A DNA stretch of 64,000 nt from assembly GCA_041661405.1 (NCBI GenBank), contig JBAZUL010000005.1:3164-67163 (forward strand), read 5' to 3'. Below, piece by piece: positions 1-64,000 of the stretch (within the stretch, counting starts at the first letter, position 1; every line of letters begins with the position of its first letter). Below the pieces are notes generated by a model, which saw only the letters and a program-made list of their open reading frames with translations, made no database searches and was not told the origin of the DNA. This DNA comes from Patescibacteria group bacterium (GTDB taxonomy: Bacteria > Patescibacteriota > Patescibacteriia > Patescibacteriales > JBAZCA01). Both the position numbers and the translations under genes were made by a program.

Positions 1-275
1 ATCGCTTCCAGGGAATAAAATTTTGTTTTGTAGTTTTTACCATCCGATGCAGTTATTAAGAAATCCTTAATAACTGATTCTTCGTCTATTTCACCCTTTT
101 CAAACAAATTTTTCAAATGCATATTGACATTTGGCACAGTCGTATCAAAAAGCTCCGCCATCCGTTTCTGCGGAAGCCAGATATTTTCCTCCGAATAAAG
201 GACTTCAATATTCACCGATCCGTCCGGCGCTTGATAAAAAGCGATTTGATTGTCGGGAATCTTATTTTTTTTCAT
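1..275 (-). CDS. RhuM-family (Fic/DOC-associated) protein, N-terminal part only; the ORF runs off the left window edge
   Basis: Own minus-strand translation from ATG at 275 gives MKKNKIPDNQIAFYQAPDGSVNIEVLYSEENIWLPQKRMAELFDTTVPNVNMHLKNLFEKGEIDEESV, which matches the RhuM N-terminal pattern from memory. It is absent from the ORF track because there is no stop inside the window. Confidence 0.6.
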   Translation of the reverse strand, partial: MKKNKIPDNQIAFYQAPDGSVNIEVLYSEENIWLPQKRMAELFDTTVPNVNMHLKNLFEKGEIDEESVIKDFLITASDGKNYKTKFYSLEA

Positions 276-289
276 GGCATTTTACGCCT

Positions 290-424
290 TTAAACAACTT
301 TTATCGAAAAATCCGCATTTTTAGGCATTATTATCATTTTGTTGACGTCAACAAAATGGTCAGCTATTTTTTGACCGATTGACTCAAAGTTTTTTGTCAG
401 CGCTTTTATTGTTTCTTTTTCCAT
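290..424 (-). pseudogene. 44-codon ORF resembling a collapsed DinD (DNA-damage-inducible protein D) gene
   Basis: Translation is MEKETIKALTKNFESIGQKIADHFVDVNKMIIMPKNADFSIKVV. The DHFVDVNKM motif is typical of the C-terminal half of DinD, but here it is joined to an N-terminal-like stretch and the ORF is far too short for the family. Confidence 0.3.
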
Positions 425-455
425 AATTCACATTTAATTTTATTTATTCAGCCGG

Positions 456-755
456 TTATGCTCTTCCGTTGCCCCGTTTTCCTTTCCTCCCGCCCTTTTC
501 TTTAATATAGTCCATGACCCGGCGCATGCCCTCGTTCATCATGACGAAAAAAGCCGCGGCTTCCCGGACTTTGCCGCGGAACGCCCGGATCGTATCTTTG
601 GCTTCATTGACGGTTTCGCGGAGGTCTTTGCTCATTTTAAAAACATTCCGGAAGCTCATGGCCAGGTAATACATAAGCCAGCAAAGAAAAAAGGCCACTG
701 CTCCGATAGAGGCGGCCAATACCAGATTTAAAATGTCGCGGCTGGTAGAAAACAT
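456..755 (-). CDS. small membrane-anchored protein (one N-terminal TM helix, charged coiled tail; DUF948/YtxH-like)
   Basis: 99-aa ORF with a hydrophobic N-terminus (LVLAASIGAVAFFLCWLMYYLA) and a basic C-terminal tail. Confidence 0.5.
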   Translation of the reverse strand: MFSTSRDILNLVLAASIGAVAFFLCWLMYYLAMSFRNVFKMSKDLRETVNEAKDTIRAFRGKVREAAAFFVMMNEGMRRVMDYIKEKGGRKGKRGNGRA

Positions 756-826
756 GTTATTGGTTGATTAGTTAATTAGTTAATTTATTTAAGCGAAATT
801 TCCCGATTAACCAATCAATCAGTGAG

Positions 827-1144
827 CTAATCCAGCTTTTCCTCTATCTCTATTTTAATGCCCCCGACTTTTTTGGCGATGAAATTATAGATAGCGGCGA
901 GAACATAGCCGATCATCCAGCCAAAAGCGCCGCAAACAATAAAAGTCAAAACGCCAAAAAGGATTCCGGCGGCAACATGGAAAAAGACGACCGCGACGAT
1001 TGATCCGGCAAAACTTGACTGGGCTATTATATTACCGCCGACAAAAATAGCGAGCACAATGCTGACAAAAAATCCGATGGTTCCGTAAACCGCGCCGATA
1101 ATTTTAGCCAGGCTCGTTTTATTGATTTTTTTTATTTCGGTCAT
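827..1144 (-). CDS. small integral membrane protein, unknown function
   Basis: 105-aa ORF with three Gly/Ala/Val-rich hydrophobic segments, co-oriented and tightly packed with pheT. Confidence 0.55.
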   Translation of the reverse strand: MTEIKKINKTSLAKIIGAVYGTIGFFVSIVLAIFVGGNIIAQSSFAGSIVAVVFFHVAAGILFGVLTFIVCGAFGWMIGYVLAAIYNFIAKKVGGIKIEIEEKLD

Positions 1145-1153
1145 AATTTTCTT

Positions 1154-3628
1154 TTAAAAGTCCCTCACCTTCGCGCCGAACTTATCAGCCAGATGCTTAA
1201 CCAAAGCGTTTTGCACCTCTTCAACTTCTTCGGATTTCATGGTTCGGCCGGCCTGGTAAATTATATGGAAAGCGAGGCTCTTCTTTCCGGCCGCGAGATT
1301 CTTTCCTTCATAAACGTCAAAAACTTCGGCGCTCTTAACCAGTTCGGAAAATTTTTCTATCTCTTCTTTCATGTCATTATACAATATTTTAGCGTCAAGG
1401 ACAAACGAGAGGTCGCGGATGACTGGCGGATATTTTTCAAACTCGGAATAACCGGTTGGCTGGGGGAAAAACTGCGCGAGCGCGCTAAGGTCAATTTCAG
1501 CCAATCCCGCCTCTTTTTTCACTCCGGCGCGCTTCGCGATCCGGGAGTCAAAACCTCCCGCCGTTCCTATCACAACGCCGTTGGTTTCAATTCCAGCCGC
1601 CCGAACGCCGTCCATCCAACCCGGCTTTTCGTCCAGGAGTCCGAATTTCGCTTTTAACCCGAGGCTTTCCAGAAGAAAACCGATAATTGATTTCAGCTTT
1701 AAAAAAACCTCGTCCGCTTCTCCGCCGGCAACGGCAATGGCGAGCCGCTCGGCCTGCGCCAGAAGTTTATCTTTTCCCGAAGCGTCCTTATTCAGTTCTC
1801 CGGGACGGTTAGAATAAACCGTGCCTATCTCAAAAAGGCTGATCCGCTCCCGGCGAGCCTGGTTCTTTTTTATGTTTTCCACAAGGTTGGGGACAAGGGT
1901 CGGCGCTAAAAGGTTCATAGTTTCGGCAATCGGGTTTAATAGCCTTATCGCCGATCCGGCATCAATCTGGAGCTTATTAAGCTGTTCCTCGCTGACAAAA
2001 GAATAATTATAACTCTCGGTCAGGCGGGCGCCAAAAGCCAGGATCTGCCTGATTTTCTTTTTTAGTTCCCGCGCTTTCTCGCGCGGCGCCTGGTTCAGGC
2101 TGATTTCCGGCATGGCCGGCGTTATTTTATTGTAGCCGTAAATCCGCGCCACTTCTTCAACAATATCTTCCCTTATCGCGATATCTTTGCCCGCCCGCCA
2201 GGTCGGGATTGTAATAATTAGCCCGCTGCTTTTCTTCGCGACCGCGAAACCGAGGCTTTTTAATATCCGCGAAACTTCAGCTTCCGGAATTGCTTCCCCG
2301 ATCCGCTCTTCAATCCAGCTTAATTTTATTTCCAGCGGCCCGGTATTTTGCGAAAAATTTCTCTCATCAACCGCTTCGCTAATTACCCTTGCTGAAGGGC
2401 AGATTTCCTTAATCAACTGAACAACGCGGTAAAGGGCGATCGCGGCCAGGCTGGGGTCAAGGGATTTTTCAAAACGCATTGATGATTCGCTCCGGACACC
2501 GAAAAAACGCGAAGTTTTTCTTATGGTAGCAAAATCAAAATTAGCTGATTCAAGGACAATGGAATCAGTCTCTTCCGAAATTTCCGAAAAAGCGCCGCCC
2601 ATTACTCCGGCGATTGCGATTGGTTTTTCTTTATCGGCGATGACAAGCGTTTCATCGTTTAATTCGCGCTCTTTGCCGTCCAGCGTAGTTATGGTCTCGC
2701 CTTTTTTCGCTTTTCTTACGTTTATATAACATTCAAAAATCTCTTTTTTATTTAGATCCGGCTCGAGCTTGGCGAGATCAAAAGCGTGCATGGGCTGGCC
2801 GATGTCAAGCATGACATAATTAGTGGCGTCAACGATATTATTTATCGGCCGGACTCCGGCGGCTACAAGTCTTTGGCTTAACCAGTCTGGCGAAGTTCCA
2901 ATTTTTATTCCGCCCATGGCGAGCGCCATGTACCTCGGCGCTAATTTTTTATCTTCAACCGCCACTTTAATAACCGCGAGCTTGTCGTCAGTTTTTATTT
3001 TCAGTTTGCCGGATTTCTGCCCCGATAGCGCGCTGTTAATTTCTTCGGCTTTTTTCGTCAGCCTGGCGTTTAAAAAAGCGGCGATTTCCCGAGCCACTCC
3101 GACGTGCGACCAAAGATCCGGCCGGTTGGTTATGGATTTATTATCCACTTCAAAAAGGACATCGCTTAAGCCGAGGACTTCGGAAAGCGGCTTTCCGGTT
3201 TTGGCGTTTTTATCTAAAATCAGGATGCCTGAGTGGTCGTCGCCGAGTCCGAGTTCATCAGGCGCGCATAACATGCCGTTTGATTTTACTCCCCGGACTT
3301 CCACCTCTTTGATTTCAAGGCCGTTAGGCAGAATCGCGCCAATCAAAGCCAAAGGAACCATCTGGCCGGCTTCTATGTTCGGCGCGCCGCAGACGATTTC
3401 CAACTTTTCTTTTCCGGTATCAACCAAAGCCAGCCGCAAACGGTCGGCGTCAGGATGCTTTTTTACCTCTATAATCTTCGCGGCAATGACATTCTTAAAC
3501 TTATCCGCCTGGCTTAATACGCCCTCAATTTCCACGGTGTGCAAAGTTAAAAGCCGCGCCAGTTCTTCGGGCGTTATATTTTTCGGAATTTCCACGTAAT
3601 CCTTTAGCCAGTTGAGTGATAAATACAT
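1154..3628 (-). CDS. pheT: phenylalanine--tRNA ligase beta subunit
   Basis: 824 aa. N-terminus MYLSLNWLKDYVEIP, tRNA-binding, B3/4 and B5 regions and C-terminal FDVYEGK motif are all typical of PheT. It lies adjacent to pheS. Confidence 0.95.
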   Translation of the reverse strand: MYLSLNWLKDYVEIPKNITPEELARLLTLHTVEIEGVLSQADKFKNVIAAKIIEVKKHPDADRLRLALVDTGKEKLEIVCGAPNIEAGQMVPLALIGAILPNGLEIKEVEVRGVKSNGMLCAPDELGLGDDHSGILILDKNAKTGKPLSEVLGLSDVLFEVDNKSITNRPDLWSHVGVAREIAAFLNARLTKKAEEINSALSGQKSGKLKIKTDDKLAVIKVAVEDKKLAPRYMALAMGGIKIGTSPDWLSQRLVAAGVRPINNIVDATNYVMLDIGQPMHAFDLAKLEPDLNKKEIFECYINVRKAKKGETITTLDGKERELNDETLVIADKEKPIAIAGVMGGAFSEISEETDSIVLESANFDFATIRKTSRFFGVRSESSMRFEKSLDPSLAAIALYRVVQLIKEICPSARVISEAVDERNFSQNTGPLEIKLSWIEERIGEAIPEAEVSRILKSLGFAVAKKSSGLIITIPTWRAGKDIAIREDIVEEVARIYGYNKITPAMPEISLNQAPREKARELKKKIRQILAFGARLTESYNYSFVSEEQLNKLQIDAGSAIRLLNPIAETMNLLAPTLVPNLVENIKKNQARRERISLFEIGTVYSNRPGELNKDASGKDKLLAQAERLAIAVAGGEADEVFLKLKSIIGFLLESLGLKAKFGLLDEKPGWMDGVRAAGIETNGVVIGTAGGFDSRIAKRAGVKKEAGLAEIDLSALAQFFPQPTGYSEFEKYPPVIRDLSFVLDAKILYNDMKEEIEKFSELVKSAEVFDVYEGKNLAAGKKSLAFHIIYQAGRTMKSEEVEEVQNALVKHLADKFGAKVRDF

Positions 3629-3676
3629 ATTCTTGATTCGTTAAATTCGTTTCTTATTCGCGTCAATTCGTGATTC
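3629..3676 (-). repeat. phased CGAAT-word array in the pheS-pheT intergenic leader
   Basis: Plus-strand ATTCG occurs at 3636, 3645, 3656 and 3666, giving 9, 11 and 10 bp spacing. The array fills the whole 48-bp gap before the pheT start. Confidence 0.7.
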
Positions 3677-4723
3677 TTAGAATTGCTCCAAAAACCTTAA
3701 ATCTCCGCTGTTAAACAGCCTTATGTCTTCAATGCCGTATTTTAACTGGACAATTCGGTTTAAGCCAAAGCCAAAAGCAAAACCGGTGTATTTTTCCGAA
3801 TCAATTTTTCCGGCTTTTAGCACGTTCGGATGAACCAGCCCGGCGCCGAAAATTTCCAGCCAGCCGGTTTGTTTACAGAGCCTGCAACCCTGGCCATGAC
3901 ATAAAAAGCAGGTTACTTCCCCGTTAAAACCGGGCTCCACGAACGGGTAAAACTTCGGCCGCAGGCGCACTTCCGTTTCCGGGCCGTATAAATGCCTGGC
4001 CATAGCCACCAGCACGCCTTTTAAATGCCGGATATTTATATTCTTATCAATCATCAGGCCTTCCAGCTGGTAAAAAGTGTGCTCGTGCCGGACATCGGTC
4101 GCTTCCGAACGGAAACATCTGCCGGGAACGACGCACCGGAGCGGAGCGCCGTATTTCAGCATTGACCGAACCTGCATGGGCGAGGTATGGGTGCGCATGA
4201 CAAGATCGGGCTGGCCGTCTTCTTCGCCTTTGACATTAAGGCCTTTCGGGTCAATGTAAAAAGTGTCCTGCATATCCCGAGCCGGATGCCACTTCGGGAT
4301 GTTTAACGCCTCAAAGCAAAAATAATCGCTTTCCAGTTCCGGCCCTTCCAAAACCATGAAATTAAGGCTCTGAAAAAAGTCTTCTAAATCTTCGCGCACG
4401 ATCGTTATCGGATGGAGATGGCCGCGGGCGATTTTTTTTCCCGGCAGGGTCGCGTCAGTAAACCCTCGCTTTTTCGCGGCGTTTTCAAAAACTTCTTTAG
4501 CTTCTTCAAATTTTTCCCTTATCGCGATTTTCAATTCATTAGCGAGCTGACCCGCCTCTTTCTTTTCCTCGTCTGTGAGCTTAGCGACATCTTTTAAAAC
4601 TCCGGCCAGCTCGCCTTTCCGCCCGAGAATTTTTATTTCCAGCTCGCGCAAAGCTTCCGCGTCTTTTACTTCTGACAGCTTGCTTAATATTTCAGTTTTT
4701 AATTTTTCAATTTTATCTTTCAT
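3677..4723 (-). CDS. pheS: phenylalanine--tRNA ligase alpha subunit
   Basis: 348 aa with class II aaRS motifs (FRSEATDVRHEHTFYQLEG, GFAFGFGLNRI) and a C-terminal DLRFLEQF. Confidence 0.95.
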   Translation of the reverse strand: MKDKIEKLKTEILSKLSEVKDAEALRELEIKILGRKGELAGVLKDVAKLTDEEKKEAGQLANELKIAIREKFEEAKEVFENAAKKRGFTDATLPGKKIARGHLHPITIVREDLEDFFQSLNFMVLEGPELESDYFCFEALNIPKWHPARDMQDTFYIDPKGLNVKGEEDGQPDLVMRTHTSPMQVRSMLKYGAPLRCVVPGRCFRSEATDVRHEHTFYQLEGLMIDKNINIRHLKGVLVAMARHLYGPETEVRLRPKFYPFVEPGFNGEVTCFLCHGQGCRLCKQTGWLEIFGAGLVHPNVLKAGKIDSEKYTGFAFGFGLNRIVQLKYGIEDIRLFNSGDLRFLEQF

Positions 4724-5166
4724 AACATTTTTTCAGTCCTTTTATAACTCACCAGAAAAAATTCCAGAATACTTAAACCTAAAACTAAAAACCCCAGGTT
4801 CGCCCAATTAAACAAATCTTCGGACAGAAGGATTAGCGCGACAATAACCAGGGCGGCGAATAAAAACGACTGGCGGAAAGCTTCAATGACCGAACGCGCC
4901 GCGAGCTGGCGTTTAAAAGCGATAAAGCGGATTACAAAACCGAAGATGGCGGCCGCGCCGGTTATGGCAATAAAAAGCGAGGAATAAAAAAGGGTAAAGC
5001 CGACCCAATTAGTAATCTCCGGATTGACAGTCCAGGCGACGTAAGAAAAAACCGCGAAGCAGGCGGCCGTCGCCAGAGTCATGATAAATAGATACAATTT
5101 CAGACCCATGGGTATCGTGGATGGCGATTTACGAATTATAAAAATTTCCGCGCATCCATAAATCAA
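4720..5166 (-). CDS. integral membrane protein, unknown function (4 predicted TM helices)
   Basis: 148-aa hydrophobic ORF whose stop overlaps the pheS start by 4 nt (ATGA). An internal start at MGLKLY is possible. Confidence 0.55.
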   Translation of the reverse strand: MIYGCAEIFIIRKSPSTIPMGLKLYLFIMTLATAACFAVFSYVAWTVNPEITNWVGFTLFYSSLFIAITGAAAIFGFVIRFIAFKRQLAARSVIEAFRQSFLFAALVIVALILLSEDLFNWANLGFLVLGLSILEFFLVSYKRTEKML

Positions 5167-5243
5167 TCTTTAATAATATGCTATCACTTTACCGCCAATT
5201 TTTCAATCACCCGGGAGTCGGTGTGGCCTGTCCGGTAAAACGG

Positions 5244-8200
5244 CTACCGGCTCACCTTCCTAAACTCGCATATCCCTTTAAAGTCGCACCAGTCGCAGGC
5301 AAAACCCGGCTTAGGGGTAAAGTCGCAGGAGCGGATGCCTTCAATTAAAGAAAAAGTAATTTCTTCAAATTTTAAAACGTCCTTTTCCTTGGCTGAAAAA
5401 GAAACCGCCGTCCCGTTATCAAGATAATAATAAGCAAGTTCGGAAACTTTATGGTTAAAAAGGCTTTCCACGGCGATCTTATACAAAATCAATTGCTTCT
5501 TTTCGTCAAAAGAAAGTTTCTCTTTGGCTGATCCGGTTTTATAATCAAGGATGCGGACGGTTCCGTCAGCGAGGCGGTCAACCCGGTCAATAATTCCGCG
5601 GAACATGTAATCGCCTAACCGGACGGCGAAACTTTTTTCAAGATACAAAGGATCGGGCCAGCCGTTTTCTTCAAGGCTTTGATAAAACATTTTAAGCGAT
5701 TCCCGGCCTTTCTTTTTATAGCCCTCTCTCTGCTCTTTATTATCATAGCCGTCGTTTTCCCAGCGGTTTTCAAAAATTTCCATGAGTCTTTTCTGATCCG
5801 GTTTTTTTACCGCCTTTTCTCCGGCGCCGAAAAGCCCTTGCTGGGCAGTATCGCCTTTCATCAGAGTGAAAAGGAAATCCCTTAGAATGCCGTGCATGAC
5901 CCGGCCGTAAGTAAATACCGGTTTGCCGGGCGTCGGAATTTTTAAGATATAGCTAAATTTATATTGCAATGGGCAGGTCGCGTAAGTTTCGGTCTGGGAA
6001 AAAGAAAATTTCTGGGGGAGAAAATATTTTTCAACGCAACCCGGAGCTTTTTCCGGCGCGCCGGCGAGATCTCTTAAAAATTCGCTTGCGGCGCTCTTTG
6101 CCGCCGGAGATGCCGGTCGCGCGGAAATATCATCCATTCCGGCTTCGGCTAAAAAGCGGGAAATTTTTTTCTTTTTCGCTCCGCCATAATCTTCGGCGCT
6201 CGTAAAAAATAATTTTTCTTTGGCCCGGGTCATGGCGACGTAAAAAAGCCGGCGCTCTTCTTCTAAATGCGCGTCTCCGCTCTCGGGCAATTTTTCCCGG
6301 ACTAAAGCGTCGGGAATGGAAATTTTTTCACCCCTCCCGATAGTCGGAAATTTTTTATCAACGACGTTAGCGATGAAAACGTATTTGAATTCTTTGCCTT
6401 TGGCGGCGTGCACAGTCATCACCTTAACCGTATCGGCGTCGTCCGCGAGCGTATTTAAGGAGCCGGTTTCGCCCGATTCCATTTCCAAAGCCAAAAGTTC
6501 CATAAATTCCCTTAACCGCAAATCCGGGTCGTTATCTTCGTAAAACTTTATCCTTTTAAAAAACTGGCCGATCTGGTTAAAAATTTCCTTGTCGCGGTCA
6601 AAATCATAGTCCTTAATAAGTCCTGATTCGTTAATGAAATTTAAAAAAATCCGCGAAGGCTTTTCCCGGCGCGATAATTCCGAGTGCCTGCCGATCATGG
6701 CGACTAATTTTCCGGCGCGCGCGGCCGATTCCGAACTTATCTTCGGAACAGCGGCGATATTTAAGATTCCCTCGTACATGGACCAGCCTTTAGCGCGGAC
6801 GAAATAATTAATTGCGATAATATCAGCGTGGCTCGCGCGGAAAGCCGGTATATTTAAAACCCGATAGAGAGCCGATGATTCATGGTAATTATCCAGCAGT
6901 TTAAAATACGCGATAATATCTAAAATCGCCGGCTTATAGTAAAGCCCTCTCTGCGAAACAAAATCCACTGGAATATCGCGCCGCTTCAGCTCGGCGATAA
7001 ATTTTCCGGCCGTATCGTTGGCGCGGGTGAGGATCGCGAAATCAAACCAGGCCGCCTCTTTGTTGGAATTTTTCAGAGCTACAATTTTTTCAACTGTTCC
7101 GCGGGTTTCATCCGCTTCATCCGCGAAACGCAAATGATCCACTTCGCCTTTTTCCTTTTTATTCGCTTTTAAATCCTTGCTAATCTTTAATTTTACTTCC
7201 AGCCGGTTCGGGTCGTTATGCTTGATAAATTCATAAGCCTTATCCAGTATCGCCTGTCCGGAGCGGTAATTGACGCTTAATACCACTGCCCGGGCTTTGG
7301 GAAAATCGTCTTTAAACTGCATGATATTGCTCATGGACGCGCCCCTGAAGCGGTAAACGCTTTGGTCGTCATCCCCGACCACGACCAAATTTTTCTTTTC
7401 TCCGGCGAGGATTTTTATCATCTCATACTGCGCCCAGTTAGTGTCCTGAAATTCGTCCACCATGATATACTTAAACTTTTTCCGGTAAAAATCAAGGATG
7501 TTGGGACGCTCTTTAAACAATTTAAGCGTATAATAAATCAGGTCGCCAAAATCAAGATAGCCGTTATCCAAAAGCAGTTTATTGTAAACATGATAGGCGT
7601 TCGCGAGCTCAATGATTCTCGCCGCTTCCATGCCGTCAATTTTATTTTCATCTTCATCTTCGGTTTTGGTCTTAGGTTTAGATTCGGGTTTTGATGCGGA
7701 TTTAGAATTTTTCGTTTTGGAATTTGAAATTTTATTGGAAATTGGAAATTGGAAATTGGAAATTTTTTTTGTCTTACTTCCCGACAGCATCGCGTCGCCG
7801 TCCTGCTCCAGTCCGCTCGCGTATTCTAAGTATTCGGCCGGAGTTATATCTTCGTCTTTTAAACGGGAAAAATGTTTTAAGAGTTCATGGATAAATTTGG
7901 TAGGATTGCCGAGCGGCCGGTAATAATCAAGATTAAATTCATTTAAATTCTTTTTAACCATTACCCAAGCCTCGGTTTCGGTAATCACCTTAAAATCGCC
8001 GGGCAGGCCGATGTCTAAAGCGTGCTCGCGCAAAATCCGGGCGCAAAAATCATGAAAAGTTGAAATCCAGCGGTCAACATAACCGTAAGGCAATAACTTA
8101 TCGGCCCGTTCGTCCATTTCCTCGGCCGCTTTGCGCGTAAAAGTGATGAGTAAAATATCTTCCTGCTTAGCTAATTTCTTTTCAATTAAAAAAGCCAGCC

Positions 8201-8318
8201 GGTTAATAAGAACGGTAGTCTTTCCGGTTCCGGCGCCGGCCACGATTAAAAGCGGCCCGTCCGTATGCGTCGCCGCTTTCAGCTGTTCGGGGTTTAATTT
8301 TTTTAACGAAGCATCCAT
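5244..8318 (-). CDS. UvrD/PcrA-type SF1 helicase fused to a C-terminal PD-(D/E)XK (Cas4/AddB-like, Cys-cluster) nuclease domain
   Basis: 1024 aa. Walker A is AGAGTGKT and the DEFQDT and VGDDDQSVYRFRGA helicase motifs are present. The C-terminus carries TCPLQYKF, a DRVDRL...ILDYKTG nuclease core and a terminal CDWCDFKGIC cysteine cluster. Confidence 0.9.
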   Translation of the reverse strand: MDASLKKLNPEQLKAATHTDGPLLIVAGAGTGKTTVLINRLAFLIEKKLAKQEDILLITFTRKAAEEMDERADKLLPYGYVDRWISTFHDFCARILREHALDIGLPGDFKVITETEAWVMVKKNLNEFNLDYYRPLGNPTKFIHELLKHFSRLKDEDITPAEYLEYASGLEQDGDAMLSGSKTKKISNFQFPISNKISNSKTKNSKSASKPESKPKTKTEDEDENKIDGMEAARIIELANAYHVYNKLLLDNGYLDFGDLIYYTLKLFKERPNILDFYRKKFKYIMVDEFQDTNWAQYEMIKILAGEKKNLVVVGDDDQSVYRFRGASMSNIMQFKDDFPKARAVVLSVNYRSGQAILDKAYEFIKHNDPNRLEVKLKISKDLKANKKEKGEVDHLRFADEADETRGTVEKIVALKNSNKEAAWFDFAILTRANDTAGKFIAELKRRDIPVDFVSQRGLYYKPAILDIIAYFKLLDNYHESSALYRVLNIPAFRASHADIIAINYFVRAKGWSMYEGILNIAAVPKISSESAARAGKLVAMIGRHSELSRREKPSRIFLNFINESGLIKDYDFDRDKEIFNQIGQFFKRIKFYEDNDPDLRLREFMELLALEMESGETGSLNTLADDADTVKVMTVHAAKGKEFKYVFIANVVDKKFPTIGRGEKISIPDALVREKLPESGDAHLEEERRLFYVAMTRAKEKLFFTSAEDYGGAKKKKISRFLAEAGMDDISARPASPAAKSAASEFLRDLAGAPEKAPGCVEKYFLPQKFSFSQTETYATCPLQYKFSYILKIPTPGKPVFTYGRVMHGILRDFLFTLMKGDTAQQGLFGAGEKAVKKPDQKRLMEIFENRWENDGYDNKEQREGYKKKGRESLKMFYQSLEENGWPDPLYLEKSFAVRLGDYMFRGIIDRVDRLADGTVRILDYKTGSAKEKLSFDEKKQLILYKIAVESLFNHKVSELAYYYLDNGTAVSFSAKEKDVLKFEEITFSLIEGIRSCDFTPKPGFACDWCDFKGICEFRKVSR
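7718..7764. repeat. heptamer tandem repeat (GGAAATT) x4 perfect plus degenerate copies, inside the helicase ORF
   Basis: Perfect units lie at 7737-7743, 7744-7750, 7751-7757 and 7758-7764. On the coding strand they encode ISNFQFPISN within a Lys/Ser/Asn low-complexity insert. Confidence 0.9.
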
Positions 8319-8537
8319 ATTTTTCTTATGCCATTATCCCGACATTTTCTTTCCCTTTCCGCTCGCCGAATTTGCCAACTTTACTCAATCGGGTCTATAA
8401 TATAGCCAAACCTTAATATCCGTATTTTATTTAATTTTAGGAGTATAGTCAAATAAACTCGCATATTAAGAAGTCAGACGAGATATAGTAAAAGCGAAGG
8501 CGGGCTGAATCACTAAAGTTATAAACCTGAAAAATAA

Positions 8538-9044
8538 TTTCAATTTATAATTACTCAACTTAACCCAACAATCCAACAAATTTATCAAATACTTGAGGGA
8601 ATCAATTTTCCAGAATGTGACGGCTGTTCAAAATGTTGTTATTTACCTTGGATTCTGAAAGAAGAATATAATTATCATCTTAATAATTTTAGCAAGACTA
8701 CTAAGAAAATAGCTTCTGTTGCTTTTATTAATCTTTCCAGATGTAAATATGCCAAAGGAAATAAATGCCATCTTTATGAAGACAGACCCTTGGATTGCAG
8801 ATTGTTTCCGCTTGACATAATAGAAGAAGATAAAAAATATTGGTGGTGTATATTTACTTTTTGCTCCAAACACAATGAAATTAAGAAAAAATTTATTCCA
8901 CTGATTCCTAAACTTGAAAAAGTTTTTACTTCGGGAATATTTAAACAATACAAAAACCAAATTGCTATTACAAAAAAAATCTATCCTCCATATCGGTTAA
9001 AGCAATATAAAAAAATCAGAGAATTCAAAAACCACCTCAGTTGA
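8538..9044 (+). CDS. YkgJ-family CxxCxxCC cysteine-cluster protein; start codon unresolved (possible pseudogene or non-canonical start)
   Basis: My own extension of track ORF 8790..9044 shows the frame open from 8538. It encodes PECDGCSKCCYLPW...CKYAKGNKCHLYEDRPLDCRLFP, matching the YkgJ/PF03692-type pattern. There is no in-frame ATG/GTG/TTG upstream of the Cys motif, only ATT, ATA, ATC and CTG. Confidence 0.55.
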   Translation, partial: FQFIITQLNPTIQQIYQILEGINFPECDGCSKCCYLPWILKEEYNYHLNNFSKTTKKIASVAFINLSRCKYAKGNKCHLYEDRPLDCRLFPLDIIEEDKKYWWCIFTFCSKHNEIKKKFIPLIPKLEKVFTSGIFKQYKNQIAITKKIYPPYRLKQYKKIREFKNHLS

Positions 9045-9055
9045 GATGGTTTGTG

Positions 9056-9128
9056 AAGTGGAGCCAAGGGCCCTCTATCCGAATGTTAAGTGCGGATTCC
9101 TCGCCATGAGGTGGCCCCTTGAACTCCA
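9056..9128. other. 73-nt three-way-junction hairpin of unknown function
   Basis: GTGGAG(C)CAAGGGCC at 9056-9071 pairs with GGCCCCTTG(AA)CTCCAC at 9112-9128. This encloses two small hairpins, ATCCG..CGGAT and CCTC..GAGG. Confidence 0.35.
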
Positions 9129-9224
9129 CGAAAATATTATACCAATTTTTATGCAAACAAAAAAGCCCGATTCCCGTTAGGGTTTCGGACTTTGGGAGTT
9201 CAATAGAATCCGCACTTAACATTT
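9082..9224. repeat. 143-bp element bounded by perfect 18-bp inverted repeats (MITE-like or alternative RNA pairing)
   Basis: AATGTTAAGTGCGGATTC at 9082-9099 is the exact reverse complement of 9207-9224. The left arm sits inside the loop of the 9056-9128 hairpin. Confidence 0.6.
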
Positions 9225-9299
9225 TTAGTATAGCAAATCTATACCTTGTGTCAATACCTTAAAATAACCCTAATTATTAAATAAATTTTTTAAATAAAC

Positions 9300-10613
9300 T
9301 TAAAACCTCAATAACTTCCCAAACTTCTTCTCTTCATCCTTATACGGCCCGATAATCGCGAGGTTAAGGTTTTGGGTTTTAAAAATCTCCCGCGCCAAAT
9401 CGCGGATCTCTCCGGCTCGCACCCCGTCCACTTTGCGGAAAAATTCTTTCGGGGTGAGTATTTCTTTTTTATAATCCGGCGCGCCTCCCGAGGCTTCGGC
9501 TTTTTCCAAGGCCAAAACCGCCTGCCGGCCGTACCAGGAAGCGATGGAGTCGGATGATTCAAGATGGATAGCCATCCGGCCCTTTACGAGATCCTTAACT
9601 CTTCTTAACTCCGCCGTTTTTACCGGCTCCCGGGCGATTCTTTTTAATTCCCGGAGGATTATTTCAATTGATTCTTCAATTTTTTCCACGCGCAATCCGG
9701 CCTGAGCCGCGAAATATCCGCTATCGCTGTAAAACTCGCTCTGGGCCCGGACGTAATATGCGAGGCCGCGGCGCTCCCGCAATTCAGTAAAAAGCCGGGA
9801 GCCCATGGAGCCGCCTAAAATCACGCCGAGCATCTTCTCAGCCATCTCGGTTTCAGCGCCGTAAGGAAAAGACCGTACGCCGAGCATGAGATGAGCCTGG
9901 TCGGTTTTTTTATAACTCACTTTTACCCGGGGATTTTTTTGCGCTTCAATAACCGCGGCTTTTTTAATCCTCCGCGCTTTACCTAATCCGGAAAAATATT
10001 TTAGAAGAAGATTATGGATTTTTTTCTCGTTAATATTCCCGGCCGCGGCAATTATCATGTTCCCGGCGCCGTACTGCGATGAAACATAGCTTAAAAAATT
10101 TTCGCGCCGCAAACCCGTAATAGTTTTTTTCGTTCCGATAATTTCCCAGCCGGCCGGAGAGTCGCCGTAAAGGCATTCTTCAAAAACATCATCAATATGC
10201 ATGATCGGATTATCTTCGTACATGTTTAGCTCTTCAATTATAACGCCTTTTTCCCGTTCAATTTCCCGGGCGTCAAACTTTGAATTCTTCATCATGTCGC
10301 TTATGATCTCAACGCCTTTTTCCAGGTTTTTTACGCCGACTTTGACCCAGAAACCGGTAAATTCTTTAGTGGTAAAAGCGTTGTTTTCCGAACCGATGGA
10401 ATCAAAAGCATTGGCAATCGCCTGGGCGGTCGGCCGCTTCCGGGTGCCTTTGAAAAACATGTGTTCTAAAAAATGGGATACCCCGTTATTTTCCCGGTTT
10501 TCAAATTTTGAGCCGGTCGCAACCATGATTAAAACCGTCGCCGTCTCGGTTCCTTTTACGGGCGCGGTTATAATCTGCAGGCCGTTTTTCAGGGTGCTTA
10601 ATTTATAATTCAT
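9300..10613 (-). CDS. M16 (pitrilysin/insulinase) family zinc peptidase
   Basis: 437 aa with the inverted zinc motif HFLEHMFFKGT (HxxEH) near the N-terminus and a two-domain M16 layout. Confidence 0.9.
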   Translation of the reverse strand: MNYKLSTLKNGLQIITAPVKGTETATVLIMVATGSKFENRENNGVSHFLEHMFFKGTRKRPTAQAIANAFDSIGSENNAFTTKEFTGFWVKVGVKNLEKGVEIISDMMKNSKFDAREIEREKGVIIEELNMYEDNPIMHIDDVFEECLYGDSPAGWEIIGTKKTITGLRRENFLSYVSSQYGAGNMIIAAAGNINEKKIHNLLLKYFSGLGKARRIKKAAVIEAQKNPRVKVSYKKTDQAHLMLGVRSFPYGAETEMAEKMLGVILGGSMGSRLFTELRERRGLAYYVRAQSEFYSDSGYFAAQAGLRVEKIEESIEIILRELKRIAREPVKTAELRRVKDLVKGRMAIHLESSDSIASWYGRQAVLALEKAEASGGAPDYKKEILTPKEFFRKVDGVRAGEIRDLAREIFKTQNLNLAIIGPYKDEEKKFGKLLRF

Positions 10614-10855
10614 ATTTTAGCTAACTTTAAATAATAAATTCCATAACCCGCGTATTCCGCCAAAATAACACACCTTGGCTATTAAATTCAGATAATAATA
10701 AATCTACCAGATTTTCCCGGAAATTTCAAGGTAACATCGCTTGAGAAACCGGTTATTAAAACCCAATAAATCCGCCTTGGGGACGGATCAAGCTTTCACG
10801 TTTAAAAGCAATACTCCGGTTTCCGCGATAATAACAATAGACAAACCCGGATATT

Positions 10856-13800
10856 TTATTTTGAAGCGCCGGAGTACGCGATTGCCCGGACAATGTCCCA
10901 GTCGGAAGAACCGTCCGGCGCGCGCTTAAAAACATTTTTAAAGGTAAGCAAAGCGGCGGCCTCTTTCAATATTGAACGGCTGGCCGGACGAAGCCCATAA
11001 GCCATGATCATTATGGCGTTCTGATCAATATTATTTGTTGAAGCATTCCTTGAAAAAATCTTCATAAAATTGTCTTTGGCTTTTTTTTCGGCTTGCGCGC
11101 TTTTTTTATCCGGCCAGCGGCCGCCGGCGATTTTAATTATATCCTGCCAATCATAAATTGTTCGGGGCAAATTTCCGCCATTAGCGGAAATAAATGAGCC
11201 TATTACTCCGGCCCGCTCGCCGGAGCCCAGCCTTCTGGTCGTCGGCGTTCCGTAATAAATGAAATAGGCTAAAGCGTATTTTTCCGACTGGCTCACTGTT
11301 TCTTTACTTTTTCCCTTTTCCATCAGATTCGCGTATAATCCTTTGCCTTTATCATCCAGTGGAACCAGTTGATCAAAGCTGGTGACTGAAATAGCCTCGG
11401 ACAAACTGATTTCTCCGGCCAGACTGGAGTTAAGCCCATAAAGGCTCGAGTAGCCGGGATAATTAAAAATTTTATCTCCTAAAACCTCTTTGGAAAAATT
11501 ATTAGCATTAATGATATTTTCTAAATTGACGGCCGTATTCGCGTCCGTAAATCTTCCGGCCGATCCGCCGCTTGCAGAATCGCCTCCGGTCCATCCTCCG
11601 CCGCCTCCGCCGGAATTTGTTTGATAAACGCAGGATTCGGTTAAAACCGGATCCCCCCCGCTGCAACCTTCAGGCAATCCGGAAAGCGCTGTTCTTTGCC
11701 TGGTGTTGTCCGGTTGGCAGGCTGACCAGTCGGAATAAGCGAAACTTTCACAAACAACTACATTCCCTGCCAAGCAAGAACCGTCAGTCTGGCAGGTTCT
11801 GTTCGCGGGACAGCCGCACCGTGAGCAGTCGTTCTTTAAAATGCCCTGGTCGCAAAATTGGGGTTTAACGGCGGAGCATTGATTATAAGGGGTGGAGTCG
11901 GAGCAGACTTGGCTTGGTAGTATTAAATCAACAAATTGCTTCTTTATTTCCGCGACTTGATTAATGCCCATATTTGGATTTAATGACCACCCGTAAAATC
12001 CGACATTGTCCGTTATGTCTGAATTTTTGATAAAAAAATCATATTGTTTCTGAAGGCTATTTTCAGCGTTCATATCCGGAATTGGATCCTTGTCCGGATC
12101 TCTTCTGTTAAAAGCCCGTAGCGTGATGATTACCGGAAAATTACTTTTTTTATTCGCCTTAAAAAATTTAATCAGGTCTTCTTGCGATTTTTCAATTTTT
12201 CCACGGACGTAATGATGGATATCTAAAATATCAAATGCTTTTTCGGTATAATAATTGTCATAACCCTCTTGAGTATTTATGTTCGTGTTTAAAAAAATTG
12301 GATGGACAGGATCAATATTTTTTATGAAGCGGTATGTGTATTCCTGGGATGATTTATTGACTTTTTTTATCTTTGGCTCGTCAAATGTCATCCAGGCTAA
12401 AACTGCATCATTATTTTTCCATTTATTTATAAAGTCGGAGATGGATATGTCTTGACCGCTGTCCGACTTTATGATTTTGGTAGGCCGCCAGCTACCCTCG
12501 CCTGTTTTACAAATGCCATCGCTCGTACAGTCCGACCTGTCGTCGCAAGAGCATTTATTGAAAATAACGACTGAAACCATTACTTTCATGGAATGCTTTT
12601 TAGCTAAGTCCAAATATTTACTTATTTCTTCATCTTTCCATTTAGCAATATTACTGTCTTGGATGGTGTTAATGCCGGCTTCTTGAAAAAATTTTAACTC
12701 TTCATCAGACGTGTCCCTTTTTACCTGCCACATCACCTTGATCGGAGCAGAAAGAGAAAATGAACAGTTGCCGTTGTTCTGGCAAGAAAAATTTTCGGGA
12801 CAGCCGCACCGTGAGCAGTCGTTCTTTAAAATGCCTTGGCTGCAGAATTGGGGTTTGGCGGCGGAACATTGATTATAAGGGGTGGAGTCGGAGCAGACTT
12901 GTCCCCGGTTTTTACAAATTTCAAACACGGGCGAAGCATCAAGCTTAAAGGAACCGGATGTTATCTTATTACCCTGATAATCATACCGTTCGCAACCGGC
13001 GTCAATACCCCCTATTGCCGCGGATTCCGGTTTTGCCGACCACAATACGGTTGTCTTCTTGTCCTTAAACTCAAAGCTAAACTTGAATATATCCGGACTG
13101 GAAAGATTTTTTTTATAAATTACCCTGTCATCAAAAAAATTCATTAAAGCGGCGAAAGCTTTGAGGTTCCTTTCGATAGGCTGTCCATTGTCTTCGATTA
13201 ATGCGCCGTCATTACTGCCTTCGCCGACTCCGTTATTGGAAAACCATATAATAGGACTGACATCCATCATAAGCAATTGCGAAACTTTTTTCACCATTTC
13301 ACGGCCGCTCTCCTGCCCTTCCCTGGATCCGATCTCGTTGGAAAAAACCGGCTTAGTGTCTTTGCTTTTATCCTTTATGTAGTTGATTATTCTGGCGATG
13401 TTAGACGAATCCTGGTAATGATGGAAATTGATCAAATCCCCGATACCGAAGATTTCCGCCTCAACCAGCGCTTTGCCATTCGTAAAAGCTATGCCTTGAC
13501 CCTCGGTATTCCGGGATAAATTATCAAGGACATATCCCTGCAGGCCGCCATCCGCGACTTTAATTTCCGGATCAATATCATGCACGGCTTTTACCGCGGT
13601 CTTAAATAAACGAATATACTGGTCCGGCGTACCGCACCAGAAAAAAGGAGAATTCATCTCATTCTCTATCACGACAGTTTCAAAATTAACGCCCTTATCT
13701 TTGAAATGTTTTATGGTTGATTTAACGAAGGTGTAATAATTCTTGCTGTAAGCATGTTCCGCGTTGTATTCCGGACTCAGATCTTTAGGCAGCGCGGAGG

Positions 13801-14302
13801 CTTTGTAATTCGCTTCGGTTTCTTTTTTGCATACGATTTTCGGGGTAATCGGCTTTCCCCTGTCGTTTCGCACTCCCCCCGCAACGGGATATAGCGCCCA
13901 ACTGCCTTCTCCTGTTTTCGCGTTTGCCAAACCGGTCCGGATTGAAGGAATAACTTTTTTCCCGGCTCCGTTAAGATTCACTATCTGTTTTTCCTGCGCG
14001 TTGCTCCATTTAAAATTGTTCACATTTCCATCCCCGTCGTATTCCGGAGCTTTGGGCTGGAAAACAGCCCAGGAAATAGCTGTTCTTACGTAGGAGGCTT
14101 TAATATTAAACCGCGGATCATCATATTCTTTAAAGTAGAAAAATCCAAAGTTAATATTCCGCTCTTTCGGCTCTTCAGCTCTGGATTTCATAACAAAATT
14201 AATATCCGCGCCAGGGCTTTTAACTAAAAAATATCCGGCGGCCAGAAACAGAACAGTCGCGGCTAAAGAAGGGATTATCCTTTTCGTTGTTCTCGTCTCC
14301 AT
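10856..14302 (-). CDS. large secreted multidomain protein: two clan GH-A-like (TIM-barrel glycosidase-like) modules, duplicated Cys-rich modules, a TSP1-like module, a Gly-rich linker and a C-terminal repeat domain
   Basis: 1148 aa with an N-terminal TM/signal (IIPSLAATVLFLAAGYFLV). VVIENEMN and TFDEP motifs resemble clan-A catalytic strands. The module QVCSDSTPYNQCSA.KPQFC.QGILKNDCSRCGCP occurs twice, followed by YSDWSACQP..RQR..C and a GGGGGG linker. Confidence 0.8.
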   Translation of the reverse strand: METRTTKRIIPSLAATVLFLAAGYFLVKSPGADINFVMKSRAEEPKERNINFGFFYFKEYDDPRFNIKASYVRTAISWAVFQPKAPEYDGDGNVNNFKWSNAQEKQIVNLNGAGKKVIPSIRTGLANAKTGEGSWALYPVAGGVRNDRGKPITPKIVCKKETEANYKASALPKDLSPEYNAEHAYSKNYYTFVKSTIKHFKDKGVNFETVVIENEMNSPFFWCGTPDQYIRLFKTAVKAVHDIDPEIKVADGGLQGYVLDNLSRNTEGQGIAFTNGKALVEAEIFGIGDLINFHHYQDSSNIARIINYIKDKSKDTKPVFSNEIGSREGQESGREMVKKVSQLLMMDVSPIIWFSNNGVGEGSNDGALIEDNGQPIERNLKAFAALMNFFDDRVIYKKNLSSPDIFKFSFEFKDKKTTVLWSAKPESAAIGGIDAGCERYDYQGNKITSGSFKLDASPVFEICKNRGQVCSDSTPYNQCSAAKPQFCSQGILKNDCSRCGCPENFSCQNNGNCSFSLSAPIKVMWQVKRDTSDEELKFFQEAGINTIQDSNIAKWKDEEISKYLDLAKKHSMKVMVSVVIFNKCSCDDRSDCTSDGICKTGEGSWRPTKIIKSDSGQDISISDFINKWKNNDAVLAWMTFDEPKIKKVNKSSQEYTYRFIKNIDPVHPIFLNTNINTQEGYDNYYTEKAFDILDIHHYVRGKIEKSQEDLIKFFKANKKSNFPVIITLRAFNRRDPDKDPIPDMNAENSLQKQYDFFIKNSDITDNVGFYGWSLNPNMGINQVAEIKKQFVDLILPSQVCSDSTPYNQCSAVKPQFCDQGILKNDCSRCGCPANRTCQTDGSCLAGNVVVCESFAYSDWSACQPDNTRQRTALSGLPEGCSGGDPVLTESCVYQTNSGGGGGGWTGGDSASGGSAGRFTDANTAVNLENIINANNFSKEVLGDKIFNYPGYSSLYGLNSSLAGEISLSEAISVTSFDQLVPLDDKGKGLYANLMEKGKSKETVSQSEKYALAYFIYYGTPTTRRLGSGERAGVIGSFISANGGNLPRTIYDWQDIIKIAGGRWPDKKSAQAEKKAKDNFMKIFSRNASTNNIDQNAIMIMAYGLRPASRSILKEAAALLTFKNVFKRAPDGSSDWDIVRAIAYSGASK
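11806..11911. repeat. intragenic 106-bp repeat, copy 1 (encodes Cys-rich module 2)
   Basis: Aligns base-for-base with 12796-12901 with 7 mismatches by hand count. Confidence 0.85.
12796..12901. repeat. intragenic 106-bp repeat, copy 2 (encodes Cys-rich module 1)
   Basis: Near-identical to 11806-11911 and 990 bp away, in the same gene and the same frame. Confidence 0.85.
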
Positions 14303-14499
14303 ATTTTTCCCGGGTTGCGCTTTCGCATTTTCCCTTTCGCGATGATCACAAACCCGAATAAATAATCAACTTGGAACTTTCCTCCTTAATATTCATGAAC
14401 TCAATCTTAAAAACCCTTCATTAAGGATTCATTAAAGCAAATCTAGCCTGAATTTTAAAAAAAATCAAGTTCGCTAGTCTGCTAGTTTCTTCATCATTC

Positions 14500-14889
14500 T
14501 CACTTCCAAAAATTTTCCCTTATCTCACTTATATCCTTTTTCACCCGCCCGGTAAGCTCTTCTTCGTTTTTAAATTTTATCGCTTCCCTCATTTTCTCCC
14601 CGATTTCCACGCTGATTTCTTTCCCGTACAAGTCTCCGGAAAAATCTAAAATATGCGCTTCCAGCGTTTCCCCGCCCGGCAGGATAAACAAAGCCGCCCG
14701 ATAGTCCGCCCCGCCGAATCTAACGCGGCCGAAATAAACCCCGCTTTCAATTTTTTCTTTTAAAAAAATATTAGCCGTCGGAAACCCAAACTCCGCCCCC
14801 TTGCCCTTGCCTTTAATGACTATGCCTTTAACTGTTTTCATACATAACAAGAGGGCGAATTCACCCTCTAATAAACAATATTTATCCAT
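14500..14889 (-). CDS. stand-alone riboflavin kinase (RibF C-terminal-domain type)
   Basis: The motifs GKGKGAEFGFPTANI, GVYFG, LEAHILDFSGDLYG and IKFKNEEEL match the riboflavin kinase domain. An alternative start at 14841 (MKTVKG) is plausible. Confidence 0.8.
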   Translation of the reverse strand: MDKYCLLEGEFALLLCMKTVKGIVIKGKGKGAEFGFPTANIFLKEKIESGVYFGRVRFGGADYRAALFILPGGETLEAHILDFSGDLYGKEISVEIGEKMREAIKFKNEEELTGRVKKDISEIRENFWK

Positions 14890-14896
14890 ATTCTTC

Positions 14897-15050
14897 TATG
14901 CGGAACGATTTATTTCATTTTCGAAGCGAGGCTTGTGTCGCGCTGACAAAGCGACTCCTAATTCGTGAAGAAACCATATAGTATTACAAAATTATCAGAA
15001 AGTCTGCTTAGACTTCCGGAGCGAGAAAATGAAATAAATCGTTCCGCATA
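14897..15050. repeat. 154-bp element with perfect 26-bp terminal inverted repeats flanked by CTTC direct repeats (MITE-like)
   Basis: TATGCGGAACGATTTATTTCATTTTC at 14897-14922 is the exact reverse complement of 15025-15050. CTTC lies at 14893-14896 and 15051-15054. Internal hairpins are GTCGC..GCGAC and AAGTCTgcttAGACTT. Confidence 0.75.
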
Positions 15051-15055
15051 CTTCC

Positions 15056-15652
15056 TCATTTCTCGTACTCCAAAATCGCCCCGAGCACTTTTGAGTCCTC
15101 TCCGAGCGGTTCCATGTAGATGACCTGCGAGCGGACGACATTCATACTGCCGGTCGGGCCGTGCGTTTCTTTTCCGCGTTTTACGAGCTTCAGGCTGGCG
15201 GTCTCGTCAACTTCTTTTTTATCGTCCCGGGTCTGCTCGTAATTATAGTAAACATTTTCAATCACAATCGGGTCGGCTTTAGTGTCTTTAACCTGGCCGT
15301 AAAAAATTTCTCCGTCCACCATCTTAACCGCGTACCAGCCGCTGGCCGCGGCAAAATTATTTTCCGGCATGCCGGCTGTCGGCGCTCCGCGGAAAAATAT
15401 CCACCAAGCCCCAAAACCGGCTAAAGCGAAAACCGCGAGGACGAATAAAATCCTCCAAACCGAACCGCCCGAGTTTTTTTCAACCGGCCGGGATATTTTC
15501 TGAAGATCCTTTTTATTTTCTTCTCTTTCCTGCCCGTAAATATTTTCTATCGGATCTTCTTTGGGTTTTTTGAAAAATTTCTTTTTCCGCTCCATCTCTT
15601 TCCGCTCCATCTCCTCTTTTAAATTTACGGTTTGGGAAAAATTGTCAGCCAT
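15056..15652 (-). CDS. membrane-anchored hypothetical protein
   Basis: 198 aa with a charged N-terminus containing a MERKE repeat, one TM helix (VWRILFVLAVFALAGFGAWWIFF) and an extracytoplasmic domain. Confidence 0.6.
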   Translation of the reverse strand: MADNFSQTVNLKEEMERKEMERKKKFFKKPKEDPIENIYGQEREENKKDLQKISRPVEKNSGGSVWRILFVLAVFALAGFGAWWIFFRGAPTAGMPENNFAAASGWYAVKMVDGEIFYGQVKDTKADPIVIENVYYNYEQTRDDKKEVDETASLKLVKRGKETHGPTGSMNVVRSQVIYMEPLGEDSKVLGAILEYEK

Positions 15653-15753
15653 ATCATTAGTTCAAAGTTCTCCGCCCATGGCGGATCCGCCTTTGGCGGA
15701 AAAGTTAAAAATATTTTTTCCGGCTTTCCATGTTTAACCGGAATTATAAATTA

Positions 15754-16794
15754 TTACTGGTTGCCATTTTCGGCCACCGGAGCTTGAACAGGGTCGGACT
15801 CAGAAGCCGGCGCCGGATTACCCGGTAATTCCATAATCTTAACATCTTCCGGCTCGCTCTGTCCGGTCTGGGCGTTTTCCCCGGTTTCGGAATTATTATT
15901 GCCAGAGCCGGCGTTATCACCGGACGGCAACGGAGTTTCCGCGCCTTCACCAGCATTAACATCTTGAGTCTCCGCGCCATCCGCCGCCGCTGAATTTTCC
16001 CCGTTGGCGCTCCCTTCCCCTGAATCACAGGCATCGCCAATACCGTCGGCGTCAGTATCTTCCTGCCCCGAATTGGCAGAGTTCGGACAATTATCGTTCG
16101 CGCCAAAAATATTATCAGAATCCGGGTCATTCTCGGCGATATAACTATTGTAAATTTCAGTCAGGCTATCTGAGTCCGAACCGTTGCTCCCGTCGGTTGA
16201 ATTCGTTCCGCTGGGAACGGCGGCGGTTAATGCCGCAATATCCGCCGTAGCCGGCAGTTCAATTTTTTTAACCGGGCTATAGCCGGGAAAAACCGCGCCG
16301 GCCAAATCAAGGGTCTTTCCAATCAGTCCCGAATATTCGGTTACTTCCTCCCTTTTCTTCAGTCCTTCAGCCAAAGCTTTTTCTTTTTCCGCCGATAAGT
16401 TTTTTATTCTGGCGCCGCGGATGTCTTTAAATTCGTCCGCCAGCCAGACCCCCAAATCTCCTTCCAGGTCGCGGGAAACTTTTATGGTTTTTTCGCGGAT
16501 CCCGTATTGCCAGGCGTTATTGACGGCGGAGATGTCAAGATATGTAAAAGTAACAAAAAAATATTTTTCGTCGCTCTCAATTTTCTCAATTTTAAAATCC
16601 ATGTCATGGCTTTCCAAATCAACCGTCAGAAGAAGCGAATTATCCACCCCTTCAACGCGCGTTTGTTTTTGGCCGATGGCATCCGGCTCGGCCGCGAAAA
16701 CTCCGGCTCCGAATATAAAAATTACGGCAAAAATAATCATTGTCGCGTTATTATACTTAATGAAATCAATGATTTTAGAGGCGGATTTTGGCAT
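15754..16794 (-). CDS. secreted/anchored protein with thrombospondin type-3-like calcium-binding repeat
   Basis: 346 aa with an N-terminal TM helix. The C-terminal region DPDSDNIFGANDNCPNSANSGQEDTDADGIGDACD fits the TSP3 DxDxDGxxDxxD pattern. Confidence 0.7.
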   Translation of the reverse strand: MPKSASKIIDFIKYNNATMIIFAVIFIFGAGVFAAEPDAIGQKQTRVEGVDNSLLLTVDLESHDMDFKIEKIESDEKYFFVTFTYLDISAVNNAWQYGIREKTIKVSRDLEGDLGVWLADEFKDIRGARIKNLSAEKEKALAEGLKKREEVTEYSGLIGKTLDLAGAVFPGYSPVKKIELPATADIAALTAAVPSGTNSTDGSNGSDSDSLTEIYNSYIAENDPDSDNIFGANDNCPNSANSGQEDTDADGIGDACDSGEGSANGENSAAADGAETQDVNAGEGAETPLPSGDNAGSGNNNSETGENAQTGQSEPEDVKIMELPGNPAPASESDPVQAPVAENGNQ

Positions 16795-16895
16795 ATTTAA
16801 TGTTTTGCTTTTATCCCTTTCATTATACTATTTTTTACTTTTCCCGGCAACTCTCTCTCGTTTAGTTGCGCGCTCAGCATCAGACTTCTCCGCCC

Positions 16896-18335
16896 TCATT
16901 CGCGGCTTTCTTCTTTGGTAAATTTTACTTTCACCAGCCTGCCGACGAGATTTTTTCCGCGGGCCGCTCTACTGTTTTCGTTCCCCTGATCAGCCGCGCC
17001 GCCCATGATCCGCGATTTATGGAAACAAACGTCAAAGTAATGTTCCGATTTGCCGATAAGTTTATCGCCCGACTTTTTCCCACTCACGACTACTATAAGA
17101 CCGCGGCCGATAAATCTCTTTTCATACTCGCGAGACAATCTATCACCGAGCGCTTTAAGCTTTTTTACCCGTTCGCGTTTTATTTCATCGCTAACGGCTC
17201 CCGGCATTTTCGCGGCCGGAGTTTTTTCGTGCGCTGAAAATGGAAAAACATGCAAACGGCTGAACTTCATTTCTTTTATAAAATTATAAGTGTCCATGAA
17301 ATCAGCTCCTGTTTCACCGGGGAATCCGATGATCACGTCCGTAGTAAGCGCCACATCCGGCGCGGCCTTTCTTATTTTTTCCACCCGCTCGCGGAAAAAT
17401 TCACGATCATACGGCCGGTTCATGAGCTTTAAAATCTTGTCCGAACCCGACTGCAAAGGAATATGCAGATGCTTGCACATTTTCTTGTCCTCGGCCATCA
17501 AGCCGATCAGTTCCCCGCTCACTTCGGTAATTTCAATAGAGCTCAGCCTGATCCGTCCTAAATTTTTTATTTTAAAAATTTTTTTAAGCAAACCTCCCAG
17601 ATTTATTTTTCCCTCGGATCCGCTGATTCCGCATTTTTTCCCCGCCTTGATATCAGACAGGTTTTTAAAATCTTTTCCGTAAAGCCCGAGATGGATTCCG
17701 CACAAAACAATCTCCCGGTAGCCGCTCCCGGTCGCCTCGCCGATTTCCTTAAGTATTTCATCCATGCCCCGACTTTTTAGTTTTCCCCGGGCGTAGGGAA
17801 TTACGCAGTACGAGCAATACTGTTCGCACCCGTCCTGGACTTTAATAAAATATCTTGATTTGTCATTAAGCGCGAGACTCCCGCCGGAACCATGGCTTAA
17901 AAACAGCTCCGGATTCTCGCCGGAACTTTGAACTTTCTTGTCCTCCGTAGCTTTCTTGTCCGCCATAGCTTCAGCGAAGGAGGATAACTTTAAATTTTGA
18001 ACTTTGAACTTTGCGATAACAGCATCCATTTCCCGGTCATCCTTAACGATTATCAAGCCGTCCTTTCTGTGTTCATGCGCCTCATAAACCTTTGGCCAAC
18101 AGCCCATTACCGCGATTTTGGCCTTTGGGTTTTCCTTCCGCGCCCGATTAATCGTCCGCCTTCCCTTTTGGATAGCTGTTTTGGTTACGGCGCAAGTATT
18201 GATAATTGCCAGGTCAGCGTTTTTTTTAACCAGGCTAAAACCGGCCGCCCCCAGTTTGCCGGCCAAGGATCGCGAGTCATACTGGTTAACTTTACAGCCG
18301 AGTGTGTAGATTTTATAGCTATTACCCTGAGCCAT
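16896..18335 (-). CDS. mtaB: radical-SAM methylthiotransferase, MtaB-like (MiaB family) with C-terminal TRAM-like region
   Basis: The N-terminus YKIYTLGCKVNQYDS, the radical SAM motif CEQYCSYCVIPYARG and the MTTase layout are present. The start is set at the ATG at 18335 because the track start at 18452 would overlap tRNA-Thr. Confidence 0.85.
   Translation of the reverse strand: MAQGNSYKIYTLGCKVNQYDSRSLAGKLGAAGFSLVKKNADLAIINTCAVTKTAIQKGRRTINRARKENPKAKIAVMGCWPKVYEAHEHRKDGLIIVKDDREMDAVIAKFKVQNLKLSSFAEAMADKKATEDKKVQSSGENPELFLSHGSGGSLALNDKSRYFIKVQDGCEQYCSYCVIPYARGKLKSRGMDEILKEIGEATGSGYREIVLCGIHLGLYGKDFKNLSDIKAGKKCGISGSEGKINLGGLLKKIFKIKNLGRIRLSSIEITEVSGELIGLMAEDKKMCKHLHIPLQSGSDKILKLMNRPYDREFFRERVEKIRKAAPDVALTTDVIIGFPGETGADFMDTYNFIKEMKFSRLHVFPFSAHEKTPAAKMPGAVSDEIKRERVKKLKALGDRLSREYEKRFIGRGLIVVVSGKKSGDKLIGKSEHYFDVCFHKSRIMGGAADQGNENSRAARGKNLVGRLVKVKFTKEESRE
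17923..18012. repeat. repeat-element-derived segment inside the mtaB linker: 14-bp direct repeats flanking a GC hairpin
   Basis: GAACTTTGAACTTT occurs at 17923-17936 and again at 17999-18012. Between them is a CCTCC..GGAGG hairpin. The 15-mer CTTGTCCTCCGTAGC at 17937-17951 recurs at 31896-31910. Confidence 0.7.
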
Positions 18336-18390
18336 CTTATTTTTAAAATGCTCCTGCCAAAAAGCAAGAGCATCAACGTATTCTGGATAA

Positions 18391-18421
18391 ATTGACAATT
18401 GGAAATTGACAATTGGAAATT
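18391..18421. repeat. 14-mer tandem repeat (ATTGACAATTGGAA x2.2) between mtaB and tRNA-Thr
   Basis: Units lie at 18391-18404 and 18405-18418, followed by a partial third unit. Confidence 0.85.
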
Positions 18422-18422
18422 C

Positions 18423-18497
18423 TGGAGCCGTCTGTCGGACTCGAACCGACAACCTACCGCTTACAAGGCGGTTGCTCTACCATTGAGCTAAGACGGC
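18423..18497 (-). tRNA. tRNA-Thr (anticodon UGU), CCA encoded
   Basis: Manual cloverleaf: acceptor GCCGTCT/AGACGGC, D arm AGCTCAATGGTAGAGC, anticodon stem ACCGC/GCGGT with loop CTTGTAA, T arm GTCGGTTCGAGTCCGAC, then TCCA. Confidence 0.9.
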
Positions 18498-18636
18498 AAA
18501 AAAATGACGAATAACAATTGCCGAATTACGAACACATCTCAGCTTACTCATTTCATTCGACAATCATCATTCGCCATTCGGTAATTTCCATGTGGGTCGT
18601 ATCCCGCCATTCGGGCGGGATGACCTTCTGTCTTTG

Positions 18637-18709
18637 TGGGTCGTACTGGATTCGAACCAGTGACCTTCTCCTTAAAAGGGAGCTGCTCTACCAGCTGAGC
18701 TAACGACCC
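18637..18709 (-). tRNA. tRNA-Lys (anticodon UUU)
   Basis: Manual cloverleaf: acceptor GGGTCGT/ACGACCC, D arm GCTCAGCTGGTAGAGC, anticodon loop CTTTTAA, T arm ACTGGTTCGAATCCAGT, discriminator A. CCA is not encoded. Confidence 0.9.
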
Positions 18710-18922
18710 GCAAAACTAAAAATCTGCCCGGAGCAGATGTTATTATATTAACAAAATAATTAAAATTATGCAAATCCACGCTGATTTGTTTGTTTTCACG
18801 ACTTCCCTGGACGCGGACGACGCATAACCTGAGGAAAAACATGCAAAAAGAATGAAAAAACGGGGCTTGTTAAAGAAAGAAAAAACCTGTAACATGTAGC
18901 TATAATTTTAACTCTTTTTTCC

Positions 18923-20314
18923 ATGGCCATCCCAAGTGTAATTGAAAAAATGCCGCCGCAGAATGTTGAGGCCGAAGAATCGCTTCTCGGATGTCTTTTA
19001 ATTGATAAAGACGCGATTATCAGGGTTGCGGACATTGTCTTTGAAAAAGATTTCTATAAAGAAAGCCACGAGCTTATCTACAGGGCAATGAAAGAGTTGT
19101 ATACCCGGCGCGAACCGATTGATATCCTGAGCCTCACCAACCGCCTTGAAGAAAGAAACGAGCTTAGCCAGGTCGGCGGCCGGACTTACTTCGCCCACCT
19201 TTCCACCGCCGTCGCCACTTCCTCGCACATCGTCCACTACGCGCAGATTGTTCATCGGAAGTCCACGTTAAGGAGACTCATTGAAACCGCCGCCCAAATC
19301 GGCGAAATGGGCTACCGCGAGGATGAAGACCTGGAAAAAATCCTTGACGAAGCCGAGCAGAAAATATTCGCCGTTTCCCAAAAATACGTAAAAAATATTT
19401 TTATCCCGATTGACAGCCTTTTAACCGAAGCCTTTGACCGGATTGACGAACTCCATAAGCAGTCGGGAAAGCTCAGAGGCATTCCGACCGGCTATTATGA
19501 ACTGGACGACATGCTCGCCGGATTGCAAAAATCCGATTTAGTGATTTTAGCCGCCCGGCCGAGCGTCGGGAAAACTTCGCTCGCCCTTGATATCGCCCGC
19601 CAGTCGGCAATAAAATCCAAAGCTTCGGTCGGGCTTTTTTCCCTGGAAATGTCAAAAGAACAGCTCGTTGACCGGATGCTCTGCGCTCAGGCCGGCGTGA
19701 GTCTTTGGAAAATGCGGACCGGAAAACTCTCGGATCGCGAAGAAGACAATGATTTTGCCCGCATCGGCGAAGCTATGGGCCGGCTTTCCGAAGCGCCGAT
19801 CTATATAGACGACAGCGCCAACACGTCAGTCATGGAAATAAGAACAAAGGCCCGGCGCCTGCAGATGGAACGGGGCCTGGATATGATCATTATTGACTAC
19901 CTCCAACTCATGGAAGGCCGGGGAAAATATTCGGATAACCGTACGCAGGAAGTCTCGGAAATCACCAGGGGATTAAAAGGCATTGCCCGCGAACTCGGCA
20001 TCCCGGTTGTCGCCCTTTCCCAGCTTTCGCGCGTAGTTGAGCAGAGCAAACCGGCCATCCCGAAACTCTCGCACCTCCGCGAATCCGGCTCCATTGAACA
20101 GGACGCCGACATCGTCATGTTTATTTACCGCAAAGCTTCGGACCGGAATTACCGGCTAGAAGACCTCTCGGACGAAGACCGCTACAAGGCCGAAATCCAT
20201 ATCGCCAAACACCGGAACGGACCGACCGGACGGGTGGATTTGTATTTTGACGAACAGACCACCAGCTTTAAAAACCTGGATTCAAAGTCCAAAACCGACA
20301 TCCCGCAATTTTAA
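18923..20314 (+). CDS. dnaB: replicative DNA helicase
   Basis: 463 aa. PPQNVEAEESLLGCLL is the typical DnaB N-terminus. Walker A is ARPSVGKTS, and IIIDYLQLM and the SQLSR motif are present. Confidence 0.95.
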   Translation: MAIPSVIEKMPPQNVEAEESLLGCLLIDKDAIIRVADIVFEKDFYKESHELIYRAMKELYTRREPIDILSLTNRLEERNELSQVGGRTYFAHLSTAVATSSHIVHYAQIVHRKSTLRRLIETAAQIGEMGYREDEDLEKILDEAEQKIFAVSQKYVKNIFIPIDSLLTEAFDRIDELHKQSGKLRGIPTGYYELDDMLAGLQKSDLVILAARPSVGKTSLALDIARQSAIKSKASVGLFSLEMSKEQLVDRMLCAQAGVSLWKMRTGKLSDREEDNDFARIGEAMGRLSEAPIYIDDSANTSVMEIRTKARRLQMERGLDMIIIDYLQLMEGRGKYSDNRTQEVSEITRGLKGIARELGIPVVALSQLSRVVEQSKPAIPKLSHLRESGSIEQDADIVMFIYRKASDRNYRLEDLSDEDRYKAEIHIAKHRNGPTGRVDLYFDEQTTSFKNLDSKSKTDIPQF

Positions 20315-20490
20315 GCTAATTCAATAATTAAATAAGCGAGCAAATTTATAGCAATTTTTTACGAGGACTTAGCCAGCTCAGAAAAATAAAATTGATAAAA
20401 GAATACTTAGGTCATCACACGCGCTATAATGGGAAGCATTCACGCGCTTCCGCAGTAAAAATTGCGATAAATTTGCGAGCGACTCTCCAC

Positions 20491-20763
20491 ATGTTCAACA
20501 AACTAAAACAGCTAAAAGATTTAAGAAGCCAGGCCAAAACCATCCAAAACGTCCTTGCCGAAGAAACCATTGAAGCGGAAAAAAGCGGAATAAAAATCAT
20601 CATGAACGGCAACATGGAAGTCCAATCCATCGTTATCAACGACGGCATCGCCAAAGAAAGCCTTGAGGGAATACTGAAAAGCCTCATAAACGACGCCATA
20701 AAAAAGACCCAGAAAGTCATGGCCAAAAAAATGCAGGAAATGGGCGGACTCCCCGGATTTTAA
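20491..20763 (+). CDS. ybaB: YbaB/EbfC family nucleoid-associated protein
   Basis: 90 aa from the internal ATG (MFNKLKQLKDLRSQAKTIQ...). The length and pattern fit YbaB and it lies immediately upstream of recR, as usual. The track start at 20392 adds a non-conserved extension. Confidence 0.85.
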   Translation: MFNKLKQLKDLRSQAKTIQNVLAEETIEAEKSGIKIIMNGNMEVQSIVINDGIAKESLEGILKSLINDAIKKTQKVMAKKMQEMGGLPGF

Positions 20764-20847
20764 TTACACAACCGTAACTTGAAACGCGTAACGGGTTTGA
20801 CTTTTCGCATTTTTTTCTTCAATCAAACAACAATTCGCTAAATACAA

Positions 20848-20903
20848 ATGCGTTATGCGTTATGCGTTATGCGTTATGCGTTATGCGTTATGCGTTATGC
20901 GAC
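20848..20903. repeat. heptamer tandem repeat (ATGCGTT) x7 perfect plus 1 degenerate, directly upstream of recR
   Basis: Units begin at 20848, 20855, 20862, 20869, 20876, 20883 and 20890, with a degenerate ATGCGAC at 20897. The recR ATG is at 20905. Confidence 0.95.
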
Positions 20904-20904
20904 G

Positions 20905-21507
20905 ATGAAGTATCCCAAAAGCATTGAAAATCTCATAAGACATTTTTCCACTCTGCCGACTGTCGGTCCAAAAACCGCCGAGCGGTATGTTTTTTATTTG
21001 CTTAGCCGGCCGGCCGAAGAATTAAAAATTTTTGGCGAAGCGGTCGCTGGCCTAAAAAGCAATATCAGCGCCTGCCCCGGTTGTTTGACATTAGTTGAAA
21101 ACGGCGGTTGTCTGGTCTGCTCGGACGCGAAGCGCGACCCTGGCCAGCTTTGCATTGTAGCTGACCCAAGAGATCTCGCAGCCATTGAAAGCACAAAAAA
21201 CTTCAAGGGTTATTACCTGGTCCTGGGCGGGGAAATAAACGCCATTGAAGGCGTTCGGCCGGACAGCCTGAATATTAATGAACTCCTGAAAAAACTAAAA
21301 TCCGGCCGGGTCAAAGAAACGATTCTCGGCCTAAACCCGACGCTGGAAGGCGAAACTACGGCCATGTATTTGTCCCGGCTGATTAAAAATTCTTTTCCTT
21401 ATGTTAAAATCACCCGGCTGGCTCGCGGCCTCCCGATGGGCGCGGACATTGAATACGCCGACGAAATGACTTTGTCAAACTCGTTGAAATACAGAAGCGA
21501 AATTTAA
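20905..21507 (+). CDS. recR: recombination protein RecR
   Basis: MKYPKSIENLIRHFSTLPTVGPKTAERY (HhH), a C4 zinc finger CPGC...CLVC and a Toprim region. The start is placed after the heptamer repeat. Confidence 0.9.
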   Translation: MKYPKSIENLIRHFSTLPTVGPKTAERYVFYLLSRPAEELKIFGEAVAGLKSNISACPGCLTLVENGGCLVCSDAKRDPGQLCIVADPRDLAAIESTKNFKGYYLVLGGEINAIEGVRPDSLNINELLKKLKSGRVKETILGLNPTLEGETTAMYLSRLIKNSFPYVKITRLARGLPMGADIEYADEMTLSNSLKYRSEI

Positions 21508-21511
21508 GATT

Positions 21512-21551
21512 AAAAAAACCGCCCAATGTTTTTCGGGGCGGAATTTTTTTT
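21512..21551. terminator. bidirectional rho-independent terminator between convergent recR and rplU
   Basis: An A-run at 21512-21518, stem CCGCCC (21519-21524) / GGGCGG (21536-21541) and a T-run at 21544-21551. Confidence 0.75.
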
Positions 21552-21561
21552 GAAAATTTTT

Positions 21562-21876
21562 TTACGCGGCTATTTTCGTAATTTCCACTTTGGTGTAAGC
21601 CTGCCGGTGGCCCTTGGTCCGTAGATAGCGGATCTTATTTTTGTATTTTACCACGGTAATTTTTTTGCCCTTAGCGGTTTCAACGATTTTTCCGGTTACT
21701 TTTTCGCCGAGGCTCGGAGCGCCCAAATCCAACTTTTCACCGTCGTCCGAGGCGATCATCAAGGTATCAAATATCACGGAAGCGTCTTTTTCGCCGTCCA
21801 ATTTTTCAATCCTTAAAGACTGCCCTTCTTTGACTTTATATTGTTTTCCTCCGGTTTTTATTACTGCGATAGACAT
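21562..21876 (-). CDS. rplU: 50S ribosomal protein L21
   Basis: 104 aa. MSIAVIKTGGKQYKVKEGQSLRIEKL and KGHRQ.YTKV are typical of bL21. Confidence 0.95.
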   Translation of the reverse strand: MSIAVIKTGGKQYKVKEGQSLRIEKLDGEKDASVIFDTLMIASDDGEKLDLGAPSLGEKVTGKIVETAKGKKITVVKYKNKIRYLRTKGHRQAYTKVEITKIAA

Positions 21877-21962
21877 ATCGGATCAATTTTCAATTTTCAA
21901 TTTTCCCGCCTGCGCCAAGGCTTCGGCGGGCAGGCAATTTCCAATTCCGATAATTCGGAATT
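21877..21962 (-). promoter_or_regulatory. structured rplU leader: two hairpins plus a (GAAAATT)x3 array
   Basis: The minus strand reads AATTCCGAattaTCGGAATT hairpin, then CCCGCC..GGCGGG hairpin (21905-21930), then three heptamers (plus CAATTTT at 21884, 21891 and 21898) ending 7 nt before the ATG. Confidence 0.4.
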
Positions 21963-22111
21963 AAAAACTTAATGTAAACTGATTATTGTAAGTTTTAAAT
22001 TAAAAAATAAGCTTTTGGAAGCTTTTCTATATTATACAGATTTTCTCTTGCTTGTCAACCGCCGCCATGCCATTTGTCCGGACACGGCGGCTTAGTCGTT
22101 AGAGCCTGCCG

Positions 22112-22417
22112 CTAGTGGTGATGATGACAGCAACAGCAACCATCCTCTTTTTTATCCCAGAAAGCCTCAGCCTCTTTTTCCATCTTTTCCAGCCGTTCGT
22201 AGTAATCGGGAAACTCTTTCATGTGCGCCAAAGCGATTTTTCCGGTCATGATTTCATTATCATCGGTTACGTTAGTGACCGGATCAACGGTTCCATGTTC
22301 CAGTTCAACATCCATGCCGGCCCGGAACTGCTCAAGGTCGTACTTATTAAAATCAACGCCGATTTTTTCTCCTACCCGCTTCGCGTCTTCAACGCTAAAA
22401 TGTTTTTTCTCGCTCAT
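22112..22417 (-). CDS. DUF5661-like small protein with C-terminal CCCCHHHH tail
   Basis: 101 aa from the ATG at 22417 (MSEKKHFSVEDAKRVGEKIGVDF...MDVELEHGT...IALAHMKEFPDYYERLEKME), ending ...EDGCCCCHHHH. The longer track ORF overlaps the upstream gene. Confidence 0.7.
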   Translation of the reverse strand: MSEKKHFSVEDAKRVGEKIGVDFNKYDLEQFRAGMDVELEHGTVDPVTNVTDDNEIMTGKIALAHMKEFPDYYERLEKMEKEAEAFWDKKEDGCCCCHHHH

Positions 22418-22430
22418 AATCGTAAAATTA

Positions 22431-23525
22431 TTAATTACTACTAATGCAATCTTCCCCCGAAAGGGCGGTCGGGATAAAATCCGCCTTATCCGACTCAAGG
22501 TTAGTACAGGACCGGTACGCGCTCCCGTCGTCTTTTGTAAGCTCATAATAATAAGCTTTGCTTCCGGCAGGGAGATTAAGCGCGTTATTGCCCGGAGTCG
22601 GGTCGTCAAATTCCTTTTTCTCCTCATCCCAGCAGGTTTCCATTTTAAAACGCGCGTCACTACAGGGTCCGAGTTTATTGACCGGATCAACCATGAGCGG
22701 TTTTAACCCTAATTCGCCGGCGAAATTTTCCTGCCAGCTCGGCCAGACCGAAATCGTTCGTCCCTTTAAATATGTGCCGGATTCCAGTTTCGGGTAATAT
22801 CCGCGCCCGTAATAGTTATTCAAGGCGATTTTTATTTCCGCGAGATCGGAAAGCCGGATCGTGTCCCGGACCAAGCGGGCTTTTTTACTCAGGCAGTATC
22901 CGCCGACCGGACAGTCTTTGTTAAAAAGGCATTTAATCACGCATTTATTTCCCTCGCAGACTTGTCCGTCCGGACAGGCTCCGGCTGAACAGCTTTTTAC
23001 TTCGCCGATATTTTCGCATTTATTCGCCGCGCCATTGTCATTCATGAGGTTTACATTGAATTTCCAGTGATCTAAAATCTGCCCGAGAATATCCATAGTC
23101 GCCTGATCCGCGTCCTGGTTATAGGAAATTATGTAAATATTGGAATAATAATTTTCATAGATTCCGTCCCCGTTATTGTCAATGACGTTGGCCGCGTTGA
23201 CGTATACCGTCCGACCGTCGCGCACCGCCTGATAGCCGTCTACGACAAGCGACTGGGGAGCGCCTTTTATGTCAACATTCTCCGAATACCACCTCAGGGG
23301 AGATAAATGTCCGGGGTTAGGCATGACCCGGATGGCGATGGCGTCGGACGAAGATCCCTCATCAGCCAAAACAGCGACCGACATTTTGTCCGCTCCGAAA
23401 AAATAAAAAACACAGCCGAAAATAACCGCGGCCGAAATCAGCGCCTTTAATTTTAAGCTCCGGCCGGCGAGAACACCGCTCTGCGAAAGCCGAAAAAAGA
23501 GACCAATATAAGATATCCGCTTCAT
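22431..23525 (-). CDS. secreted Cys-rich protein with a pilin-like globular segment
   Basis: N-terminal signal/TM, a Cys-rich block (CSAGACPDGQVCEGNKCVIKCLFNKDCPVGGYC), then RDTIRLSDLAEIKIALNNYYGRGYYP, which resembles the post-helix motif of type IV (pseudo)pilins. The start may be 23525 (MKRISY) or 23591. Confidence 0.7.
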   Translation of the reverse strand: MKRISYIGLFFRLSQSGVLAGRSLKLKALISAAVIFGCVFYFFGADKMSVAVLADEGSSSDAIAIRVMPNPGHLSPLRWYSENVDIKGAPQSLVVDGYQAVRDGRTVYVNAANVIDNNGDGIYENYYSNIYIISYNQDADQATMDILGQILDHWKFNVNLMNDNGAANKCENIGEVKSCSAGACPDGQVCEGNKCVIKCLFNKDCPVGGYCLSKKARLVRDTIRLSDLAEIKIALNNYYGRGYYPKLESGTYLKGRTISVWPSWQENFAGELGLKPLMVDPVNKLGPCSDARFKMETCWDEEKKEFDDPTPGNNALNLPAGSKAYYYELTKDDGSAYRSCTNLESDKADFIPTALSGEDCISSN

Positions 23526-23669
23526 GTTCCAATTATAACACAAAGCATAAATATTGAAAACTATATGCGGCTTATTTGTCGGGCTACGCAAAATCCCTGC
23601 CTGCCCCGGGCGGGGAACTGCCGACTTCGTTTTAGCTAAGAAGCTCGTTTAATAGAGCGTTCACATATG

Positions 23670-23740
23670 TCGGGCTGCGCGGAATCGAACCGCGGCTACA
23701 AGACCCCCAGCCTCGCGTACTGCCACTATACTACAGCCCG
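23670..23740 (-). tRNA. tRNA-Pro (anticodon GGG)
   Basis: Manual cloverleaf: acceptor CGGGCTG/CAGCCCG, D arm GTATAGTGGCAGTAC, anticodon stem CGAGG/TCTTG with loop CTGGGGG, T arm CGCGGTTCGATTCCGCG, discriminator A. Confidence 0.85.
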
Positions 23741-23800
23741 ATAGAAATTGGCGATTTTATTGTCTGCGCCAACAACTATTTGTTTTATTCGCATTAACTC

Positions 23801-24104
23801 GCGGAAATTGGCGTTTTACAAAAAGGCTTCGCCAATAATGCGCTGGTTAAATTTTGGCTTTAATCCAATGGATGCTATCCCGAAAACGGGACAGAGAACC
23901 TAAGAATTCATCTCGCAGTGGAATAAGCGAATTGCCGATTCACCGGGGGACAATTCTTGAAGGCGATTTTATCCTTTGAGCCTACCCTTTCCCGCACGCG
24001 GAAAAGAGAAACGGCCAGCCAAAATTATACAATTTGATCCAAAATTTATGCCAGCTTGGCGAAGCCTTCTTGGCGCGAAACCCCTTTAAAAGCGAATTTC
24101 CCGC
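23801..24104. ncRNA. candidate structured RNA of about 300 nt, class unknown, strand unresolved
   Basis: Nested long-range helices: 23801-23809/24095-24104, 23823-23835/24056-24068 (13 bp perfect), 23843-23846/24051-24054, 23850-23859/24017-24026 (10 bp perfect) and 23902-23908/23952-23958. There are several internal hairpins and no credible ORF. Confidence 0.35.
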
Positions 24105-24141
24105 CTGATTACATCTTAACACGATTTTTCCAAAAGTAAAG

Positions 24142-24813
24142 TTAAATACTGCCGTCCAAATACCCGATCACTTCCTCAAAATCCTTAGCCGAAAAATCGG
24201 CTTTTTCCATCACGCTTCTTCGGCTCGCATTTTCGGTAAACGCGATAAACTTATTTGCCGCGCCGGACGCTTTCATCTCATAATCCGTCCAGCCGTCGCC
24301 GATCGCGCAAATTTCACCATCCAGATTCAGGGCGCGAAGCTGTTTAATTTTCCCCCCGGTTTGGCTCAAAAAATTTGATTTGTCGTATCCGATTATTTTC
24401 CCGCCATTGTCAAAAATAAAAGTGTTGGCGCAAACATTTTCAGGGCTTAGGCCTAGCTCTTTGGCGATTGGATCTACGTAATCCTTAAATCCTCCGGAAA
24501 AAATATAAATATTTTTAGCATGGTTTTTCAAATACTCGCGGTTGCGCGCGAATGATTCGGTAATATGTCCGCTTAGCATGGAAATGAATTCTTCCAATTC
24601 TTTTTTTCCCGCTTTTAGTATAGCCATCCGTCGGAGAAGCGATTCGCCGAAATCCAGTTTCCCTTCCATGCCTAAATTAGTAATCGTTGAAAATTCTTCT
24701 ACGAGCCGTTCCCGCTCCGGATTATTTTTCAGGGTCAAAAAAAACAGCTCATCCAAACATTCAATCTGAACCAAAGTGCTGTCAAAATCTATTACTAGAT
24801 ATTTATTTTCCAT
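24142..24813 (-). CDS. serB: HAD-superfamily phosphoserine phosphatase-like hydrolase
   Basis: 223 aa with the motif I sequence VIDFDSTL (the DxDST typical of PSP), plus GDGWTD. It is the last gene of the serA-serC cluster. Confidence 0.7.
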   Translation of the reverse strand: MENKYLVIDFDSTLVQIECLDELFFLTLKNNPERERLVEEFSTITNLGMEGKLDFGESLLRRMAILKAGKKELEEFISMLSGHITESFARNREYLKNHAKNIYIFSGGFKDYVDPIAKELGLSPENVCANTFIFDNGGKIIGYDKSNFLSQTGGKIKQLRALNLDGEICAIGDGWTDYEMKASGAANKFIAFTENASRRSVMEKADFSAKDFEEVIGYLDGSI

Positions 24814-24834
24814 AGCCAGAGCGCCTGATTATAT

Positions 24835-25917
24835 TTATTTTCCCATTTCATCAATCGCGGCGGTCAAAGCCTTAAAATCCTCCAGCGTATGCGTCGGAAA
24901 ATTCGCCAGCCGGAAATGGGTTTCTTTCATGTCTTTATAGCCTTTCCCGCTTACAATCCCCCGCGCGTTAAGCTGTTTATGAAACTCTTCGCCGGTTACA
25001 CCTGCCGGAAGTTTAATACAGAGTACAGACAGCGCCCGGTATTTGTCATCCTTGGCATGGACTTCCATGTTTTTACTCTTTGCCCAGTCATACAGGTAAG
25101 CGGCCTTTTCCCGGGTTTCCTTTTCAATCTGCTCCATGCCCTTATTTTTAAATCTCTCGGCCTGTTTCGCGAGCAAATAAATCCCTAAAACATTCGGTGT
25201 TTCAAAGGTCTGGTCTTTCGCGCCGTATTGCTCAAGGTTGGCGATGGAATGGACCGGCCCGATGTCTTTTCCCTCTTCGGCCATTTTTAGGGCTTTGGCT
25301 TTGGCGCGCTCATTAACGATTAACACCCCTAACCCGGCCGGCAGCCCGAACCCCTTCTGCACGGAAAAAAACCAAGCGTCAGCAAGATTAAAATTTATTT
25401 TATGCGCTCCGGCCGCGGATACAATATCTATGGCGATTAACATATCCGGATATTTTTTCCTGAAAGCCTCCAGTTCGTCTTCGCGAAGACTAACTCCGGT
25501 CGGCGTTTCCGTATAAGTCAAAGCCGCCAGCTCGCAACCTTCCGGTATTTCTTCCTCAGCGTAATTAAACCCCATGCCCGATTCCACTTCTTTAATCACG
25601 GCGTCTTTGCCGATTTTTTTCAGGGTATTGGCAAAGCGCTTGGAAAACGAGCCAAAAATAAAATGCTGGCTTTTTTTCGCGACCAGGTTGCGGCCGATGA
25701 TTTCCATGCATTCGGTCGCCGAAGAAACAAAATAAATCGTAAAACCGTCCGGAATAGCAAGAAACTCTTTAACATTTTCTCGCGCGGCCTGAAACATGGC
25801 GAGAAAATCCTTGTGGCGGTGCGAAAGCGACAAAATATTTTTGTCTAAAGCCTCGCGAACATCATTTTTTACGTCCTCTGAAACGGCCGACGGCCCGACA
25901 TTAAAAGTTAGATACAT
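24835..25917 (-). CDS. serC: phosphoserine aminotransferase (class V aminotransferase)
   Basis: 360 aa. The N-terminal FNVGPSAV...SLSHRHKDF pattern and operon context between serA and serB support the call. Confidence 0.8.
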   Translation of the reverse strand: MYLTFNVGPSAVSEDVKNDVREALDKNILSLSHRHKDFLAMFQAARENVKEFLAIPDGFTIYFVSSATECMEIIGRNLVAKKSQHFIFGSFSKRFANTLKKIGKDAVIKEVESGMGFNYAEEEIPEGCELAALTYTETPTGVSLREDELEAFRKKYPDMLIAIDIVSAAGAHKINFNLADAWFFSVQKGFGLPAGLGVLIVNERAKAKALKMAEEGKDIGPVHSIANLEQYGAKDQTFETPNVLGIYLLAKQAERFKNKGMEQIEKETREKAAYLYDWAKSKNMEVHAKDDKYRALSVLCIKLPAGVTGEEFHKQLNARGIVSGKGYKDMKETHFRLANFPTHTLEDFKALTAAIDEMGK

Positions 25918-25933
25918 AAATAATTTTTAATTT

Positions 25934-26878
25934 TTAATTCATATTAACGCTCCCGGCCTTCCGTCCTTCAGCCATAAACCGGCAGACTTTCTCGCTCGTG
26001 GAAATAGCGACATCAACCTGCGCTTCTTCGGTTGAAGCGCCGATATGCGGGGTAAGAATTACGTTCGGCAATCCGGCGAGTTCGCATTCCATTTTTTCGT
26101 CATTGGTTTTTGGCTCGTTAGCGTAAACGTCAATTGCCGCTCCGGCGAGATGGCCGGATTTTAAGGCTTCTGCCAGAGCCATTAAATCAACAACGTTCCC
26201 GCGGGCGAGATTGATGATGTAGCTTCCCTTTTTCATCAACGCCAGTTTTTCGGCGTTAATAAGATTGGGTGCCGAGGCATGGAGCGATACGACGTCAGCG
26301 ACGGCCAGAAGCTCTTCCAGAGTCTTCATCTTTTTCGCGTTGCCCATCGGGAGTTTATCAAAAACGTCAAAGAATATAACTTTCATGCCGAGCGCTTCGG
26401 CTAAAACCGAAAGTTGGGAGCCGATGTTGCCGTAGCCCACTATGCCTAAAGTTTTTCCCCGGACTTCATAAGAACCTTTGGCTGATTTTTTCCAGTCTCC
26501 GGCGTGCATTTCCCGGTTGCGGTCGCCGATTTTTCGCAGTAAGGAAATAATCAGGCCAATACCTAGTTCGGCAACGCTTCGCGTTGAAGAAAAAGGCGCG
26601 TTAAAAACGCAGACTCCGGCTTTAGAGCAGGCCGCTAAATCAACCTTATTCAGTCCGATAACATACCCGCCAATGACTTTTAGACTATCGGCGGCGGACA
26701 AAATTTCTTCGTCAATTTCAGTCTTTGAGCGGATGCCGAGCGCGTCAACGCCCTTTATTTTTTCCTTTAACTCGTTCTTAGGCAAAGTGCCTTTGATTAA
26801 TTCCACTTCAAAATCGCGCTCTTCAAAATACTTTTTCGCGAGCTCGCTGATTCCTTCTAACAGTAGTACTTTTGGCAT
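25934..26878 (-). CDS. serA: D-3-phosphoglycerate dehydrogenase (short form, no ACT domain)
   Basis: 314 aa D-isomer 2-hydroxyacid dehydrogenase with NAD motif GIVGYGNIGSQ and catalytic region TPHIGASTEEAQ. Confidence 0.85.
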   Translation of the reverse strand: MPKVLLLEGISELAKKYFEERDFEVELIKGTLPKNELKEKIKGVDALGIRSKTEIDEEILSAADSLKVIGGYVIGLNKVDLAACSKAGVCVFNAPFSSTRSVAELGIGLIISLLRKIGDRNREMHAGDWKKSAKGSYEVRGKTLGIVGYGNIGSQLSVLAEALGMKVIFFDVFDKLPMGNAKKMKTLEELLAVADVVSLHASAPNLINAEKLALMKKGSYIINLARGNVVDLMALAEALKSGHLAGAAIDVYANEPKTNDEKMECELAGLPNVILTPHIGASTEEAQVDVAISTSEKVCRFMAEGRKAGSVNMN

Positions 26879-26993
26879 AGGTTTATGTTGATCTAATTAA
26901 TAACAAATTTGGAAACAGGAGAGGACGTTTCCATGCGAAGGCCAGGTGTAACAAAAGCCTTCTACAAAGAATCGTCCTCTCCGGGGCGCGGGG

Positions 26994-27203
26994 TCACTCA
27001 TCCCAGTTTTCATTATCTGGGAGATCGTTATCCCGCGCCTCCTCCTCCAGAGGAGGCGCTTTTTTCTCCTCAACGGTTCCCTCGGACGCCCGAGGAGATT
27101 TAGGCGCCCGAATTTCGGTCGGTGCATTCAAGCAGCGAATGCACCGACCGGTGTCCTGATTCAAGTGCCCGCCATCGCCTGACGGGCAAAAAATAAAAGA
27201 CAT
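26994..27203 (-). CDS. GC-rich small ORF A (69 aa), Cys/His N-terminal half and acidic tail
   Basis: The SD and start read GGGGAGGTGAGAGATG. First-position G periodicity suggests coding. It contains perfect 13-bp (27117-27129/27137-27149) and 10-bp (27035-27044/27050-27059) palindromes. GC is about 55 percent by hand count. Confidence 0.5.
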   Translation of the reverse strand: MSFIFCPSGDGGHLNQDTGRCIRCLNAPTEIRAPKSPRASEGTVEEKKAPPLEEEARDNDLPDNENWDE

Positions 27204-27335
27204 CTCTCACCTCCCCGGCGGCCCATCCTTGCGGCCGCCTTTTTGATTATTAATGCCACCGAACAAAAAACCAGAAACCAATTCTTATTGATTTCCACTT
27301 TCTTGTCCACTGCTATTTTTAAAAGGAACAAAATT
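27204..27335 (-). promoter_or_regulatory. leader of sORF A (paralogous to the leader of sORF B)
   Basis: Shares with 27633-27766 the AATTTTGTTCCTTT box, a 17-bp hairpin (27261-27277/27292-27308), TTAAYAA..AAAGGCG and a GC hairpin abutting the SD. Confidence 0.55.
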
Positions 27336-27419
27336 ATATAAATTCTGTTATTAGAATTGGAACCCGGAGACGTTCCTGAAAGATAGAACACATCTTCCAA
27401 AAGCTTCTCCGGGGCACCG

Positions 27420-27632
27420 CTATTCGTCAACGAGGCCGAGTACTTCGGCCACGGTCTCGCTGACCGTGGTTGGCCAGTAAACTATCAGAATAGCGGCCTC
27501 AACCGGCGTAAAAGCCGGCTGAATTTCTTCGTGACCCCGGTCATCCGGAACCACAATCCCCCCGATTTCCGGGGGTAAGGGGCGTGTTGTTCTCTGCCGG
27601 CACCCCTCGCCGGCGGACTCATTATTAAACAT
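27420..27632 (-). CDS. GC-rich small ORF B (70 aa)
   Basis: The SD and start read GGAAAGGAGAGGAGATG. It contains several perfect internal hairpins, for example CCACGGTCagcgaGACCGTGG. It may be coding or a structured RNA. Confidence 0.45.
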   Translation of the reverse strand: MFNNESAGEGCRQRTTRPLPPEIGGIVVPDDRGHEEIQPAFTPVEAAILIVYWPTTVSETVAEVLGLVDE

Positions 27633-27766
27633 CTCCTCTCCTTTCCGGCGCGCCCCTATCCGAGAGGGGGCAACGCCTTTGTTAATTCCAACGAACAGGA
27701 AACCGGAAACTAAACGCGTTTACTTTCCGCTTTCCTGTCCGCTGATCATTTTAAAGGAACAAAATT
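27633..27766 (-). promoter_or_regulatory. leader of sORF B (paralogous to the leader of sORF A)
   Basis: The hairpin at 27693-27709/27724-27740 aligns with that of leader A. It differs at four stem positions where G-C pairs in B replace A-U or G-U pairs in A, so pairing is kept. Confidence 0.55.
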
Positions 27767-27799
27767 ATTGAAAGGGATTAACGCAATCTAATCCATTTT

Positions 27800-28693
27800 T
27801 TATGTAAATAATCCCGTACTCAAATACTTCTCCCCTCTATCCGGAAAAATCGTTACTATGTTCCCTTTATCAATTTTTTCCGCAATTTTTAAGGTCGCGA
27901 GCATGGCGGCGCCGGACGACATGCCGACAAAAATCCCTTCTTCGGCAATAATTCTCCGCGCCATCCTAAAAGCCTCTTCCGTGTCAATCATAATAACATC
28001 GTCCAATTTTTCGCAGTCATAAATCTCCGGGACAATCGCCTCTTCCATGTTTTTTAATCCCTGGATGTAGTGCTCCTTAACCGGTTCAGCCGAAACGATT
28101 TTCACCGCCGGATTTTTCTTTTTTAAATAAGCGCCAATACCCATGAGCGTTCCCGACGTTCCGAGGGCGGCGGTAAAATAATCAATCTTCCCGCCCATGT
28201 CGCGCCAGATTTCCCGAGCCGTTGTTTCGTAATGGGCGATCTTATTATATTCGTTGCTAAACTGGTTCGGGTTAAAATATTTATCCGGATTTTCCGCCGC
28301 GAGCTCCCTTACTTTCATTATAGCTCCGTCCGTGCCTTTTGTCTTGTCAGTTAAAATTACTTCCGCGCCGAACGCTTTAATCATCTTAATCCGTTCCGGA
28401 GAAACCGCCGCGCTCATTACTATTTCAACCCTATAGCCGCGCGCCGCCCCAATCATGGCGAGCGCGATTCCGGTATTGCCGGAAGTCGCTTCAATAATAA
28501 TTTTTTCCTTATTAAGCTTCCCTTCTTTTTCTCCCTGTTCCAGCATTTTTAAGGCGATCCGGTCTTTTATGCTTCCGCCCGGATTAACACCCTCAATTTT
28601 AGCGTAAATATTCACGCCCTTTTTTTTATTCAGTTTATTGATTTTTACCATCGGCGTCCGGCCGATTGTATCAAGGATGTTGTTATAAATCAT
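27800..28693 (-). CDS. cysK: cysteine synthase (O-acetylserine/O-phosphoserine sulfhydrylase)
   Basis: 297 aa with PGGSIKDR (PLP lysine region), TSGNTGIALA and GTSGT motifs. Confidence 0.9.
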   Translation of the reverse strand: MIYNNILDTIGRTPMVKINKLNKKKGVNIYAKIEGVNPGGSIKDRIALKMLEQGEKEGKLNKEKIIIEATSGNTGIALAMIGAARGYRVEIVMSAAVSPERIKMIKAFGAEVILTDKTKGTDGAIMKVRELAAENPDKYFNPNQFSNEYNKIAHYETTAREIWRDMGGKIDYFTAALGTSGTLMGIGAYLKKKNPAVKIVSAEPVKEHYIQGLKNMEEAIVPEIYDCEKLDDVIMIDTEEAFRMARRIIAEEGIFVGMSSGAAMLATLKIAEKIDKGNIVTIFPDRGEKYLSTGLFT

Positions 28694-28875
28694 ACAAATA
28701 AAATCCGTCCCTTTTGAGGACGGTTTCTTTTTTACAGTCTGCTGTTCATGGGTTTTTTAACTTTCAGACTTAGACTTTTGACTTATGGGAAACCATCCTT
28801 AAAACCGGCTTGCTACCCGAGCCGCCGCATCCGCCTGAAAGAGACATTTTAAAGATGGTTATGTTCATAATTATA
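28694..28875 (-). promoter_or_regulatory. structured cysK leader of about 180 nt (candidate riboswitch or attenuator, class unknown)
   Basis: A 14-bp P1-like helix (28790-28803/28846-28859, one G-U) encloses a GC-rich core. An AAGTC word array follows, then hairpin CCGTCC..GGACGG (28705-28723) plus a U-run 11 nt before the ATG. Promoter-like TTGACA/TATAAT elements lie at about 28880-28915. Confidence 0.4.
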
Positions 28876-28961
28876 TGCTAAATAATTTTTACTCAACTGT
28901 CAATAGCGCCGAGCGCGAGAGAGAGGCGTCCCGTAGCCGCCCCGCATTTTGCGGGGCGGGA

Positions 28962-29600
28962 CTAGGCGCGCGGGGCTGCTTTGGTGATTGATCTGAACAA
29001 ACTATCAACCGTATAACCCTTTTCCATCTGCGCGTAATAATCAATGGTTATATCCGCGAGCTTTTCATAACGCCCGGTTCGGTATTTTAATAATTCCGGA
29101 TAGCATCTTTTTAAGGCTAAAACCGGGTCTTCGCCGGGATTAGCATTATACGACTTACCCCAAAGTATCGGTTTTGGATTGTCAAAATATTGTTTAATTT
29201 TTTTCTCAATCACCGTTTCCGGCGTATCAAAATAAATTATTTTGGTCAGCTTTTTCATCCTGGCTATCAATTTTTCAGCCAAATAAGCAACGCTTCCGGT
29301 CGTGTCAATTACAATATTTTCTCCTGCCCCGTTTTCAACGGCGTCCAGCGCTTTTTGCAGATTCTCCGCTTCCAATTCAAGATAACGACGGCTGTTCTCG
29401 GCGCATCTTCCATCATAAGGCTGTCCGAGCCAGCGGCTCATGTCTTTAATCCCCGAATAGCCGAGTTTTTTCAGTTCCGATTCCAGTCCGGCCTCAATCA
29501 TGTCATCAATACCGAACCTTTTAAATCCTTTTTCTTTTTCCAATTTTCCCGACCAGAACGATTTTCCGACTCCGGACATGCCGATTAAAGAGATAAACAT
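28962..29600 (-). CDS. shikimate-kinase-like P-loop kinase of unknown substrate (paralog of the aroK domain at 40964)
   Basis: From MFISLIGMSGVGKSFWSGKLEKEKGF (Walker A) through GIDDMIE and IDTTGSV, the layout is SKI-family. It is the last gene after thrC. The track start at 29651 adds 17 hydrophobic residues. Confidence 0.65.
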   Translation of the reverse strand: MFISLIGMSGVGKSFWSGKLEKEKGFKRFGIDDMIEAGLESELKKLGYSGIKDMSRWLGQPYDGRCAENSRRYLELEAENLQKALDAVENGAGENIVIDTTGSVAYLAEKLIARMKKLTKIIYFDTPETVIEKKIKQYFDNPKPILWGKSYNANPGEDPVLALKRCYPELLKYRTGRYEKLADITIDYYAQMEKGYTVDSLFRSITKAAPRA

Positions 29601-29675
29601 ATTTCTAAGCAAACAGTAAATAATAAACAGCGAACAGTATCTTTTAACCACTGCTTACTATTTACTGTTTATTGG

Positions 29676-30959
29676 TTACTGGTTGCTTAATAATATCTTT
29701 TTTACTTCCTCATAATCATTCTTAACGCAAATCTTTCTTTTCTCCAGCTTCGCTAAATTAGCAATCTCTTTAGAGTCGTCAACTTCAATGCCGGTGTGCT
29801 TTTTTATTACGTCAGCGAACTTTATTGGCGAGGCCGTGGAAAAAATAACTTTGGTATAATCATTAGAACCTTCTTTTTCCGCTCCGGCAAAAGCCACGGC
29901 CGTATGCGGATCAAGCAAGTATCCGTATTTTTCGTAAACTTTTTTTATTATAGCCGCTGTTTCCGCGTCTTCCACCCTTTCGGCTTTAATTACTTTGCGG
30001 AATTCTTCCGGGTCATTATTGAATACTTTTTGGATGCGGATAAAATTGCTCGGGTTGCCGATGTCCATGGCGTTGGAAAGGGTCGCGACCGTCGCCCGCG
30101 GTTTAAACTCTCCTGTCTCGTAATATTTTTTCGCCGCGTCATTAGCGTTGGTAACGGCTAAAAACCGGCTGAAAGGAAATCCCATTTCCCTAGCGAAAAC
30201 TCCGGCGCAAAGGTTGCCGTAATTGCCGCAAGGCACGACGAATTCCAGCTTCTGATCAGCCAGTTGGGAATAGACATAAGCGTAATAAACCATTTGCGGG
30301 AGGAGCCGGCCGACGCTTATGGAATTAGCCGCCGTAAGGTTTAATTCTGCTAAGTCCGGATCATTAAACGCCCGCTTAGCGAACGCCTGGCAGTCGTCAA
30401 AAACGCCTTCAATTTCTATTGTCGTTACATTCGGTTCTACGCGGGTTAACTGCTCTTCCTGCAGTTTGGAAACCATGCCTTTGGGATAAAGGATGATGAC
30501 TTTCACGTTCGGTACGCCGCCGAAGCCGTGCGCTACAGCGCCGCCCGTATCGCCCGAAGTCGCGACTAAAATCGTCGCGGTCCGGTTTTCTTTTAGAAGG
30601 ATCCGGCCCATGAACCGCGCGAGAACCCGCGCCGCCACGTCCTTAAACGCGAGCGTCGGACCATGGAACAGCTCAAGCACCTGGTAATCGCCGATCTTTT
30701 TCAAAGGCAGGGGAAAATTTAAAGCCTCAGCCATTATTTCCCGGAGTTCGGCTTCGCTAAAATCATCGCTAACCCATTTTAAAAGCGTTTTTGCCGCGGC
30801 TTCGGCCAAAGGCTTTCCTTTTAAATTTTCCAGCTCTTTTGCCGTTAATTTTGGAAAAAATTCGGGAAAATAAAGCCCCCCGTCCGGGGCGAGGCTTTTT
30901 AGCATGGCTTCCCGGAAGGTTGCTTTTGGCGATTTTCCGTTCAGGCTGTAAAAATTCAT
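29676..30959 (-). CDS. thrC: threonine synthase
   Basis: 427 aa. The N-terminus FREAMLKSLAPDGGLYFP, the PLP-lysine region FHGPTLAFKDVA and SGDTGGA fit the long ThrC class. Confidence 0.9.
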   Translation of the reverse strand: MNFYSLNGKSPKATFREAMLKSLAPDGGLYFPEFFPKLTAKELENLKGKPLAEAAAKTLLKWVSDDFSEAELREIMAEALNFPLPLKKIGDYQVLELFHGPTLAFKDVAARVLARFMGRILLKENRTATILVATSGDTGGAVAHGFGGVPNVKVIILYPKGMVSKLQEEQLTRVEPNVTTIEIEGVFDDCQAFAKRAFNDPDLAELNLTAANSISVGRLLPQMVYYAYVYSQLADQKLEFVVPCGNYGNLCAGVFAREMGFPFSRFLAVTNANDAAKKYYETGEFKPRATVATLSNAMDIGNPSNFIRIQKVFNNDPEEFRKVIKAERVEDAETAAIIKKVYEKYGYLLDPHTAVAFAGAEKEGSNDYTKVIFSTASPIKFADVIKKHTGIEVDDSKEIANLAKLEKRKICVKNDYEEVKKILLSNQ

Positions 30960-30974
30960 AAAATCCTAAAAAAT

Positions 30975-31020
30975 GCAAAAATACTAAATTTCGTATTTCG
31001 CATCTTTCGTATTTCGTAGA
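30975..31020 (-). repeat. ACGAAAT-word array in the thrC leader
   Basis: Plus-strand (A/C)TTTCG occurs at 30988, 30995, 31004 and 31011. Confidence 0.6.
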
Positions 31021-31021
31021 G

Positions 31022-31435
31022 TTATTTCTTCTCGTCTTTATTTAATTTATAATTAAAACTCTCAACGAGCGCGATCCAGCTGGCTTCTATAATATTTAAC
31101 GACACTCCGGCCGTTTCCCAACTGTCTTTTCCGTCGGTTGATTCAATCGCTACCCGGACTTTGGCCGCGGTGCCGTCGTTTGAAGGAAGCACCCGGACTT
31201 TGTAATCCGTCAGTTTCATCTTTTTTAAGCCCGGATAAACCCTTTCCAGAGACATTCTTAAAGCGTTATTTAAAGCGTCAACCGGCCCGACCCCGGCCGC
31301 CGTATTCCTTTCTTTATCAGCGCCAACTTTTATCCCGACCTCAGCCTCGGCCGTTGGTTCGCCCCAGTCCCGCTCTTTATGGACGCTCACCCGGTAATCC
31401 ATGAGCTCAAAGAATTTTTTTTCTTTGTTAGGCAT
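31022..31435 (-). CDS. stand-alone LeuA_dimer-type (IPMS/citramalate synthase C-terminal allosteric) domain protein
   Basis: The 137-aa sequence ...AEAEVGIKVG...AAGVGPVDALNNALR...LTDYKVRVLPSNDGTAAKVRVAIESTDGKDSWETAGVSLNIIEASWIALVESFNYKL closely matches the regulatory domain of CimA/LeuA. No catalytic barrel is present. Confidence 0.75.
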   Translation of the reverse strand: MPNKEKKFFELMDYRVSVHKERDWGEPTAEAEVGIKVGADKERNTAAGVGPVDALNNALRMSLERVYPGLKKMKLTDYKVRVLPSNDGTAAKVRVAIESTDGKDSWETAGVSLNIIEASWIALVESFNYKLNKDEKK

Positions 31436-31566
31436 ATTATTTAGAGTTATTATCCCCTTGTAATATTAATCTAGCACATACTCCTAAAAATTCAATCCTC
31501 AACCCTTAACTAATCCGTCTTCCAAATTTTCCCTGTCATGCCTATGGATAAGGTAAAAGTTGAGGA

Positions 31567-31610
31567 GAAGAGGAAGAGATCGGCTTTTTCGCGTCCGTCT
31601 CTTCCTCTTC
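31567..31610 (-). terminator. 13-bp perfect hairpin after sORF63 (terminator-like)
   Basis: GAAGAGGAAGAGA at 31567-31579 pairs with TCTCTTCCTCTTC at 31598-31610. Only a weak U-tract follows on the minus strand. Confidence 0.45.
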
Positions 31611-31629
31611 CCGGGAGGGGCGAGGGCGA

Positions 31630-31821
31630 CTAAAATCCGCCGCCCTCAACCCCGGCTTCCAAACAGATCGCGCGCGCGCCACCCAGTTGGGCGGCGACGT
31701 GCTTGTGGCCGCCACAAAGGCAAGCCACAACCTGCTTGGAAGGGGGTTTTCCCTCCCTTTCCAAGTGCTCCCGGAGGAGGCGAATTGCCTCCTCCAAGGA
31801 TGGTTTTTCTTTGGGGGTCAT
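31630..31821 (-). CDS. GC-rich small ORF (63 aa)
   Basis: The SD and start read GGGAAAGGAGGTGATAACATG. First-position G periodicity is visible. Internal perfect palindromes include a 9-bp one at 31773-31781/31787-31795. Confidence 0.5.
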   Translation of the reverse strand: MTPKEKPSLEEAIRLLREHLEREGKPPSKQVVACLCGGHKHVAAQLGGARAICLEAGVEGGGF

Positions 31822-31972
31822 GTTATCACCTCCTTTCCCCCGAATTTGAAAAAAACAATAAATCTCCTATACAACCCCAGCCTCTTCTAAACTTAATCTT
31901 GTCCTCCGTAGCCTTGGCAAAGGAGGAAAAGGCCAAAGTAATATCCGCGATTTTTTTGAAAGAACATTAAAC

Positions 31973-31999
31973 AAAAATACCGCCCCGGTTGCGGGCGGC
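31973..31999 (-). terminator. attenuator terminator of the Thr/Ile/Met-rich leader
   Basis: The minus strand reads GCCGCCCgcaaccgGGGCGGTATTTTTG. Its 5' arm (31989-31999) is perfectly complementary (11 bp) to 32055-32065 inside the leader ORF. Confidence 0.6.
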
Positions 32000-32027
32000 T
32001 TTCAACTTTTCTTCTAACTTTCAGCTT

Positions 32028-32138
32028 TTAACTTTGAACTTTTAACTTTGTTCTGCCGCCCGCAATTAAAACCCCGGTCATAATAATTCCGGTCATCATC
32101 ATAATGGTCTTAATTGTGGTGGCAATAAATTTCATCAT
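32028..32138 (-). CDS. 36-codon leader peptide rich in Thr, Ile and Met (alternative reading: small hydrophobic peptide)
   Basis: Own translation gives MMKFIATTIKTIMMMTGIIMTGVLIAGGRTKLKVQS. It is below the ORF-track size cutoff. It is preceded by TTGACA-17-TTAAAT, with the ATG 6 nt after the -10 (leaderless geometry). Confidence 0.5.
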   Translation of the reverse strand: MMKFIATTIKTIMMMTGIIMTGVLIAGGRTKLKVQS

Positions 32139-32144
32139 GCTTAT

Positions 32145-32173
32145 ATTTAATCAAACATAGCCAAGGCTGTCAA
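32145..32173 (-). promoter_or_regulatory. sigma70-like promoter for the Thr/Ile/Met leader
   Basis: On the minus strand, TTGACA (32173-32168), a 17-nt spacer and TTAAAT (32150-32145). Confidence 0.5.
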
Positions 32174-32219
32174 CAATGGCGGGCGTGGCTGACTTTCTTT
32201 CTTTGAGCTAAAATTAACT

Positions 32220-32450
32220 TTACTGTTTCAAGCTCCCCCGTTTTCCATAAGCTCTTATTGCCTCGTCTTTTTCTTCTTCAGTGGTTATTCCTTCATTTTT
32301 GCTTTCTTCATTAACCCGCTTTATCCCGCGAGCTTCCATGCACCCAGGATGCATGCAAGCCTCGGTACAGGTGAGCGCCTCTTCTTTTTTCCCAACTTCT
32401 CCAGTCATCGGTTGTTCTTCGCCGACAATCTCTTTTGGTTTCTCATTCAT
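32220..32450 (-). CDS. small ORF D (76 aa), Glu/Lys-rich with a CTEACMHPGC motif
   Basis: ORF with a TATAAT-containing upstream region. The Cys motif is encoded by an 11-bp near-palindrome, GCTTGCATGCA..TGCATGGAAGC. Confidence 0.4.
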   Translation of the reverse strand: MNEKPKEIVGEEQPMTGEVGKKEEALTCTEACMHPGCMEARGIKRVNEESKNEGITTEEEKDEAIRAYGKRGSLKQ

Positions 32451-32613
32451 ATAATTAGTTTATTATTAAATCCCTATCTTATTTTTGATTATAGCTAACA
32501 GCCGGACTTTTGAAAAGAGGCGCAAGAAAATCTCCCGCGCGGAATGGGAGAATGAATGGGATAAATGAACGCGTGCTTCAACTATCCATCCGCGCGGATT
32601 TGCCTTGCCAAGG

Positions 32614-32859
32614 CTATTTGGCTTTTTCCTCCTTGATAATTCCGAGTTCAAGATGACGAGCCCGATACATCTCACTTACCGGGTTCACCTCCTGCTCCCG
32701 GGCAGTCTTCGCCCGGTCGCAGTCCCTTTCCGAGTGCGCCCTCTCAAAGCGGCGCACCAGTTTTTCTTTTTCGGCCTGACTCAGCATATTGCCGAACTGG
32801 CCGATCTCCAGCCCGCACCTACTACAGCAGACTGGAACAAAAAAACTTATTGAAACCAT
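32614..32859 (-). CDS. GC-rich small ORF C (81 aa), with an N-terminal CCSRCG motif
   Basis: The SD and start read GGGGAGGAAGAGATG, preceded by a GC hairpin and a TTAACAA..AAACGGGCGG box homologous to the leaders of sORFs A and B. Confidence 0.5.
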   Translation of the reverse strand: MVSISFFVPVCCSRCGLEIGQFGNMLSQAEKEKLVRRFERAHSERDCDRAKTAREQEVNPVSEMYRARHLELGIIKEEKAK

Positions 32860-33094
32860 CTCTTCCTCCCCGGCAACCCTCTCACGGGCCGCCCGTTTGT
32901 TGTTAACAAATACTTTGCCCTCGCCAACTTTCTGATTTCTATCGCAACGATTCGCGCTTTAATTAGATCCTTCTCCCGAGGACTCGGGATCAGGATGACA
33001 AATAAAGGGAAACATAAATAGAAAGCATAAAGCTGGCAAGGACTATGCTGAATTTGAAAGAGCGGACTGATATATTAATTATACTTGATTAAAT

Positions 33095-33180
33095 CAGTAT
33101 TCCGCGACATTCGTGCCATTCGTTTCTATTCGCGCAAATTCGCTTGCCTCGGCTTGCCAAAGGCAAGACGGGTTAATTCG
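33095..33180. repeat. phased CGAAT-word array around a GC hairpin
   Basis: Plus-strand ATTCG occurs at 33109, 33118, 33128, 33138 and 33176 (spacing 9, 10 and 10 bp, then 38). The hairpin CTTGCCaaaGGCAAG lies between. Confidence 0.7.
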
Positions 33181-33189
33181 TGTATTTAC

Positions 33190-33220
33190 AAAAACCGTCT
33201 CCCCTTTTCCCTGAGACGGC
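33190..33220 (-). terminator. rho-independent terminator of the pheA-tyrA operon
   Basis: The minus strand reads CCGTCTCagggaaaagggGAGACGG followed by TTTTT. It begins 46 nt after the tyrA stop. Confidence 0.75.
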
Positions 33221-33265
33221 CTGCGTTGTAATTGGAATATATTATAAATAAAATATAACAATCTG

Positions 33266-34294
33266 TCAAGCCTGCCGCCGGTAAGACTCATTCATAATCG
33301 CCCGATAAACTTCCCTGATCAGTTGCTCGTCCAGCTTGAATTTTTTTATTTTGTCCTTAATTATTTCCTCTTCCCTTTTTTTATCAATAACCGGCAGGCC
33401 TTTTTTTCGCTTAATCCGGCCAATGGCTTTTACTTCGGCAAAGCGGTTGCCTAAAAGTCCGAATATCCGGTTGTCAATCTTATTAATCATCCCCCGCCGA
33501 AACCCGAGCTCGTCTTTCGCTCCGGCTTTCCTAATCCGGCTATCCATTAATTCGCAGGCAATCATGAACTTAGCGCGCACGGCAGAAGCGTAGGGATTAT
33601 AATTATGCATGTCGTAGAACAACTGCCAGTTGTCCGAAGTCGTATGCGGGAGGATAGAAAGAAGATCAGTATAGCCGGGAGTAAAAATTTTCTGTTCCCG
33701 CGCTCCGGCGCCGAGTAACGCCCGGCCGACAAAATGGACTAAGCCTAAAGTATAGGCGTTTTGGCGGTCATGATCTTCGGGAGTGGTAATAATAACTTCT
33801 AGTCCCAGGCCAGTTAAAAATTTTCTCGCCATGCTGAGCCGTCGGCTATCAATCCTTATTGGGCATAAGACAATCTGCAGTCCTTTCAATTTCCAGGCTT
33901 GTTTTAAAAAATTGAATTTTGTCGTTACCGGACCGAACTGCGGATGAGTTCCCATGATTAATACATTTTCAGGCAAATATTTCTTAAGCCAGCCGCAAGG
34001 ATAAACTTTAACTGAACAGGTATCAACGATCAAAGCGCCCGGCTTTACGTCTGGCGCGATTTTTTTTATCACCTTTTCGGTCTGCGATATGGGGACAGCG
34101 AGAATTATTAAATCGCAGGCGGCCGCTTCTTTTAAGCTTACTATTCCAGCGCTGATTTTTTTCGCTTTAGCAATATCATCTTTGGAAAACCCGCTGTCAT
34201 AAACCTTAACCTGAGCCTTTCCGGAAAAAACGCTCGCGGCCAACTTTCCAAAACGGCCGAATCCGATAATAGCGACTGTTTTCTTACCGGTCAT
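33266..34294 (-). CDS. tyrA: prephenate dehydrogenase with C-terminal chorismate mutase (AroQ) domain
   Basis: The N-terminus VAIIGFGRFGK is a Rossmann motif within a PDH core. The C-terminal 90 aa (RRGMINKIDNRIFGLLGNRFAEVKAIGRIKRKKGLPVIDKKREEEI) fit the AroQ CM helix pattern. Confidence 0.85.
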   Translation of the reverse strand: MTGKKTVAIIGFGRFGKLAASVFSGKAQVKVYDSGFSKDDIAKAKKISAGIVSLKEAAACDLIILAVPISQTEKVIKKIAPDVKPGALIVDTCSVKVYPCGWLKKYLPENVLIMGTHPQFGPVTTKFNFLKQAWKLKGLQIVLCPIRIDSRRLSMARKFLTGLGLEVIITTPEDHDRQNAYTLGLVHFVGRALLGAGAREQKIFTPGYTDLLSILPHTTSDNWQLFYDMHNYNPYASAVRAKFMIACELMDSRIRKAGAKDELGFRRGMINKIDNRIFGLLGNRFAEVKAIGRIKRKKGLPVIDKKREEEIIKDKIKKFKLDEQLIREVYRAIMNESYRRQA

Positions 34295-34865
34295 AATTAT
34301 TAACCGCCGCGATAAAGGTGGTAAAATTGAATTTCAAATCCTGAATCCCCTCTTCGGAGAGTTCCAATCCGTAAAGTTCAGCGCAGATTTTCGGCGCGAT
34401 AACGGCCGTGGTTTCGGAAATCACTCCGTCGGCTAAATCTTTGGCCGCCGTTGCCGTATCCGGATATTCGTTTAACTCGGCTTCAGGCCATTTTCTTTTT
34501 AAATACATCCGGCATTGTCTTAGCGCCTGCTGGTGCGAAGTGATGGCGTCAATTTTTTTCAGATCCGCGCCTTTTTTTACGAGGAGATTCATCTTTATAT
34601 CAATCTCAAACATTTTTTCAATCTGAAAAACATGGCGAGCCATGGCGTGCACGGCTTCAATGACGATTCCGCCGTTGGAATTTTCTATGGGAAAAATGCC
34701 AATGTTAATTTTCCCCTTATCAAGCGACCGCAAAACGTTTTCCACCGAAGTAAGGTATTCCAGCTCGTAATTTTCCACCTTTTCCAAAGCGCAGTAATGT
34801 TTGGCGGCTTCTTCGGTAAAACTTCCCCGGTTCCCCGAAACGCCGATAATGATTTTTTCCGGCAT
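34284..34865 (-). CDS. pheA: prephenate dehydratase, catalytic PDT domain only (no ACT domain)
   Basis: 193 aa. IIIGVSGNRGSFTEEAA and the TSHQQALRQC region are typical of PDT. The length leaves no room for the regulatory ACT domain. Confidence 0.85.
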   Translation of the reverse strand: MPEKIIIGVSGNRGSFTEEAAKHYCALEKVENYELEYLTSVENVLRSLDKGKINIGIFPIENSNGGIVIEAVHAMARHVFQIEKMFEIDIKMNLLVKKGADLKKIDAITSHQQALRQCRMYLKRKWPEAELNEYPDTATAAKDLADGVISETTAVIAPKICAELYGLELSEEGIQDLKFNFTTFIAAVNNYDR

Positions 34866-34894
34866 ATTATTAAAGTTATTATTAATCTGTCTTT

Positions 34895-34923
34895 AGCTTA
34901 CCTATATTAAGCAAATTTTTCAA
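34895..34923 (-). promoter_or_regulatory. possible pheA-tyrA promoter
   Basis: On the minus strand, TTGAAA (34923-34918), a 17-nt spacer and TAAGCT (34900-34895). The -10 is weak. Confidence 0.3.
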
Positions 34924-34947
34924 CCCTCGGCCGAATTCCGCAATCCC

Positions 34948-34976
34948 TTGACACGTCTTTTGAAAATGTGTATTAT
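34948..34976 (+). promoter_or_regulatory. sigma70-like promoter of the aromatic supraoperon
   Basis: TTGACA (34948-34953), an exact 17-nt spacer and TATTAT (34971-34976). Confidence 0.6.
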
Positions 34977-35005
34977 TTAAAAAGTTGCAAAAATACATTT
35001 TTATT

Positions 35006-35086
35006 ATGAAAATCGTCCAATTGTGGTTTAGCTACTTTTACTTTTACTTTACCCTTACTACAAGGCCGGTTTTTTGCATTAGCTAA
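35006..35086 (+). CDS. aromatic-rich leader peptide (26 aa)
   Basis: Own translation gives MKIVQLWFSYFYFYFTLTTRPVFCIS. Eight of nine consecutive codons (W7-F15) are Trp, Phe or Tyr. It is below the ORF-track cutoff. Confidence 0.7.
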   Translation: MKIVQLWFSYFYFYFTLTTRPVFCIS

Positions 35087-35109
35087 CAGCATACATTAAA
35101 AAGATTAAA

Positions 35110-35136
35110 CCCGGCCCAATAGATGGCCGGTTTTTT
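35110..35136 (+). terminator. attenuator terminator downstream of the aromatic leader peptide
   Basis: CCGGCC (35111-35116) pairs with GGCCGG (35125-35130) and is followed by T6 (35131-35136). An identical GGCCGG at 35064-35069 inside the leader ORF can pair with 35111-35116 as an antiterminator. Confidence 0.65.
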
Positions 35137-35163
35137 GTTAATTCGGGACTTCTGTCCTATAAT
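35135..35163 (+). promoter_or_regulatory. possible second (internal) promoter just after the attenuator
   Basis: TTGTTA (35135-35140), a 17-nt spacer and TATAAT (35158-35163), 21 nt before the aroA' ATG. Confidence 0.35.
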
Positions 35164-35184
35164 ACTTCTAAATAGCAAAACCCT

Positions 35185-35979
35185 ATGCCAAGCAAAAAAG
35201 CACTACTGTCAAAAATCATTAACCCGCTATCCGGACGGACGGTTATTGTTCCCATGGATCACGGCGTTACCGACGGACCGATTCCGGGTCTCTTAAAAAT
35301 GGATGAGACCATTAAAAGGGTAAAGGAAGGCGGCGCTGACGCGATTATTATTCATAAAGGCATTTTTAAATTATATAAAGAAGTAATCGGCGATCTCCCG
35401 GCTCTGATCCATATTTCAGCCTCAACCGGCATGGGCGTTTCTTTAAAAAAAGTTTTAGTCGCGACCGCCAAAGAAGTTAAAAATTTAGGCGCGGCCGGAG
35501 TTTCGGTGCATCTAAATATCGGCAACCAATACGAGCCGGAAATGCTTCGCGATCTGGGGATAGTGGCGCGCGAATGCGAAGAAGAGGGTTTACCCCTGCT
35601 CGCCATGATGTACCCGAGAAACATTATTGACGGAAAAATCATCAATTATAACGACGCGGAAAAGGTCGGCCACGCCGCCCGCTTAGCCGCCGAACTGGGT
35701 GCTGATATAGTCAAAGTCCCTTACACCGGCGACGCTAAAAGTTTCGGCGAAGTGGTTCGCGGCTGTCCCATACCGGTTGTAATCGCCGGCGGAGCCAAAG
35801 GATCGGAAGAGGCAATGCTTTCTTCAATCCGGGATTGCGTCCTTGCCGGAGCGGCCGGAGTTTCAGTCGGCCGAAATGTTTTCCAATCCGAAGACGTTTC
35901 CGGCATGGTTAAAAAAGTCCGGGAAGCGGTATATGACGCCGCGGCTGTATCAGCCAACGCTAAAACATCGCGTAATTAA
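35185..35979 (+). CDS. 2-amino-3,7-dideoxy-D-threo-hept-6-ulosonate (ADH) synthase, archaeal-type AroA' (class I aldolase/DhnA family)
   Basis: 264 aa. VIVPMDHGVTDGP, IIHKG, LLAMMYPR, AARLAAELGADIVKVPYTGD, PVVIAGG and GAAGVSVGRNVFQ closely follow my recollection of M. jannaschii MJ0400. It is adjacent to aroB'. Confidence 0.8.
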   Translation: MPSKKALLSKIINPLSGRTVIVPMDHGVTDGPIPGLLKMDETIKRVKEGGADAIIIHKGIFKLYKEVIGDLPALIHISASTGMGVSLKKVLVATAKEVKNLGAAGVSVHLNIGNQYEPEMLRDLGIVARECEEEGLPLLAMMYPRNIIDGKIINYNDAEKVGHAARLAAELGADIVKVPYTGDAKSFGEVVRGCPIPVVIAGGAKGSEEAMLSSIRDCVLAGAAGVSVGRNVFQSEDVSGMVKKVREAVYDAAAVSANAKTSRN

Positions 35980-35992
35980 AATTTAAATTTTT

Positions 35993-37003
35993 ATGTCTAA
36001 AACATTCTGGTATCAGCCCCCGGTCTGGGATAAAAAACTGGTTACCGCGGCCATTGAATCGGGCTTTTCAGCAATCTACGTCCGGCCGGAAGACATAGCC
36101 CGGACTAAAGAGCTGTCTTTAGCCAAAGTCATTTCAACCGTCGCGCCAGCTGATTTTATTATCGGCGAGAATGTTGACGAAGTGATTATTAAAAACAAGG
36201 AATCAGAAAACAGGGCTGTCGCGCATCAGGGGAAAATCCCGGTTATCATCCGCAATGTTGACTGGACCATTATCCCTTTGGAAAATCTCATCTCAAAAAC
36301 TTCCAACCTGATCCAGCATGTCCGGAGTTGTGATGAAGCAAAACTGGCTTTTGAAACTCTGGAAACCGGCTGTGACGGCATACTGCTTGAAACCAGCGAC
36401 TTGAATGAAATAAAAAAAACCGCCGGCCTGATAAAAGACGCCCAAAACGAAAAGTTAAAACTTATCCAGGCTGAAATTACTTCCATAGAACAGCTCGGAT
36501 TGGGCGACCGGGTCGTTGTTGATACTTCTTCTATATTATTTCCCGGCCAGGGCATGCTTATCGGCGACTCTTCCAAAAGTATGTTTTTAGTATATAATGA
36601 AAACGTGGAGACTCCCTACTGCGATCCGCGGCCTTTCCGGGTAAACGCCGGCGGCGCCCACGCCTATATCCGCCTGCCCGGCGACAAAACCAAATATCTT
36701 GGGGAATTAAAAAGCGGCCTGAAAGCCCTTACCGTTGACCGGGAAGGCAATACCGAAGAAGTTATCATCGGCCGGGTAAAGATTGAAAAACGCCCCATGC
36801 TCATTGTCCGGGCCAAAGCCGGAGAACGGGACATGAGCCTTGTCATGCAGAACGCCGAAACCATCCGCCTAACCGGAATTGACGGACAGCCGATTTCAGT
36901 TACTAAATTAAAACCGGGCGACCGGGTGCTCGCCTTCCTGCAGGAAGAAGGCGTCGGAAGGCATTTCGGACAAAAAATTAAAGAGACAATCACTGAGAGG
37001 TAA
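35993..37003 (+). CDS. 3-dehydroquinate synthase II, archaeal-type AroB'
   Basis: 336 aa. The N-terminal W...KK.VTAAIESG pattern and the RPFRVNAGGAHAY motif are characteristic of the DHQS-II (MJ1249-like) family. Confidence 0.85.
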   Translation: MSKTFWYQPPVWDKKLVTAAIESGFSAIYVRPEDIARTKELSLAKVISTVAPADFIIGENVDEVIIKNKESENRAVAHQGKIPVIIRNVDWTIIPLENLISKTSNLIQHVRSCDEAKLAFETLETGCDGILLETSDLNEIKKTAGLIKDAQNEKLKLIQAEITSIEQLGLGDRVVVDTSSILFPGQGMLIGDSSKSMFLVYNENVETPYCDPRPFRVNAGGAHAYIRLPGDKTKYLGELKSGLKALTVDREGNTEEVIIGRVKIEKRPMLIVRAKAGERDMSLVMQNAETIRLTGIDGQPISVTKLKPGDRVLAFLQEEGVGRHFGQKIKETITER

Positions 37004-37026
37004 TACAATTTTTTTCAATAATACAT

Positions 37027-37055
37027 CGCCGCCGTTTGCTTGCTAAACGGCGGCG
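37027..37055 (+). other. perfect 11-bp GC hairpin between aroB' and ask
   Basis: CGCCGCCGTTT (37027-37037) pairs with AAACGGCGGCG (37045-37055). No U-tract follows, so a terminator role is doubtful. Confidence 0.4.
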
Positions 37056-37099
37056 AAAATGATAACTTGGAAAAATAACAGCTTCTAATTCCGTCATAT

Positions 37100-38488
37100 A
37101 TGGCAAAAAACGGAAAAATCATCGTTAATAAATTCGGCGGCGGGATCATGATTGAAAAGCATATCCCCTTTACCGATGAAAGATTAAGAGAGCAGATTAA
37201 AGCTGGCTTCCGGCCTGTTGTTGTCGTTTCGGCTTTAAAAGGCGTCACCGACCGGATCATCCATTTCCTCGCCGGACTGAAACAGGAAGTCTGCCGCAAT
37301 CAGCAAATCGGCGGCAATACCGACAAATATTCCCGCCGGCTGGTAAGCCCTTTTGTCGCCGAATTAAAGGAAGAGCATCTTAGACTTCTGGAACAAGTCG
37401 GAGTCTTAAGGGAAGAGCGGAAAAAAGCCATGGCCGACATGGATAAAATTTTCTTCCGGCTGGAAAATGATTTAAACGCCCTCCTTCATTTCGGATTCTT
37501 AAATGTTTTTGATGATAAGATCTCGGCCTATGGCGAAAAGCTGGCCGGGGTTTTTTTTACCGCCTATCTTAATTCCAAAGGCTTTACGGCCCGGACGATC
37601 ATGGCCGAAGACATTCCGATCATGACCGACGATTGTTTCCGCGACGCTAATATTGATTACAAAGTTTCGGAGAAAAACGCGAGAAAAAAAATCCTGAAAA
37701 CCGAAGGCATCCCGGTCATCCCTGGCTTTACCGGAAAAACCGCCAACGGGAATATAACAACGCTCGGCCGCGGCGGAACCGATACGACCGCCTGCTTTTT
37801 GGGAGCGGCCTTGAGGGCCGACAAGGTGATTCTTTGGAAAGACGTGGACGGCGTATTGTCCGCCGACCCGAAAATCGTTCCCTCCGCCAAAACCGTCCCT
37901 TTTATCAGCTACGCCGAAGCTGAAGAATCCGGTAAAGTCATCCATGATAAAGCTATCCAATATATAAAAATGTTTAAAACTCCGGCCGAAGTGGCGGCCA
38001 TTTCCGATCCAACGAAAAAAACTCTGGTCGGTCCGGCTAAAGATAAAAAGGAAGGCCCGAAAATCGTCAGCTTTAAAAAAGGGCTCTCGCTTCTCATTAT
38101 CACCGACGAAAAAATGAACCAACGCGGCTACCTCGCCCATGTTGCCGGGCTCCTGGCCGCCCGTAGAATAAACCTGGACACGATCAGGAATACCCGCGAT
38201 AAACTACATATTGTCGCCGAAAGCTATAACGGACCGATTGAGGAGGCGATAAAAGATTTAAAAGAAGAAATCGCCAAACTAAAAATCATTCCGGTAAATA
38301 TGGTTATTTTGATCGGCAGTCTTGACTGGAAAATGGTCAACCGCTTTAACGACGTATTAATAAAACTCTGTCCGGACGCGGAACTCGGCGCTTTTCCCTA
38401 CCGGAATTGCGTCCGGCTGGAAGCCATAGTCCGAGCCGAAGACACGGAAAAAATGGTTCGGGCTTTGCATGAGGAATTTATAAAATAA
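37100..38488 (+). CDS. ask: aspartate kinase
   Basis: 462 aa. VNKFGGGIM is a KFGG motif, GRGGTDTTA is present, and there are C-terminal ACT-like repeats. Confidence 0.9.
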   Translation: MAKNGKIIVNKFGGGIMIEKHIPFTDERLREQIKAGFRPVVVVSALKGVTDRIIHFLAGLKQEVCRNQQIGGNTDKYSRRLVSPFVAELKEEHLRLLEQVGVLREERKKAMADMDKIFFRLENDLNALLHFGFLNVFDDKISAYGEKLAGVFFTAYLNSKGFTARTIMAEDIPIMTDDCFRDANIDYKVSEKNARKKILKTEGIPVIPGFTGKTANGNITTLGRGGTDTTACFLGAALRADKVILWKDVDGVLSADPKIVPSAKTVPFISYAEAEESGKVIHDKAIQYIKMFKTPAEVAAISDPTKKTLVGPAKDKKEGPKIVSFKKGLSLLIITDEKMNQRGYLAHVAGLLAARRINLDTIRNTRDKLHIVAESYNGPIEEAIKDLKEEIAKLKIIPVNMVILIGSLDWKMVNRFNDVLIKLCPDAELGAFPYRNCVRLEAIVRAEDTEKMVRALHEEFIK

Positions 38489-38494
38489 AATTTT

Positions 38495-39583
38495 ATGAAA
38501 AAATTCAGAGTCGGCATTCTCGGCGCCACCGGCATGGTCGGCCAAAATTACATAAGACTGCTTAATGGCCACCCTTGGTTTAAAGTTACCTACGTCGCGG
38601 CATCAGCCAATTCGGCCGGAGTAACTTATTTTGATTCCATAATCGGCCGCTGGCAAATGGCGACCGCCGTCCCCAAAGATGTAAGATCTTTGGTTGTCCA
38701 GGATGTCGCTAATATTAAAGAAGCGAAAAAGCATTGCGACTTTGTTTTTTCGGCTTTTGAGATGCCGGACAAAAGCCTGGTTAAGGAAATGGAGGAAAAA
38801 TACGCGGCCGCGGGAATTCCTGTTGTGTCAAACGCCTCGGCCAACCGGTTTACCGATGACGTGCCGATGCTCATCCCGGAAATAAACCCCCATCACATAG
38901 ACATCATCCCGGTTCAGAAAAAAAACCGCGGCTGGAAAAAAGGCTTTATTGTTGTCAAACCCAACTGCAGTCTTCAAAGCTATATTACTCCGGTTTTTGC
39001 CCTCATACAGGCGGGATATCCGGTTGAAAAAATATTTATCACCACCCTGCAGGCAGTATCCGGCGCCGGCTATCCGGGCGTTCCGTCGCTTGACATGATT
39101 GGTAATGTCGTGCCTTTCATTCCGGGCGAAGAAGAAAAGACTGAAGAAGAGCCGCTAAAAATCCTTGGGGAAATAAAAGACGGAATATTCCAAAAAGCCG
39201 CCTCGCCGGCGATTTCCGCCCATTGCAACCGGGTGCCGGTGATTGACGGACATTTAGCCTGCGTCAGCCTGAAATTCGCGGAAAAAAAACCGGCTCGGGA
39301 AAAAATCCTTAAAGTCTGGAAAGAATTCAGAGCCCTGCCGCAGACCTTGAAACTGCCCATGGCGCCGGAACAGCCGATCCTCTACCGCAACGAGCATAAC
39401 CGCCCCCAGCCGAGAAAAGACCGCGACCGGGAAAAAGGCATGGCCGTTACTGTTGGGCGGCTCCGGGAATGTAAAATCTTTGATTACAAATTCGCCGCCT
39501 TAAGCCATAATACGGTTCGCGGCGCCGCCGGCGGAGGAATATTAAACGCGGAACTCTTGGTAAAGAAAGGATACATAAAATGA
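38495..39583 (+). CDS. asd: aspartate-semialdehyde dehydrogenase
   Basis: 362 aa. VGILGATGMVGQ and the active-site region KPNCSLQ are present, with a C-terminal HNTVRGAAG. Confidence 0.9.
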   Translation: MKKFRVGILGATGMVGQNYIRLLNGHPWFKVTYVAASANSAGVTYFDSIIGRWQMATAVPKDVRSLVVQDVANIKEAKKHCDFVFSAFEMPDKSLVKEMEEKYAAAGIPVVSNASANRFTDDVPMLIPEINPHHIDIIPVQKKNRGWKKGFIVVKPNCSLQSYITPVFALIQAGYPVEKIFITTLQAVSGAGYPGVPSLDMIGNVVPFIPGEEEKTEEEPLKILGEIKDGIFQKAASPAISAHCNRVPVIDGHLACVSLKFAEKKPAREKILKVWKEFRALPQTLKLPMAPEQPILYRNEHNRPQPRKDRDREKGMAVTVGRLRECKIFDYKFAALSHNTVRGAAGGGILNAELLVKKGYIK

Positions 39584-39652
39584 ATTTTTGATTTTTGATT
39601 GCCGATTTTTGGATATAAATTTTTCCAAAATCAAAAATTGAAAATCAAAAAT
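39584..39652. repeat. AT-rich imperfect palindrome built from TTTTTGA heptamers (asd-aroA spacer)
   Basis: TTTTTGATTTTTGATT...AATCAAAAATTGAAAATCAAAAA arms lie around the loop TATAAATTT. Confidence 0.7.
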
Positions 39653-39668
39653 CTTTCTCTGAAAAATT

Positions 39669-40967
39669 ATGTGTTCTTACCAAGTCCATATTTTAAAACG
39701 TCCAATAAAAAAAATAATAACTCTGCCCGGTTCCAAGAGTTTTACCAACCGCGCTCTCATCATGGCCGCATTGGCGGACGGGCGTTCCGCGCTAACTGGC
39801 GCCTCTCTATCGGATGACAGCCGGGCAATGATTTCTGCTTTGAAAAAGATTGGAATTAGAATTACCAATTCCGGAAAAAATATTACGGTTTACGGAGAAG
39901 GCGGCCGATTCCGGTTATTCAACGGAAAAATAAATGTTGGCGCGGCCGGAACCGCCGCCCGTTTTCTTCTCTCATTATGCGCCCTGGTTCCCGGAGAAAT
40001 TATTCTTGACGGCTCGGAGCGGATGAGGCAAAGGCCGATTAACGAACTGGTGAGCGCCCTGCGTAAAATCGGAGCAAAGATCCAGTACCAAAAAAAGGCC
40101 GGTTGTCTGCCGGTTAAAATCAGGGGCGAAAACTTAACCGGCAGAAAAGTAAAAATGCCGGGAAAAATATCAAGCCAATTTTTAACTTCCCTTCTTTTAA
40201 TCTCCCCGTTTTTAAAAAACGGGATTGAAATAAGCGTAATCGGCAGACAAATTTCCCGATCATACATTGATATGACTTTAGCCGGTTTAATGGAGCATGG
40301 AATTAAAGTAAAAAACCATAATTATAAAAAATACGAGATTAAGCCGGGCGCCCGCTATAAACCGGGAAAATACGAAATTGAAAGCGACGCTTCAGGCGCG
40401 AGTTATTTTTTCGCTTTAGCCGCTTTAACCGGCTCCGCGATCCGGGTAAAAAATATCTCTCCTGATTCATCCCAGGGCGACGTAAAATTCTGCGACTTGC
40501 TCCGAAGAATGGGATGCGAAGTTAAAAAAAACGCGCGCCAAAAATGGATTGAAGTCCGGGGGAAAAAACAATTGCGCGCTATAACCGCGGACATGGAAAA
40601 TATGCCGGACACGGCGCAGACTCTCGCCGTTGTCGCCGCCTTTGCCAAAGGTAAAACCAAAATCACCAGACTCTCCACGTTAAGGCACAAAGAAACCGAC
40701 CGGCTAATAGCTTTGAAAACCGAACTTTCTAAAATGGGCATAAAATCGCAAACCACGAAGGATTCCATAGTTATAGCAGGCGGCCAGCCGCGCGGAGCGA
40801 AAATTAAAACCTACGATGATCACCGCATGGCCATGGCTTTCGCCGTTGCCGGAGCGCGGATTCCGGATGTAATCATTGAAAACCCGGGCGTTGTTTCAAA
40901 GTCGTTTCCGGAGTTTTGGAAAATGCTGAAGAAGGCGGGCGTTAAAATAACCAATAAAAACAAATGA
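39669..40967 (+). CDS. aroA: 3-phosphoshikimate 1-carboxyvinyltransferase (EPSP synthase)
   Basis: 432 aa. LPGSKSFTNRALIMAAL, the LGNAGTA-like VGAAGTAARF, and the RHKETDR and DHRMAMAF motifs are present. Confidence 0.95.
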   Translation: MCSYQVHILKRPIKKIITLPGSKSFTNRALIMAALADGRSALTGASLSDDSRAMISALKKIGIRITNSGKNITVYGEGGRFRLFNGKINVGAAGTAARFLLSLCALVPGEIILDGSERMRQRPINELVSALRKIGAKIQYQKKAGCLPVKIRGENLTGRKVKMPGKISSQFLTSLLLISPFLKNGIEISVIGRQISRSYIDMTLAGLMEHGIKVKNHNYKKYEIKPGARYKPGKYEIESDASGASYFFALAALTGSAIRVKNISPDSSQGDVKFCDLLRRMGCEVKKNARQKWIEVRGKKQLRAITADMENMPDTAQTLAVVAAFAKGKTKITRLSTLRHKETDRLIALKTELSKMGIKSQTTKDSIVIAGGQPRGAKIKTYDDHRMAMAFAVAGARIPDVIIENPGVVSKSFPEFWKMLKKAGVKITNKNK

Positions 40968-42301
40968 ACATAGTTCTGATCGGCTTCATGGGTTCGGGAA
41001 AAACCAGCGTCGCGAAAATCCTGGCTAAAAGACTCGGGCGTGAAGCTATTGAAATGGACGATCTGATTTTAAAAAAGAGCCGGAGAAAAAGCATAAACGA
41101 AATCTTTGAAAAAGACGGCGAAAAAATGTTTAGGTCGCTGGAAGCGCGCGCGGCCAAAGAATTGTCTTTCGCGGATAATAAAATTATTTCCACGGGCGGC
41201 GGAATTGTCATGAATAAAAAAAACATGGCGAGCCTGAAAAAAAACGGCAAAATAATTTATTTAAAAGACAGCTTTGAAAGAATTAAACAAAGGCTTAAAA
41301 AAGACCAGACCCGTCCGCTCATGGTCAGCCGGGAAAAAGCCAAAACTCTTTTTCAAAAAAGACAGCCCCTGTATTCGCGATACGCCGATGAAATCATTGA
41401 CTGCGTCCGCGATTCTGATCTTAATCATATCAGCCGGGAAATCATTAAGCAATTAAAAACTGATATTAAAATAACTTGCTTAAGCATCGGCGACCCGATA
41501 AGACAATCGCTTTCGCCGGCCATGCATAACGCCGGCTACCGGGCTTTAAAAATCGATCATCTTTATATTTACCTCTCGGCCAGGGTTCGTCCCAAGGAAC
41601 TGAAAAACACCGTAAAAGCCTTTCGATCGCTTGGGATCCGCGGCGTATCAGTAACTATTCCGCACAAAATTGAGGTAATGAAATATTTGGATAAAATTGA
41701 CAAAATTGCCAAAGCTATCGGGGCGGTAAATACGATCGTGAATGACAACGGACGGTTAACCGGATATAATACCGACTGGCTCGGAGCGATAATTCCCCTG
41801 GAAAAAGCCGCCGGGAAAAAAGGTCTTAAAAATAAAAAGACGGCTATTATCGGCGCCGGGGGAGCGGCTCGGGCTATCGCCTACGGCGTTGCGAAAAAAG
41901 GCGCCAAGCTAAAAATCTTCGCCCGCGATTTGGTCAAGGCAAAAAAACTCGCCCGCGAATTTAAGGCTGAATCCGGCGATTTTTCGCGCCTCCATGAAGT
42001 AAGAAATTATGATATAATTATAAACGCCACTCCAATCGGCATGGCTCCGCGCGAAAAAGAATCGCCCGTGCCGGAAGAACTATTGCATAAAGGACAAATC
42101 GTTTTTGACGCGGTGCATACGCCTTATAAAACCAAACTTTTAACACAGGCCGAAAAAAAAGGCGCGAAAATTATTCCCGGGGTTGAAATGGTATTATGCC
42201 AGGGCGCGGCCCAGTTTGAATTATATACCGGAAAAAAAGCGCCGGTTAGCGCTATGAAAAAAGCTTTAACCGACTCGCGATTTTTACGCCACTTTTTCTA
42301 A
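40964..42301 (+). CDS. bifunctional shikimate kinase / shikimate 5-dehydrogenase (AroK-AroE fusion)
   Basis: The N-terminal 170 aa carry IVLIGFMGSGKTS and STGGG (AroK). The C-terminal 270 aa carry GDPIRQSLSPAMHNAGY, VTIPHK, GAVNT, GYNTDWLG and GAGGAARA (AroE). Confidence 0.9.
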   Translation: MNIVLIGFMGSGKTSVAKILAKRLGREAIEMDDLILKKSRRKSINEIFEKDGEKMFRSLEARAAKELSFADNKIISTGGGIVMNKKNMASLKKNGKIIYLKDSFERIKQRLKKDQTRPLMVSREKAKTLFQKRQPLYSRYADEIIDCVRDSDLNHISREIIKQLKTDIKITCLSIGDPIRQSLSPAMHNAGYRALKIDHLYIYLSARVRPKELKNTVKAFRSLGIRGVSVTIPHKIEVMKYLDKIDKIAKAIGAVNTIVNDNGRLTGYNTDWLGAIIPLEKAAGKKGLKNKKTAIIGAGGAARAIAYGVAKKGAKLKIFARDLVKAKKLAREFKAESGDFSRLHEVRNYDIIINATPIGMAPREKESPVPEELLHKGQIVFDAVHTPYKTKLLTQAEKKGAKIIPGVEMVLCQGAAQFELYTGKKAPVSAMKKALTDSRFLRHFF

Positions 42302-42335
42302 AAAAGTAGCAAAGTGCAAACTAATAAATACTCCT

Positions 42336-43010
42336 ATGAATCTCCGTATATGCGCGGTTGTCACCGGAAAAAACTTAAAAGAATTTCTTGCAAACCTGAA
42401 AAAAGCCCAAAAGCAAACCGATTGGGTTGAGTTAAGGGCGGATTATATAAAAAATTTCAATGTTCATGATATTGCGAAAATAAAAGCGGCGGTCAGCAAA
42501 CACGCGATATTCACCTGCCGAAAACCGGGCGAGGGAGGAAATTTCAGGAGCTCGGAAAAAGAACGGCTCGCCATCCTAAACGCCGCGCTAAAATCCGGTT
42601 TTGATTTCGTGGACATTGAACTGTCAGCCATCTCAAAAGTTAAAATTCCGGCCGCGCCAATCAGTTCCAAAATAATCTGTTCATTCCATGATTTTAATAA
42701 AACTTCGAGCCTTAGCCAGCTTAAAAAAATCGCCGAAAAAATGGAAAAAACTAAAGCTCAAGTCATTAAAATTGTCACCATGGTAAAAACCGAATCTGAC
42801 AACCAAAAACTTTTTGAACTTCTGGCCGGGAAAAAAAGCGGCATGGAAATGATTGTTTTGGGCATGGGCGAAAAAGGAAAAATCACCCGCCTTTTATCCC
42901 CGCTCAGGGGCGGCTACCTCACTTTTGCTTCAGCGAGTGTTGCCACGGCGCCTGGACAGATAAGCGTCAAAGAATTAAAATCAATATATAAAAAAATGGG
43001 ATTAAAATAA
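42336..43010 (+). CDS. aroD: type I 3-dehydroquinate dehydratase
   Basis: 224 aa. ICAVVTG...VELRADY, ...SFHDF and MVKT (Schiff-base Lys region) fit the type I DHQase pattern. Confidence 0.85.
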   Translation: MNLRICAVVTGKNLKEFLANLKKAQKQTDWVELRADYIKNFNVHDIAKIKAAVSKHAIFTCRKPGEGGNFRSSEKERLAILNAALKSGFDFVDIELSAISKVKIPAAPISSKIICSFHDFNKTSSLSQLKKIAEKMEKTKAQVIKIVTMVKTESDNQKLFELLAGKKSGMEMIVLGMGEKGKITRLLSPLRGGYLTFASASVATAPGQISVKELKSIYKKMGLK

Positions 43011-43015
43011 TCTAT

Positions 43016-44089
43016 ATGAACACATTCGGAAAACTATTCACAATCACCACTTTCGGCGAATCGCACGGATTGGGCGTAGGAGTCGTTGTTGACGGCTGTC
43101 CGGCCGGTTTAAAAATCACCGAAGCTGACATCCAAAAAGAACTTAACCGGAGAAAACCGGGACAATCAAGCATTACCACCTCCCGAAAAGAAGATGATAA
43201 AATCCGGATCATGTCCGGGGTGACCGATGGAAAAACCACCGGCGCTCCGATAATGATGCTCGCGGAAAACCGCGACGCCCGATCCGAAGATTATGGCCAG
43301 CTGAAAGAAGTTTACCGGCCGGGTCACGCGGATTTTACTTATGAGGCTAAATACGGCCACCGTGAATGGCGCGGCGGCGGACGGGCTTCGGCGCGGACCA
43401 CGCTCGCGCAAGTCGCGGCTGGCGCGATCGCTAAAAAATATTTAAAAGAAAAACTTAACGTGGAAATTCTCGGCTTTGTTGACCAGGTCGGTGAAATCAA
43501 AGCCGCTATTGATTACAACAAACTGAGTTTAAAAAAAGTTGAAGCTAACCCGGTTCGCTGTCCGGATGAAAAAATTGCCAAGGAAATGATTAAATTCATT
43601 ACCGCCTTAAAATCCGGGGGCGATTCAACCGGCGGAGCTGTTTTTGCGATTATTAAAAATGTTCCTTTAGGCCTCGGCAGTCCGGTTTTTGATAAACTGC
43701 CGGCTGACTTAGCTAAGGCGATGATGGGCATTAACGCGGCCAAAGGCTTTGAAATCGGTTCGGGATTCAGGGCGGCGGAAATGCGCGGGAGCGAACATAA
43801 TGACCGGTTTTATACTACTAAAGGCAAAGTAAGAACTAAAACTAACTTTGCCGGCGGCGTTTTAGGCGGAATTTCAACGGGCGAAGACATTTATTTCCGC
43901 GTCGCTTTTAAGCCGACTTCAACGATTGCCAAAGCGCAAGACACAATAGACCGCCGCGGCAAGCAGGTTGTCCTGAAAGCCGCCGGGCGGCACGACCCCT
44001 GTATCGTCCCCCGCGCCGTCCCCATAGTAGAAGCCATGGCGGCGCTCGTGATTATGGATCATTATTTACAATGGAAGGCGTATAAATGA
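43016..44089 (+). CDS. aroC: chorismate synthase
   Basis: 357 aa with the signatures TFGESHG, RPGHADFTY, GGGRASARTT and GRHDPC. Confidence 0.95.
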   Translation: MNTFGKLFTITTFGESHGLGVGVVVDGCPAGLKITEADIQKELNRRKPGQSSITTSRKEDDKIRIMSGVTDGKTTGAPIMMLAENRDARSEDYGQLKEVYRPGHADFTYEAKYGHREWRGGGRASARTTLAQVAAGAIAKKYLKEKLNVEILGFVDQVGEIKAAIDYNKLSLKKVEANPVRCPDEKIAKEMIKFITALKSGGDSTGGAVFAIIKNVPLGLGSPVFDKLPADLAKAMMGINAAKGFEIGSGFRAAEMRGSEHNDRFYTTKGKVRTKTNFAGGVLGGISTGEDIYFRVAFKPTSTIAKAQDTIDRRGKQVVLKAAGRHDPCIVPRAVPIVEAMAALVIMDHYLQWKAYK

Positions 44090-44099
44090 ATCTAGCCGC

Positions 44100-44128
44100 T
44101 TGACACCAATTACCCTTTTTGCTATAAA
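44100..44128 (+). promoter_or_regulatory. sigma70-like promoter for the trp T-box leader
   Basis: TTGACA (44100-44105), a 17-nt spacer and TATAAA (44123-44128), starting 11 nt after the aroC stop. Confidence 0.6.
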
Positions 44129-44134
44129 TAAAAT

Positions 44135-44420
44135 AGAACATTTACAGAAATAATATCCACAGCCAGATCCCGGTCTTTCCGGGAATGGGTCTGGCTTTTC
44201 TCCCGCTAATCCGGGAGAAGGATGGCTTTTGCATGAGTGAAAGCCCGGCTTCCTCCGTAACCAAAGGATAACTGAATTCCACGCGGACTCGTTCTGAGCC
44301 TGCCGAAGGAGTCAGTGAAAGCGTCCCGCCCGAGGCGGGAAAAAAAGGTGGCACCGCGGGATAACCTCTCGTCCTTTTATCCAAGTATTTTATTTGGGTA
44401 AAAAGATGAGAGGTTTTTTT
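44135..44420 (+). promoter_or_regulatory. T-box riboswitch leader (presumed tRNA-Trp-responsive) with terminator
   Basis: The T-box sequence AAAGGTGGCACCGCGGGA (core at 44347-44358), AGTGAAAG elements, a stem III-like CCCGCCcgaGGCGGG, and a terminator AACCTCTC (44363-44370) / GAGAGGTT (44408-44415) plus T7, directly before trpE. Confidence 0.75.
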
Positions 44421-44439
44421 ATTGCCTAACTGCAATATT

Positions 44440-45873
44440 ATGGCTTTGCCGAAAATAACCCTAAAAAACAAAAAACCGACTTATATCAAATTCGCCGAGG
44501 ATTTAGATTTCTTCGGGCTGTTCAAAAAAATTGAACAGGAGTTTGATAATTGTTTTATCCTTGAATCTCTCGGCGACGGAGGCGACCGGGCGCGTTATCA
44601 TGTCATCGGTTTTGGACCGGAAATAATTTTATCGGCTCGCGGCCATGAATTAAAAATAACCGATTGCCATGAAAATAAGGCCAACGCCAAAAAAACAAAC
44701 ACTAAAATTAAATCAAAAACTTATCCATCTAATAACCCTTATTACGCCCTGCGGGAAATTGTTCCGCGCGACATAATCTCGCGCCAATATTCCGGCGGCC
44801 TCATCGGCTATATCGCTTACGAGGGCATGAATTATTTTGAACCGGCCATTGATTTAAAACTTCATCCTGATTTTCAACAGTTTAAATTCGGGGTTTATAC
44901 CGACGGACTCGTTTACGATAAAATGACCGGCGAAGCGTCTTATTTTTATTATGACAACGACCGCTCGGCGTTAATCAGGGAAATCGCTTTCACGAAAAAA
45001 TCCAGCACCAAAACTTCCCCCGGCGCCCGCCAAAACGGAGTTAAAGTAAAATTCATCCGGGACACAAAAACCGAAAAAGCGCACGCGGCCATGGTAAAAA
45101 GGATAAAAAAAGATATCGTGGACGGAAAAATTTTCCAGTGCGTCGCCGGGTTTAAAAGCGAATTTAAGATAAGCGGCTCGGACATTTTAATTTACGAAAG
45201 GCTCCGGGAGGTCAATCCGTCGCCGCACATGTTTTACATAAAATTCGGCCGGGAAAAAGTAATCGGCGCTTCGCCCGAGCTTTTATTCCGCTTGCGCGAA
45301 GGGGAAATGGAGACTTTTCCACTGGCCGGGACAGCGGCCCGGGGAGGCAATCTCTCCGAGGACAAAAAACTGGCCCGCCAGTTATTATCCGATCCGAAAG
45401 AAATCGCCGAGCATTCCATGCTCATAGACTTGCACAGGAACGACATCGGCCGGGTGGCTAAATTCGGGACAGTTAAAGTGAAAAACGCGATGGCCATAAA
45501 AAAATTCAGCCATGTCCAGCATATCTCTTCCGAAGTGTCCGGCGTAATCAAAGAGAGCGAGGACATGTTCTCCGCCCTGGCCGCCAATTTCCCGGCCGGC
45601 ACTCTTACTGGCGCGCCGAAAATTGAGGCCATGAAAATAATCGCCCGCGAAGAAAAGGAACCGCGCGGCCCCTACGGCGGAGCCGTCGGCCATTTCGGCT
45701 TTTCGGGCGAATGCACCTTTGCCATCCCCATCCGCACGCTTTTCATCTCCGGCAATCGCGGTTTTACCCAGACTGGCGGCGGGATTGTTTATGACTCAAA
45801 ACCGGAAAATGAGTACCGGGAAATAATAAACAAGCTTGCGGCTATGAAAAAAGTTTTAAAGGAATTTAAATAA
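44440..45873 (+). CDS. trpE: anthranilate synthase component I
   Basis: The ATG at 44440 (MALPK) is preferred over the TTG at 44422. FILESL, SPELLFR, LAGTAARG and GGAVGHFGF.G..TFAIPIRT match chorismate-binding family motifs. Confidence 0.9.
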   Translation: MALPKITLKNKKPTYIKFAEDLDFFGLFKKIEQEFDNCFILESLGDGGDRARYHVIGFGPEIILSARGHELKITDCHENKANAKKTNTKIKSKTYPSNNPYYALREIVPRDIISRQYSGGLIGYIAYEGMNYFEPAIDLKLHPDFQQFKFGVYTDGLVYDKMTGEASYFYYDNDRSALIREIAFTKKSSTKTSPGARQNGVKVKFIRDTKTEKAHAAMVKRIKKDIVDGKIFQCVAGFKSEFKISGSDILIYERLREVNPSPHMFYIKFGREKVIGASPELLFRLREGEMETFPLAGTAARGGNLSEDKKLARQLLSDPKEIAEHSMLIDLHRNDIGRVAKFGTVKVKNAMAIKKFSHVQHISSEVSGVIKESEDMFSALAANFPAGTLTGAPKIEAMKIIAREEKEPRGPYGGAVGHFGFSGECTFAIPIRTLFISGNRGFTQTGGGIVYDSKPENEYREIINKLAAMKKVLKEFK

Positions 45874-45899
45874 GCCATGAACGCGGAGCGACAATCACC

Positions 45900-46502
45900 A
45901 TGAAAATTCTAATAATTGACAACTACGACTCTTTCACCTATAACCTCCATCAGCACATCGGGGAAATTTTGGCTTCAACCGGCCGGCCTTTTGAGTTAAT
46001 CGTAAAACGCAATGACGAAATATCGGCCAAAGAAATAAAAAAAGCCGGTTTTGATAAAATTGTTATTTCTCCGGGACCGGGCGATCCGGCTGATCCGGCC
46101 TATTTCGGCGTATGCGCGGATATAATTACGGATATCGGAAAGAAGACGCCGGTCTTAGGGGTTTGCCTCGGCATGCAGGGCATCGCCCATTATTTTGGCG
46201 GAAAAGTCGTTAAAGCCGGATTGCCTATGCACGGAAAAACCAGTAAAATTAAGCATAATGGAAAAGGGTTATTTAAAAACCTCCCCGAGAACCTGGAAGT
46301 CATGCGCTACCACTCACTTATTGCCGAAGAATCAACACTGCCCGATTGCCTTGAAATTACCGCACGGACGGCTGACACAGGAGAAATCATGGGGCTCGCG
46401 CATAAAAAATATCCAATAGCCGGCATCCAATTCCATCCCGAATCGTTCGCAACCGAGGGAGGAAAAATATTATTAAAGAATTTTCTTTTCAAGAGCCAAT
46501 AA
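45900..46502 (+). CDS. trpG: anthranilate synthase component II (glutamine amidotransferase)
   Basis: 200 aa. MKILIIDNYDSFTYNL, GVCLGMQ (catalytic Cys) and QFHPES. Confidence 0.9.
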   Translation: MKILIIDNYDSFTYNLHQHIGEILASTGRPFELIVKRNDEISAKEIKKAGFDKIVISPGPGDPADPAYFGVCADIITDIGKKTPVLGVCLGMQGIAHYFGGKVVKAGLPMHGKTSKIKHNGKGLFKNLPENLEVMRYHSLIAEESTLPDCLEITARTADTGEIMGLAHKKYPIAGIQFHPESFATEGGKILLKNFLFKSQ

Positions 46503-46503
46503 T

Positions 46504-47544
46504 ATGATTAACCAGCTAATTGAAAAACTGAAAAGTAAAAACGGCCTTGATAAAGAAGAAGCTTATGCTCTGCAAAACGAGATTATCGGCGGTAAAACCG
46601 GCAAGGAAAAAATAATCAAAATTTTTCAACTTTTGGATGAAAAAGGCCTTTCCGAGGAAGAACTGTCGGGAATCCTCGCGGCTACCCGAGACAATATGAT
46701 CCGGGTAAACATAAATTTTGACTGCCTGGATAACTGTGGCACCGGCGGCGACGGTTTTAATACTTTTAACATTTCCACAGTTTCAGCCGTCGTTCTGGCC
46801 GCCGCCGGCATTCCGGTCGCGAAGCACGGCAACCGGGCGGCGACGAGCAAATGCGGCTCGGCTGATGTCCTTGAAAAACTCGGAATAAAAATTAACCTTA
46901 ACGCAGGGCAGGCGAAAATCTGCCTGGAAAAATCCGGCATAGTATTTATGTTCGCCCCGAATTTTCACCCGGCTTTAAAGTTTGTCAAAGAAGCGCGGTC
47001 AGAATATGGCAAAAAAACCTACTTTAATATCCTCGGGCCGATGCTAAATCCGGCCGGCGCCTCGCATCAGCTTATCGGAGTGGCTGACGCCGGAAAAATA
47101 AATTTGATTGGCAAAGCGCTTATCGCCGCCGGATCAAAAAGAGCGATAATCGTCCGCGGCGAAGAAGGATTGGATGAGATTAGCGTTGAAAATGATACGC
47201 TGATCAGCGATTTTAAAGCTGGTCCTGAATTAAATAGCGCGTCCGCTTTTGAGTTCAACCAATATAAAATTAACCCCTCCGATTTCGGCCTGAACGCCCA
47301 TAAACTGGAAGAAATTAAAGGAGGAGACGCTGATGAAAGCGCGAAAATATTTTTAGATATTTTAAAAAATAAAGCTACGGAAGACCAAACTGACGCCGTG
47401 CTGTTAAACGCTTCCGCCGGTATGCTCGCGTTCGGCCGGGTAAAAGATTTAAAGGAAGGAATCGGGCTGGCCAGGGAAATAATCACTTCGGGCAAAGCCT
47501 TGAGAAAACTGGAAAAATTCATAAAAACATCAAACAGCTTATGA
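46504..47544 (+). CDS. trpD: anthranilate phosphoribosyltransferase
   Basis: 346 aa. CGTGGDGFNTFNIST, KHGNRA.TSK.GSADVLE and NILGPMLNP. Confidence 0.9.
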   Translation: MINQLIEKLKSKNGLDKEEAYALQNEIIGGKTGKEKIIKIFQLLDEKGLSEEELSGILAATRDNMIRVNINFDCLDNCGTGGDGFNTFNISTVSAVVLAAAGIPVAKHGNRAATSKCGSADVLEKLGIKINLNAGQAKICLEKSGIVFMFAPNFHPALKFVKEARSEYGKKTYFNILGPMLNPAGASHQLIGVADAGKINLIGKALIAAGSKRAIIVRGEEGLDEISVENDTLISDFKAGPELNSASAFEFNQYKINPSDFGLNAHKLEEIKGGDADESAKIFLDILKNKATEDQTDAVLLNASAGMLAFGRVKDLKEGIGLAREIITSGKALRKLEKFIKTSNSL

Positions 47545-48341
47545 ATACAACCTACCGAAAAACCAAAACGATTTTAGATAAAATCTGCGATAACAAAGTT
47601 TTGGAAGTGGAAAAAAGGATGAACGCGGACACCCTTGAGGTTCTTAAAGAAAAAATTAAAACTAATGGTTTTGAAAAACGGGATTTTTACGCGGCGCTTG
47701 CCAATCCCGGCCTTTCGCTGATTGCTGAAATTAAATTTTCCTCCCCTTCGGCCGAAGGCCGGATTTTTAGCTCCGTTAAACCGGAAGAAATAGTAAAAAC
47801 TTACGAAAAACACGGAGCCAGGGCAATATCCGTTTTAACCGATGAAAAATTTTTTCTTGGCAAGCTTGAATTTATTTCCCGGGTCAGGGCGGCCTGCAAC
47901 CTGCCGATTCTAAGGAAAGATTTTATCATTCATCCTTACCAGCTTTACGAGGCCAAAGCTTGCGGCGCCGACGCGGTTCTTTTGATAGCCTCAATCCTGG
48001 AAAAAGCGCGATTAAAGGAACTATATAGTCTGGCCGGCGAATTAGGATTGGATGTATTAATGGAAATCCATGACGCGCATGAACTTAAAACAGCTCTGGA
48101 ACGCGCCCCAAAAATAATCGGCATCAATAACCGGGATTTAAAAACCATGAAAATAGATTTAAATACATTTTCCCGATTATCAAAGCTTATTCCGGCGAAC
48201 ATAATCAAAGTCGCTGAATCCGGAATTAAAACCCGCGAAAACGCTGAACAAATGAGAAAATCCGGAGCCGATGCCATCCTTGTCGGCGCAACGCTCATGC
48301 AAGCGAAAGACATCGGAAAAATGATTGACACGCTAATATGA
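47541..48341 (+). CDS. trpC: indole-3-glycerol phosphate synthase
   Basis: 266 aa. IAEIKFSSPS, ISVLTDEKFF.G, LRKDFI and INNRDL.T motifs. It overlaps trpD by 4 nt. Confidence 0.9.
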   Translation: MNTTYRKTKTILDKICDNKVLEVEKRMNADTLEVLKEKIKTNGFEKRDFYAALANPGLSLIAEIKFSSPSAEGRIFSSVKPEEIVKTYEKHGARAISVLTDEKFFLGKLEFISRVRAACNLPILRKDFIIHPYQLYEAKACGADAVLLIASILEKARLKELYSLAGELGLDVLMEIHDAHELKTALERAPKIIGINNRDLKTMKIDLNTFSRLSKLIPANIIKVAESGIKTRENAEQMRKSGADAILVGATLMQAKDIGKMIDTLI

Positions 48342-49075
48342 AAATCAAGTTCTGCGGAATAACCAATATAGAAGACGCGAAAAACGCCATTAATCTGGGT
48401 GCTGATTATCTTGGGTTTATTATTGATTTTCCTCAAAGCCCGAGAAGCATAACCCTAGAACAGTTTATGGCATTATCCGCAAAAGTACAAAATTGCGACT
48501 CTGGAATACTGTCTGAGGCTAACCAGATTCCAAATTCCCAGCCTCGCCGGCAGGCAGGCAAATTCCAAATTCCAAAAATCGTTGCCGTCACTGTCGACAT
48601 GGCTGAAAACAAACTAAATAAATTTCTTGACTCTAACCTGATAGACATTCTCCAGTTTCATGGCAATGAAACCCCGGAATTATGCGGACGTTTTAAAAAC
48701 AGGGCGGAAGTTTGGCGATTATTTAAAATCAGTCCTGACGATAATTTAGAAAAAACTATATCGGATCTTAAAAGATTTAAAGGAAAAATTGACCGGTTTT
48801 TAATTGACTCCGCGAGCGCTGACGATAAAGCCAAAGGCGCGGCTAAAAAATTTGATAATTTTTCCCTGTTCAAAAATTTTGAACAGGCGGGTTATCCTCT
48901 TGTACTCGCTGGCGGAATCAACCCGGATAATGTAAAATTATATATAGAAAAATTAAACCCGGAAATAATTGATGTTGCGAGCGGAATTGAAGATCGCCCG
49001 GGGAAAAAAAGTTTAAAAAAAATGAAAGAATTAATTAAAATAGTAAATAAATACAACCGTAAAAAAGCTAATTAA
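48338..49075 (+). CDS. trpF: phosphoribosylanthranilate isomerase carrying an in-frame insertion of about 29 aa
   Basis: MKIKFCGIT, GADYLGFI...SPR, LQFHGNE, LAGGINPDNV and DVASGIE are present. The insert QNCDSGILSEANQIPNSQPRRQAGKFQIP (48488-48574) has no counterpart in canonical PRAI as I recall it. Confidence 0.85.
   Translation: MKIKFCGITNIEDAKNAINLGADYLGFIIDFPQSPRSITLEQFMALSAKVQNCDSGILSEANQIPNSQPRRQAGKFQIPKIVAVTVDMAENKLNKFLDSNLIDILQFHGNETPELCGRFKNRAEVWRLFKISPDDNLEKTISDLKRFKGKIDRFLIDSASADDKAKGAAKKFDNFSLFKNFEQAGYPLVLAGGINPDNVKLYIEKLNPEIIDVASGIEDRPGKKSLKKMKELIKIVNKYNRKKAN
48488..48574. repeat. word-array plus GC-hairpin repeat element inserted in-frame in trpF
   Basis: ATTCCAAATTCC (48527-48538) and AATTCCAAATTCC (48561-48573) flank GCCTCGCCggcaGGCAGGC. 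The motif GGCAGGCAA(A/T)TTCCAA(A)TTCC also occurs at 21929-21948 in the rplU leader. Confidence 0.7.
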
Positions 49076-49101
49076 AAATCCGCGTTATTCGCGTCATTAT
49101 T

Positions 49102-50349
49102 ATGAACATCTTTATTAAAACCAAATACGATGCCGACCGGACCGGGCATTTCGGCCGGCTGGGCGGACGCTACGTTCCGGAAATGCTCATTCCCGCTTTG
49201 GAAGAACTGGAAAAAGCTTATGAGGATGCTAAGCGCGATCCGAGGTTTTTAGCCGATCTCATGGATCTTTATGAGAATTACGATGGCCGACCCACTCCGC
49301 TCTATTTCGCCGCGAACCTTACCAAGCGTTTGGGCGGGGCAAAAATTTTCATAAAAAACGAAGGACAGAATCTGACCGGCGCCCATAAAATAAATCACTC
49401 TCTCGGCCAGGCCCTGCTCGCGAAACGGATGGGTAAAAAACGCCTTATTGCCGAGACCGGAGCCGGACAGCACGGCCTCGCCACCGCGACCGTCGCCGCC
49501 AAATTCGGCTTAAAATGCGCGGTTTACATGGGCAAAGTGGACTATCACCGCCAGCGGCCGAATGTTTTTTGGATGGAGCAGTTAGGCGCTGAAGTTATTC
49601 CGGTTCTGCACGGCACGCAAAGATTAAAAGACGCGGTAACCGCGACGCTCCAGGACTGGATAGAAAATGTGGATGACACTTACTATTTGCTCGGCTCGGC
49701 TTTGGGTCCTCACCCCTACCCTTCCATGGTCCGGGATTTCCAGACCATTGTAGGACTGGAAGTAAAGAAACAGCTGAAAGAAAACTATAACATAAAAAAA
49801 CCGGATTACATTGTCGCCTGCGTCGGCGGCGGATCCAACGCCATCGGCATATTTAATCCTTATCTGGACGACAAAGATGTTAAACTCATCGGCGTAGAAG
49901 CCGGCGGCCGGGGCATAAAAAATGTCGGCGATCACGCAACGCGCTTGCAAAAAAACCAAAAGCTCGGCGTGGTTGAAGGCTATAAGTCATTTTTTATCCA
50001 GGACGAAGACGGCCAGATCCAGAATACCCATAGCATTTCCGCCGGACTGGATTACTCCGGAATCGGCCCGGAACACGGCCTCCTTTATTTAAAAGGCCGG
50101 GTTGAATACAAATACGCCACTGACAAAGAAGTTATCGCCACTTTTAAACTGCTCGCCCGGACCGAAGGCATAATTCCCGCCCTGGAATCGGCTCACGCCG
50201 CCGCTTACGCGATAAAACTCGCCCCCAAGCTCAGTAAAAATAAAACCGTTGTCATAAACCTTTCCGGCCGCGGCGACAAGGATATTTTTATCGTGGCCGA
50301 AGCCTTGGGCGACAAAAAATGGAAAGAATATTTAAAAAGTAAAATATGA
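49102..50349 (+). CDS. trpB: tryptophan synthase beta chain
   Basis: 415 aa. GRLGGRYVPE, NLTGAHKINH (PLP Lys), ETGAGQHG and GGGSNAIG. Confidence 0.95.
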   Translation: MNIFIKTKYDADRTGHFGRLGGRYVPEMLIPALEELEKAYEDAKRDPRFLADLMDLYENYDGRPTPLYFAANLTKRLGGAKIFIKNEGQNLTGAHKINHSLGQALLAKRMGKKRLIAETGAGQHGLATATVAAKFGLKCAVYMGKVDYHRQRPNVFWMEQLGAEVIPVLHGTQRLKDAVTATLQDWIENVDDTYYLLGSALGPHPYPSMVRDFQTIVGLEVKKQLKENYNIKKPDYIVACVGGGSNAIGIFNPYLDDKDVKLIGVEAGGRGIKNVGDHATRLQKNQKLGVVEGYKSFFIQDEDGQIQNTHSISAGLDYSGIGPEHGLLYLKGRVEYKYATDKEVIATFKLLARTEGIIPALESAHAAAYAIKLAPKLSKNKTVVINLSGRGDKDIFIVAEALGDKKWKEYLKSKI

Positions 50350-51146
50350 ACAAAATCAATTCACAACTCAATAAAATTAAACGTGAAAATCGTCTTGGCC
50401 TAATGACCCACATCGTCATCGGCTATCCGAGTCTTAAAGAAAGCCTTGGACTTGCCAAGCTCATGGCTCGTTTGGGTGTTGATTTTATTGAACTTCAGCT
50501 TCCCTTTTCCGACCCCATGGCTGACGGCCCGACAATCATGGCCGCCAATAAGGCCGCGCTGGATAATGGCACGAAAGTAAAAGACTGTTTTAAAGTCATG
50601 AAAGAGTTGTCGCGCCAAGTTGATATTCCCCTGATTTTTATGGGTTATTTTAATACTGTCCATAGCTACGGCGCGGAAAAATTCTGCTGCGACGCGCGAC
50701 AGGCCGGAGCGAGCGGCCTTATTTTTCCCGACATTCCATTAGAAGAAGAAAAAGAAGAGCACTTTATTAAGAGCGCAAAAATGAACAATCTAATTCCCAT
50801 CCGCCTCCTTTCTCCGGCTTCCACTCCTCTGCGAATGAAAAAAAACGCCGAAGTAGCCGACGGCTTCCTTTACTTTGTCGGCCGCAAAGGCACGACTGGC
50901 GCTAAAGCCAGACTGGACAGCGAACTTAATTTTCATCTCAAAAAATTAAAAAAATACTTCAATATTCCGATCGCGGTCGGATTCGGCATTTCCAAACCCG
51001 AACACATCCGCGCTTTAAAAGGCCGCGCGGAAATTGCCGTAATCGGTTCGGCCTGCTTAAACGCCTACGATTCGTCGCCCAAAGGACAGGGGCTAAAGGC
51101 AATGGAAAAATTTTTAAAACCCCTTATCCGAGAAGCTGGAAAATAA
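50346..51146 (+). CDS. trpA: tryptophan synthase alpha chain
   Basis: 266 aa. IELQLPFSDPMADGPTI and the GFGIS motif. It overlaps trpB by 4 nt. Confidence 0.95.
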   Translation: MNKINSQLNKIKRENRLGLMTHIVIGYPSLKESLGLAKLMARLGVDFIELQLPFSDPMADGPTIMAANKAALDNGTKVKDCFKVMKELSRQVDIPLIFMGYFNTVHSYGAEKFCCDARQAGASGLIFPDIPLEEEKEEHFIKSAKMNNLIPIRLLSPASTPLRMKKNAEVADGFLYFVGRKGTTGAKARLDSELNFHLKKLKKYFNIPIAVGFGISKPEHIRALKGRAEIAVIGSACLNAYDSSPKGQGLKAMEKFLKPLIREAGK

Positions 51147-51189
51147 TAAGAAGCCGGGCGCTCCTAGTCTTATTTTCGCAAAATTAATC

Positions 51190-51234
51190 ATGGGACAAGC
51201 GGATTTTACGAATAACGCATCCATCTTGTCCCAT
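51190..51234. terminator. 10-bp perfect hairpin between trpA and the convergent sORF pair
   Basis: ATGGGACAAG (51190-51199) pairs with CTTGTCCCAT (51225-51234) over a 25-nt loop. The flanks are weakly T-rich, so its function is uncertain. Confidence 0.4.
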
Positions 51235-51246
51235 ATACGATGAGGC

Positions 51247-51390
51247 TCATGTCTGGACAGTCTGTCCGGTTTTTGCCTCGTTAACGTTTTGAGTCCGGTC
51301 TCCGCTTTGGCAGAAAAGGCATTCGCCTTTTACCGCTTTCGGAAGTCCGGGATTCCCCACGAAATATGTGTAAGCTTTATCTTTTTTCAT
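51247..51390 (-). CDS. small ORF E2 (47 aa) with a CLFC motif
   Basis: Own call gives MKKDKAYTYFVGNPGLPKAVKGECLFCQSGDRTQNVNEAKTGQTVQT. The SD and start read GGAGGAAGATAATG. Its start overlaps the end of E1 by 14 nt. Confidence 0.45.
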   Translation of the reverse strand: MKKDKAYTYFVGNPGLPKAVKGECLFCQSGDRTQNVNEAKTGQTVQT

Positions 51391-51580
51391 TATCTTCCTC
51401 CGTAAGCTGTCGGGCGGCCACGGCATAAGCCTGATCCGCCCGTCTAGCGCTAGCATAATGCCAGTTGCCATTTTCATCTTTCACCCGGACATTCTGTCCG
51501 GGTTCTGGCGACCAATATACTTCAATCGGGTCGCCTTTCATGCTCACCGAATACCAATCCTTTTCATATCTGTCTCTCAT
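51377..51580 (-). CDS. small ORF E1 (67 aa from the second ATG)
   Basis: MRDRYEKDWYSVSMKGDPIEVYWSPEPGQNVRVKDENGNWHY... The second ATG is preferred because GGAGGGCGAGATG provides an SD. The ORF is GC-rich and contains several 6-7 bp perfect palindromes. Confidence 0.5.
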   Translation of the reverse strand: MRDRYEKDWYSVSMKGDPIEVYWSPEPGQNVRVKDENGNWHYASARRADQAYAVAARQLTEEDNEKR

Positions 51581-51707
51581 CTCGCCCTCCATATTTCTTC
51601 GGCGCCGCCTGGCTCCGGTAAATCGGAACTTTCGCGGACAACCGATTTAGTATATAACGAAAAAATAAAAAATATTTTACATACGCTCTCAACCATAACG
51701 CGGCAAC

Positions 51708-51744
51708 AAAAAACCGTCTCAATTATTCTGAGACGATTTTTTTT
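51708..51744. terminator. bidirectional rho-independent terminator after ridA
   Basis: CGTCTC (51715-51720) pairs with GAGACG (51731-51736), flanked by an A-run (51708-51713) and a T-run (51737-51744). Confidence 0.75.
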
Positions 51745-51776
51745 AATATATCCGCTGATTGTTTACCATCTGCAGG

Positions 51777-52172
51777 CTATCCGGACAAGCTCTGTTCCGC
51801 GATCTCGGCTACTGTTTCTATTTCAATCATAGCGCCTTTGGGAAGACCAGCGACCTGGATCGTAACCCGAGCCGGATAAGGCTCGGAAAAATATTCCCCG
51901 TAAATTTCGTTCGCTTTAGCAAAATCATTAAGGTCAATTAAGTACATAGTGGAACGAACCACGGCGCCAAAATCCAAACCAACTTCGGCCAAAATAGCTT
52001 TTATGTTTTCCAAAACCTGCCGGGCTTCGGCCTCAATTCCGCCGGAAACCATCTCGCCGTCCGGCCGCAAAGGAATCTGGCCGGAAATAAATAACAGGTT
52101 CCCGGTTCTTACAGCCTGGGAATAAGGGCCGATAGCTTTTGGAGCGTTTGATGTAGTAATTACTTGTTTCAT
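51777..52172 (-). CDS. ridA: RidA family reactive enamine/imine deaminase
   Basis: 131 aa. APKAIGPYSQAV, GQIP and ARV..QVA.LPKGA.IEIE match the YjgF/RidA pattern. Confidence 0.9.
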   Translation of the reverse strand: MKQVITTSNAPKAIGPYSQAVRTGNLLFISGQIPLRPDGEMVSGGIEAEARQVLENIKAILAEVGLDFGAVVRSTMYLIDLNDFAKANEIYGEYFSEPYPARVTIQVAGLPKGAMIEIETVAEIAEQSLSG

Positions 52173-52173
52173 A

Positions 52174-53223
52174 TTATTTCTGCCGCTCCGGCCTTAACGC
52201 TCTGACCGCCGCTCCGGCCTGCCACATCTCGGATTCGCGCATTTCTTTTAATTCATTATCCAGTTTTGCCCGGTAATCCGGATCGCTATTGGCTTTTAGA
52301 ACCACGTCGGTTTGTTCTCCGCTTTTTACCCGGGCGTACAAATCTTCAAAAACCGGCTCCACCGCCTTGCGGAATTCATGGCGCCAGTCCAGCGCGCCGC
52401 GCTGGGCGGTCGTTGAGCAGTTAGCGTACATCCAGTCCATGCCGTTTTCGGCGACTAACGGAATTAAGCTCTGGGTCGCTTCTTCAACTGTCTCGTTAAA
52501 AGCTTCACTCGGCGAATGACCCATCTTCCGCAAAAGGTTATATTGGGCTTCCATGATGCCGGCCAAAGCGCCCATTAAAACTCCGCGTTCGCCGGTTAAA
52601 TCGCTATAAACCTCCTTCTGGAAAGTGGTCGGAAACAGGAATCCGGAACCGACCGCGATTCCGAGAGCCTTTGCCCGGTCTTCAGCCTTGCCGGTCGCGT
52701 CCTGAAAAACCGCGTAGCTTGAGTTAAGCCCTTTGCCTGCGACGAAAAGGCGGCGGAGCGAAGTGCCCGATCCTTTAGGCGCGACTAAAATCACGTCCAC
52801 GTCGGACGGCGGGATTATTCCGGTCTTATCTTTATAAGTAATGCCGAAACCATGGGAAAAATATAAAGCTTTGCCTTTGGTTAAATGTTTTTTTACTGTC
52901 GGCCAAAGGGTAATCTGCCCGGCATCGGATAATAAATAGCAGATAATCGTTCCTTTTTCCAGCGCTTCTTCAATCTCAAATAAATCTTTGCCCGGCTTAA
53001 AACCGTCCGCTACAGCCTTGTCATAAGACGCCGAGGGTTTTCTTTGGCCGACAATTACGTTAATCCCGTTGTCCTTCAGGTTCAGAGACTGTCCGGGACC
53101 CTGCACCCCGTAGCCGATAACAGCCACCACCTCGTCTTTTAAAACTTCCCGCGCTTTTTCCAGAGGAAACTCTTCCCTGGTTACCACTTCCTCCATCACC
53201 CCTCCAAAATTTATTTGCGCCAT
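52174..53223 (-). CDS. ilvC: ketol-acid reductoisomerase (class I)
   Basis: 349 aa. VIGYGVQGPGQSLNLKDNG, the FSHGF motif and a C-terminal knotted-domain pattern. Confidence 0.95.
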   Translation of the reverse strand: MAQINFGGVMEEVVTREEFPLEKAREVLKDEVVAVIGYGVQGPGQSLNLKDNGINVIVGQRKPSASYDKAVADGFKPGKDLFEIEEALEKGTIICYLLSDAGQITLWPTVKKHLTKGKALYFSHGFGITYKDKTGIIPPSDVDVILVAPKGSGTSLRRLFVAGKGLNSSYAVFQDATGKAEDRAKALGIAVGSGFLFPTTFQKEVYSDLTGERGVLMGALAGIMEAQYNLLRKMGHSPSEAFNETVEEATQSLIPLVAENGMDWMYANCSTTAQRGALDWRHEFRKAVEPVFEDLYARVKSGEQTDVVLKANSDPDYRAKLDNELKEMRESEMWQAGAAVRALRPERQK

Positions 53224-53265
53224 AATTTTTAATCTTAATTGATTAAACTTTATAAAAAACTAATA

Positions 53266-54975
53266 TTATTTGCAAATCAACGTGTCCTTCAGAGCCTGTC
53301 CCGGCGGCACCATGGGAAAAACGTTCGCCTCGGGTTCAACCATAAATTCAAGAAATATTGAATCTTTGCTTAGAGCCGCTTTTTTAATCATCGGTTCAAC
53401 CTGATCCAGCCTGGCAATCCGGTAAGCTTCAATCCCGTAGCTCTCGGCGATTTTAACAAAATCCGGATTTTGAAGGGGCGTGCACATGTAGTTTTTCTTA
53501 AAAAACAGTTCTTGCCATTGCCTGACCATTCCTAAAAATCCGTTATTGACCATTATTATTTTAACCGGCAGTTTGTACTCCATTACCGCGCCGAGTTCCT
53601 GCATGTTCATCTGAAATCCGCCGTCGCCCATAATAGACCAAACCTGTTTTTCCGGCCTGGCGATTTGCGCCCCGACTGCCGCCGGAAGGCTATAGCCCAT
53701 GCACCCGAGTCCTCCGGAAGACAGAAACTGGCCGGGATAATTAAAATTAAAATAATGAGCCGTCCACATCTGGTTCTGGCCGACATCAGACACGACTATT
53801 GAATCTTTGGCCGCCTGCCGCGAAATCTCTTCAATCACTTCAAAAACGAACATGTGATTGGTTCTTTTCAGCCTGGCTTCGGTTTTTATCTTATCAAGGC
53901 AGGTTTTTTCTTCCATTTCGCAAATCTTGTCAATCCAGCCTTTTCTCCTTTCAGCGCCCGCTTTCCCGGCCGTCTTTGAATTTAACATCCTGATCGTATC
54001 TTTGCAATTACCCAGAAGCGCCGCGTCAGCCGGAACGTTTTTTCCGATTTCCCGCGGATCAATTTCCAGATGGATAATTTTCGCCCGCTTAGCGTAATGT
54101 TCAAGGTTGCCGGTTATCCGGTCGGAAAATCTCGTTCCGATAGCGATTATCAGGTCGGCGTTATGGACGGCTAAATTAGCGTAAGCCATGCCATGCATGC
54201 CCACCATGCCGAAATTTAACGGATGACTATCCGGCAAAACGGAAAGTCCGAGCAATGTCGTAACAAAAGGCAAATCGTTTGACTCAACGAATTCTTTAAA
54301 CTCCTCCGAAGCGCCGGATAAAATTATTCCGTGGCCGGCGATTACTACCGGCTTTTTTGACCCGTCAATAAGCGCCAGGGCTTTTTCCATTTCTTTATTA
54401 AAATCCTTCACGATCTTTTTATCCGCGCCGTCATCCGGAGCTGTTTTGTCGTCTTTAGGATAAACAAAATCTTTTACTTCAGCCTTAATTACGTCCACCG
54501 GCAAATCAATATGCACCGGCCGTGGCCGTCCGGATCGGGCGAGATAAAAGGCTTCCTTCACAATTCCCGGCAGGTCTTTCACGTCTTTGACAAAATAATT
54601 TTTTTTCGTGATCGGGCGGGTAACTTCGGTCATTTTTATTTCCTGAAAAGCGTCAGTGCCGTAAATTTTCGTTGAAACCTGCGCCGTAATCGCCACCATG
54701 CCGATTGAGTCCATGTAAGCGTTCGCTATGCCTGAGATAAGGTTGGTCGCGCCGGGTCCGGATGTGCTTAAACACACCCCTGGTTTTCCGGTAACGCGAA
54801 AATAAGCATCAGCCGCCATGGCCGCGCCCTGCTCGTTTCTCGGAAGGACATGCTTAATTTGCGGATAGCTGGATAACCGGTCATGGAGAGGGATAGTCAC
54901 TCCTCCCGGATAGCCGAAAATCACCTCCACCCCTTCCTCCAGTAATGACTTTATTAATATGTCAGCGCCGATCAT
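53266..54975 (-). CDS. ilvB: acetolactate synthase large subunit
   Basis: 569 aa ThDP enzyme. GADILIKSLLEEGV..IFGYPGG, GPGATN and GLGCMGYSLPAAVGA...GDGGFQMN. No ilvN-like small subunit lies adjacent. Confidence 0.9.
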   Translation of the reverse strand: MIGADILIKSLLEEGVEVIFGYPGGVTIPLHDRLSSYPQIKHVLPRNEQGAAMAADAYFRVTGKPGVCLSTSGPGATNLISGIANAYMDSIGMVAITAQVSTKIYGTDAFQEIKMTEVTRPITKKNYFVKDVKDLPGIVKEAFYLARSGRPRPVHIDLPVDVIKAEVKDFVYPKDDKTAPDDGADKKIVKDFNKEMEKALALIDGSKKPVVIAGHGIILSGASEEFKEFVESNDLPFVTTLLGLSVLPDSHPLNFGMVGMHGMAYANLAVHNADLIIAIGTRFSDRITGNLEHYAKRAKIIHLEIDPREIGKNVPADAALLGNCKDTIRMLNSKTAGKAGAERRKGWIDKICEMEEKTCLDKIKTEARLKRTNHMFVFEVIEEISRQAAKDSIVVSDVGQNQMWTAHYFNFNYPGQFLSSGGLGCMGYSLPAAVGAQIARPEKQVWSIMGDGGFQMNMQELGAVMEYKLPVKIIMVNNGFLGMVRQWQELFFKKNYMCTPLQNPDFVKIAESYGIEAYRIARLDQVEPMIKKAALSKDSIFLEFMVEPEANVFPMVPPGQALKDTLICK

Positions 54976-55032
54976 AAATTTCTCATAACTCGTAACGCGT
55001 AGCTCATAACAAATAAATTAACTTTCCGCGCT

Positions 55033-56652
55033 TTATCTATTATCAACCGCGTTTTTTCTATATGCCTCCAGCATCCTCGTCATCTTTCTCGCTGGGATCT
55101 TTACCGTTTTTAGTCTTTTCTTAATTTCGTTCTTTGATAATTTTACATTCAGCCTCCGTTTCGGGATATCAATCTCAATCATATCGCCGTCCCGGATTAC
55201 GCCGATTACGCCGCCGAGGTACGCTTCGGGTTCAATATGCCCGATGGCCGCTCCGCGGGTTCCGCCGGAAAATCTTCCGTCAGTTATCAGGGCGCATTTT
55301 AACCCGGCGCCGGTTATCGCCGCGGTCGGAGTAAGCATCTCGGGCATGCCCGGCGCGCCAGCCAGCCCCATGAAATTTATAACAATCACATCGTTGTTTT
55401 TTATTTTTTTATCGCGCACGGCTTTTAACACCGCTTCTTCGTTATCAAACACCTTGGCCGGTCCGGTTATTTTCATCATGTCCGGCTCCACGGCTGTTTG
55501 TTTAACCACTGACGAGCGCGCCAAATTGCCTTTTAAAACCGCGATCCCGCCTTCTTTATAAAAAGGATTACTAAGCGGCCTTATCACTTTATCGTTTTTC
55601 ACTTTAGCCGACTTGGCAATCTGCTTAATTTTTTTTCCATTAATAGTCTTGGCTTCCAGTAAATATTTTTCCAAACGATTTAACACCGCCGGAATGCCTC
55701 CGGCCTTATCTAGTTCTTCCATAACATAAGGCCCAGCCGGCCGGATATGGCAGATATTAGAGGTTGTCCGCGCCAAATCGTCAAATACATGGAGCGGTAA
55801 ATCTATTCCGCATTCTTTGGCAATGGCCGGTAAATGCAAGGCCGTATTGGTTGAACCGCCGATGGCCATATCCACCCGCACGGCGTTTAAAAAGGCGTTT
55901 TTCGTCATGATGTCTTTTGGCCGGACATTCTTTTTCACCAGTTCCACGATTCGCCTGCCAGTCGCGTAAGCCTGTTTTTTCTTTTTAGGATCCACGGCTA
56001 AGGTCGTAGCGCATCCGGTTACGCTCATTCCAAGCACTTCGGTCATGGCCGCCATGGAATTGGCGGTAAAAAGCCCGGCGCAGGATCCGGCTCCGGGGCA
56101 GGAATTACATTCTATTTCCATGGCGTCTTTTTTCGTCAATTTTCCGGCTTCGTATTGCCCGACCGCTTCAAAATCGGAAATTACATCCATTTTTTTTCCG
56201 TTCACAATGCCGGCTTTCATCGGACCGCCGGTTAAAATCGCCGTTGGCAGGTTCAGCCGCCCGGCCGCCATAAGCATGCCCGGCGTTATCTTATCGCAAT
56301 TCGTCACTCCAACCCAGCCGTCCAAAGAATGGGACAGGGCCATGATTTCAATATTATCGGCAATATGTTCCCGGCTCGGCAGGCTAAGGCGCATTTCAAC
56401 ATACATGGCAATGCCGTCGCAGACTCCCGGCACGCCCCATTCAAAAGGAACGCCTCCGGCAGAGCGAATACCCCGCTTCACTTCTTCAGCCAGTTCGCGC
56501 AAATGGATATGCCCGGGAATTATGTCATTAAAAGAGTTAGCCACGCCGATAAAAGGCTTTTTAAAATCTTCGCCTTTTAACCCGCTCGCCCGGAGCAAAG
56601 CCCGGTGCGGCATGGTAGCGATACCTGTTTTTAGTTTTTGCGATGGAAGCAT
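55033..56652 (-). CDS. ilvD: dihydroxy-acid dehydratase
   Basis: 539 aa. [25 protein letters not shown] and SPEA-like motifs. Confidence 0.95.
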
Positions 56653-56656
56653 AATT

Positions 56657-57556
56657 TTATACGTAAGTTAACCACTTTTTATATTTATCATTTTCCCCCG
56701 ACACAATCCGCATAAATTTTTCATTCAGTTTCGCGGTTATCGACCCCATTTTCCCGTCGGCAATCCGGCAATCATTTATTGATCCGATCGGCGTTACTTC
56801 GGCCGCCGTGCCGGTAAAAAAGCACTCATCGGCTGACAAAGCTTCGTCCATGGTAATTGTTTTTTCTTCGGTTTCATATCCAAGCTCCCTGGCCAGTTCA
56901 ATAATGGATTTTCTCGTAATCCCGGCGAGGATTGTCCCGAGTTTGGGCGTAATTAGTTTTCCATCTTTTACCAGGAAAAAATTTTCTCCCGGCCCTTCGG
57001 CGATATTTCCGTTAAAATCCAGAAGCAAAGCCTCGTCATAGCCTTCGCCGTTGACCTGTAAAAAAGACAGGATGGAATTGACGTAATGGCCGCAGATTTT
57101 CGCGTCAGCCACGGACGATTGCGGATGGATCCGGATATAATCGGCTACTTTCACTTTTATCGGATCAGCGCTTAAATATTTGCCCCAAGGCCAGGCGGCG
57201 ATAATCCCTTCCACCGGACAGCCTAACGGGCTGATGCGCAGTTCGCCATAACCGTAATAAATTAGCGGCCGGATGTAGCCTTGCTTTAATCCGTTGATTT
57301 TTACGGTTTCAATTATCGCGTTTTTAAACTCTTCTTTAGTCCACGGCATTTTCATTTTTATGGCGTTAGCCGAATAGTAAAGCCGGTCAATATGCTCGTC
57401 CAGGCGGAAAATAGCCCCGCCCCGCGAAGCCTCGTAAACGCGGATGCCTTCAAAAACTCCGGAGCCGTAATGGAGCGAGTGGGACAGGACGTGGACTTTA
57501 ACGTCCTCCCAGAGCTTCATCTCCCCGTTTTGCCAGATGTATTTAGTCGTTTGCAT
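56657..57556 (-). CDS. ilvE: branched-chain amino acid aminotransferase
   Basis: Start at [13 protein letters not shown]...[14 protein letters not shown] (57556). The track start at 57667 overlaps the upstream gene by 110 nt. Fold-type IV motifs EGPGENFF and GITR are present. Confidence 0.9.
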
Positions 57557-57557
57557 A

Positions 57558-59408
57558 TCATTTTCTCTTATTACACAAAATATTATATCCCCGCTCAAAC
57601 GCCTCAATTGACGCGACGATGATATCCGGCGAGGTGGCGGTGGCGATGACTTTATTTTCAAATTCATCTTTTAAATTCATGGTTACCTCAACCGACGCGT
57701 CAGTTCCCTTGCGGTCAATTTTCACGTCATAATCAATGAGCCAGTAATTCGGCAGTTTTTCGCTCTTTATCACTTCCCGCGCGGCTTTCATTATCGCGTC
57801 CACCGGACCGACGCCTAAAGTTTTCGCTTTGCAGATATGTTTTTCGTTAATCCTGACGCAAACTTCAGCCTCGGCCTTACCGGATTTGGAAGTCGTCACC
57901 TTAAAATCTTCCACTTTAATAATTTTCTTCGCGCCCGGGTCGGTCTTTAAGATGGCTTCTATGACATGCTGTAAATCCGATTTCCGCATCTTGTCTTCTT
58001 TCTTAAAAAAATTCTCCACTTCTTCCTGGATGGCTTCCAAATATTTTTTCGTCAAATCAACTCCGAATTTTTCTTTTACTGTTTTATTGGTCTGTTTCAG
58101 ATTCGGCATTCTAGCGAATAGCACTTCTGTTTTATCTTTTTCCGCCGAAGCCTGGATTTTATAAAGCTTCATTTTCAGATAACGGTCAACTTCCGAAAGC
58201 TTCGGCTCTATGGATGGCGGCGAAGGCAAGATTCGGAGCATAGTCAAAGGATCTTTTAAGCCATGCCCCGTAAGCGAGCATACCACGACATCATTCTCCT
58301 TTATCCGGCGCTCGTTAACCATCTTTTTTAAGGCCGCCAAAGGCAGGGCTGAAGACGGCTCAACAAAAATGGATTCTTCGCCCGCGAGCTCTTTTTCCGC
58401 TTCAAGAATCTCTTCATCGGAAATTTCCAAAGCCATTCCTTTGGTTTCATAAATCGCTTTTAATACTTTTACGCCGTCAAAGGGATTATTTACCGCTACG
58501 GCCGAAGCTATCGTATTAAGTTTAGTTAAGGGCGTGATGTCTTTTTTTCCTTTTTTAAACGCCTCCACCACGGCGTTAGATCCCCGGGGCTGGACAGCTA
58601 TCACCTTAGGCAGTTTATCAATTAATCCGAGATTGTAGTATTCTTTCATGCCTTTGTAAATCGCCGCCAGGTTGGTTCCGACTCCGACCGGACCGATTAA
58701 ATAGTCCGGAGCGTTCCAGTTTAACTGCTCTACTATTTCATATCCTTGGGATTTTTGCCCTTCGGCCCGAAAGGCGTAATCACCGGCCAGATAAAAACCA
58801 TATTTTCTCGCGATCTCTTCCGCCAATTTAGCGCAAATACTGTAAGGCGCCCGGACCTGAATCATTCTCGCGCCATACGCCAGAGTCTGAGTCAATTTCC
58901 CCAAAGGCGTTCCTTCGGGGATAACAATATAGGCCGGCAAACCCGCCTGAGCCGCGTAGGCGGAAACCGAAGCCGCCATATTCCCGGTTGAGGCGACAAC
59001 AATCGCTTTGGCTCCGATTTCAAGCGCCTTGGTTATTTCAACCATGGTGCCGCGATCTTTAAAAACTCCGGTCGGGTTGGTGGTCTCGTCTTTAAAATAA
59101 ATATTTTTAATTCCGAGCTTTTTGGCGATTCTTTTTGATTTTTTCAGCGGCGTTCCTCCCTCGTTCAGGCTCACCAGCTTGCTTAAATCAAGAATAGGGT
59201 AAAAATTCAGGTATTTGGTCGCGGAAATCGGCGCGCTTCTCAGGTTATATAAATTAAGCCGGGCTCCGATAAATTTCCAGTCATAAGAAACATCCAAAGG
59301 ACCGCCGCACTTAAGACAGGTCGTGGATGTTTCTTTTTCATCCCAAACCGCGCCGCATTTTACGCATTTCAGCTGGTAGAATTTATTGTTGTTAGCGCTG
59401 GCTTTCAT
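57558..59408 (-). CDS. ThrC-family PLP enzyme (N-terminal Zn-ribbon) fused to a C-terminal LeuA_dimer-type allosteric domain
   Basis: 616 aa. CVKCG...CLKCGG ribbon, FKDETTNPTGVFKDRG (PLP Lys) and ASTGNMAAS. After about residue 400 comes a linker, then AEAEVCVRI...TLGVGPVDAIMKAAREV...LIDYDVKI..KGTDASVEVTM...SPDIIVASIEAFERGYN, which aligns with 31022..31435 and with the LeuA/CimA C-terminus at 62751. Confidence 0.8.
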   Translation of the reverse strand: MKASANNNKFYQLKCVKCGAVWDEKETSTTCLKCGGPLDVSYDWKFIGARLNLYNLRSAPISATKYLNFYPILDLSKLVSLNEGGTPLKKSKRIAKKLGIKNIYFKDETTNPTGVFKDRGTMVEITKALEIGAKAIVVASTGNMAASVSAYAAQAGLPAYIVIPEGTPLGKLTQTLAYGARMIQVRAPYSICAKLAEEIARKYGFYLAGDYAFRAEGQKSQGYEIVEQLNWNAPDYLIGPVGVGTNLAAIYKGMKEYYNLGLIDKLPKVIAVQPRGSNAVVEAFKKGKKDITPLTKLNTIASAVAVNNPFDGVKVLKAIYETKGMALEISDEEILEAEKELAGEESIFVEPSSALPLAALKKMVNERRIKENDVVVCSLTGHGLKDPLTMLRILPSPPSIEPKLSEVDRYLKMKLYKIQASAEKDKTEVLFARMPNLKQTNKTVKEKFGVDLTKKYLEAIQEEVENFFKKEDKMRKSDLQHVIEAILKTDPGAKKIIKVEDFKVTTSKSGKAEAEVCVRINEKHICKAKTLGVGPVDAIMKAAREVIKSEKLPNYWLIDYDVKIDRKGTDASVEVTMNLKDEFENKVIATATSPDIIVASIEAFERGYNILCNKRK

Positions 59409-59442
59409 AAAAATGGCTGTTAGTTTTTAATTTATCCCTTCT

Positions 59443-59470
59443 ATAAAAAATACCACCTATGTTGGTGGCA
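59443..59470 (-). terminator. attenuator terminator of the Ile/Leu/Val leader
   Basis: The minus strand reads GCCACCaacataGGTGGT followed by ATTTTTTAT. Upstream GTGGCAGTTT can pair with AAACTGCCAC (10 bp) to sequester the 5' arm. Confidence 0.6.
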
Positions 59471-59504
59471 GTTTTTTCTTTTTTGTTCAATCGTGAAACT
59501 GCCA

Positions 59505-59570
59505 CTAGGTGGGTATAATCAAGCTTACTACTACTACAATATCCAGAATTTTTGGCAGTTTTTCGGTCAT
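59505..59570 (-). CDS. Ile/Leu/Val-rich leader peptide (21 aa)
   Basis: Own translation gives MTEKLPKILDIVVVVSLIIPT. Ten of twelve consecutive codons are Ile, Leu or Val. It is below the ORF-track cutoff. Confidence 0.7.
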   Translation of the reverse strand: MTEKLPKILDIVVVVSLIIPT

Positions 59571-59576
59571 GTGTAT

Positions 59577-59605
59577 ATTCTAAATCTTTCCCATAAAGGT
59601 GTCAA
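59577..59605 (-). promoter_or_regulatory. sigma70-like promoter for the ILV leader (leaderless geometry)
   Basis: On the minus strand, TTGACA (59605-59600), a 17-nt spacer and TAGAAT (59582-59577). The leader ATG is 6 nt downstream. Confidence 0.55.
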
Positions 59606-59640
59606 GGGATCCGTCCGCTGGAAATGGTCCGGACAGCGAT

Positions 59641-60798
59641 TCATATCCCGGCCAATATTTTTTCTCCCATCGCGCGGGTTCCGAGGAGTTTTTTCGGATT
59701 ATCCCCGGCCGAAAATAAATCCCCGGTTCGGTAGCCCTTGACAAGGGTTTGTTCCACCGCCTTTTCAATGGCTTTTGCCCCTTTTTTGGCGCCGATATGG
59801 CGAAGCATTAACGCTCCGGTCAAAATCCGACCTAAGGGATTGGCCTTGTCTTTGCCCGCGAGAGTCGGCGCTGTCCCGGCTCCGGATTCAAACATGGCCG
59901 CTTGCGTTTCCGGGTTAACGGCCGAAGAGCACATTAACCCCATGCTCCCGAGCGCCGCGGCCGCCCCGTCGGATAATATGTCGCCGTGCTCGTTGCCGCA
60001 GGCAATCACTCCGCTTAATTTCGCCGGAGTAAAAAGCATGGAGTTGGCCGAATCCACCAATTGATGAATCAGTTTGACATCGGGAAATTCATCAGCGCCG
60101 ATTTTAGTTACAATTTTCCTCCATAAATCATAACGGGCCATGACATTGGCCTTATCCACGGAGATGAGCGGCAATTTTAATTCCCGGGCGTAATTAAAAC
60201 AGGCGCGGATATATTTTTCCACCGTGGATTTCCTGTAATAAGCCATGTCAACGATAATCTCGTCATCCGAAGAAACATCCTGCTTTAATTTTAAGCCGAT
60301 TTTATTTTTTATCTCTTCCGGAATTTCATGCCTTAAATCAAGATTGCCAAAATAGCTGTCTTCAAGAAGAAACCTGACCCAAAATTGAGTTACGCCTTCT
60401 TCGGGAATATTTTCCGGCTTTACCATTGAAAGATAATCCAGGGATTTGTAATAAATCATCGGCCGGAAATTTAAGAGGAGTCCCATTTCTTTTCTTAAAG
60501 TTAAAAGCGCCCGGGCTTCAGGCATCATTTCCGGTTTTTCTTTGCCAATAGTTTTGTCAAATTTCGGGTCGCCGACTCCGCCGAAAAAAATCGTCCCGAT
60601 TTCCACGGCCTTTTTAAAAGACTCTTCAGGCATTGTATCGCCGAATTCCTCATAAGCGTTCCAGCCCATGGGAGTTTTTATAAATTCAATTTCCAGGTTG
60701 TCCAGTTTCGCCGCCGCGATAACAATCCGGCAGGCTTCGGCCATCATCTCCGGACCGGCGCCATCGCCGGGAACAAGAGCGATTATTTTTTTTGTCAT
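59641..60798 (-). CDS. leuB: 3-isopropylmalate dehydrogenase
   Basis: 385 aa. IALVPGDGAGPEM, the NxxGDILSD-like GNEHGDILSD, and the family layout. Confidence 0.95.
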   Translation of the reverse strand: MTKKIIALVPGDGAGPEMMAEACRIVIAAAKLDNLEIEFIKTPMGWNAYEEFGDTMPEESFKKAVEIGTIFFGGVGDPKFDKTIGKEKPEMMPEARALLTLRKEMGLLLNFRPMIYYKSLDYLSMVKPENIPEEGVTQFWVRFLLEDSYFGNLDLRHEIPEEIKNKIGLKLKQDVSSDDEIIVDMAYYRKSTVEKYIRACFNYARELKLPLISVDKANVMARYDLWRKIVTKIGADEFPDVKLIHQLVDSANSMLFTPAKLSGVIACGNEHGDILSDGAAAALGSMGLMCSSAVNPETQAAMFESGAGTAPTLAGKDKANPLGRILTGALMLRHIGAKKGAKAIEKAVEQTLVKGYRTGDLFSAGDNPKKLLGTRAMGEKILAGI

Positions 60799-62726
60799 AA
60801 TATTTCCGTTGCCAGCCGGAGCATCACTCCGGTACTGCCGTTGTTCTTAATTAGCTCTTTTTGATGTTCTGACAACTTAAAACCGTATTCTTTCCCGCCA
60901 TTGCTTTTAACTATTCCATTCTTCCAATCCGCTTCCAGACGATCCGGTCTGGCTTTAAACAGTTCGTCAATTTCTTCCGGTTTAAGCTCAACGCATAAAA
61001 GGCCGTTGTTAAACATGTTTTCGTAAAAAATCCGGGCGAAAGAAGGGGCGAGGACGCATTTTATGCCGGCTGATTCAAGCGCCCAGGGCGCGTGCTCCCG
61101 GCTTGACCCGCAACCGAAGTTTTCGCCGGCGACGATGATTCGTGATTCAAATATTTTTTTTCTTTCCTCGGCGGGTATTGACGCGTCTTCAAGGCAATGT
61201 TTCGCGAGTTCCGCCTTGTCGGTTTCAGTTAAATAACGCGCCGGGATGATCTGGTCGGTATCAACGTTCTTTTCCGGTAAATAAAAAACCGCTCCCGAAA
61301 AAATGGACTCTTTCCCGCTGATAGCGGCTTTGAGTAAAATCCCGTAATCCGGCAGCCTATATTTTTTTTCTTTCCAGCCGGTTAATGACATGGGCTTATT
61401 TTCAGCGTTCAGAGAATCTATAAACTCTTTCACTTTTTTCCCCAGCTCCAAATCCGGTTCAGTTATCTCGCCGCGCGCAGCCGCGAGCGCCGCGGTAAGG
61501 GGCGAAGCTAAATGAACCATTCCGCCTTTTCCCATCCGGCCGGGAAAATTCCGGTTGGTCGTAGAAACGCAAACCTCGCCGGGAGCGATAACGCCATTGC
61601 TCATTCCGAGGCAGGCGCCGCAGGTCGGAGCGGAAACAAGACAGCCGGCTTCCAGAAAAATTTCAACCAGCCCTTCGCGCGCGGCTTTGGCGTAAATATG
61701 CTGGCTGGCTGGCACGATAATACAGCGGACATTCTCATGAACGCCTTTCGCTAAAATTTTAAAAACTCCGGCCGCGATCCTTAAATCTTCTATCCGGCCG
61801 TTGGTGCAGGAGCCGATATAGACCTGATCTATCTTTTTACCCGAAAGTTTTTTTACGCTCACCACGTCTTCGGGCGAATAATTATCAGTAATCGCCGGTG
61901 TCAGTTTCTGCGCGTCAATCTCAATCACCCGATCATATTCAGCTCCCTTGTCGCTGTTCCATTTTTTTAGGTCATTTAAAGCCTCTTCTTTTGAACTATG
62001 ATTTTTTTCCAGCGCCGGCCAAAGATATTCAACGGTTTTTTCGTCAATGGGCATCATACCCGAACTGGCTCCGGCTTCAACCGCCATGTTTGATATTGTC
62101 ATCCGGCCTTCCATGCTCATATTTTTAATTGCCGCTCCGCCGAATTCCAAAACCGCGTTAGCCGCCCCTTTAACTCCGATTTCTTTTATGAGATATAAAA
62201 CTAAGTCTTTAGCAAAAACGTTGATTGATAGTTCTCCGTTAAAATTCACCCGAATGACTTTTTGCGGAGGGCAAACCCATAAGCCGGTTACGAGCGCGTT
62301 TTCCAGATCAGTCGTCCCGACCCCGGCGGTAAAAGCGCCGAAAGCGCCGTGGGTTGAAGTATGCGAGTCGCCCATGATGCCAATTTGGCCCGGCCGAATC
62401 CAGCCTTTTTCTGGAATAACAGCGTGGCAAATCCCGTTCCGACCGACTTCTAAAAATTCAATGCCCATCTCCCGCGCCCAGTCTCTTATAATTTTCGCTT
62501 GTATGGCCGAAGCCGTATCCTTTGCCGGATTAACATGGTCAACCATAAGCTTAATCCGGTTGGGATTAAAAACCGAATTAATGCCGCGGGCTTTCATGTC
62601 CAGAATCGCGTTCGGGGTGGTAATTTCATGCCCCCAAACCCAGTCCAAAGCTAAAACCAGCCTGCCGCCTGGCAGAATTTTTTTTGCATGAGCGTCAATA
62701 ATTTTTTGATAAGCGGTTTTTGACAT
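60795..62726 (-). CDS. leuCD: fused 3-isopropylmalate dehydratase large+small subunits (LeuC-LeuD single polypeptide)
   Basis: The aconitase-type domain carries Cys ligands ([16 protein letters not shown]), then a linker, then a swivel domain with [13 protein letters not shown]. The ATG at 62726 ([11 protein letters not shown]) is preferred over the TTG at 62747. Confidence 0.9.
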
Positions 62727-62750
62727 ATTTAATGCGCCAAACGCCAAAGC

Positions 62751-64000
62751 CTATAAACTAGCCAGGTACCAGCTAAGACAATTAGCAAAAGCCTGAGCCG
62801 AAGCCTGATTAGTGTCAATATGCACGGCCCGGCCGGAAAACGTGCGGTTCGCGTCATCATTAATTCTGATCCGGCCGTAAACATCGGCCAAAGCGTCCGA
62901 CCCGGAGCTAACCGCCACCGGCCGCCAGTCGTCAAGATCTATCTTAACATCTTTTAAGCGGGGATAAAAATCTTCGGCCGCCCGGACGACCGAGCGCATG
63001 ATAGCGTCAAAAGGTCCGACCCCGACCGAAGCGCTAATCCCTTCTTTGCCGCCGATTTCAACGATAACGGTCGCGGTCGGAAGCGTCCCTTCTCCGCCAA
63101 TAGCCTGACAGCGCTTAATTTTAATCGGAAACGGAATCACGTCAATAGTTTCGTGGACAATCGCCGCCAATTCCCGATCCGAGAGAGGTTTGCCGGCCAT
63201 GGCCTCGGAAATTTTTGTTGATTGTTCGTAGGTCTTTTGCAGTTCGTCTTTCCCCAGCGCGTAGCCCATCTCTTCTAATCTTTTCCTGAGCCCTTCGCGG
63301 CCGGACGACTGGTTGATTACGGTTTCCACGTTTTTATGCCCGTAAATTTCCGGGCGCCAGCTGTAATAAGCGCTGTCCATTCCCTGTTCGCGGGCCCGGG
63401 CTTCAATGGCCTGATGGGTGCCGGACGAACAGATAGAATTTTGCGAGCCAATTACGACCCAATGCCGCGGAACAGTCATACCGACGGCGTTGGCGGTGAA
63501 ATTAACGATTTTAACGCAAAGCTCCGGCTTAAAATCAATCTTAAAATTTTTAAAAACATCCTGCCTGGTATTCAGGTTCATAATCACAGCTTCAAATTTT
63601 GTCATGCCCGAACGTTCGCCCAAGCCGAAGAATGTCCCTTCAATTATGTCCGCGCCGTTTACGATTGCCGCGAGGGCGTTATGCGTAGAGTGATCAGAAT
63701 CATTATGGCAATGCACGGAGATAAGGGCATTTTTCCGGTTAGAAACATTTTTTTCTATGTCCGCAATTAAATCCCCGAATTCCGAACCAACGCGCAGTCC
63801 GGTCGTGTCCGGAATATTTACGACATCCGCTCCGGCATTAATCACGGCTTCTACCAGGCGGAATAAAAATTTCCGACTGGTCCGTCCCGCGTCTTCGGGC
63901 GAATATTCCACGCTCTTAAAACCGAGGCTCTTGGCGTAGCGAACCATGGCCGTCGCCTGATCAATGGTCCAGTTTTGTTTTCCTTCGGTCGTATCGCCAT
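62751..64000 (-). CDS. 2-isopropylmalate synthase / citramalate synthase family enzyme (5' end beyond the window)
   Basis: HCHNDSDHSTHNALAAIVNGADIIEGTFFGLGERSGMT (DRE-TIM metal site) and a C-terminal LeuA_dimer domain (VGVGPFDAIMRSV...). The frame stays open to position 64000. Confidence 0.85.
   Translation of the reverse strand, partial: GDTTEGKQNWTIDQATAMVRYAKSLGFKSVEYSPEDAGRTSRKFLFRLVEAVINAGADVVNIPDTTGLRVGSEFGDLIADIEKNVSNRKNALISVHCHNDSDHSTHNALAAIVNGADIIEGTFFGLGERSGMTKFEAVIMNLNTRQDVFKNFKIDFKPELCVKIVNFTANAVGMTVPRHWVVIGSQNSICSSGTHQAIEARAREQGMDSAYYSWRPEIYGHKNVETVINQSSGREGLRKRLEEMGYALGKDELQKTYEQSTKISEAMAGKPLSDRELAAIVHETIDVIPFPIKIKRCQAIGGEGTLPTATVIVEIGGKEGISASVGVGPFDAIMRSVVRAAEDFYPRLKDVKIDLDDWRPVAVSSGSDALADVYGRIRINDDANRTFSGRAVHIDTNQASAQAFANCLSWYLASL

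Follow-up and report, generated by a model that had tools for sequence, protein, structure and literature searches.

The window analysed here is a stretch of 64,000 nucleotides from a Parcubacteria/Falkowbacteria-like Patescibacteria MAG. Island 1 occupies positions 26879-27799 of this window, on the minus strand. It is flanked by cysK and serA, in a region that is part of a large amino-acid-biosynthesis cluster. The locus was recovered in three independent assemblies, and in one allelic variant. The island consists of two tandem cassettes, B and A, which have their 5' and 3' untranslated modules in common. Each cassette contains, in order, a -10-like box, an invariant block of 16-17 nt, a hairpin of ~25 bp, a near-perfect Shine-Dalgarno (SD) sequence, an ORF of 69-70 codons and a 3' stem-loop. 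The coordinates and sequence strings given in a first-pass annotation were correct, and all six of the SD-plus-ATG strings that it quoted were found on the minus strand.

Cassette B begins with the -10-like box CAATAA (27770-27765), a predicted promoter element, followed by the invariant 5' block TTTTGTTCCTTTAAAA (27764-27749); together they span 27749..27770. A long 5'-UTR RNA hairpin (27688..27745) has 25 bp, including 3 G:U pairs. A second, GC-rich hairpin (27647..27677) lies immediately 5' of the SD region GGAAAGGAGAGGAG (27633..27646), in which AGGAG is 5 nt upstream of the ATG. The ORF, sORF B (27420..27632), encodes an acidic protein of 70 aa, listed by NCBI as a hypothetical protein (MFA6106517.1, WC745_02475). 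The 3' stem-loop (27360..27418), with the base CCCCGGAGA...TCTCCGGG, begins 2 nt past the stop codon and has no U-tract.

The equivalent elements of cassette A, also on the minus strand, are the predicted promoter element TATAAT (27338-27333) and the invariant block TTTTGTTCCTTTTAAAA (27333-27317), which together cover 27317..27338, and a long 5'-UTR RNA hairpin (27257..27312) of 24 bp with 6 G:U pairs. A GC hairpin, GGCGGCC...GGCCGCC (27217..27239), resembles a terminator if read on the plus strand. The SD sequence GGGGAGGTGA (27207..27216) precedes sORF A (26994..27203; 69 aa), in which stems of 14 bp and 10 bp are perfectly paired. The 3' stem-loop (26918..26982; base GGAGAGGACG...CGTCCTCTCC) begins 11 nt past the stop codon, and 40 nt separate its end from the serA start downstream.

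Predicted folding energies depend on the strand. For the leader hairpin of cassette B, the minus strand gives -35.7 kcal/mol and the plus strand -21.9 kcal/mol. The cassette A leader hairpin has -25.8 and -5.1 kcal/mol respectively. Likewise, the 3' stem-loops fold with -27.2 versus -22.2 kcal/mol (cassette B, 4 G:U pairs) and -37.2 versus -30.9 kcal/mol (cassette A). The leader hairpins have 3-7 G:U pairs. The modelled folds show that leader hairpins and 3' stem-loops alike work as minus-strand RNA only.

The invariant block is the same in cassette B, cassette A (with one extra T) and the divergent allele L002, despite differing flanks. Across 4 copies of the leader, pairing is kept in 98.8% of cells and changes are mostly from G:C to G:U. 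In a covariation test, underpowered with 4 copies from one population, 89 of 500 shuffles were equally good. Covariance model R1 scored the cassette A leader at 97.6 bits. It detected only two leader copies in the 64-kb window, and 22 related Patescibacteria loci had no copy. An exact scan for the leader pattern gave 0 matches in GTDB genomes, and a scan of metagenomes returned the same locus and one allelic contig. In viral contigs there were 0 matches to the hairpin pattern and 28 chance matches to the short block, all scoring ≤26 bits with the model. Rfam 15, including its T-box and riboswitch models, gave no match to island 1 at gathering thresholds. The best sub-threshold matches, searched to E≤10, reached ≤25 bits against gathering scores of 39-211, and none was credible. 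The T-box upstream of trpE (44205-44379), which served as positive control, was found with 45 bits (E 6.7e-9). The island 1 leader is a candidate new 5'-UTR RNA motif.

The CAATAA and TATAAT boxes, with the invariant block, might tentatively be read as a promoter; our promoter consensus scan did not report the boxes. Canonical promoters and U-tract terminators do occur elsewhere in the window, which marks the cassette stem-loops as elements of another kind. A clamp on the SD by the 5' block was dropped as the main mechanism. Pairing seen in short constructs was lost once 45 nt of the ORF were included, and the clamp was not robust to in silico deletion or mutation of the block.

Terminator-like hairpins with T-runs are found on the plus strand at 27035-27069 and 27217-27250. 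The cassette mRNA is highly structured, the SD of cassette A is partly sequestered, and the copies are tandem and strain-variable. All of this would suit a type I toxin-antitoxin-like locus, where the structured mRNA of a small toxic peptide is translationally inert and a cis-antisense RNA controls it. We consider such an arrangement highly improbable, however. The products are acidic and hydrophilic, have no transmembrane segment, and are modelled by AF2 as short strands or helices with disorder. No plus-strand promoter was found. Furthermore, the GC-rich hairpin of cassette B is missing from the L002 allele, and is thus dispensable.

The small ORFs of island 1, and of two further islands (31436-33265 and 51147-51776), had been described as GC-richer than their surroundings. 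This applies to sORF A (55.1%), sORF B (58.1%), C63 (61.4%) and D81 (52.7%), compared with a mean of 46.2 ± 3.9% (maximum 52.8%) for genes in the window. Conversely, the GC content of E76, F67 and G47 is average for genes. In composition and folding, E76 is an ordinary small ORF, and so, for the most part, is G47. The same description held that palindromes are more frequent than chance allows. We counted 6 perfect hairpins (stem ≥7 bp) in island 1, or 6.5 per kb against 1.4 per kb in the window; dinucleotide shuffles gave 0.84 ± 0.97 such hairpins. It is the densest 921-bp stretch of the window in this respect. The excess was thus borne out, with the correction that the longest stem is 14 bp rather than 13 bp. 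This stem, at 27116-27150, encodes the C-I-R-C motif of sORF A.

Folding of the coding regions was compared with synonymous-codon shuffles. The z-scores range from -3.4 to -6.2, versus -0.28 ± 0.83 for host genes. The MFE z-scores are -4.9 for sORF A, -3.65 for sORF B and -4.6 for Bv, the 84-aa version of sORF B in L002; for these three, 0 of 200 synonymous shuffles were as stable. The sense strand of the coding regions folds more stably than the antisense strand. Since the folds go far beyond those of synonymous shuffles, selection acts on RNA structure in addition to coding. Stable local hairpins follow one another along the coding regions, and it is through the choice of codons that they are selected.

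Extreme folding z-scores would also be expected if island 1 encoded structured non-coding RNAs that act as cis-regulatory leaders or as sRNAs, with the ORFs and SD-like motifs as by-products of GC-rich hairpins. Neither ORF has a homolog beyond this population, and such artefacts do occur: the antisense strand of the T-box contains an ORF of 70 aa that has an SD-like motif, a GC content of 54% and a z-score of -4.0. This spurious ORF served as a control for coding potential and scored as non-coding, with a codon log-likelihood (LLR) of -0.108. Conversely, the proposed frames of island 1, and only those, score in the coding range; all other island frames are negative. The LLR of sORF B, 0.35, equals the host-gene median. 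That of sORF A, about 0.15-0.16, is greater than 99.7% of off-frame chunks, and is at only the 7th percentile of host-gene chunks; one allele of sORF A is known. The frequency of G at codon position 1 is 0.38-0.44 in the sORFs and 0.354 in genes. Comparison of sORF B with Bv gave a dN/dS of 0.37-0.53 in frame and ~1.0 in the other frames, and 11 of the 30 identical residues are encoded by different codons. The A and B proteins are similar in spite of nucleotide divergence, and both ORFs have an ATG at optimal SD spacing. We therefore regard a purely non-coding role as quite unlikely. Signatures of protein coding were found by codon bias and paralogy for sORF A, and also by dN/dS for sORF B. 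On these grounds the island 1 ORFs are probably real genes, and the earlier proposal that the sORFs are translated is supported. Constraint is evident both on the RNA (fold z-scores) and on the protein (codon bias and dN/dS), as would suit the suggested dual function.

The two proteins were compared with each other and with databases. BLASTP of sORF A against B/Bv gave an E value of 0.002, and the profile score was equalled by 2 of 3000 shuffles. Judged by these scores, sORF A is a remote paralog of sORF B. The untranslated RNA modules of the two cassettes are 76% identical in nucleotide sequence, and the proteins ~30% identical over a core of 33 residues. No sORF has a match in Pfam. Among 5.8 G proteins sORF A matches itself only. 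For sORF B, searches of 5.8 G and of 1.84 G proteins gave a single homolog, the L002 allele. A B+Bv profile, used in an indexed search and in an exhaustive HMMER search of 1.84 G representatives, recovered only B and Bv; two marginal matches were rejected as translated repeats. The N-terminus of sORF A has a C-x6-H-x7-C-x2-C knuckle (C6, H13, C21-x2-C24), which suggests that the protein probably binds zinc. AF2 places three short strands at its N-terminus (pLDDT 65), and the acidic tail is probably disordered. The AF2 models, with pLDDT values of 65 and 58, are of low confidence, below what a search by fold would need. We rejected assignment of sORF A to the C(P)XCG zinc-finger micro-proteins; it has one CxxC, not two, and no Pfam match. 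sORF B has a single Cys.

The flanks of the L002 allele are 92-98% identical to island 1, whereas dS between sORF B and Bv is ~1. Such deep divergence of two alleles whose flanks are nearly identical is suggestive of diversifying or balancing selection. The dN/dS values show purifying selection on sORF B, together with fast divergence.

The three islands had been proposed to hold one family. All-against-all BLASTP and shuffle-calibrated profiles across the islands gave sORF A versus B/Bv as the only positive. No sequence relationship between islands was detected by BLAST, covariance model or profile tests, and the leader has just 2 copies in 64 kb. Protein searches with F67, from the third island, returned only F67 itself. 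The family did not survive these comparisons; by sequence, the three islands are alike in style and not by homology. Separately, we observed a Thr/Ile/Met-rich leader peptide with an alternative terminator and antiterminator at 31979-32138.

The first-pass annotation also saw the cassettes as acquired. Accordingly, they would be horizontally transferred mobile mini-cassettes (integron-, moron- or MITE-like) placed at an operon boundary. Their GC content is 9-12 points above that of host genes, the initiation signal looks foreign, and the ends are modular and conserved. The swap of a deeply diverged allele into matching flanks, and the absence of cassettes beside cysK in related genomes, are also as expected for a mobile element. 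However, codon usage is host-like. When 51 of the window's 54 long ORFs were scanned with Pfam, no integrase or other recombinase, transposase, reverse transcriptase or phage gene was identified. The attC cores RYYYAAC/GTTRRRY (AAC/GTT) are missing at the bases of the 3' stem-loops, and the asymmetry of G:U pairs between strands indicates selection on RNA and not on DNA recombination sites. There are no extra copies in the window, and none was found in the related genomes, viral contigs or phage genomes searched; tblastn against phages gave no match. Among 80 cysK loci none has an adjacent serA, so this set holds neither an empty nor an occupied site. The foreign origin is thus not upheld, and we judge mobile mini-cassettes distinctly unlikely. 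Two known classes were rejected. An integron gene cassette is inconsistent with the lack of attC cores, the lack of a recombinase in 51 window ORFs, and a strand-specific leader hairpin with G:U pairs. The deviating composition would allow a phage moron, but there are no phage genes in 64 kb and promoter and terminator are non-canonical. Like morons and integron cassettes, the island 1 cassettes are compact, foreign-looking units with conserved ends and orphan small ORFs beside unrelated neighbours. They differ in having no prophage, integrase or attC core, in their host-like codons, and in ends that are selected as RNA.

Position suggests another role, as a translation-sensing leader of serA-serC-serB. 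Translation of the sORF would melt the 3' stem-loop and so control read-through into serA. The stop codons are 2 and 11 nt from the stem-loop bases, cassette A ends close to serA, and classical leaders (the trpE T-box and the leader peptide noted above) are present at other cluster boundaries. This position is the likeness to classical amino-acid leaders. The cassettes differ from them in having no T-box or riboswitch match, no run of regulatory codons and no U-tract terminator, and in an ORF that is selected as a protein. The leader-peptide attenuator class was rejected for both A and B. The 3' stem-loops have no U-tract, unlike the genome's genuine terminators, and Ser/Cys codons are neither enriched nor arranged in a run in A or B. 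Furthermore, a leader peptide of 70 codons would be a long one, and cassette B precedes cassette A rather than an enzyme gene. Control of serA in this manner is therefore improbable.

Initiation signals set the small ORFs apart, as the first-pass annotation had noted. For the 54 long ORFs of the window, the median energy of the SD:anti-SD duplex is ~0 kcal/mol and none reaches -8 kcal/mol at its first start. The values are -14.8 kcal/mol for sORF A, -15.2 for C63, -10.5 for D81, -9.8 for F67 and -9.5 for G47. At 37 housekeeping starts the context is A-rich: T occupies -1 in 86% of them and A occupies -6 in 73%, whereas between -6 and -1 G is almost missing. Paucity of SDs is seen both in the window and in related Patescibacteria loci. 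In 220 kb of such loci there are 14 intergenic strong-SD sORFs, of which 0 have both high GC and a hyper-stable fold. In the window, an ATG or GTG 4-10 nt further on opens an ORF of ≥45 aa at 7 of 37 intergenic SD-core sites, compared with 8 of 121 sites within genes. One of the 7 intergenic cases is a false positive, antisense to the T-box. The 3' end of 16S lies outside the window, and hence we infer SD function from spacing statistics. Patescibacteria (CPR) ribosomes are reduced. Many Parcubacteria have no detectable anti-SD motif, as is the case for about half of Parcubacteria 16S sequences (PMC9297842).

The explanation that we favour, and consider somewhat better than evenly supported, is that island 1 comprises tandem paralogous small-protein genes, with whole cassettes duplicated, structured mRNAs and SD-dependent initiation. 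Duplication would have included leader, SD, ORF and 3' stem-loop, after which the RNA modules stayed better conserved than the proteins. The cassette mRNAs may be built for post-transcriptional control and stability. With the start codon buried in stable structure, ribosome recruitment would have to use SD:anti-SD pairing, unlike at bulk mRNAs. The 5' hairpin of ~25 bp and the 3' stem-loops are of a length suited to RNase III substrates and have no U-tracts. Most likely, they would be processing or stabilising elements that separate the small mRNAs from the cysK-serA transcript, the role of RNase III being purely our inference. The products would be small acidic proteins.

A more far-reaching interpretation, which we think unlikely, extends to the genome as a whole. 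There would be two initiation regimes: bulk genes with SD-free, A-rich starts and T at -1, and orphan micro-genes with an SD on hairpin-folded, GC-rich mRNAs. At least 5 such micro-genes, in three islands, would be present in 64 kb and translated only by ribosomes, or in conditions, that make an anti-SD available; the SD would be a regulatory address rather than a general signal for starting. The leader would then be a new class of cis-regulatory RNA serving that regulon, and ORFs packed with hairpins would represent a hitherto undescribed kind of gene with dual RNA and protein roles.

Whichever applies, the locus bears on start-codon choice in Patescibacteria, as SD-free and textbook-SD starts are found within one genome. 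The cassettes are also an unusually clean case of RNA folding shaping codon choice. Two deeply diverged alleles of one micro-gene in one population should be useful for understanding the origin and turnover of orphan small proteins.

Hairpins processed by RNase III are found in phage T7 early mRNAs and the lambda N leader, and a stabilising stem-loop is present in the ompA 5' UTR. As in these systems, the predicted stems on either side of each short cistron are ~21-25 bp long, interrupted by small internal loops, strand-specific as RNA and devoid of U-tracts. Their sequences are unrelated to the T7, lambda and ompA elements, and there is no rnc gene in the window. Dual-function bacterial RNAs, such as RNAIII/hld, SgrS/SgrT and SR1/SR1P, similarly carry a small ORF in an RNA whose structure is selected. 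Their structural and base-pairing functions are mostly outside the ORF; in the cassettes, conversely, structure is greatest within the ORF. For initiation, the closest likeness is to rpsU (bS21) of Flavobacteriia, where ordinary starts are also SD-free and A-rich and few genes have a near-perfect SD (PMC9976891, PMC7797042, PMC13000453). Bacteroidia ribosomes disregard SDs, save on one specialised gene (PMC9976891, PMC7797042). A few genes with an extended SD among ordinary genes that lack one would imply a separate initiation regime, as for Flavobacteriia rpsU. If the SDs of island 1 function, SD recognition would be reserved for a special class of gene, as for rpsU in Bacteroidia, with the difference that the SD-led genes of island 1 encode orphan small proteins and not a ribosomal protein.

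The interval 26879-27799 (minus strand), between cysK (27800-28693) and serA (25934-26878), is occupied by two units built alike and arranged in tandem rather than by a loose set of small ORFs. Each unit, or cassette, starts with a -10-like box (CAATAA or TATAAT) followed by an invariant block, TTTTGTTCCTTT(T)AAAA, and a leader hairpin of about 25 bp. A GC-rich hairpin lies between the leader hairpin and a near-perfect Shine-Dalgarno (SD) sequence. The SD precedes sORF B (27632-27420, minus strand, 70 codons) or sORF A (27203-26994, minus strand, 69 codons). A long 3' stem-loop, with the base CCGGAGA...TCTCCGG, begins 2-11 nt past the stop codon. The cassette design proposed in the first-pass annotation is borne out here: the two 91-nt leaders are 76% identical and the 3' stem-loops have basal and 3' sequences in common. 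The locus is present in three assemblies and, hence, is not an assembly artefact. A covariance model derived from the leaders matched only the two island copies in the 64-kb window. No Rfam family matched the island, either at gathering thresholds or at E<=10.

The start signals of these sORFs set them apart from the housekeeping genes. As first noted, the latter mostly lack a recognisable SD; the median SD duplex energy of long ORFs was about 0 and none of 54 first starts reached -8 kcal/mol. SD paucity was likewise seen in most related Patescibacteria loci. The small ORFs, said to carry near-perfect SDs, indeed have duplex energies of -9.5 to -15.2 kcal/mol. Of 37 intergenic SD cores, 7 have a start codon 4-10 nt downstream that opens a frame of 45 codons or more; the genic figure is 8 of 121. 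Across the window, 37 long genes starting with ATG have T at position -1 (86%), A at -6 (73%) and A at -5 (57%), and G is nearly missing from -6 to -1. In SD-led sORFs position -1 is G or C. The start context of E76 (32220-32450), a small ORF outside the island, is of the housekeeping, non-SD type. For ilvC (52174-53223), the start is possibly not the first ATG but a codon at 53196 preceded by GGAGGGGTG (-9.8 kcal/mol), in which case SD use would extend to at least one core gene.

The claims of high GC content and excess palindromes also held. The GC content of sORF A is 55.1%, and that of sORF B 58.1%, compared with 46.2 +/- 3.9% for genes. Perfect hairpins occur at 6.5 per kb in the island and 1.4 per kb in the window; shuffled sequences yielded 0.84 +/- 0.97 per island. 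The CxxC motif of sORF A is, as suggested, encoded by a palindrome, here a 14-bp stem. The 8-mers GGAGGAGG and CCTCCTCC occur in the 64 kb only within sORF A (27037-27059) and C63 (31773-31795), another small ORF, and in both they form the two arms of an in-ORF hairpin. Relative to host genes, the five structured sORFs are enriched on their coding strand for GGAGG (about 10-fold, n=9) and CCTCC (about 8-fold, n=3).

We compared the folding of each coding region with 200 permutations of its synonymous codons, using 210-nt chunks of host genes for comparison. The coding regions of A, B, the small ORFs C63, D81 and F67, and Bv (the sORF B allele on L002, a second contig from the same metagenome) were 3.4-6.2 sd more stable than the permutations, and none of the 200 shuffles was as stable. 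Their minimum free energies were -0.36 to -0.51 kcal/mol per nt; host chunks gave z = -0.28 +/- 0.83 and -0.26 +/- 0.05 kcal/mol per nt. Folding of E76 and G47, two further small ORFs, was ordinary. The sORF folds consist of six or seven local hairpins in series. Since Bv is hyper-stable at only about 50% nucleotide identity to B, the hyper-stable folding itself is maintained. The idea of dual-function genes is thereby supported in a limited sense, as a dual RNA/protein constraint.

Translation of the small ORFs had been proposed, and for the island the evidence agrees. The window's long genes served to train a codon log-likelihood, on which A (0.15) and B (0.35) lie within the in-frame distribution (0.32 +/- 0.12) and exceed at least 99.7% of off-frame chunks; every other frame was negative. 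As a negative control we used an ORF antisense to the T-box before trpE, which has 70 codons, an SD-like motif, 54% GC and a z of -4.0. Its score of -0.108 is in the non-coding range. Contig L002 carries a deeply diverged sORF B allele (84 aa, 43% identity) in flanks that are 92-98% identical. Frame conservation was apparent: dN/dS between the alleles is 0.37-0.53 in the proposed frame and about 1.0 in the other two. Different codons are used at 11 of 30 conserved residues, and dS is about 1. Hence, these comparisons indicate that sORF B encodes a real protein under purifying selection, though a fast-diverging one. That two such old B alleles persist side by side, with flanks that hardly differ, suggests diversifying or balancing selection. 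cysK is itself a mosaic between population variants (L002 versus window 28020-28200), with identical ends and differences in one patch, a pattern indicating that recombination has taken place around the variable cassette of sORF B.

sORF A aligned with Bv over 33 residues (BLASTP E 0.002) and scored 8.1 bits against a B/Bv profile, a value equalled by 2 of 3000 composition-matched shuffles. Thus, the cassettes most likely derive from an old tandem duplication in which UTRs have been better conserved than proteins. sORF A has a C-x6-H-x7-C-x2-C knuckle. Its model has three short predicted strands (low confidence) and a probably disordered acidic tail; that of sORF B has two predicted C-terminal helices (low confidence). 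In NCBI, sORF B belongs to a 'Patescibacteria group bacterium' MAG and is annotated as a hypothetical protein. No homologs of sORF A, sORF B or F67 outside this population were found among billions of proteins. CysK has its closest matches (75-79% identity) in Parcubacteria-group and Falkowbacteria MAGs.

Folding points to the minus strand as the one on which the island's RNA elements act. On this strand the leader hairpin has a stability of -26 to -36 kcal/mol, with 3-7 G:U pairs, and only -3 to -22 kcal/mol on the plus strand. The sense orientation is also more stable for the 3' stem-loops and for each whole cassette. Among four leader copies, pairing is kept in 98.8% of cells. Most differences replace G:C by G:U, and one or two are double changes; with few sequences from a single population, the covariation lacks statistical significance. 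Pairing of the invariant 5' block with the SD, predicted in short constructs, was set aside; it was lost once 45 nt of ORF was added, and in silico deletion or mutation of the block likewise abolished it. Antisense within sORF A, 27035-27069 (plus strand) has the shape of an intrinsic terminator (10-bp GC stem, 5-nt loop, T6), with no plus-strand gene or promoter upstream. Codons 2-9 of D81 (32834-32856, minus strand) contain GTTTCAATAAGTTTTTTTGTTCC, which is similar to the L002 -10-like box plus invariant block TTTCAATAAAGTTTTTGTTCC. This likeness to the island leader may be a relic or chance.

The cassettes had been considered foreign and one family across three islands. Their codon usage is host-like. 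Mobility genes, attC-type cores and flanking repeats were not seen, the window contains no integrase, transposase, reverse transcriptase or phage gene, and copies were absent from phage genomes, from viral contigs, from GTDB genomes and from related loci. Recent import is not supported by these sequence features. No sequence relationship was seen among this island and those at 31436-33265 and 51147-51776 (the latter containing F67), and a single sequence family is thus not supported. In 220 kb of related Patescibacteria loci there was no intergenic strong-SD sORF with high GC and hyper-stable folding, so the style may be specific to this lineage.

The window has other regulatory elements. A divergent T-box leader (44098-44412, plus strand) lies upstream of trpE (44422-45873), with TTGACA-N17-TATAAA as its promoter and a U-tract terminator of canonical type. 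A local search matched it to RF00230 at 45 bits (E 6.7e-9), where the gathering score is 93. The second island contains a classical leader-peptide attenuator (31979-32138, minus strand) upstream of C63, a LeuA_dimer-domain protein and thrC. Its ORF, MMKFIATTIKTIMMMTGIIMTGVLIAGG..., encodes 36 aa with 7 Met, 6 Ile and 6 Thr. A canonical terminator (31999-31979 plus T-run) and an antiterminator pairing, GCGGGCGGC:GCCGCCCGC, compete with each other. A perfect TTGACA-N17-TATAAT promoter (33241-33269, minus strand) stands at the end of tyrA, and a hairpin with a T-run (33195-33219) comes no more than about 25 nt after it; this could produce a very short transcript or be an attenuator where the second island starts. 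The part of the window from 24 to 64 kb is an amino-acid-biosynthesis supercluster (ser, cys, thr, tyr/phe, aro, trp, ilv and leu). It spans roughly 40 kb (24142-63947) and includes archaeal-type DHQ synthase II and a DeoC-type aldolase (35185-37003), and three LeuA_dimer regulatory domains. Such a cluster is unusual in a lineage usually described as auxotrophic.

Computation on one population gives a picture of sORF mRNAs, or mRNA segments, that would be built for SD-dependent initiation and for control of stability or processing, in a genome where bulk translation would be SD-independent. Start regions buried in stable structure would need recruitment by the SD; the organism's own 16S lies outside the window. 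The 21-25-bp stems either side of each ORF have no U-tracts, whereas this genome's genuine terminators do. They are also of RNase III substrate length, and their probable role is to delimit the sORF segments, or to make them more stable, relative to cysK and serA. The main interest is in CPR translation initiation and in a candidate new leader RNA. A precedent is known from Bacteroidia, whose ribosomes ignore SDs, rpsU excepted (PMC9976891, PMC7797042); a caution is that the anti-SD motif is present in only 48% of Parcubacteria 16S sequences (PMC9297842).

Follow-up and report, generated by a model that had tools for sequence, protein, structure and literature searches.

Two tandem units located between a cysteine synthase-like gene (cysK) and serA in a Patescibacteria genome each carry, ahead of a small ORF, a leader hairpin which is probably a real, strand-specific RNA duplex of 24–27 bp with its pairing kept by selection. 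The hairpin is a cis-acting mRNA leader element, a simple stem-loop that is not categorically new in kind. It lies outside every described family and is found in public data in one Patescibacteria lineage only. Throughout, the window is the whole stretch of 64,000 nt of DNA that was analysed.

Genomic context and architecture of the units

The genes near the units are all on the minus strand, and the region is hence read in that sense. The order on this strand, 5' to 3', is cysK (28693-27800), unit B, unit A, serA (26878-25934), serC and a HAD hydrolase gene, giving an apparent cysK-serA-serC-HAD operon around the units. Best matches of the host CysK are Parcubacteria and Falkowbacteria MAGs (72–79% identity), and the proteins closest to it, at about 70% identity, come from many phyla and from archaea. 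Nearly all of the 64 kb and its flanks (L088 and L089) form an amino-acid biosynthesis island covering Leu/Ile/Val, Trp, the shikimate and aromatic pathways (including an archaeal-type DHQS II), Asp kinase, ASD, Thr and Ser/Cys. Patescibacteria are generally without such amino-acid pathways and the island is therefore unusual.

Each unit consists of a 20-nt box, an 8–9-nt spacer, a 48-nt hairpin, a Shine-Dalgarno (SD) run, an ORF of 69–70 codons and a long 3' hairpin, all on the minus strand. In unit B the conserved box is AUAAUUUUGUUCCUUUAAAA (27749..27768). The leader hairpin of this unit spans 27689..27744 in full by RNA folding and has a core GGACAGGAAAGCGGAAA...UUUCCGGUUUCCUGUUC at 27740-27693 (arms 27740-27724 and 27709-27693), a CGCG loop and one G-G mismatch. 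A second, GC-rich hairpin (27647..27677) sits just 5' of the SD-like run GGAAAGGAGAGGAG (27633..27646), which is followed by the 70-aa orphan sORF B (27420..27632) and the 3' trailer hairpin CCCGGAGA...UCUCCGGG (27363..27413). Unit A repeats this arrangement with its box AUAAUUUUGUUCCUUUUAAA (27318..27337), a folded leader hairpin at 27257..27312 (core GGACAAGAAAGUGGAAA...UUUCUGGUUUUUUGUUC, 27308-27261) that has an AAGA loop and again the G-G mismatch, a second GC-rich hairpin GGCGGCC...GGCCGCC (27217..27239) and the SD-like run GGGGAGGUGA (27207..27216). The orphan sORF A (26994..27203) encodes 69 aa with a Cys/His zinc-ribbon-like N-terminus and an acidic tail, and the trailer hairpin GGAGAGGACG...CGUCCUCUCC (26918..26982) is then followed by a U-rich stretch before serA.

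The trailers of A and B resemble one another and have CCCCGGAGA...GGAACGUC...UCC...UUCCAA in common, so the similarity between the units extends beyond the leaders. The unit bodies are unalignable as DNA. As whole units, these sequences are strongly folded, with z scores of -9.6 for window 26885-27320, -8.3 for 27340-27750 and -6.6 for positions 175-612 of L085, a variant contig described below. The sORF bodies are themselves packed with near-perfect hairpins, for example a 15-bp stem at around 27150-27112, which is unusual for coding sequence.

Two other features of the island were seen during this analysis. The gene cysK is preceded (28694-28910, minus strand) by a promoter of canonical form (TTGACA, 17 nt, TAGCAT), and its leader of about 190 nt ends in a clean intrinsic terminator (ACCGUCCC...GGGACGG then UUUUAUUUGU) right before the ATG. 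This leader resembles an attenuator or riboswitch; it has no Rfam match at E values up to 1 and a fold z score of -2.9. At 31022-33265 (minus strand) an ORF of 137 aa corresponds to a LeuA dimerisation/regulatory domain alone, with about 1.8 kb upstream that is without a long ORF on this strand. The region could represent the remains of leuA or cimA, or a feature that escaped annotation.

Structure and pairing of the two hairpins

Read on the minus strand, both hairpins are present exactly as described in an earlier note on this DNA, as is the G-G mismatch reported there to be common to A and B. The 17-bp stem of that description exists, yet it was under-called, since 24 of 26 positions are paired in each copy; four of the extra pairs are at the base and four to five are apical. 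The two leaders had also been said to align over about 130 nt. Around 100 nt of this alignment is good, taking in the box, the hairpin and AUUAA, while the last 40 nt before the ATG align weakly. Four stem positions differ as had been stated, with G-C or C-G in B where A has A-U or G-U. Considered as covariation, however, one of these is a two-sided change (A-U to G-C) and three are one-sided switches between G-U and G-C. Two apical pairs are double changes between the copies (C-G to U-A and U-A to A-U).

Between A and B, 11 of the 52 stem bases differ (21%), a rate equal to that of the flanks, and both copies keep 24 pairs. In simulations using transition fractions of 0.5–0.8, at least 24 pairs were kept after 11 random substitutions with P of 0.0007–0.006. 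The RNA folds are stable (-22 kcal/mol for A and -29.3 kcal/mol for B, z about -7 relative to shuffles). No inverted repeat in the 64-kb window is longer than hairpin B, and a degenerate hairpin pattern matches within the window at these two sites only, with 0 matches expected.

A third version of the leader from the same sample

A metagenome scan with an R/Y-degenerate hairpin pattern, allowing any transition in the arms, returned three contigs, namely the known contig, L084 and L085. L084 was rejected on reading as a chance match within a GC-rich coding region. L085 is a contig of 1257 nt from the same sample and represents a variant haplotype, whose versions of the two units are here called B' and A'. 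The stem of A' differs from that of A by one base, which turns U-G into C-G. In B' the 5' arm is that of B, and the 3' arm has three C-to-U changes, each converting G-C into G-U. With 5 differences from B, B' retains 23 of 26 pairs, compared to 24 of 26 in A, A' and B. The apical part of B' is longer and made of new sequence, yet still pairs (UAGAC with GUUUA). The loops, AAGA in A, CGCG in B and about 14 nt in B', have nothing in common and are free in both sequence and size. It is the stem and not the loop that matters.

Over the four copies 96% of cells pair. There are 14 invariant pairs, 6 with one-sided variation, 3 with two-sided variation and 2 that are unpaired in some copies, and the one-sided changes are all pairing-neutral on one strand only. 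None of the four differs at the G-G mismatch or at the pairs next to it.

The minus-strand RNA fold of B' is -26.8 kcal/mol. On the plus strand the folds are -5.0 kcal/mol (A), -18.5 kcal/mol (B) and -3.1 kcal/mol (B', no better than shuffles). When DNA parameters are used, the minus strand folds far less stably (-8.5 to -21 kcal/mol). The strand-limited folds, taken with the kept pairing, make the structure most simply an RNA in the direction of transcription. The claim of the earlier note that the hairpin is a functional RNA element is thus borne out as to the pairing, which is kept on the sense strand in three versions, the third of them (B') independently diverged, while the covariation cited for it is mostly wobble switching and the comparison covers four copies of one population, with no homologue found in the other genomes searched. 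Gene conversion between the copies could inflate the apparent conservation.

Comparison of the window with L085 shows 45 nt of identity across the box and 5' arm, and near identity in the trailer of B and throughout unit A, while divergence is high from the hairpin loop onward until shortly before the ORF ends. Between B and B', conservation is much stronger in the leader and trailer than in the ORF they enclose, and these two flanks are either under strong constraint or serve as homology for crossover. The second GC-rich hairpin of leader B is missing in B'.

L085 (170-735 against window 27346-27800) is a mosaic, in which the start of the ORF also differs from B, and between its cysK and box it has an additional, terminator-like hairpin of about 70 nt. 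The hairpins in the ORF bodies are at similar places in B and B', yet out of register. In another contig, L002, all 22 differences from window 27980-28112 fall within 130 nt of cysK and mostly at third codon positions, a pattern suggesting that a short tract was acquired by recombination with a diverged relative. The mosaic L085 and the clustered differences of L002 imply that recombination is active at this locus.

Searches for further copies

The earlier note did not recognise the motif, and indeed no Rfam family matches it. Rfam at gathering thresholds gives only three tRNAs over the whole window, and for 26850-27850 with E up to 10 the best score is 23.9 bits against a threshold of at least 58. 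The covariance-model search of the genome and its relatives that had been suggested turned up no further copy. The model, built from A and B, gave no additional hit in about 17 kb of extra flanks from this genome (about 80 kb in total) and no homologue in 80 cysK-centred loci from other Patescibacteria and other phyla. The nearest relative, with 79% CysK identity, is without the units and without adjacency of cysK and serA. Two pattern scans of viral contigs and BLAST of both units against phage genomes gave nothing, and exact look-ups of serA and the sORFs returned the same population only.

A weak covariance-model match at 29602-29697 was rejected as an unrelated palindrome. The AU-rich palindrome at 29612-29668, between thrC and the next gene, has about 21 bp plus an outer 8-bp helix. 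In contrast to the leader hairpins it folds alike on either strand (-31 and -28 kcal/mol), and it is possibly a bidirectional terminator or a DNA-level site.

The small ORFs and their Shine-Dalgarno sequences

Judged from the reading frames, the sORFs are probably translated, as B aligns with B' along its whole length at 43% amino-acid identity (45 bits). A single frame is kept between them through about 40% nucleotide divergence, and 11 of the 30 conserved residues have different codons. Frame-test scores were 124, 105 and 62. The start of B' lies 22 codons upstream of that of B, in sequence without homology, and again AAAGGAG stands 7 nt before the ATG. We considered that these might be spurious ORFs within a structured non-coding RNA (z -8 to -9.6) and set this aside because of the kept frame, the different codons and the SD that B' has of its own at a new start. 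A and B' are distantly similar, with a pairwise E value of 0.002.

Versions A, B and B' have ORFs of 69–84 codons that start 5–8 nt after a strong SD-like run, and their products are charged and acidic, without a hydrophobic helix. Searches with A, B and a B+B' profile through 5.8 billion word-indexed and 1.84 billion exhaustively scanned proteins found no homologues other than themselves, and nothing was found in Pfam, PHROGs, PADLOC or PDB sequences. Two weak HMMER matches to the B/B' profile (E of 1e-4 and 7e-4) were rejected as translated tandem repeat DNA. These matches, P0004 and P0005, are long 'proteins' with a repeated ...LLHFVRNDGILDFRHCNK... motif, which the palindrome-encoding N-terminal part of B' (NDGDLDRRHFN) resembles, possibly through composition or a common repeat element. 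AlphaFold models of the sORFs are of low confidence (pLDDT 58 and 65); that of sORF A suggests a small Cys/His beta-hairpin module.

Among 47 long ORFs in the window, none has a recognisable SD and none has GGAGG or AGGAG within 25 nt of its start, the upstream regions being A/U-rich. Clear SDs are found only at sORF A and sORF B in the window and at B' in L085. Given these SDs of their own and their absence from the closest relatives, the units look lineage-specific and possibly acquired, with their own expression signals.

The box upstream of the hairpin

A 20-nt box, AUAAUUUUGUUCC(U)UUUAAAA, precedes each hairpin and occurs nowhere else in the window. It is the best-conserved part of the leader and its longest perfectly conserved stretch, and the box of B is identical in B' from UUUUG onward. 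In the box of B, a core UUCCUUU is complementary to the SD, a TAAAAT resembles a -10 hexamer and a segment, UGUUCCUUUAAAA, resembles boxA.

An alternative is that the box is promoter DNA, with TAAAAT as the -10-like hexamer. TTTTCA-18-TAAAAT scores 9 of 12 in L085. However, spacing of the candidate hexamers is inconsistent across the three leaders (14, 15 and 17 nt), and no consistent sigma-70 promoter was found for all three.

A possible processing or stability signal in the mRNA leader

The explanation we favour, though only tentatively, is that the hairpin is a structural mRNA element acting as a double-stranded processing or stability signal. It would do so in one of two forms. In the first it would be an RNase III-type site, where messages of the small genes would be cut out of, or away from, the cysK-ser transcript. 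In the second, the 5'-proximal stem and the 3' hairpin would together protect the ends of the message. Either form would set the expression level of the unusual SD-led genes. We infer from sequence and predicted folding that the hairpin is transcribed, where its transcript would start, and that it would act through a nuclease or through end protection.

Processing or stability is favoured since an unbranched and very stable duplex, with a free loop and the SD outside, fits a double-stranded RNA signal. RNase III needs about two helical turns of regular dsRNA (at least 20 bp), and 23–24 of the 26 positions pair here. In phage T7 and the lambda N leader, hairpins of this kind are repeated ahead of consecutive genes. 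In addition, 5'-proximal stems protect mRNAs from 5'-end-dependent RNases, and such a stem combined with one at the 3' end shields short messages from exonucleases.

Similar to the RNase III hairpins of T7 early mRNA and of the lambda N, rnc and pnp leaders, the element is a regular duplex longer than 20 bp, broken by a small irregularity in its middle, it has a leader or intercistronic place, its loop is unconserved and similar copies stand before successive small genes. It differs from them in that there is no sequence similarity, a 20-nt box precedes the stem and cleavage is only predicted. Genes for RNase III, RNase J or RNase Y are not among the annotated genes of the window, nor is rnc among those of the 80 kb or so that include it. 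The resemblance to 5' stabilisers such as E. coli ompA and B. subtilis aprE and ermC lies in the stem being near a possible transcription start, if TAAAAT is a -10, and in a 3' hairpin closing off the short message; the stem is, however, two to three times longer here. A plain structural role leaves the top conservation of the box unexplained.

The tests put forward in the earlier note implied control by a ligand or by temperature, and this part of its proposal was not upheld. The hairpin is a plain long duplex, a single unbranched stem of -22 to -29 kcal/mol, with no loop sequence in common and no conserved unpaired loop bases. The SD lies outside the stem, about 45–65 nt from the hairpin in A and B and about 30 nt from it in B'. 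A hairpin of this shape argues against a ligand sensor or thermometer.

Alternative explanations

Conservation of the box would be accounted for if the leader were a translational clamp, in which UUCCUUU of the box pairs with the SD (AAAGGAG/GGGGAGG), the hairpin brings the two together and the SD stays hidden until the clamp is opened or cut. The complementarity is present in all three versions and the box-SD pairing is part of the minimum-energy folds of A and B', the box is the longest perfectly conserved stretch, and the sORFs are the only SD-bearing genes among the 47 long ORFs checked. Nevertheless, we regard a clamp as unlikely. The box-SD helix is worth only about 1.6–3.8 kcal/mol, the best fold of B uses another upstream CCUUUC in place of the box, and the stability of the whole B' leader is not above that of shuffles (z -1.2). 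A 7-nt match of pyrimidines to purines also arises easily by chance, and the box may be promoter DNA that is not transcribed.

Some of the same traits recall the type I toxin leaders hok and aapA, which are likewise tandem, paralogous and structured small-gene units with a 5' pyrimidine stretch complementary to the SD. Type I systems pair a hydrophobic toxin of less than about 60 aa with an antisense RNA, whereas the ORFs here are of 69–84 aa and acidic, not hydrophobic, the SD is predicted to pair only weakly, there is no evident antisense RNA gene and no consistent plus-strand promoter was found.

The box could also belong to a nut-like antitermination signal, where it would be a boxA-type NusB/NusE site that together with the hairpin allows read-through of the units into serA-serC. 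The order in lambda nut is box, spacer and hairpin, which is the order seen here with a spacer of 8–9 nt. As in lambda nut and rRNA boxA-boxB, a U-rich box resembling GYTCTTTAANA precedes the hairpin in paralogous copies within one transcription unit, and what follows is highly structured RNA with genes that are small and evolve fast. Folding is extremely strong in the units (z -8.3 and -9.6), which lie inside the apparent cysK-serA-serC-HAD operon. With respect to the published consensus GYTCTTTAANA (PMC5725501), GUUCCUUUAAAA is a full match after dropping one extra C and matches 9 of 11 positions ungapped, although this consensus may differ from the boxA of the host. Occurrence of boxA elements outside rRNA operons has been documented (PMC5725501, PMC7665894), and the consensus differs between phyla (PMC7665894). 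The retrieved loci contain no rRNA from which to read the form proper to this organism. The match may be no better than chance, such sites being common in the AT-rich window (30 within one mismatch against 17 expected). Furthermore, boxB is far shorter than this hairpin, an N-like protein was not identified, and the loop is not conserved as an N-bound boxB loop would be, which excludes a loop contact of the lambda N/boxB type. Antitermination by such a signal is in our estimation quite unlikely.

Invariance of the G-G mismatch and its neighbours in the four copies might instead mark an RNA operator, with a regulator, possibly an sORF protein, recognising the stem at the mismatch and controlling translation or decay. 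The leaders are conserved while the proteins diverge, and the zinc-ribbon-like N-terminus of sORF A is predicted to be a small beta-hairpin Cys/His module. Yet no RNA-binding domain was detected in any sORF, the structure models are of low confidence, and 14 invariant pairs in four close copies tell little. An operator of this kind seems quite improbable.

A DNA-level element, in which a single-stranded DNA hairpin or inverted repeat would be a recombination or cassette boundary or an operator, would explain the conserved flanks around the swapped and diverged ORF of L085. Consistent with this are the mosaic itself, with its identical box and 5' arm, near-identical trailer and a body of 43% amino-acid identity, the recombination tract in cysK of L002, the absence of the units from the nearest relatives and the folding that minus-strand DNA still has (-8.5 to -21 kcal/mol). 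The hairpins resemble integron attC sites in being imperfect, in folding on one strand and in flanking small orphan ORFs that differ between strains. In contrast to attC, they are 5' of the ORF and beside an SD-bearing leader. No attC core sites (RYYYAAC, GTTRRRY; the R' and R'' cores) were present on either strand around either hairpin and no bulged bases were seen by eye. The genes annotated in about 80 kb include no integrase or other recombinase, no transposase and no reverse transcriptase. With the arms of A and B' being poor palindromes as duplex DNA and only two copies present, we consider a DNA-level role very doubtful.

A terminator or attenuator for cysK or unit B, in which the lower stem would be an A-tract:U-tract pairing formed in silico, is highly improbable. 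In its favour, the upper half of A' with the tail GUUUUUUGUU is flagged as terminator-like with 3 G-C pairs, a U6 run is found in the 3' arm of A and B', and no other structure comes between cysK and the hairpin in the window. B, however, has UUUCCUGUU and no U-run, and its 5' arm has changed in step (A-U to G-C and G-U to G-C), which indicates that pairing of the lower stem is itself selected. The upper stem is AU-rich with 1–3 G-C pairs, neither A nor B is flagged in the window, ordinary short GC-rich terminators occur elsewhere in the genome and L085 has its separate terminator-like hairpin between cysK and the box. Similarly, it is highly improbable that the hairpin has no function of its own and is a recent duplication that happens to hold an inverted repeat, as might be thought from four copies in one population and no homologue in the other genomes or metagenomes searched, because 11 (A/B) and 5 (B/B') differences leave 23–24 of 26 positions paired, the one-sided changes are all pairing-neutral on one strand only and the adjoining ORF bodies have diverged past alignment.

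Implications for gene expression in Patescibacteria

A further and highly speculative reading is that the leader (box and hairpin) and the 3' hairpin are 'bookends' of small-gene cassettes in Patescibacteria, which would bring their own SD, possibly a Nus-type box, and homology through which strains would exchange highly diverged alleles of small proteins. If this were true, fast-evolving small proteins would be cycled without an integrase inside a housekeeping operon.

To our knowledge, almost nothing is known of RNA-level gene control in the Candidate Phyla Radiation (CPR). As a candidate restricted to a single lineage, the hairpin has a modest pay-off. Its signature is an unusually clean one, with pairing kept via wobble and double changes on one strand only, and the element is attached to the only SD-led genes in an otherwise SD-less stretch of genome. 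The role of the hairpin would bear on how small, fast-evolving and possibly foreign genes are expressed within a biosynthetic operon and, if established, would open a first way into the study of mRNA processing, translation control or antitermination in the CPR.

Follow-up and report, generated by a model that had tools for sequence, protein, structure and literature searches.

A shikimate-kinase-fold protein is the probable homoserine kinase of a patescibacterial threonine locus headed by a free-standing citramalate synthase-type regulatory domain

Which protein supplies the homoserine kinase step at a threonine locus that has no thrB of the usual GHMP type, and what could a free-standing regulatory domain contribute to such a locus? 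Both questions are raised by a 64,000-nucleotide stretch of DNA from a Patescibacteria group bacterium (the window), in which three co-oriented genes, read from the window as open reading frames (ORFs), occupy the minus strand from 31435 to 28962. A first-pass annotation had described them as an operon comprising a stand-alone LeuA-type regulatory domain (R), thrC, and a kinase gene, and all three minus-strand ORFs are indeed present. We propose that the order R-thrC-kinase represents a single transcription unit for the last two steps of threonine synthesis, with the following elements:

31468–31495, minus strand: promoter-like site upstream of R (TTGAAT, 16-nt spacer, TGcTAGATT), read from the sequence
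31022–31435, minus strand: R, 137-aa stand-alone LeuA_dimer (citramalate synthase-type regulatory) protein (PF08502, TIGR00977)
29676–30959, minus strand: thrC, threonine synthase, 427 aa (TIGR00260 and Pfam domains)
28962–29600, minus strand: P-loop kinase of the shikimate-kinase fold, 212 aa, inferred homoserine kinase (family alignments, NF040667, AlphaFold2)
28937–28959, minus strand: GC-rich hairpin CCGCCCCGC-AAAAT-GCGGGGCGG directly past the kinase stop codon, read from the sequence

The middle gene encodes a threonine synthase of the E. coli type. Specifically, ThrC scores 261 bits against TIGR00260 (cut-off 167), comprises the Pfam domains Thr_synth_N, PALP, and THR4_C, and aligns end to end with E. 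coli ThrC at 37% identity (residues 1–428, 432 columns, E = 3.5e-91); the curated cut-off and the full-length similarity both confirm the identity first assigned to it. The accompanying claim that a GHMP-type thrB is lacking was borne out within the window, where tblastn with E. coli ThrB detected no GHMP ThrB in 64 kb (best E = 0.098). Homoserine dehydrogenase (hom) was likewise not found within the 64-kb window.

The promoter-like site upstream of R is of the extended −10 type, with TTGAAT at 31495–31490 and the −10 hexamer at 31473–31468. A promoter-like block of ~45 nt is almost invariant across four lineages (the window, L081, L085, and L087), whereas in the adjacent ORF 28–67% of the synonymous sites differ among the same lineages, and we infer that the conserved block functions as a promoter. 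At the other end of the locus, the hairpin past the kinase stop codon has no U-tract and was not called in a terminator scan; it is a possible end of the operon. A search of positions 26850–33300 against Rfam yielded nothing credible at gathering thresholds or at E ≤ 1. A separate promoter-like sequence (TTGACA-17-TAGCAT, 28903–28875) lies after the hairpin and before cysK.

The mechanical ORF of the kinase extends from a GTG at 29651 to 28962. All homologues begin at a Met corresponding to 29600, within the motif MxIxLIGMSGxGKS (family alignments A1 and A2), and 29600 is probably the true start, giving a protein of 212 aa that is identical to the database protein 'AAA family ATPase [Patescibacteria group bacterium]'. 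The AlphaFold2 model of the kinase (pLDDT 93.3, pTM 0.89) reveals a shikimate-kinase fold, in agreement with the first-pass assignment: the top 23 matches in a Foldseek search of the PDB are all shikimate kinases (E from 4.5e-7), with TM-scores of 0.62–0.75, normalised to the target.

The kinase has in common with the shikimate kinases AroK and AroL the fold, the Walker A motif, and the Asp of the D-x-D region, but is 15–20% identical to them and lacks, as does its family, the shikimate-binding motifs. In particular, YLxxE replaces FRxxE, with loss of the Arg, and TGS replaces GGG. The kinase has no match to Pfam SKI (PF01202) at E ≤ 0.01, and its score of 18 bits against PRK13947 (cut-off 204) places it outside that shikimate kinase family; no GHMP match was obtained with Pfam and NCBIfam profiles. 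A genuine AroK is encoded in the window as the N-terminal domain of 40964–42301, part of an AroK-AroE fusion in an aro operon, scoring 143 bits against Pfam SKI and carrying FRSLE and GGG. This AroK and the kinase are 28% identical and, as had been claimed, distinct proteins, the former retaining FRxxE and GGG and the latter having neither.

We searched GTDB species representatives and found at least 486 stretches matching the kinase family, distributed over many phyla (Patescibacteria, Acidobacteriota, Bdellovibrionota, Desulfobacterota, Chloroflexota, and SAR324, as well as DPANN archaea). Members are ~205–215 aa long, have a mean column identity of 46–47% in the family alignments, and carry motifs of their own (W57-x-G-x-P61, T-G-S, P-K-P-x-x-W, and R-C-Y-P-x-L-L-x-x-R). 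None of the curated models captures the family, and its members are now labelled 'AAA family ATPase', 'hypothetical protein', or 'shikimate kinase'.

Inspection of genes within 6 kb of the kinase at the best 80 of the at least 486 loci revealed thrC at 27 loci, aspartate kinase/thrA at 18, hom at 17, asd at 12, and thrS at 5, with at least one of thrC, hom, aspartate kinase/thrA, and asd at 34 of the 80. These threonine-pathway neighbours are all on the same strand as the kinase, and often the stop codon of one gene abuts or overlaps the start codon of the next; the typical order is thrA-asd-X-thrC, where X is the kinase, an arrangement that recurs in unrelated phyla. A GHMP thrB was found at none of the best 80 loci (tblastn with E. 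coli ThrB).

A precedent for a homoserine kinase of this kind has been established experimentally. Price et al. (2018, PMC5764234) showed that DvMF_0971 of Desulfovibrio vulgaris Miyazaki F, a shikimate-kinase-like homoserine kinase, is needed for threonine prototrophy and can stand in for thrB in an E. coli mutant. The principle is therefore already known from DvMF_0971; the family described here is unnamed. The NCBIfam model of the DvMF_0971-type enzyme, NF040667 (hom_kin_desulfo), is the best NCBIfam match of the window kinase (42 bits, E = 6e-11) and the best or only NCBIfam match of all 30 family members tested (32–55 bits), a relationship that rests on an NCBIfam profile rather than on a tree. 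Like DvMF_0971, the window kinase is a P-loop kinase of the shikimate-kinase lineage that occurs beside a genuine AroK and appears to replace ThrB. Unlike NF040667, a model of 163 positions, the window kinase is ~45 residues longer, and its family, with the motifs given above, spans many phyla and is often embedded in thr operons. The scores far below the NF040667 cut-off of 197 bits, which leave the window kinase outside that family, and the ~45 extra residues indicate that the kinase and DvMF_0971 are not orthologues.

The threonine-gene neighbourhoods without thrB, together with NF040667 as the only consistent curated match, indicate that the kinase is very probably a homoserine kinase, and the sequence evidence points strongly to homoserine as its substrate. 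The shikimate-kinase fold, the weak Pfam SKI or AroK matches of some members, and the 46 of the best 80 loci at which no threonine-pathway neighbour is present could instead be accommodated by a kinase acting on another substrate (for example a nucleotide, threonine or serine, or shikimate, in which case it would be a second AroK), with the homoserine kinase encoded elsewhere. We consider this unlikely, since the shikimate-binding Arg and GGG are gone across the family and kept in the true AroK of the window, the thrA-asd-X-thrC position recurs without a GHMP thrB, and the nearest curated family is a validated homoserine kinase. The first-pass hypothesis of a non-orthologous homoserine kinase is thus strongly supported by gene neighbourhood and by relatedness to the Desulfovibrio enzyme. 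The kinase would have a rebuilt substrate site in a shikimate-kinase fold and would phosphorylate L-homoserine to O-phospho-L-homoserine, which ThrC would convert to threonine, and its family would represent a large unnamed sister of the Desulfovibrio shikimate-kinase-like homoserine kinase, taking the place of GHMP ThrB.

The gene heading the locus, R, encodes a regulatory domain related to that of citramalate synthase (CimA). R scores 85.6 bits against Pfam LeuA_dimer (PF08502; cut-off 24.9), covering profile positions 17–130 of 131, and 146 bits against the citramalate synthase model TIGR00977, for which at least 450 bits are required, so that R falls outside the full-length family. The TIGR00977 match covers positions 389–522 of 526 alone, indicating that R comprises the regulatory domain only; the earlier description of R as an isolated allosteric domain agrees with both profiles. 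A profile of R domains matches the regulatory domain of Leptospira citramalate synthase in the PDB (LiCMS, 3f6g/3f6h; E = 8e-11), and phmmer with R alone returned no PDB match. The CimA regulatory domain matches R over the full length of the domain, with core residues kept, but CimA additionally has a catalytic TIM barrel and a linker, and R, with neither, is a separate gene heading a thrC operon. The linker that R lacks is the HCS_D2 subdomain, located in LeuA and CimA between the catalytic domain and the regulatory one.

Sequence comparison places the origin of R in a cimA gene. R shares 50–60% identity with the C-termini of ordinary CimA proteins. Apart from L147, a split cimA, and genes that are cut off by a contig end, all relatives at ≤57% identity are full-length cimA genes. 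No HMGL catalytic remnant was detected upstream of R in the four lineages (sensitive tblastn with five full-length CimA sequences; nothing below E = 0.1). Stand-alone R is confined to one narrow clade of Patescibacteria. A broader stand-alone LeuA_dimer family was considered and rejected: two candidate members (P0124 and P0177) are pieces of frameshift-split full-length cimA genes, and an exhaustive search of representatives gave a mix of 528-aa CimA and fragments.

In the window, L081, L085 (identical to L088), and L087, R is kept as a stand-alone gene upstream of thrC; it begins at the same start codon in each, and all share the order R-thrC-kinase. R is under purifying selection, with dN/dS of 0.035–0.108 for all six pairs among the four lineages, values equal to or below those of thrC (0.09–0.11), cysK (0.08), and the kinase (0.18); between the window and L085, R differs by 61 synonymous and 21 non-synonymous changes over 136 codons. 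R keeps 41 of the 47 conserved core positions of the CimA regulatory domain, including GxGPVDALNNAL, and the conserved E-H-T of that domain is E-R-N in R in all four lineages. R is therefore a maintained and probably expressed gene, not a decaying remnant. The first-pass annotation had also entertained R as the surviving 3′ end of a cimA gene, and had allowed that the ORF might be degenerate in relatives. The cimA origin stands, the nearest relatives being full-length cimA genes; the notion of a scrap does not, given the low dN/dS; and degeneracy in relatives is contradicted by the intact ORF in four lineages, with a frameshift in R on one short and nearly identical contig, L089, where it may be an assembly error.

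The reading of R as a non-functional leftover of a deleted cimA, its ORF surviving by chance, is close to refuted. It draws on the cimA ancestry of R, the narrow distribution of the stand-alone form, the L089 frameshift, and the absence of the exact R protein from the protein collection, an absence suggesting that gene callers or annotators may have skipped R or flagged it as partial. The purifying selection, the shared start and intact ORF, the conserved upstream block, and the retained core positions make it highly improbable. R is absent from all 80 of the other kinase loci inspected (best 80 of at least 486), indicating that R is dispensable and is no general part of such thr operons.

We suggest that R began as the regulatory domain of a citramalate synthase, that the ancestor of this narrow clade lost the catalytic part of that enzyme, and that R has since been kept as an independent gene heading the operon. 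LeuA_dimer domains act as dimers, as established for LeuA and CimA. R most likely still dimerises and, by analogy with CimA, may bind a branched-chain amino acid, possibly isoleucine; it would then probably be a small sensing subunit, for which ThrC is the likeliest candidate partner. Ligand and partner are put forward tentatively. A formal parallel is provided by IlvN/IlvH of acetolactate synthase, in which a small, separately encoded amino-acid-binding (ACT) domain subjects a catalytic partner to feedback control. The parallel is one of analogy, IlvN/IlvH belonging to a different fold family and the role of R being putative.

A closer parallel is encoded in the window itself. A 616-aa protein (59408–57558) fuses a ThrC-type enzyme to a LeuA_dimer domain, so that attachment of LeuA_dimer to a ThrC-fold enzyme has a precedent in the same genome. 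More than 120 protein clusters share the architecture (~615 aa), their annotation going no further than 'threonine synthase', and the gene lies in leu/ilv operons; our literature search found no paper on this fusion. Like the R-thrC pair, the fusion brings together a PLP enzyme of the ThrC fold and LeuA_dimer, but its domains are covalently joined, and its regulatory domain is 31% identical to R. Its ThrC part is of the PRK08197 type, with a Zn-ribbon N-terminus, and belongs to a subfamily other than that of the operon ThrC; its residues 443–475 match the LeuA region preceding the regulatory domain, a region missing in R. The presence of the fusion in the same genome, the conserved adjacency of R to thrC, the purifying selection on R, and its retained core motif lend indirect support to the detachable regulatory subunit of the first-pass annotation, a role that is plausible for R.

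Two other partners for R can be weighed against this evidence. R might belong to a split citramalate synthase as its regulatory half, binding in trans to a catalytic-only CimA encoded elsewhere, its adjacency to thrC being a historical accident. The similarity of R to CimA regulatory domains (50–60%) and its retained core are compatible with this, the leu/ilv operon of the window has no obvious cimA or ilvA, and the visible sequence is 64 kb of the genome; against it, neither the window nor the flanking sequence in the four lineages contains a catalytic-only HMGL-type gene, the linker subdomain by which the regulatory domain of CimA and LeuA is coupled to the catalytic one is missing from R, and R has its own conserved promoter-like site and a fixed place heading thrC-kinase in four lineages. 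We regard a split CimA as improbable. Alternatively, R might form mixed dimers with the fusion protein or with LeuA, tuning branched-chain feedback rather than ThrC or the kinase, given that LeuA_dimer domains are dimeric and that the window encodes two further ones. R is 31% and 27% identical to those two domains, and it has no genomic linkage to them, occurring always with thrC-kinase, which renders mixed dimers very unlikely.

Our preferred reading is a single R-thrC-kinase unit in which the kinase substitutes for ThrB and R is a probable sensing subunit, and we consider this joint reading reasonably likely. A further idea, speculative and rather doubtful, is that in this lineage LeuA_dimer was recruited twice as an allosteric module for ThrC-fold enzymes, once in cis in the fusion and once in trans as R, which would be the first free-standing LeuA_dimer subunit. 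If so, branched-chain amino acids would exert feedback on threonine synthesis through R (acting on ThrC and/or the kinase), and the cis fusion may be an isoleucine-controlled source of 2-oxobutyrate.

Homoserine kinase is among the steps that most often seem to be missing when amino-acid biosynthesis is reconstructed; the GapMind survey rated it low-confidence in 20% of 148 prototrophs (PMC7311316). Our literature search found no paper on homoserine kinase in Patescibacteria. R and the ThrC-LeuA_dimer fusion make the detachment and reuse of allosteric modules accessible to study. Candidate-phyla bacteria are usually assumed to be host-dependent for amino acids. Naming the kinase family would fill the thrB gap in hundreds of species and would remove threonine auxotrophies that are now falsely predicted, among them those of candidate-phyla bacteria.

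The R-thrC-kinase operon comprises three closely spaced minus-strand ORFs, all confirmed where the first-pass annotation had placed them, with spacers of 62 nt (R-thrC) and 75 nt (thrC-kinase):

31435..31022, minus strand: R, a 137-aa stand-alone regulatory-domain protein (Pfam LeuA_dimer)
30959..29676, minus strand: thrC, 427 aa (TIGR00260)
29651 (mechanical GTG start) or 29600 (homologue-supported Met start), minus strand: kinase ORF, 212 aa from 29600
3′ of the kinase stop codon: GC-rich hairpin, read from the sequence

The operon ThrC contains the domains Thr_synth_N, PALP, and THR4_C, scores 261 bits against the TIGR00260 threonine synthase equivalog (cut-off 167), and is 37% identical, end to end, to E. 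coli ThrC. The R-thrC spacer (30960-31021, minus strand) carries a short direct repeat, CGAAATACGAAA / GCGAAATACGAAAT, and varies in length among loci with R homologues (62 nt in the window, 193 nt in L081 and L085, 34 nt in L087). ThrC of L081 (3031-3122) and of L085 (thrC 8609-9967) has a 25-31-aa in-frame Arg/Gly/Pro-rich insertion that the window ThrC lacks, and the R gene leader of L085 has a 38-nt palindromic insertion (~7947-7984); together, these suggest that small insertion elements are active in the R-bearing clade. The region upstream of cysK (28694-28936, minus strand) contains a promoter-like TTGACA-17-TAGCAT (28903..28875), separate from the R operon, and a terminator-like hairpin with T-tract (28723..28705) that ends a few bases 5′ of the cysK start codon; this arrangement could be a leader or attenuator, and the region has no Rfam match.

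Every homologue of the kinase begins at the position of Met 29600 (MxIxLIGMSGxGKS), and the resulting 212-aa protein is identical to an entry named 'AAA family ATPase [Patescibacteria group bacterium]' on an 80-kb contig. Pfam yields generic P-loop models only (AAA_33, 33 bits), shikimate kinase models score 18 bits, and the best NCBIfam match is NF040667, the Desulfovibrio-type homoserine kinase (E = 6e-11, 42 bits versus a cut-off of 197); none of the curated models queried names or captures the family. A confident AlphaFold2 model calculated with 80 homologues as input (pLDDT 93.3, pTM 0.89) resembles shikimate kinases most: they take the first 23 places among its PDB matches (E from 4.5e-7, 15-20% identity), and no solved structure nearer to the kinase was found. 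The claim that the kinase is distinct from the AroK of the window is borne out by comparison with the following gene:

40964-42301: AroK-AroE fusion with AroK as the N-terminal domain (Pfam SKI, 143 bits)

The two proteins are 28% identical over 149 residues, and alignments place Y-L-x-x-E and T-G-S in the kinase family where AroK has FRSLE and GGG, motifs known from shikimate kinase structures to bind shikimate. As judged from these alignments, the shikimate-binding motifs are lost in the kinase family.

Replacement of ThrB by an enzyme of the shikimate kinase fold is already known in principle. In particular, DvMF_0971, the founding member of the NF040667 kind and previously annotated as a shikimate kinase, is needed for threonine prototrophy and complements an E. 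coli thrB mutant (Price et al. 2018, PMC5764234); the same authors note that more homoserine kinases await discovery and that, among prototrophs, ThrB is one of the most frequent gaps. The window kinase family is longer than the Desulfovibrio enzyme and scores far below its cut-off, and it is a distinct, uncharacterised sister family, itself new and widespread. Scanning GTDB at one genome per species returned at least 486 stretches encoding relatives, in organisms labelled Patescibacteria, Desulfobacterota, Acidobacteriota, Bdellovibrionota, SAR324, Chloroflexota, Planctomycetota, Woesearchaeota, and others. For the 80 best of these loci, neighbours were surveyed by tblastn and by clustering and annotation of flanking ORFs, which revealed five kinds of threonine-related neighbour: thrC (27 of 80 loci), aspartate kinase or a ThrA-type fusion (18), homoserine dehydrogenase, hom (17), aspartate-semialdehyde dehydrogenase, asd (12), and threonyl-tRNA synthetase, thrS (5). 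All lie on the same strand as the kinase gene, many abut or overlap, and the usual order is thrA-asd-kinase-thrC. At least one of thrC, hom, aspartate kinase/thrA, and asd is present at 34 of the 80 best loci and a GHMP thrB at none; therefore, the kinase occupies the position of thrB within thr operons from unrelated phyla. NF040667 is the best or sole NCBIfam match for all 30 members tested, always far under cut-off. This genomic context and these profile matches make it very probable that the window kinase is a homoserine kinase non-orthologous to ThrB, as had been proposed.

The accompanying claim that the locus lacks a GHMP thrB holds across the 64-kb window (best tblastn E = 0.098), in which no homoserine dehydrogenase was found either. 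The aro operon (plus strand) opens, at 35185-39583, with a DeoC-type aldolase and DHQS-II followed by aspartate kinase and asd, because the aromatic pathway of the window is the aspartate-semialdehyde-dependent (DKFP) route to dehydroquinate; the two genes seem to serve aromatic and threonine synthesis alike. The window is rich in amino-acid biosynthesis (serA-serC-HAD, cysK, thrC, tyrA/pheA, the full shikimate pathway, and ilv/leu), which is unusual for a Patescibacteria genome, and is even in composition over 1-64000 (GC 0.36-0.51 per kb).

R is exactly a CimA-type regulatory domain and nothing else, since it scores 85.6 bits against Pfam LeuA_dimer (gathering cut-off 24.9) and no more than 38 bits against isopropylmalate synthase models, and its 146-bit alignment with the citramalate synthase model TIGR00977 spans positions 389-522 of 526. 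Its exact sequence is absent from the protein collection; annotators may have skipped it or flagged a partial gene. Databases contain many short LeuA_dimer matches, which were considered as stand-alone genes; those inspected come from full-length cimA genes broken by a frameshift or cut off by a contig end. Among the 80 loci related to R that a metagenome scan yielded, those at up to 57% identity fall into three classes: ordinary 523-560-aa cimA ORFs with an HMGL catalytic domain; ORFs running off the contig end; and a cimA whose reading frame is broken (L147 only). Stand-alone R was present only in L087 (94%), L088 (88%), and L089 (96%), followed by thrC and then, where the contig permits, the kinase. 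The R-thrC-kinase order thus occurs in four distinct lineages (the window, L081, L085, which is identical to L088, and L087), all sharing the R start MPxKEKKFFELMDY; none has a trace of a catalytic domain upstream of R, and R is present at 0 of 80 other kinase loci. This distribution indicates that R arose when the ancestor of a narrow clade lost the catalytic part of a cimA.

The stretch upstream of R, termed island 2 in the first-pass annotation (31436-33265), is not empty. On the minus strand it has three small ORFs, each with a good ribosome-binding site, and it also encodes a hydrophobic peptide:

31821..31630, minus strand: ORF, 63 aa
32450..32220, minus strand: ORF, 76 aa
32859..32614, minus strand: ORF, 81 aa
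starting near 32137: hydrophobic peptide of ~36 aa, then a strong terminator hairpin at 31999..31979

None of these has a Pfam or Rfam match, and island 2 is conserved only in patches in L081 (81% over 209 nt).

The earlier suggestion that R is the surviving 3′ end of a cimA gene stands as to origin. A remnant would fit the loss of the catalytic part, but selection data argue against it and nearly exclude it: pairwise dN/dS is 0.035-0.108 in all six pairs of the four lineages, with ~61 synonymous versus 21 non-synonymous differences between the window and L085, a pair whose synonymous distance is near saturation, so that the ratio is approximate and the asymmetry plain. This constraint matches that on thrC (0.09-0.11) and cysK (0.08) and exceeds that on the kinase (0.18). 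Across the regulatory domains of 28 full-length CimA proteins, 47 positions reach 85% conservation or more; R retains 41 of them, including GxGPVDALNNAL, and the regulatory-domain profile matches the Leptospira citramalate synthase regulatory domain structure (3f6g/3f6h, E = 8e-11). A 45-nt block 5′ of R (TTGAAT, 16 nt, TGcTAGATT) is near-invariant in the four lineages, amid diverged flanks and synonymous sites. The R gene is not decaying, and these features indicate that R is the expressed first gene of the operon. In the 1285-bp metagenome contig of L089, which is near-identical to the window (100% in the ThrC part), the R ORF (178-587) is interrupted by a one-base frameshift that could be either an assembly error or a real disrupted allele.

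The LeuA/CimA regulatory domain dimerises and binds the end-product inhibitor, isoleucine in the case of Leptospira CimA. The simplest expectation is that R would be a free dimer retaining branched-chain amino acid binding; rival readings are that R is half of a split CimA whose catalytic half is encoded elsewhere, or that R heterodimerises with other LeuA_dimer proteins. The adjacent ThrC would be the most likely partner of R, because a LeuA_dimer domain is physically coupled to a ThrC-fold enzyme in the same genome:

59408..57558, minus strand: ThrC-LeuA_dimer fusion, 616 aa, a ThrC-type PLP enzyme with C-terminal LeuA_dimer

This argument for ThrC is weak, because the ThrC part of the fusion is of a different subfamily, the fused regulatory domain shares only 31% identity with R, and R has no counterpart of the fusion stretch (residues 443-475) that matches the part of LeuA in front of the regulatory domain. 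In addition, every other thr operon with the kinase family does without R. The fusion (PRK08197, 311 bits; TIGR00260, 249 bits; PF08502, 80 bits) is X in the operon leuA-leuCD-leuB-X-ilvE-ilvD-ilvB-ilvC-ridA (51777-64000, minus strand, including 51777-52172), from which ilvA and cimA are absent; a Gracilibacteria homologue also lies 5′ of ilvE-ilvB-ilvN. The fusion may be a feedback-regulated source of 2-oxobutyrate for isoleucine. At a minimum of 51% identity, more than 120 protein clusters share its architecture; they come from Patescibacteria, Gracilibacteria, Peregrinibacteria, NC10, and others, and are all annotated simply as threonine synthase. We found no paper on the fusion.

Annotation of the kinase family would be of practical value, since it would fill the thrB gap for hundreds of species. 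The stand-alone LeuA_dimer gene is an unprecedented addition to a thr operon and is of conceptual interest because an allosteric module may have been reused in trans.
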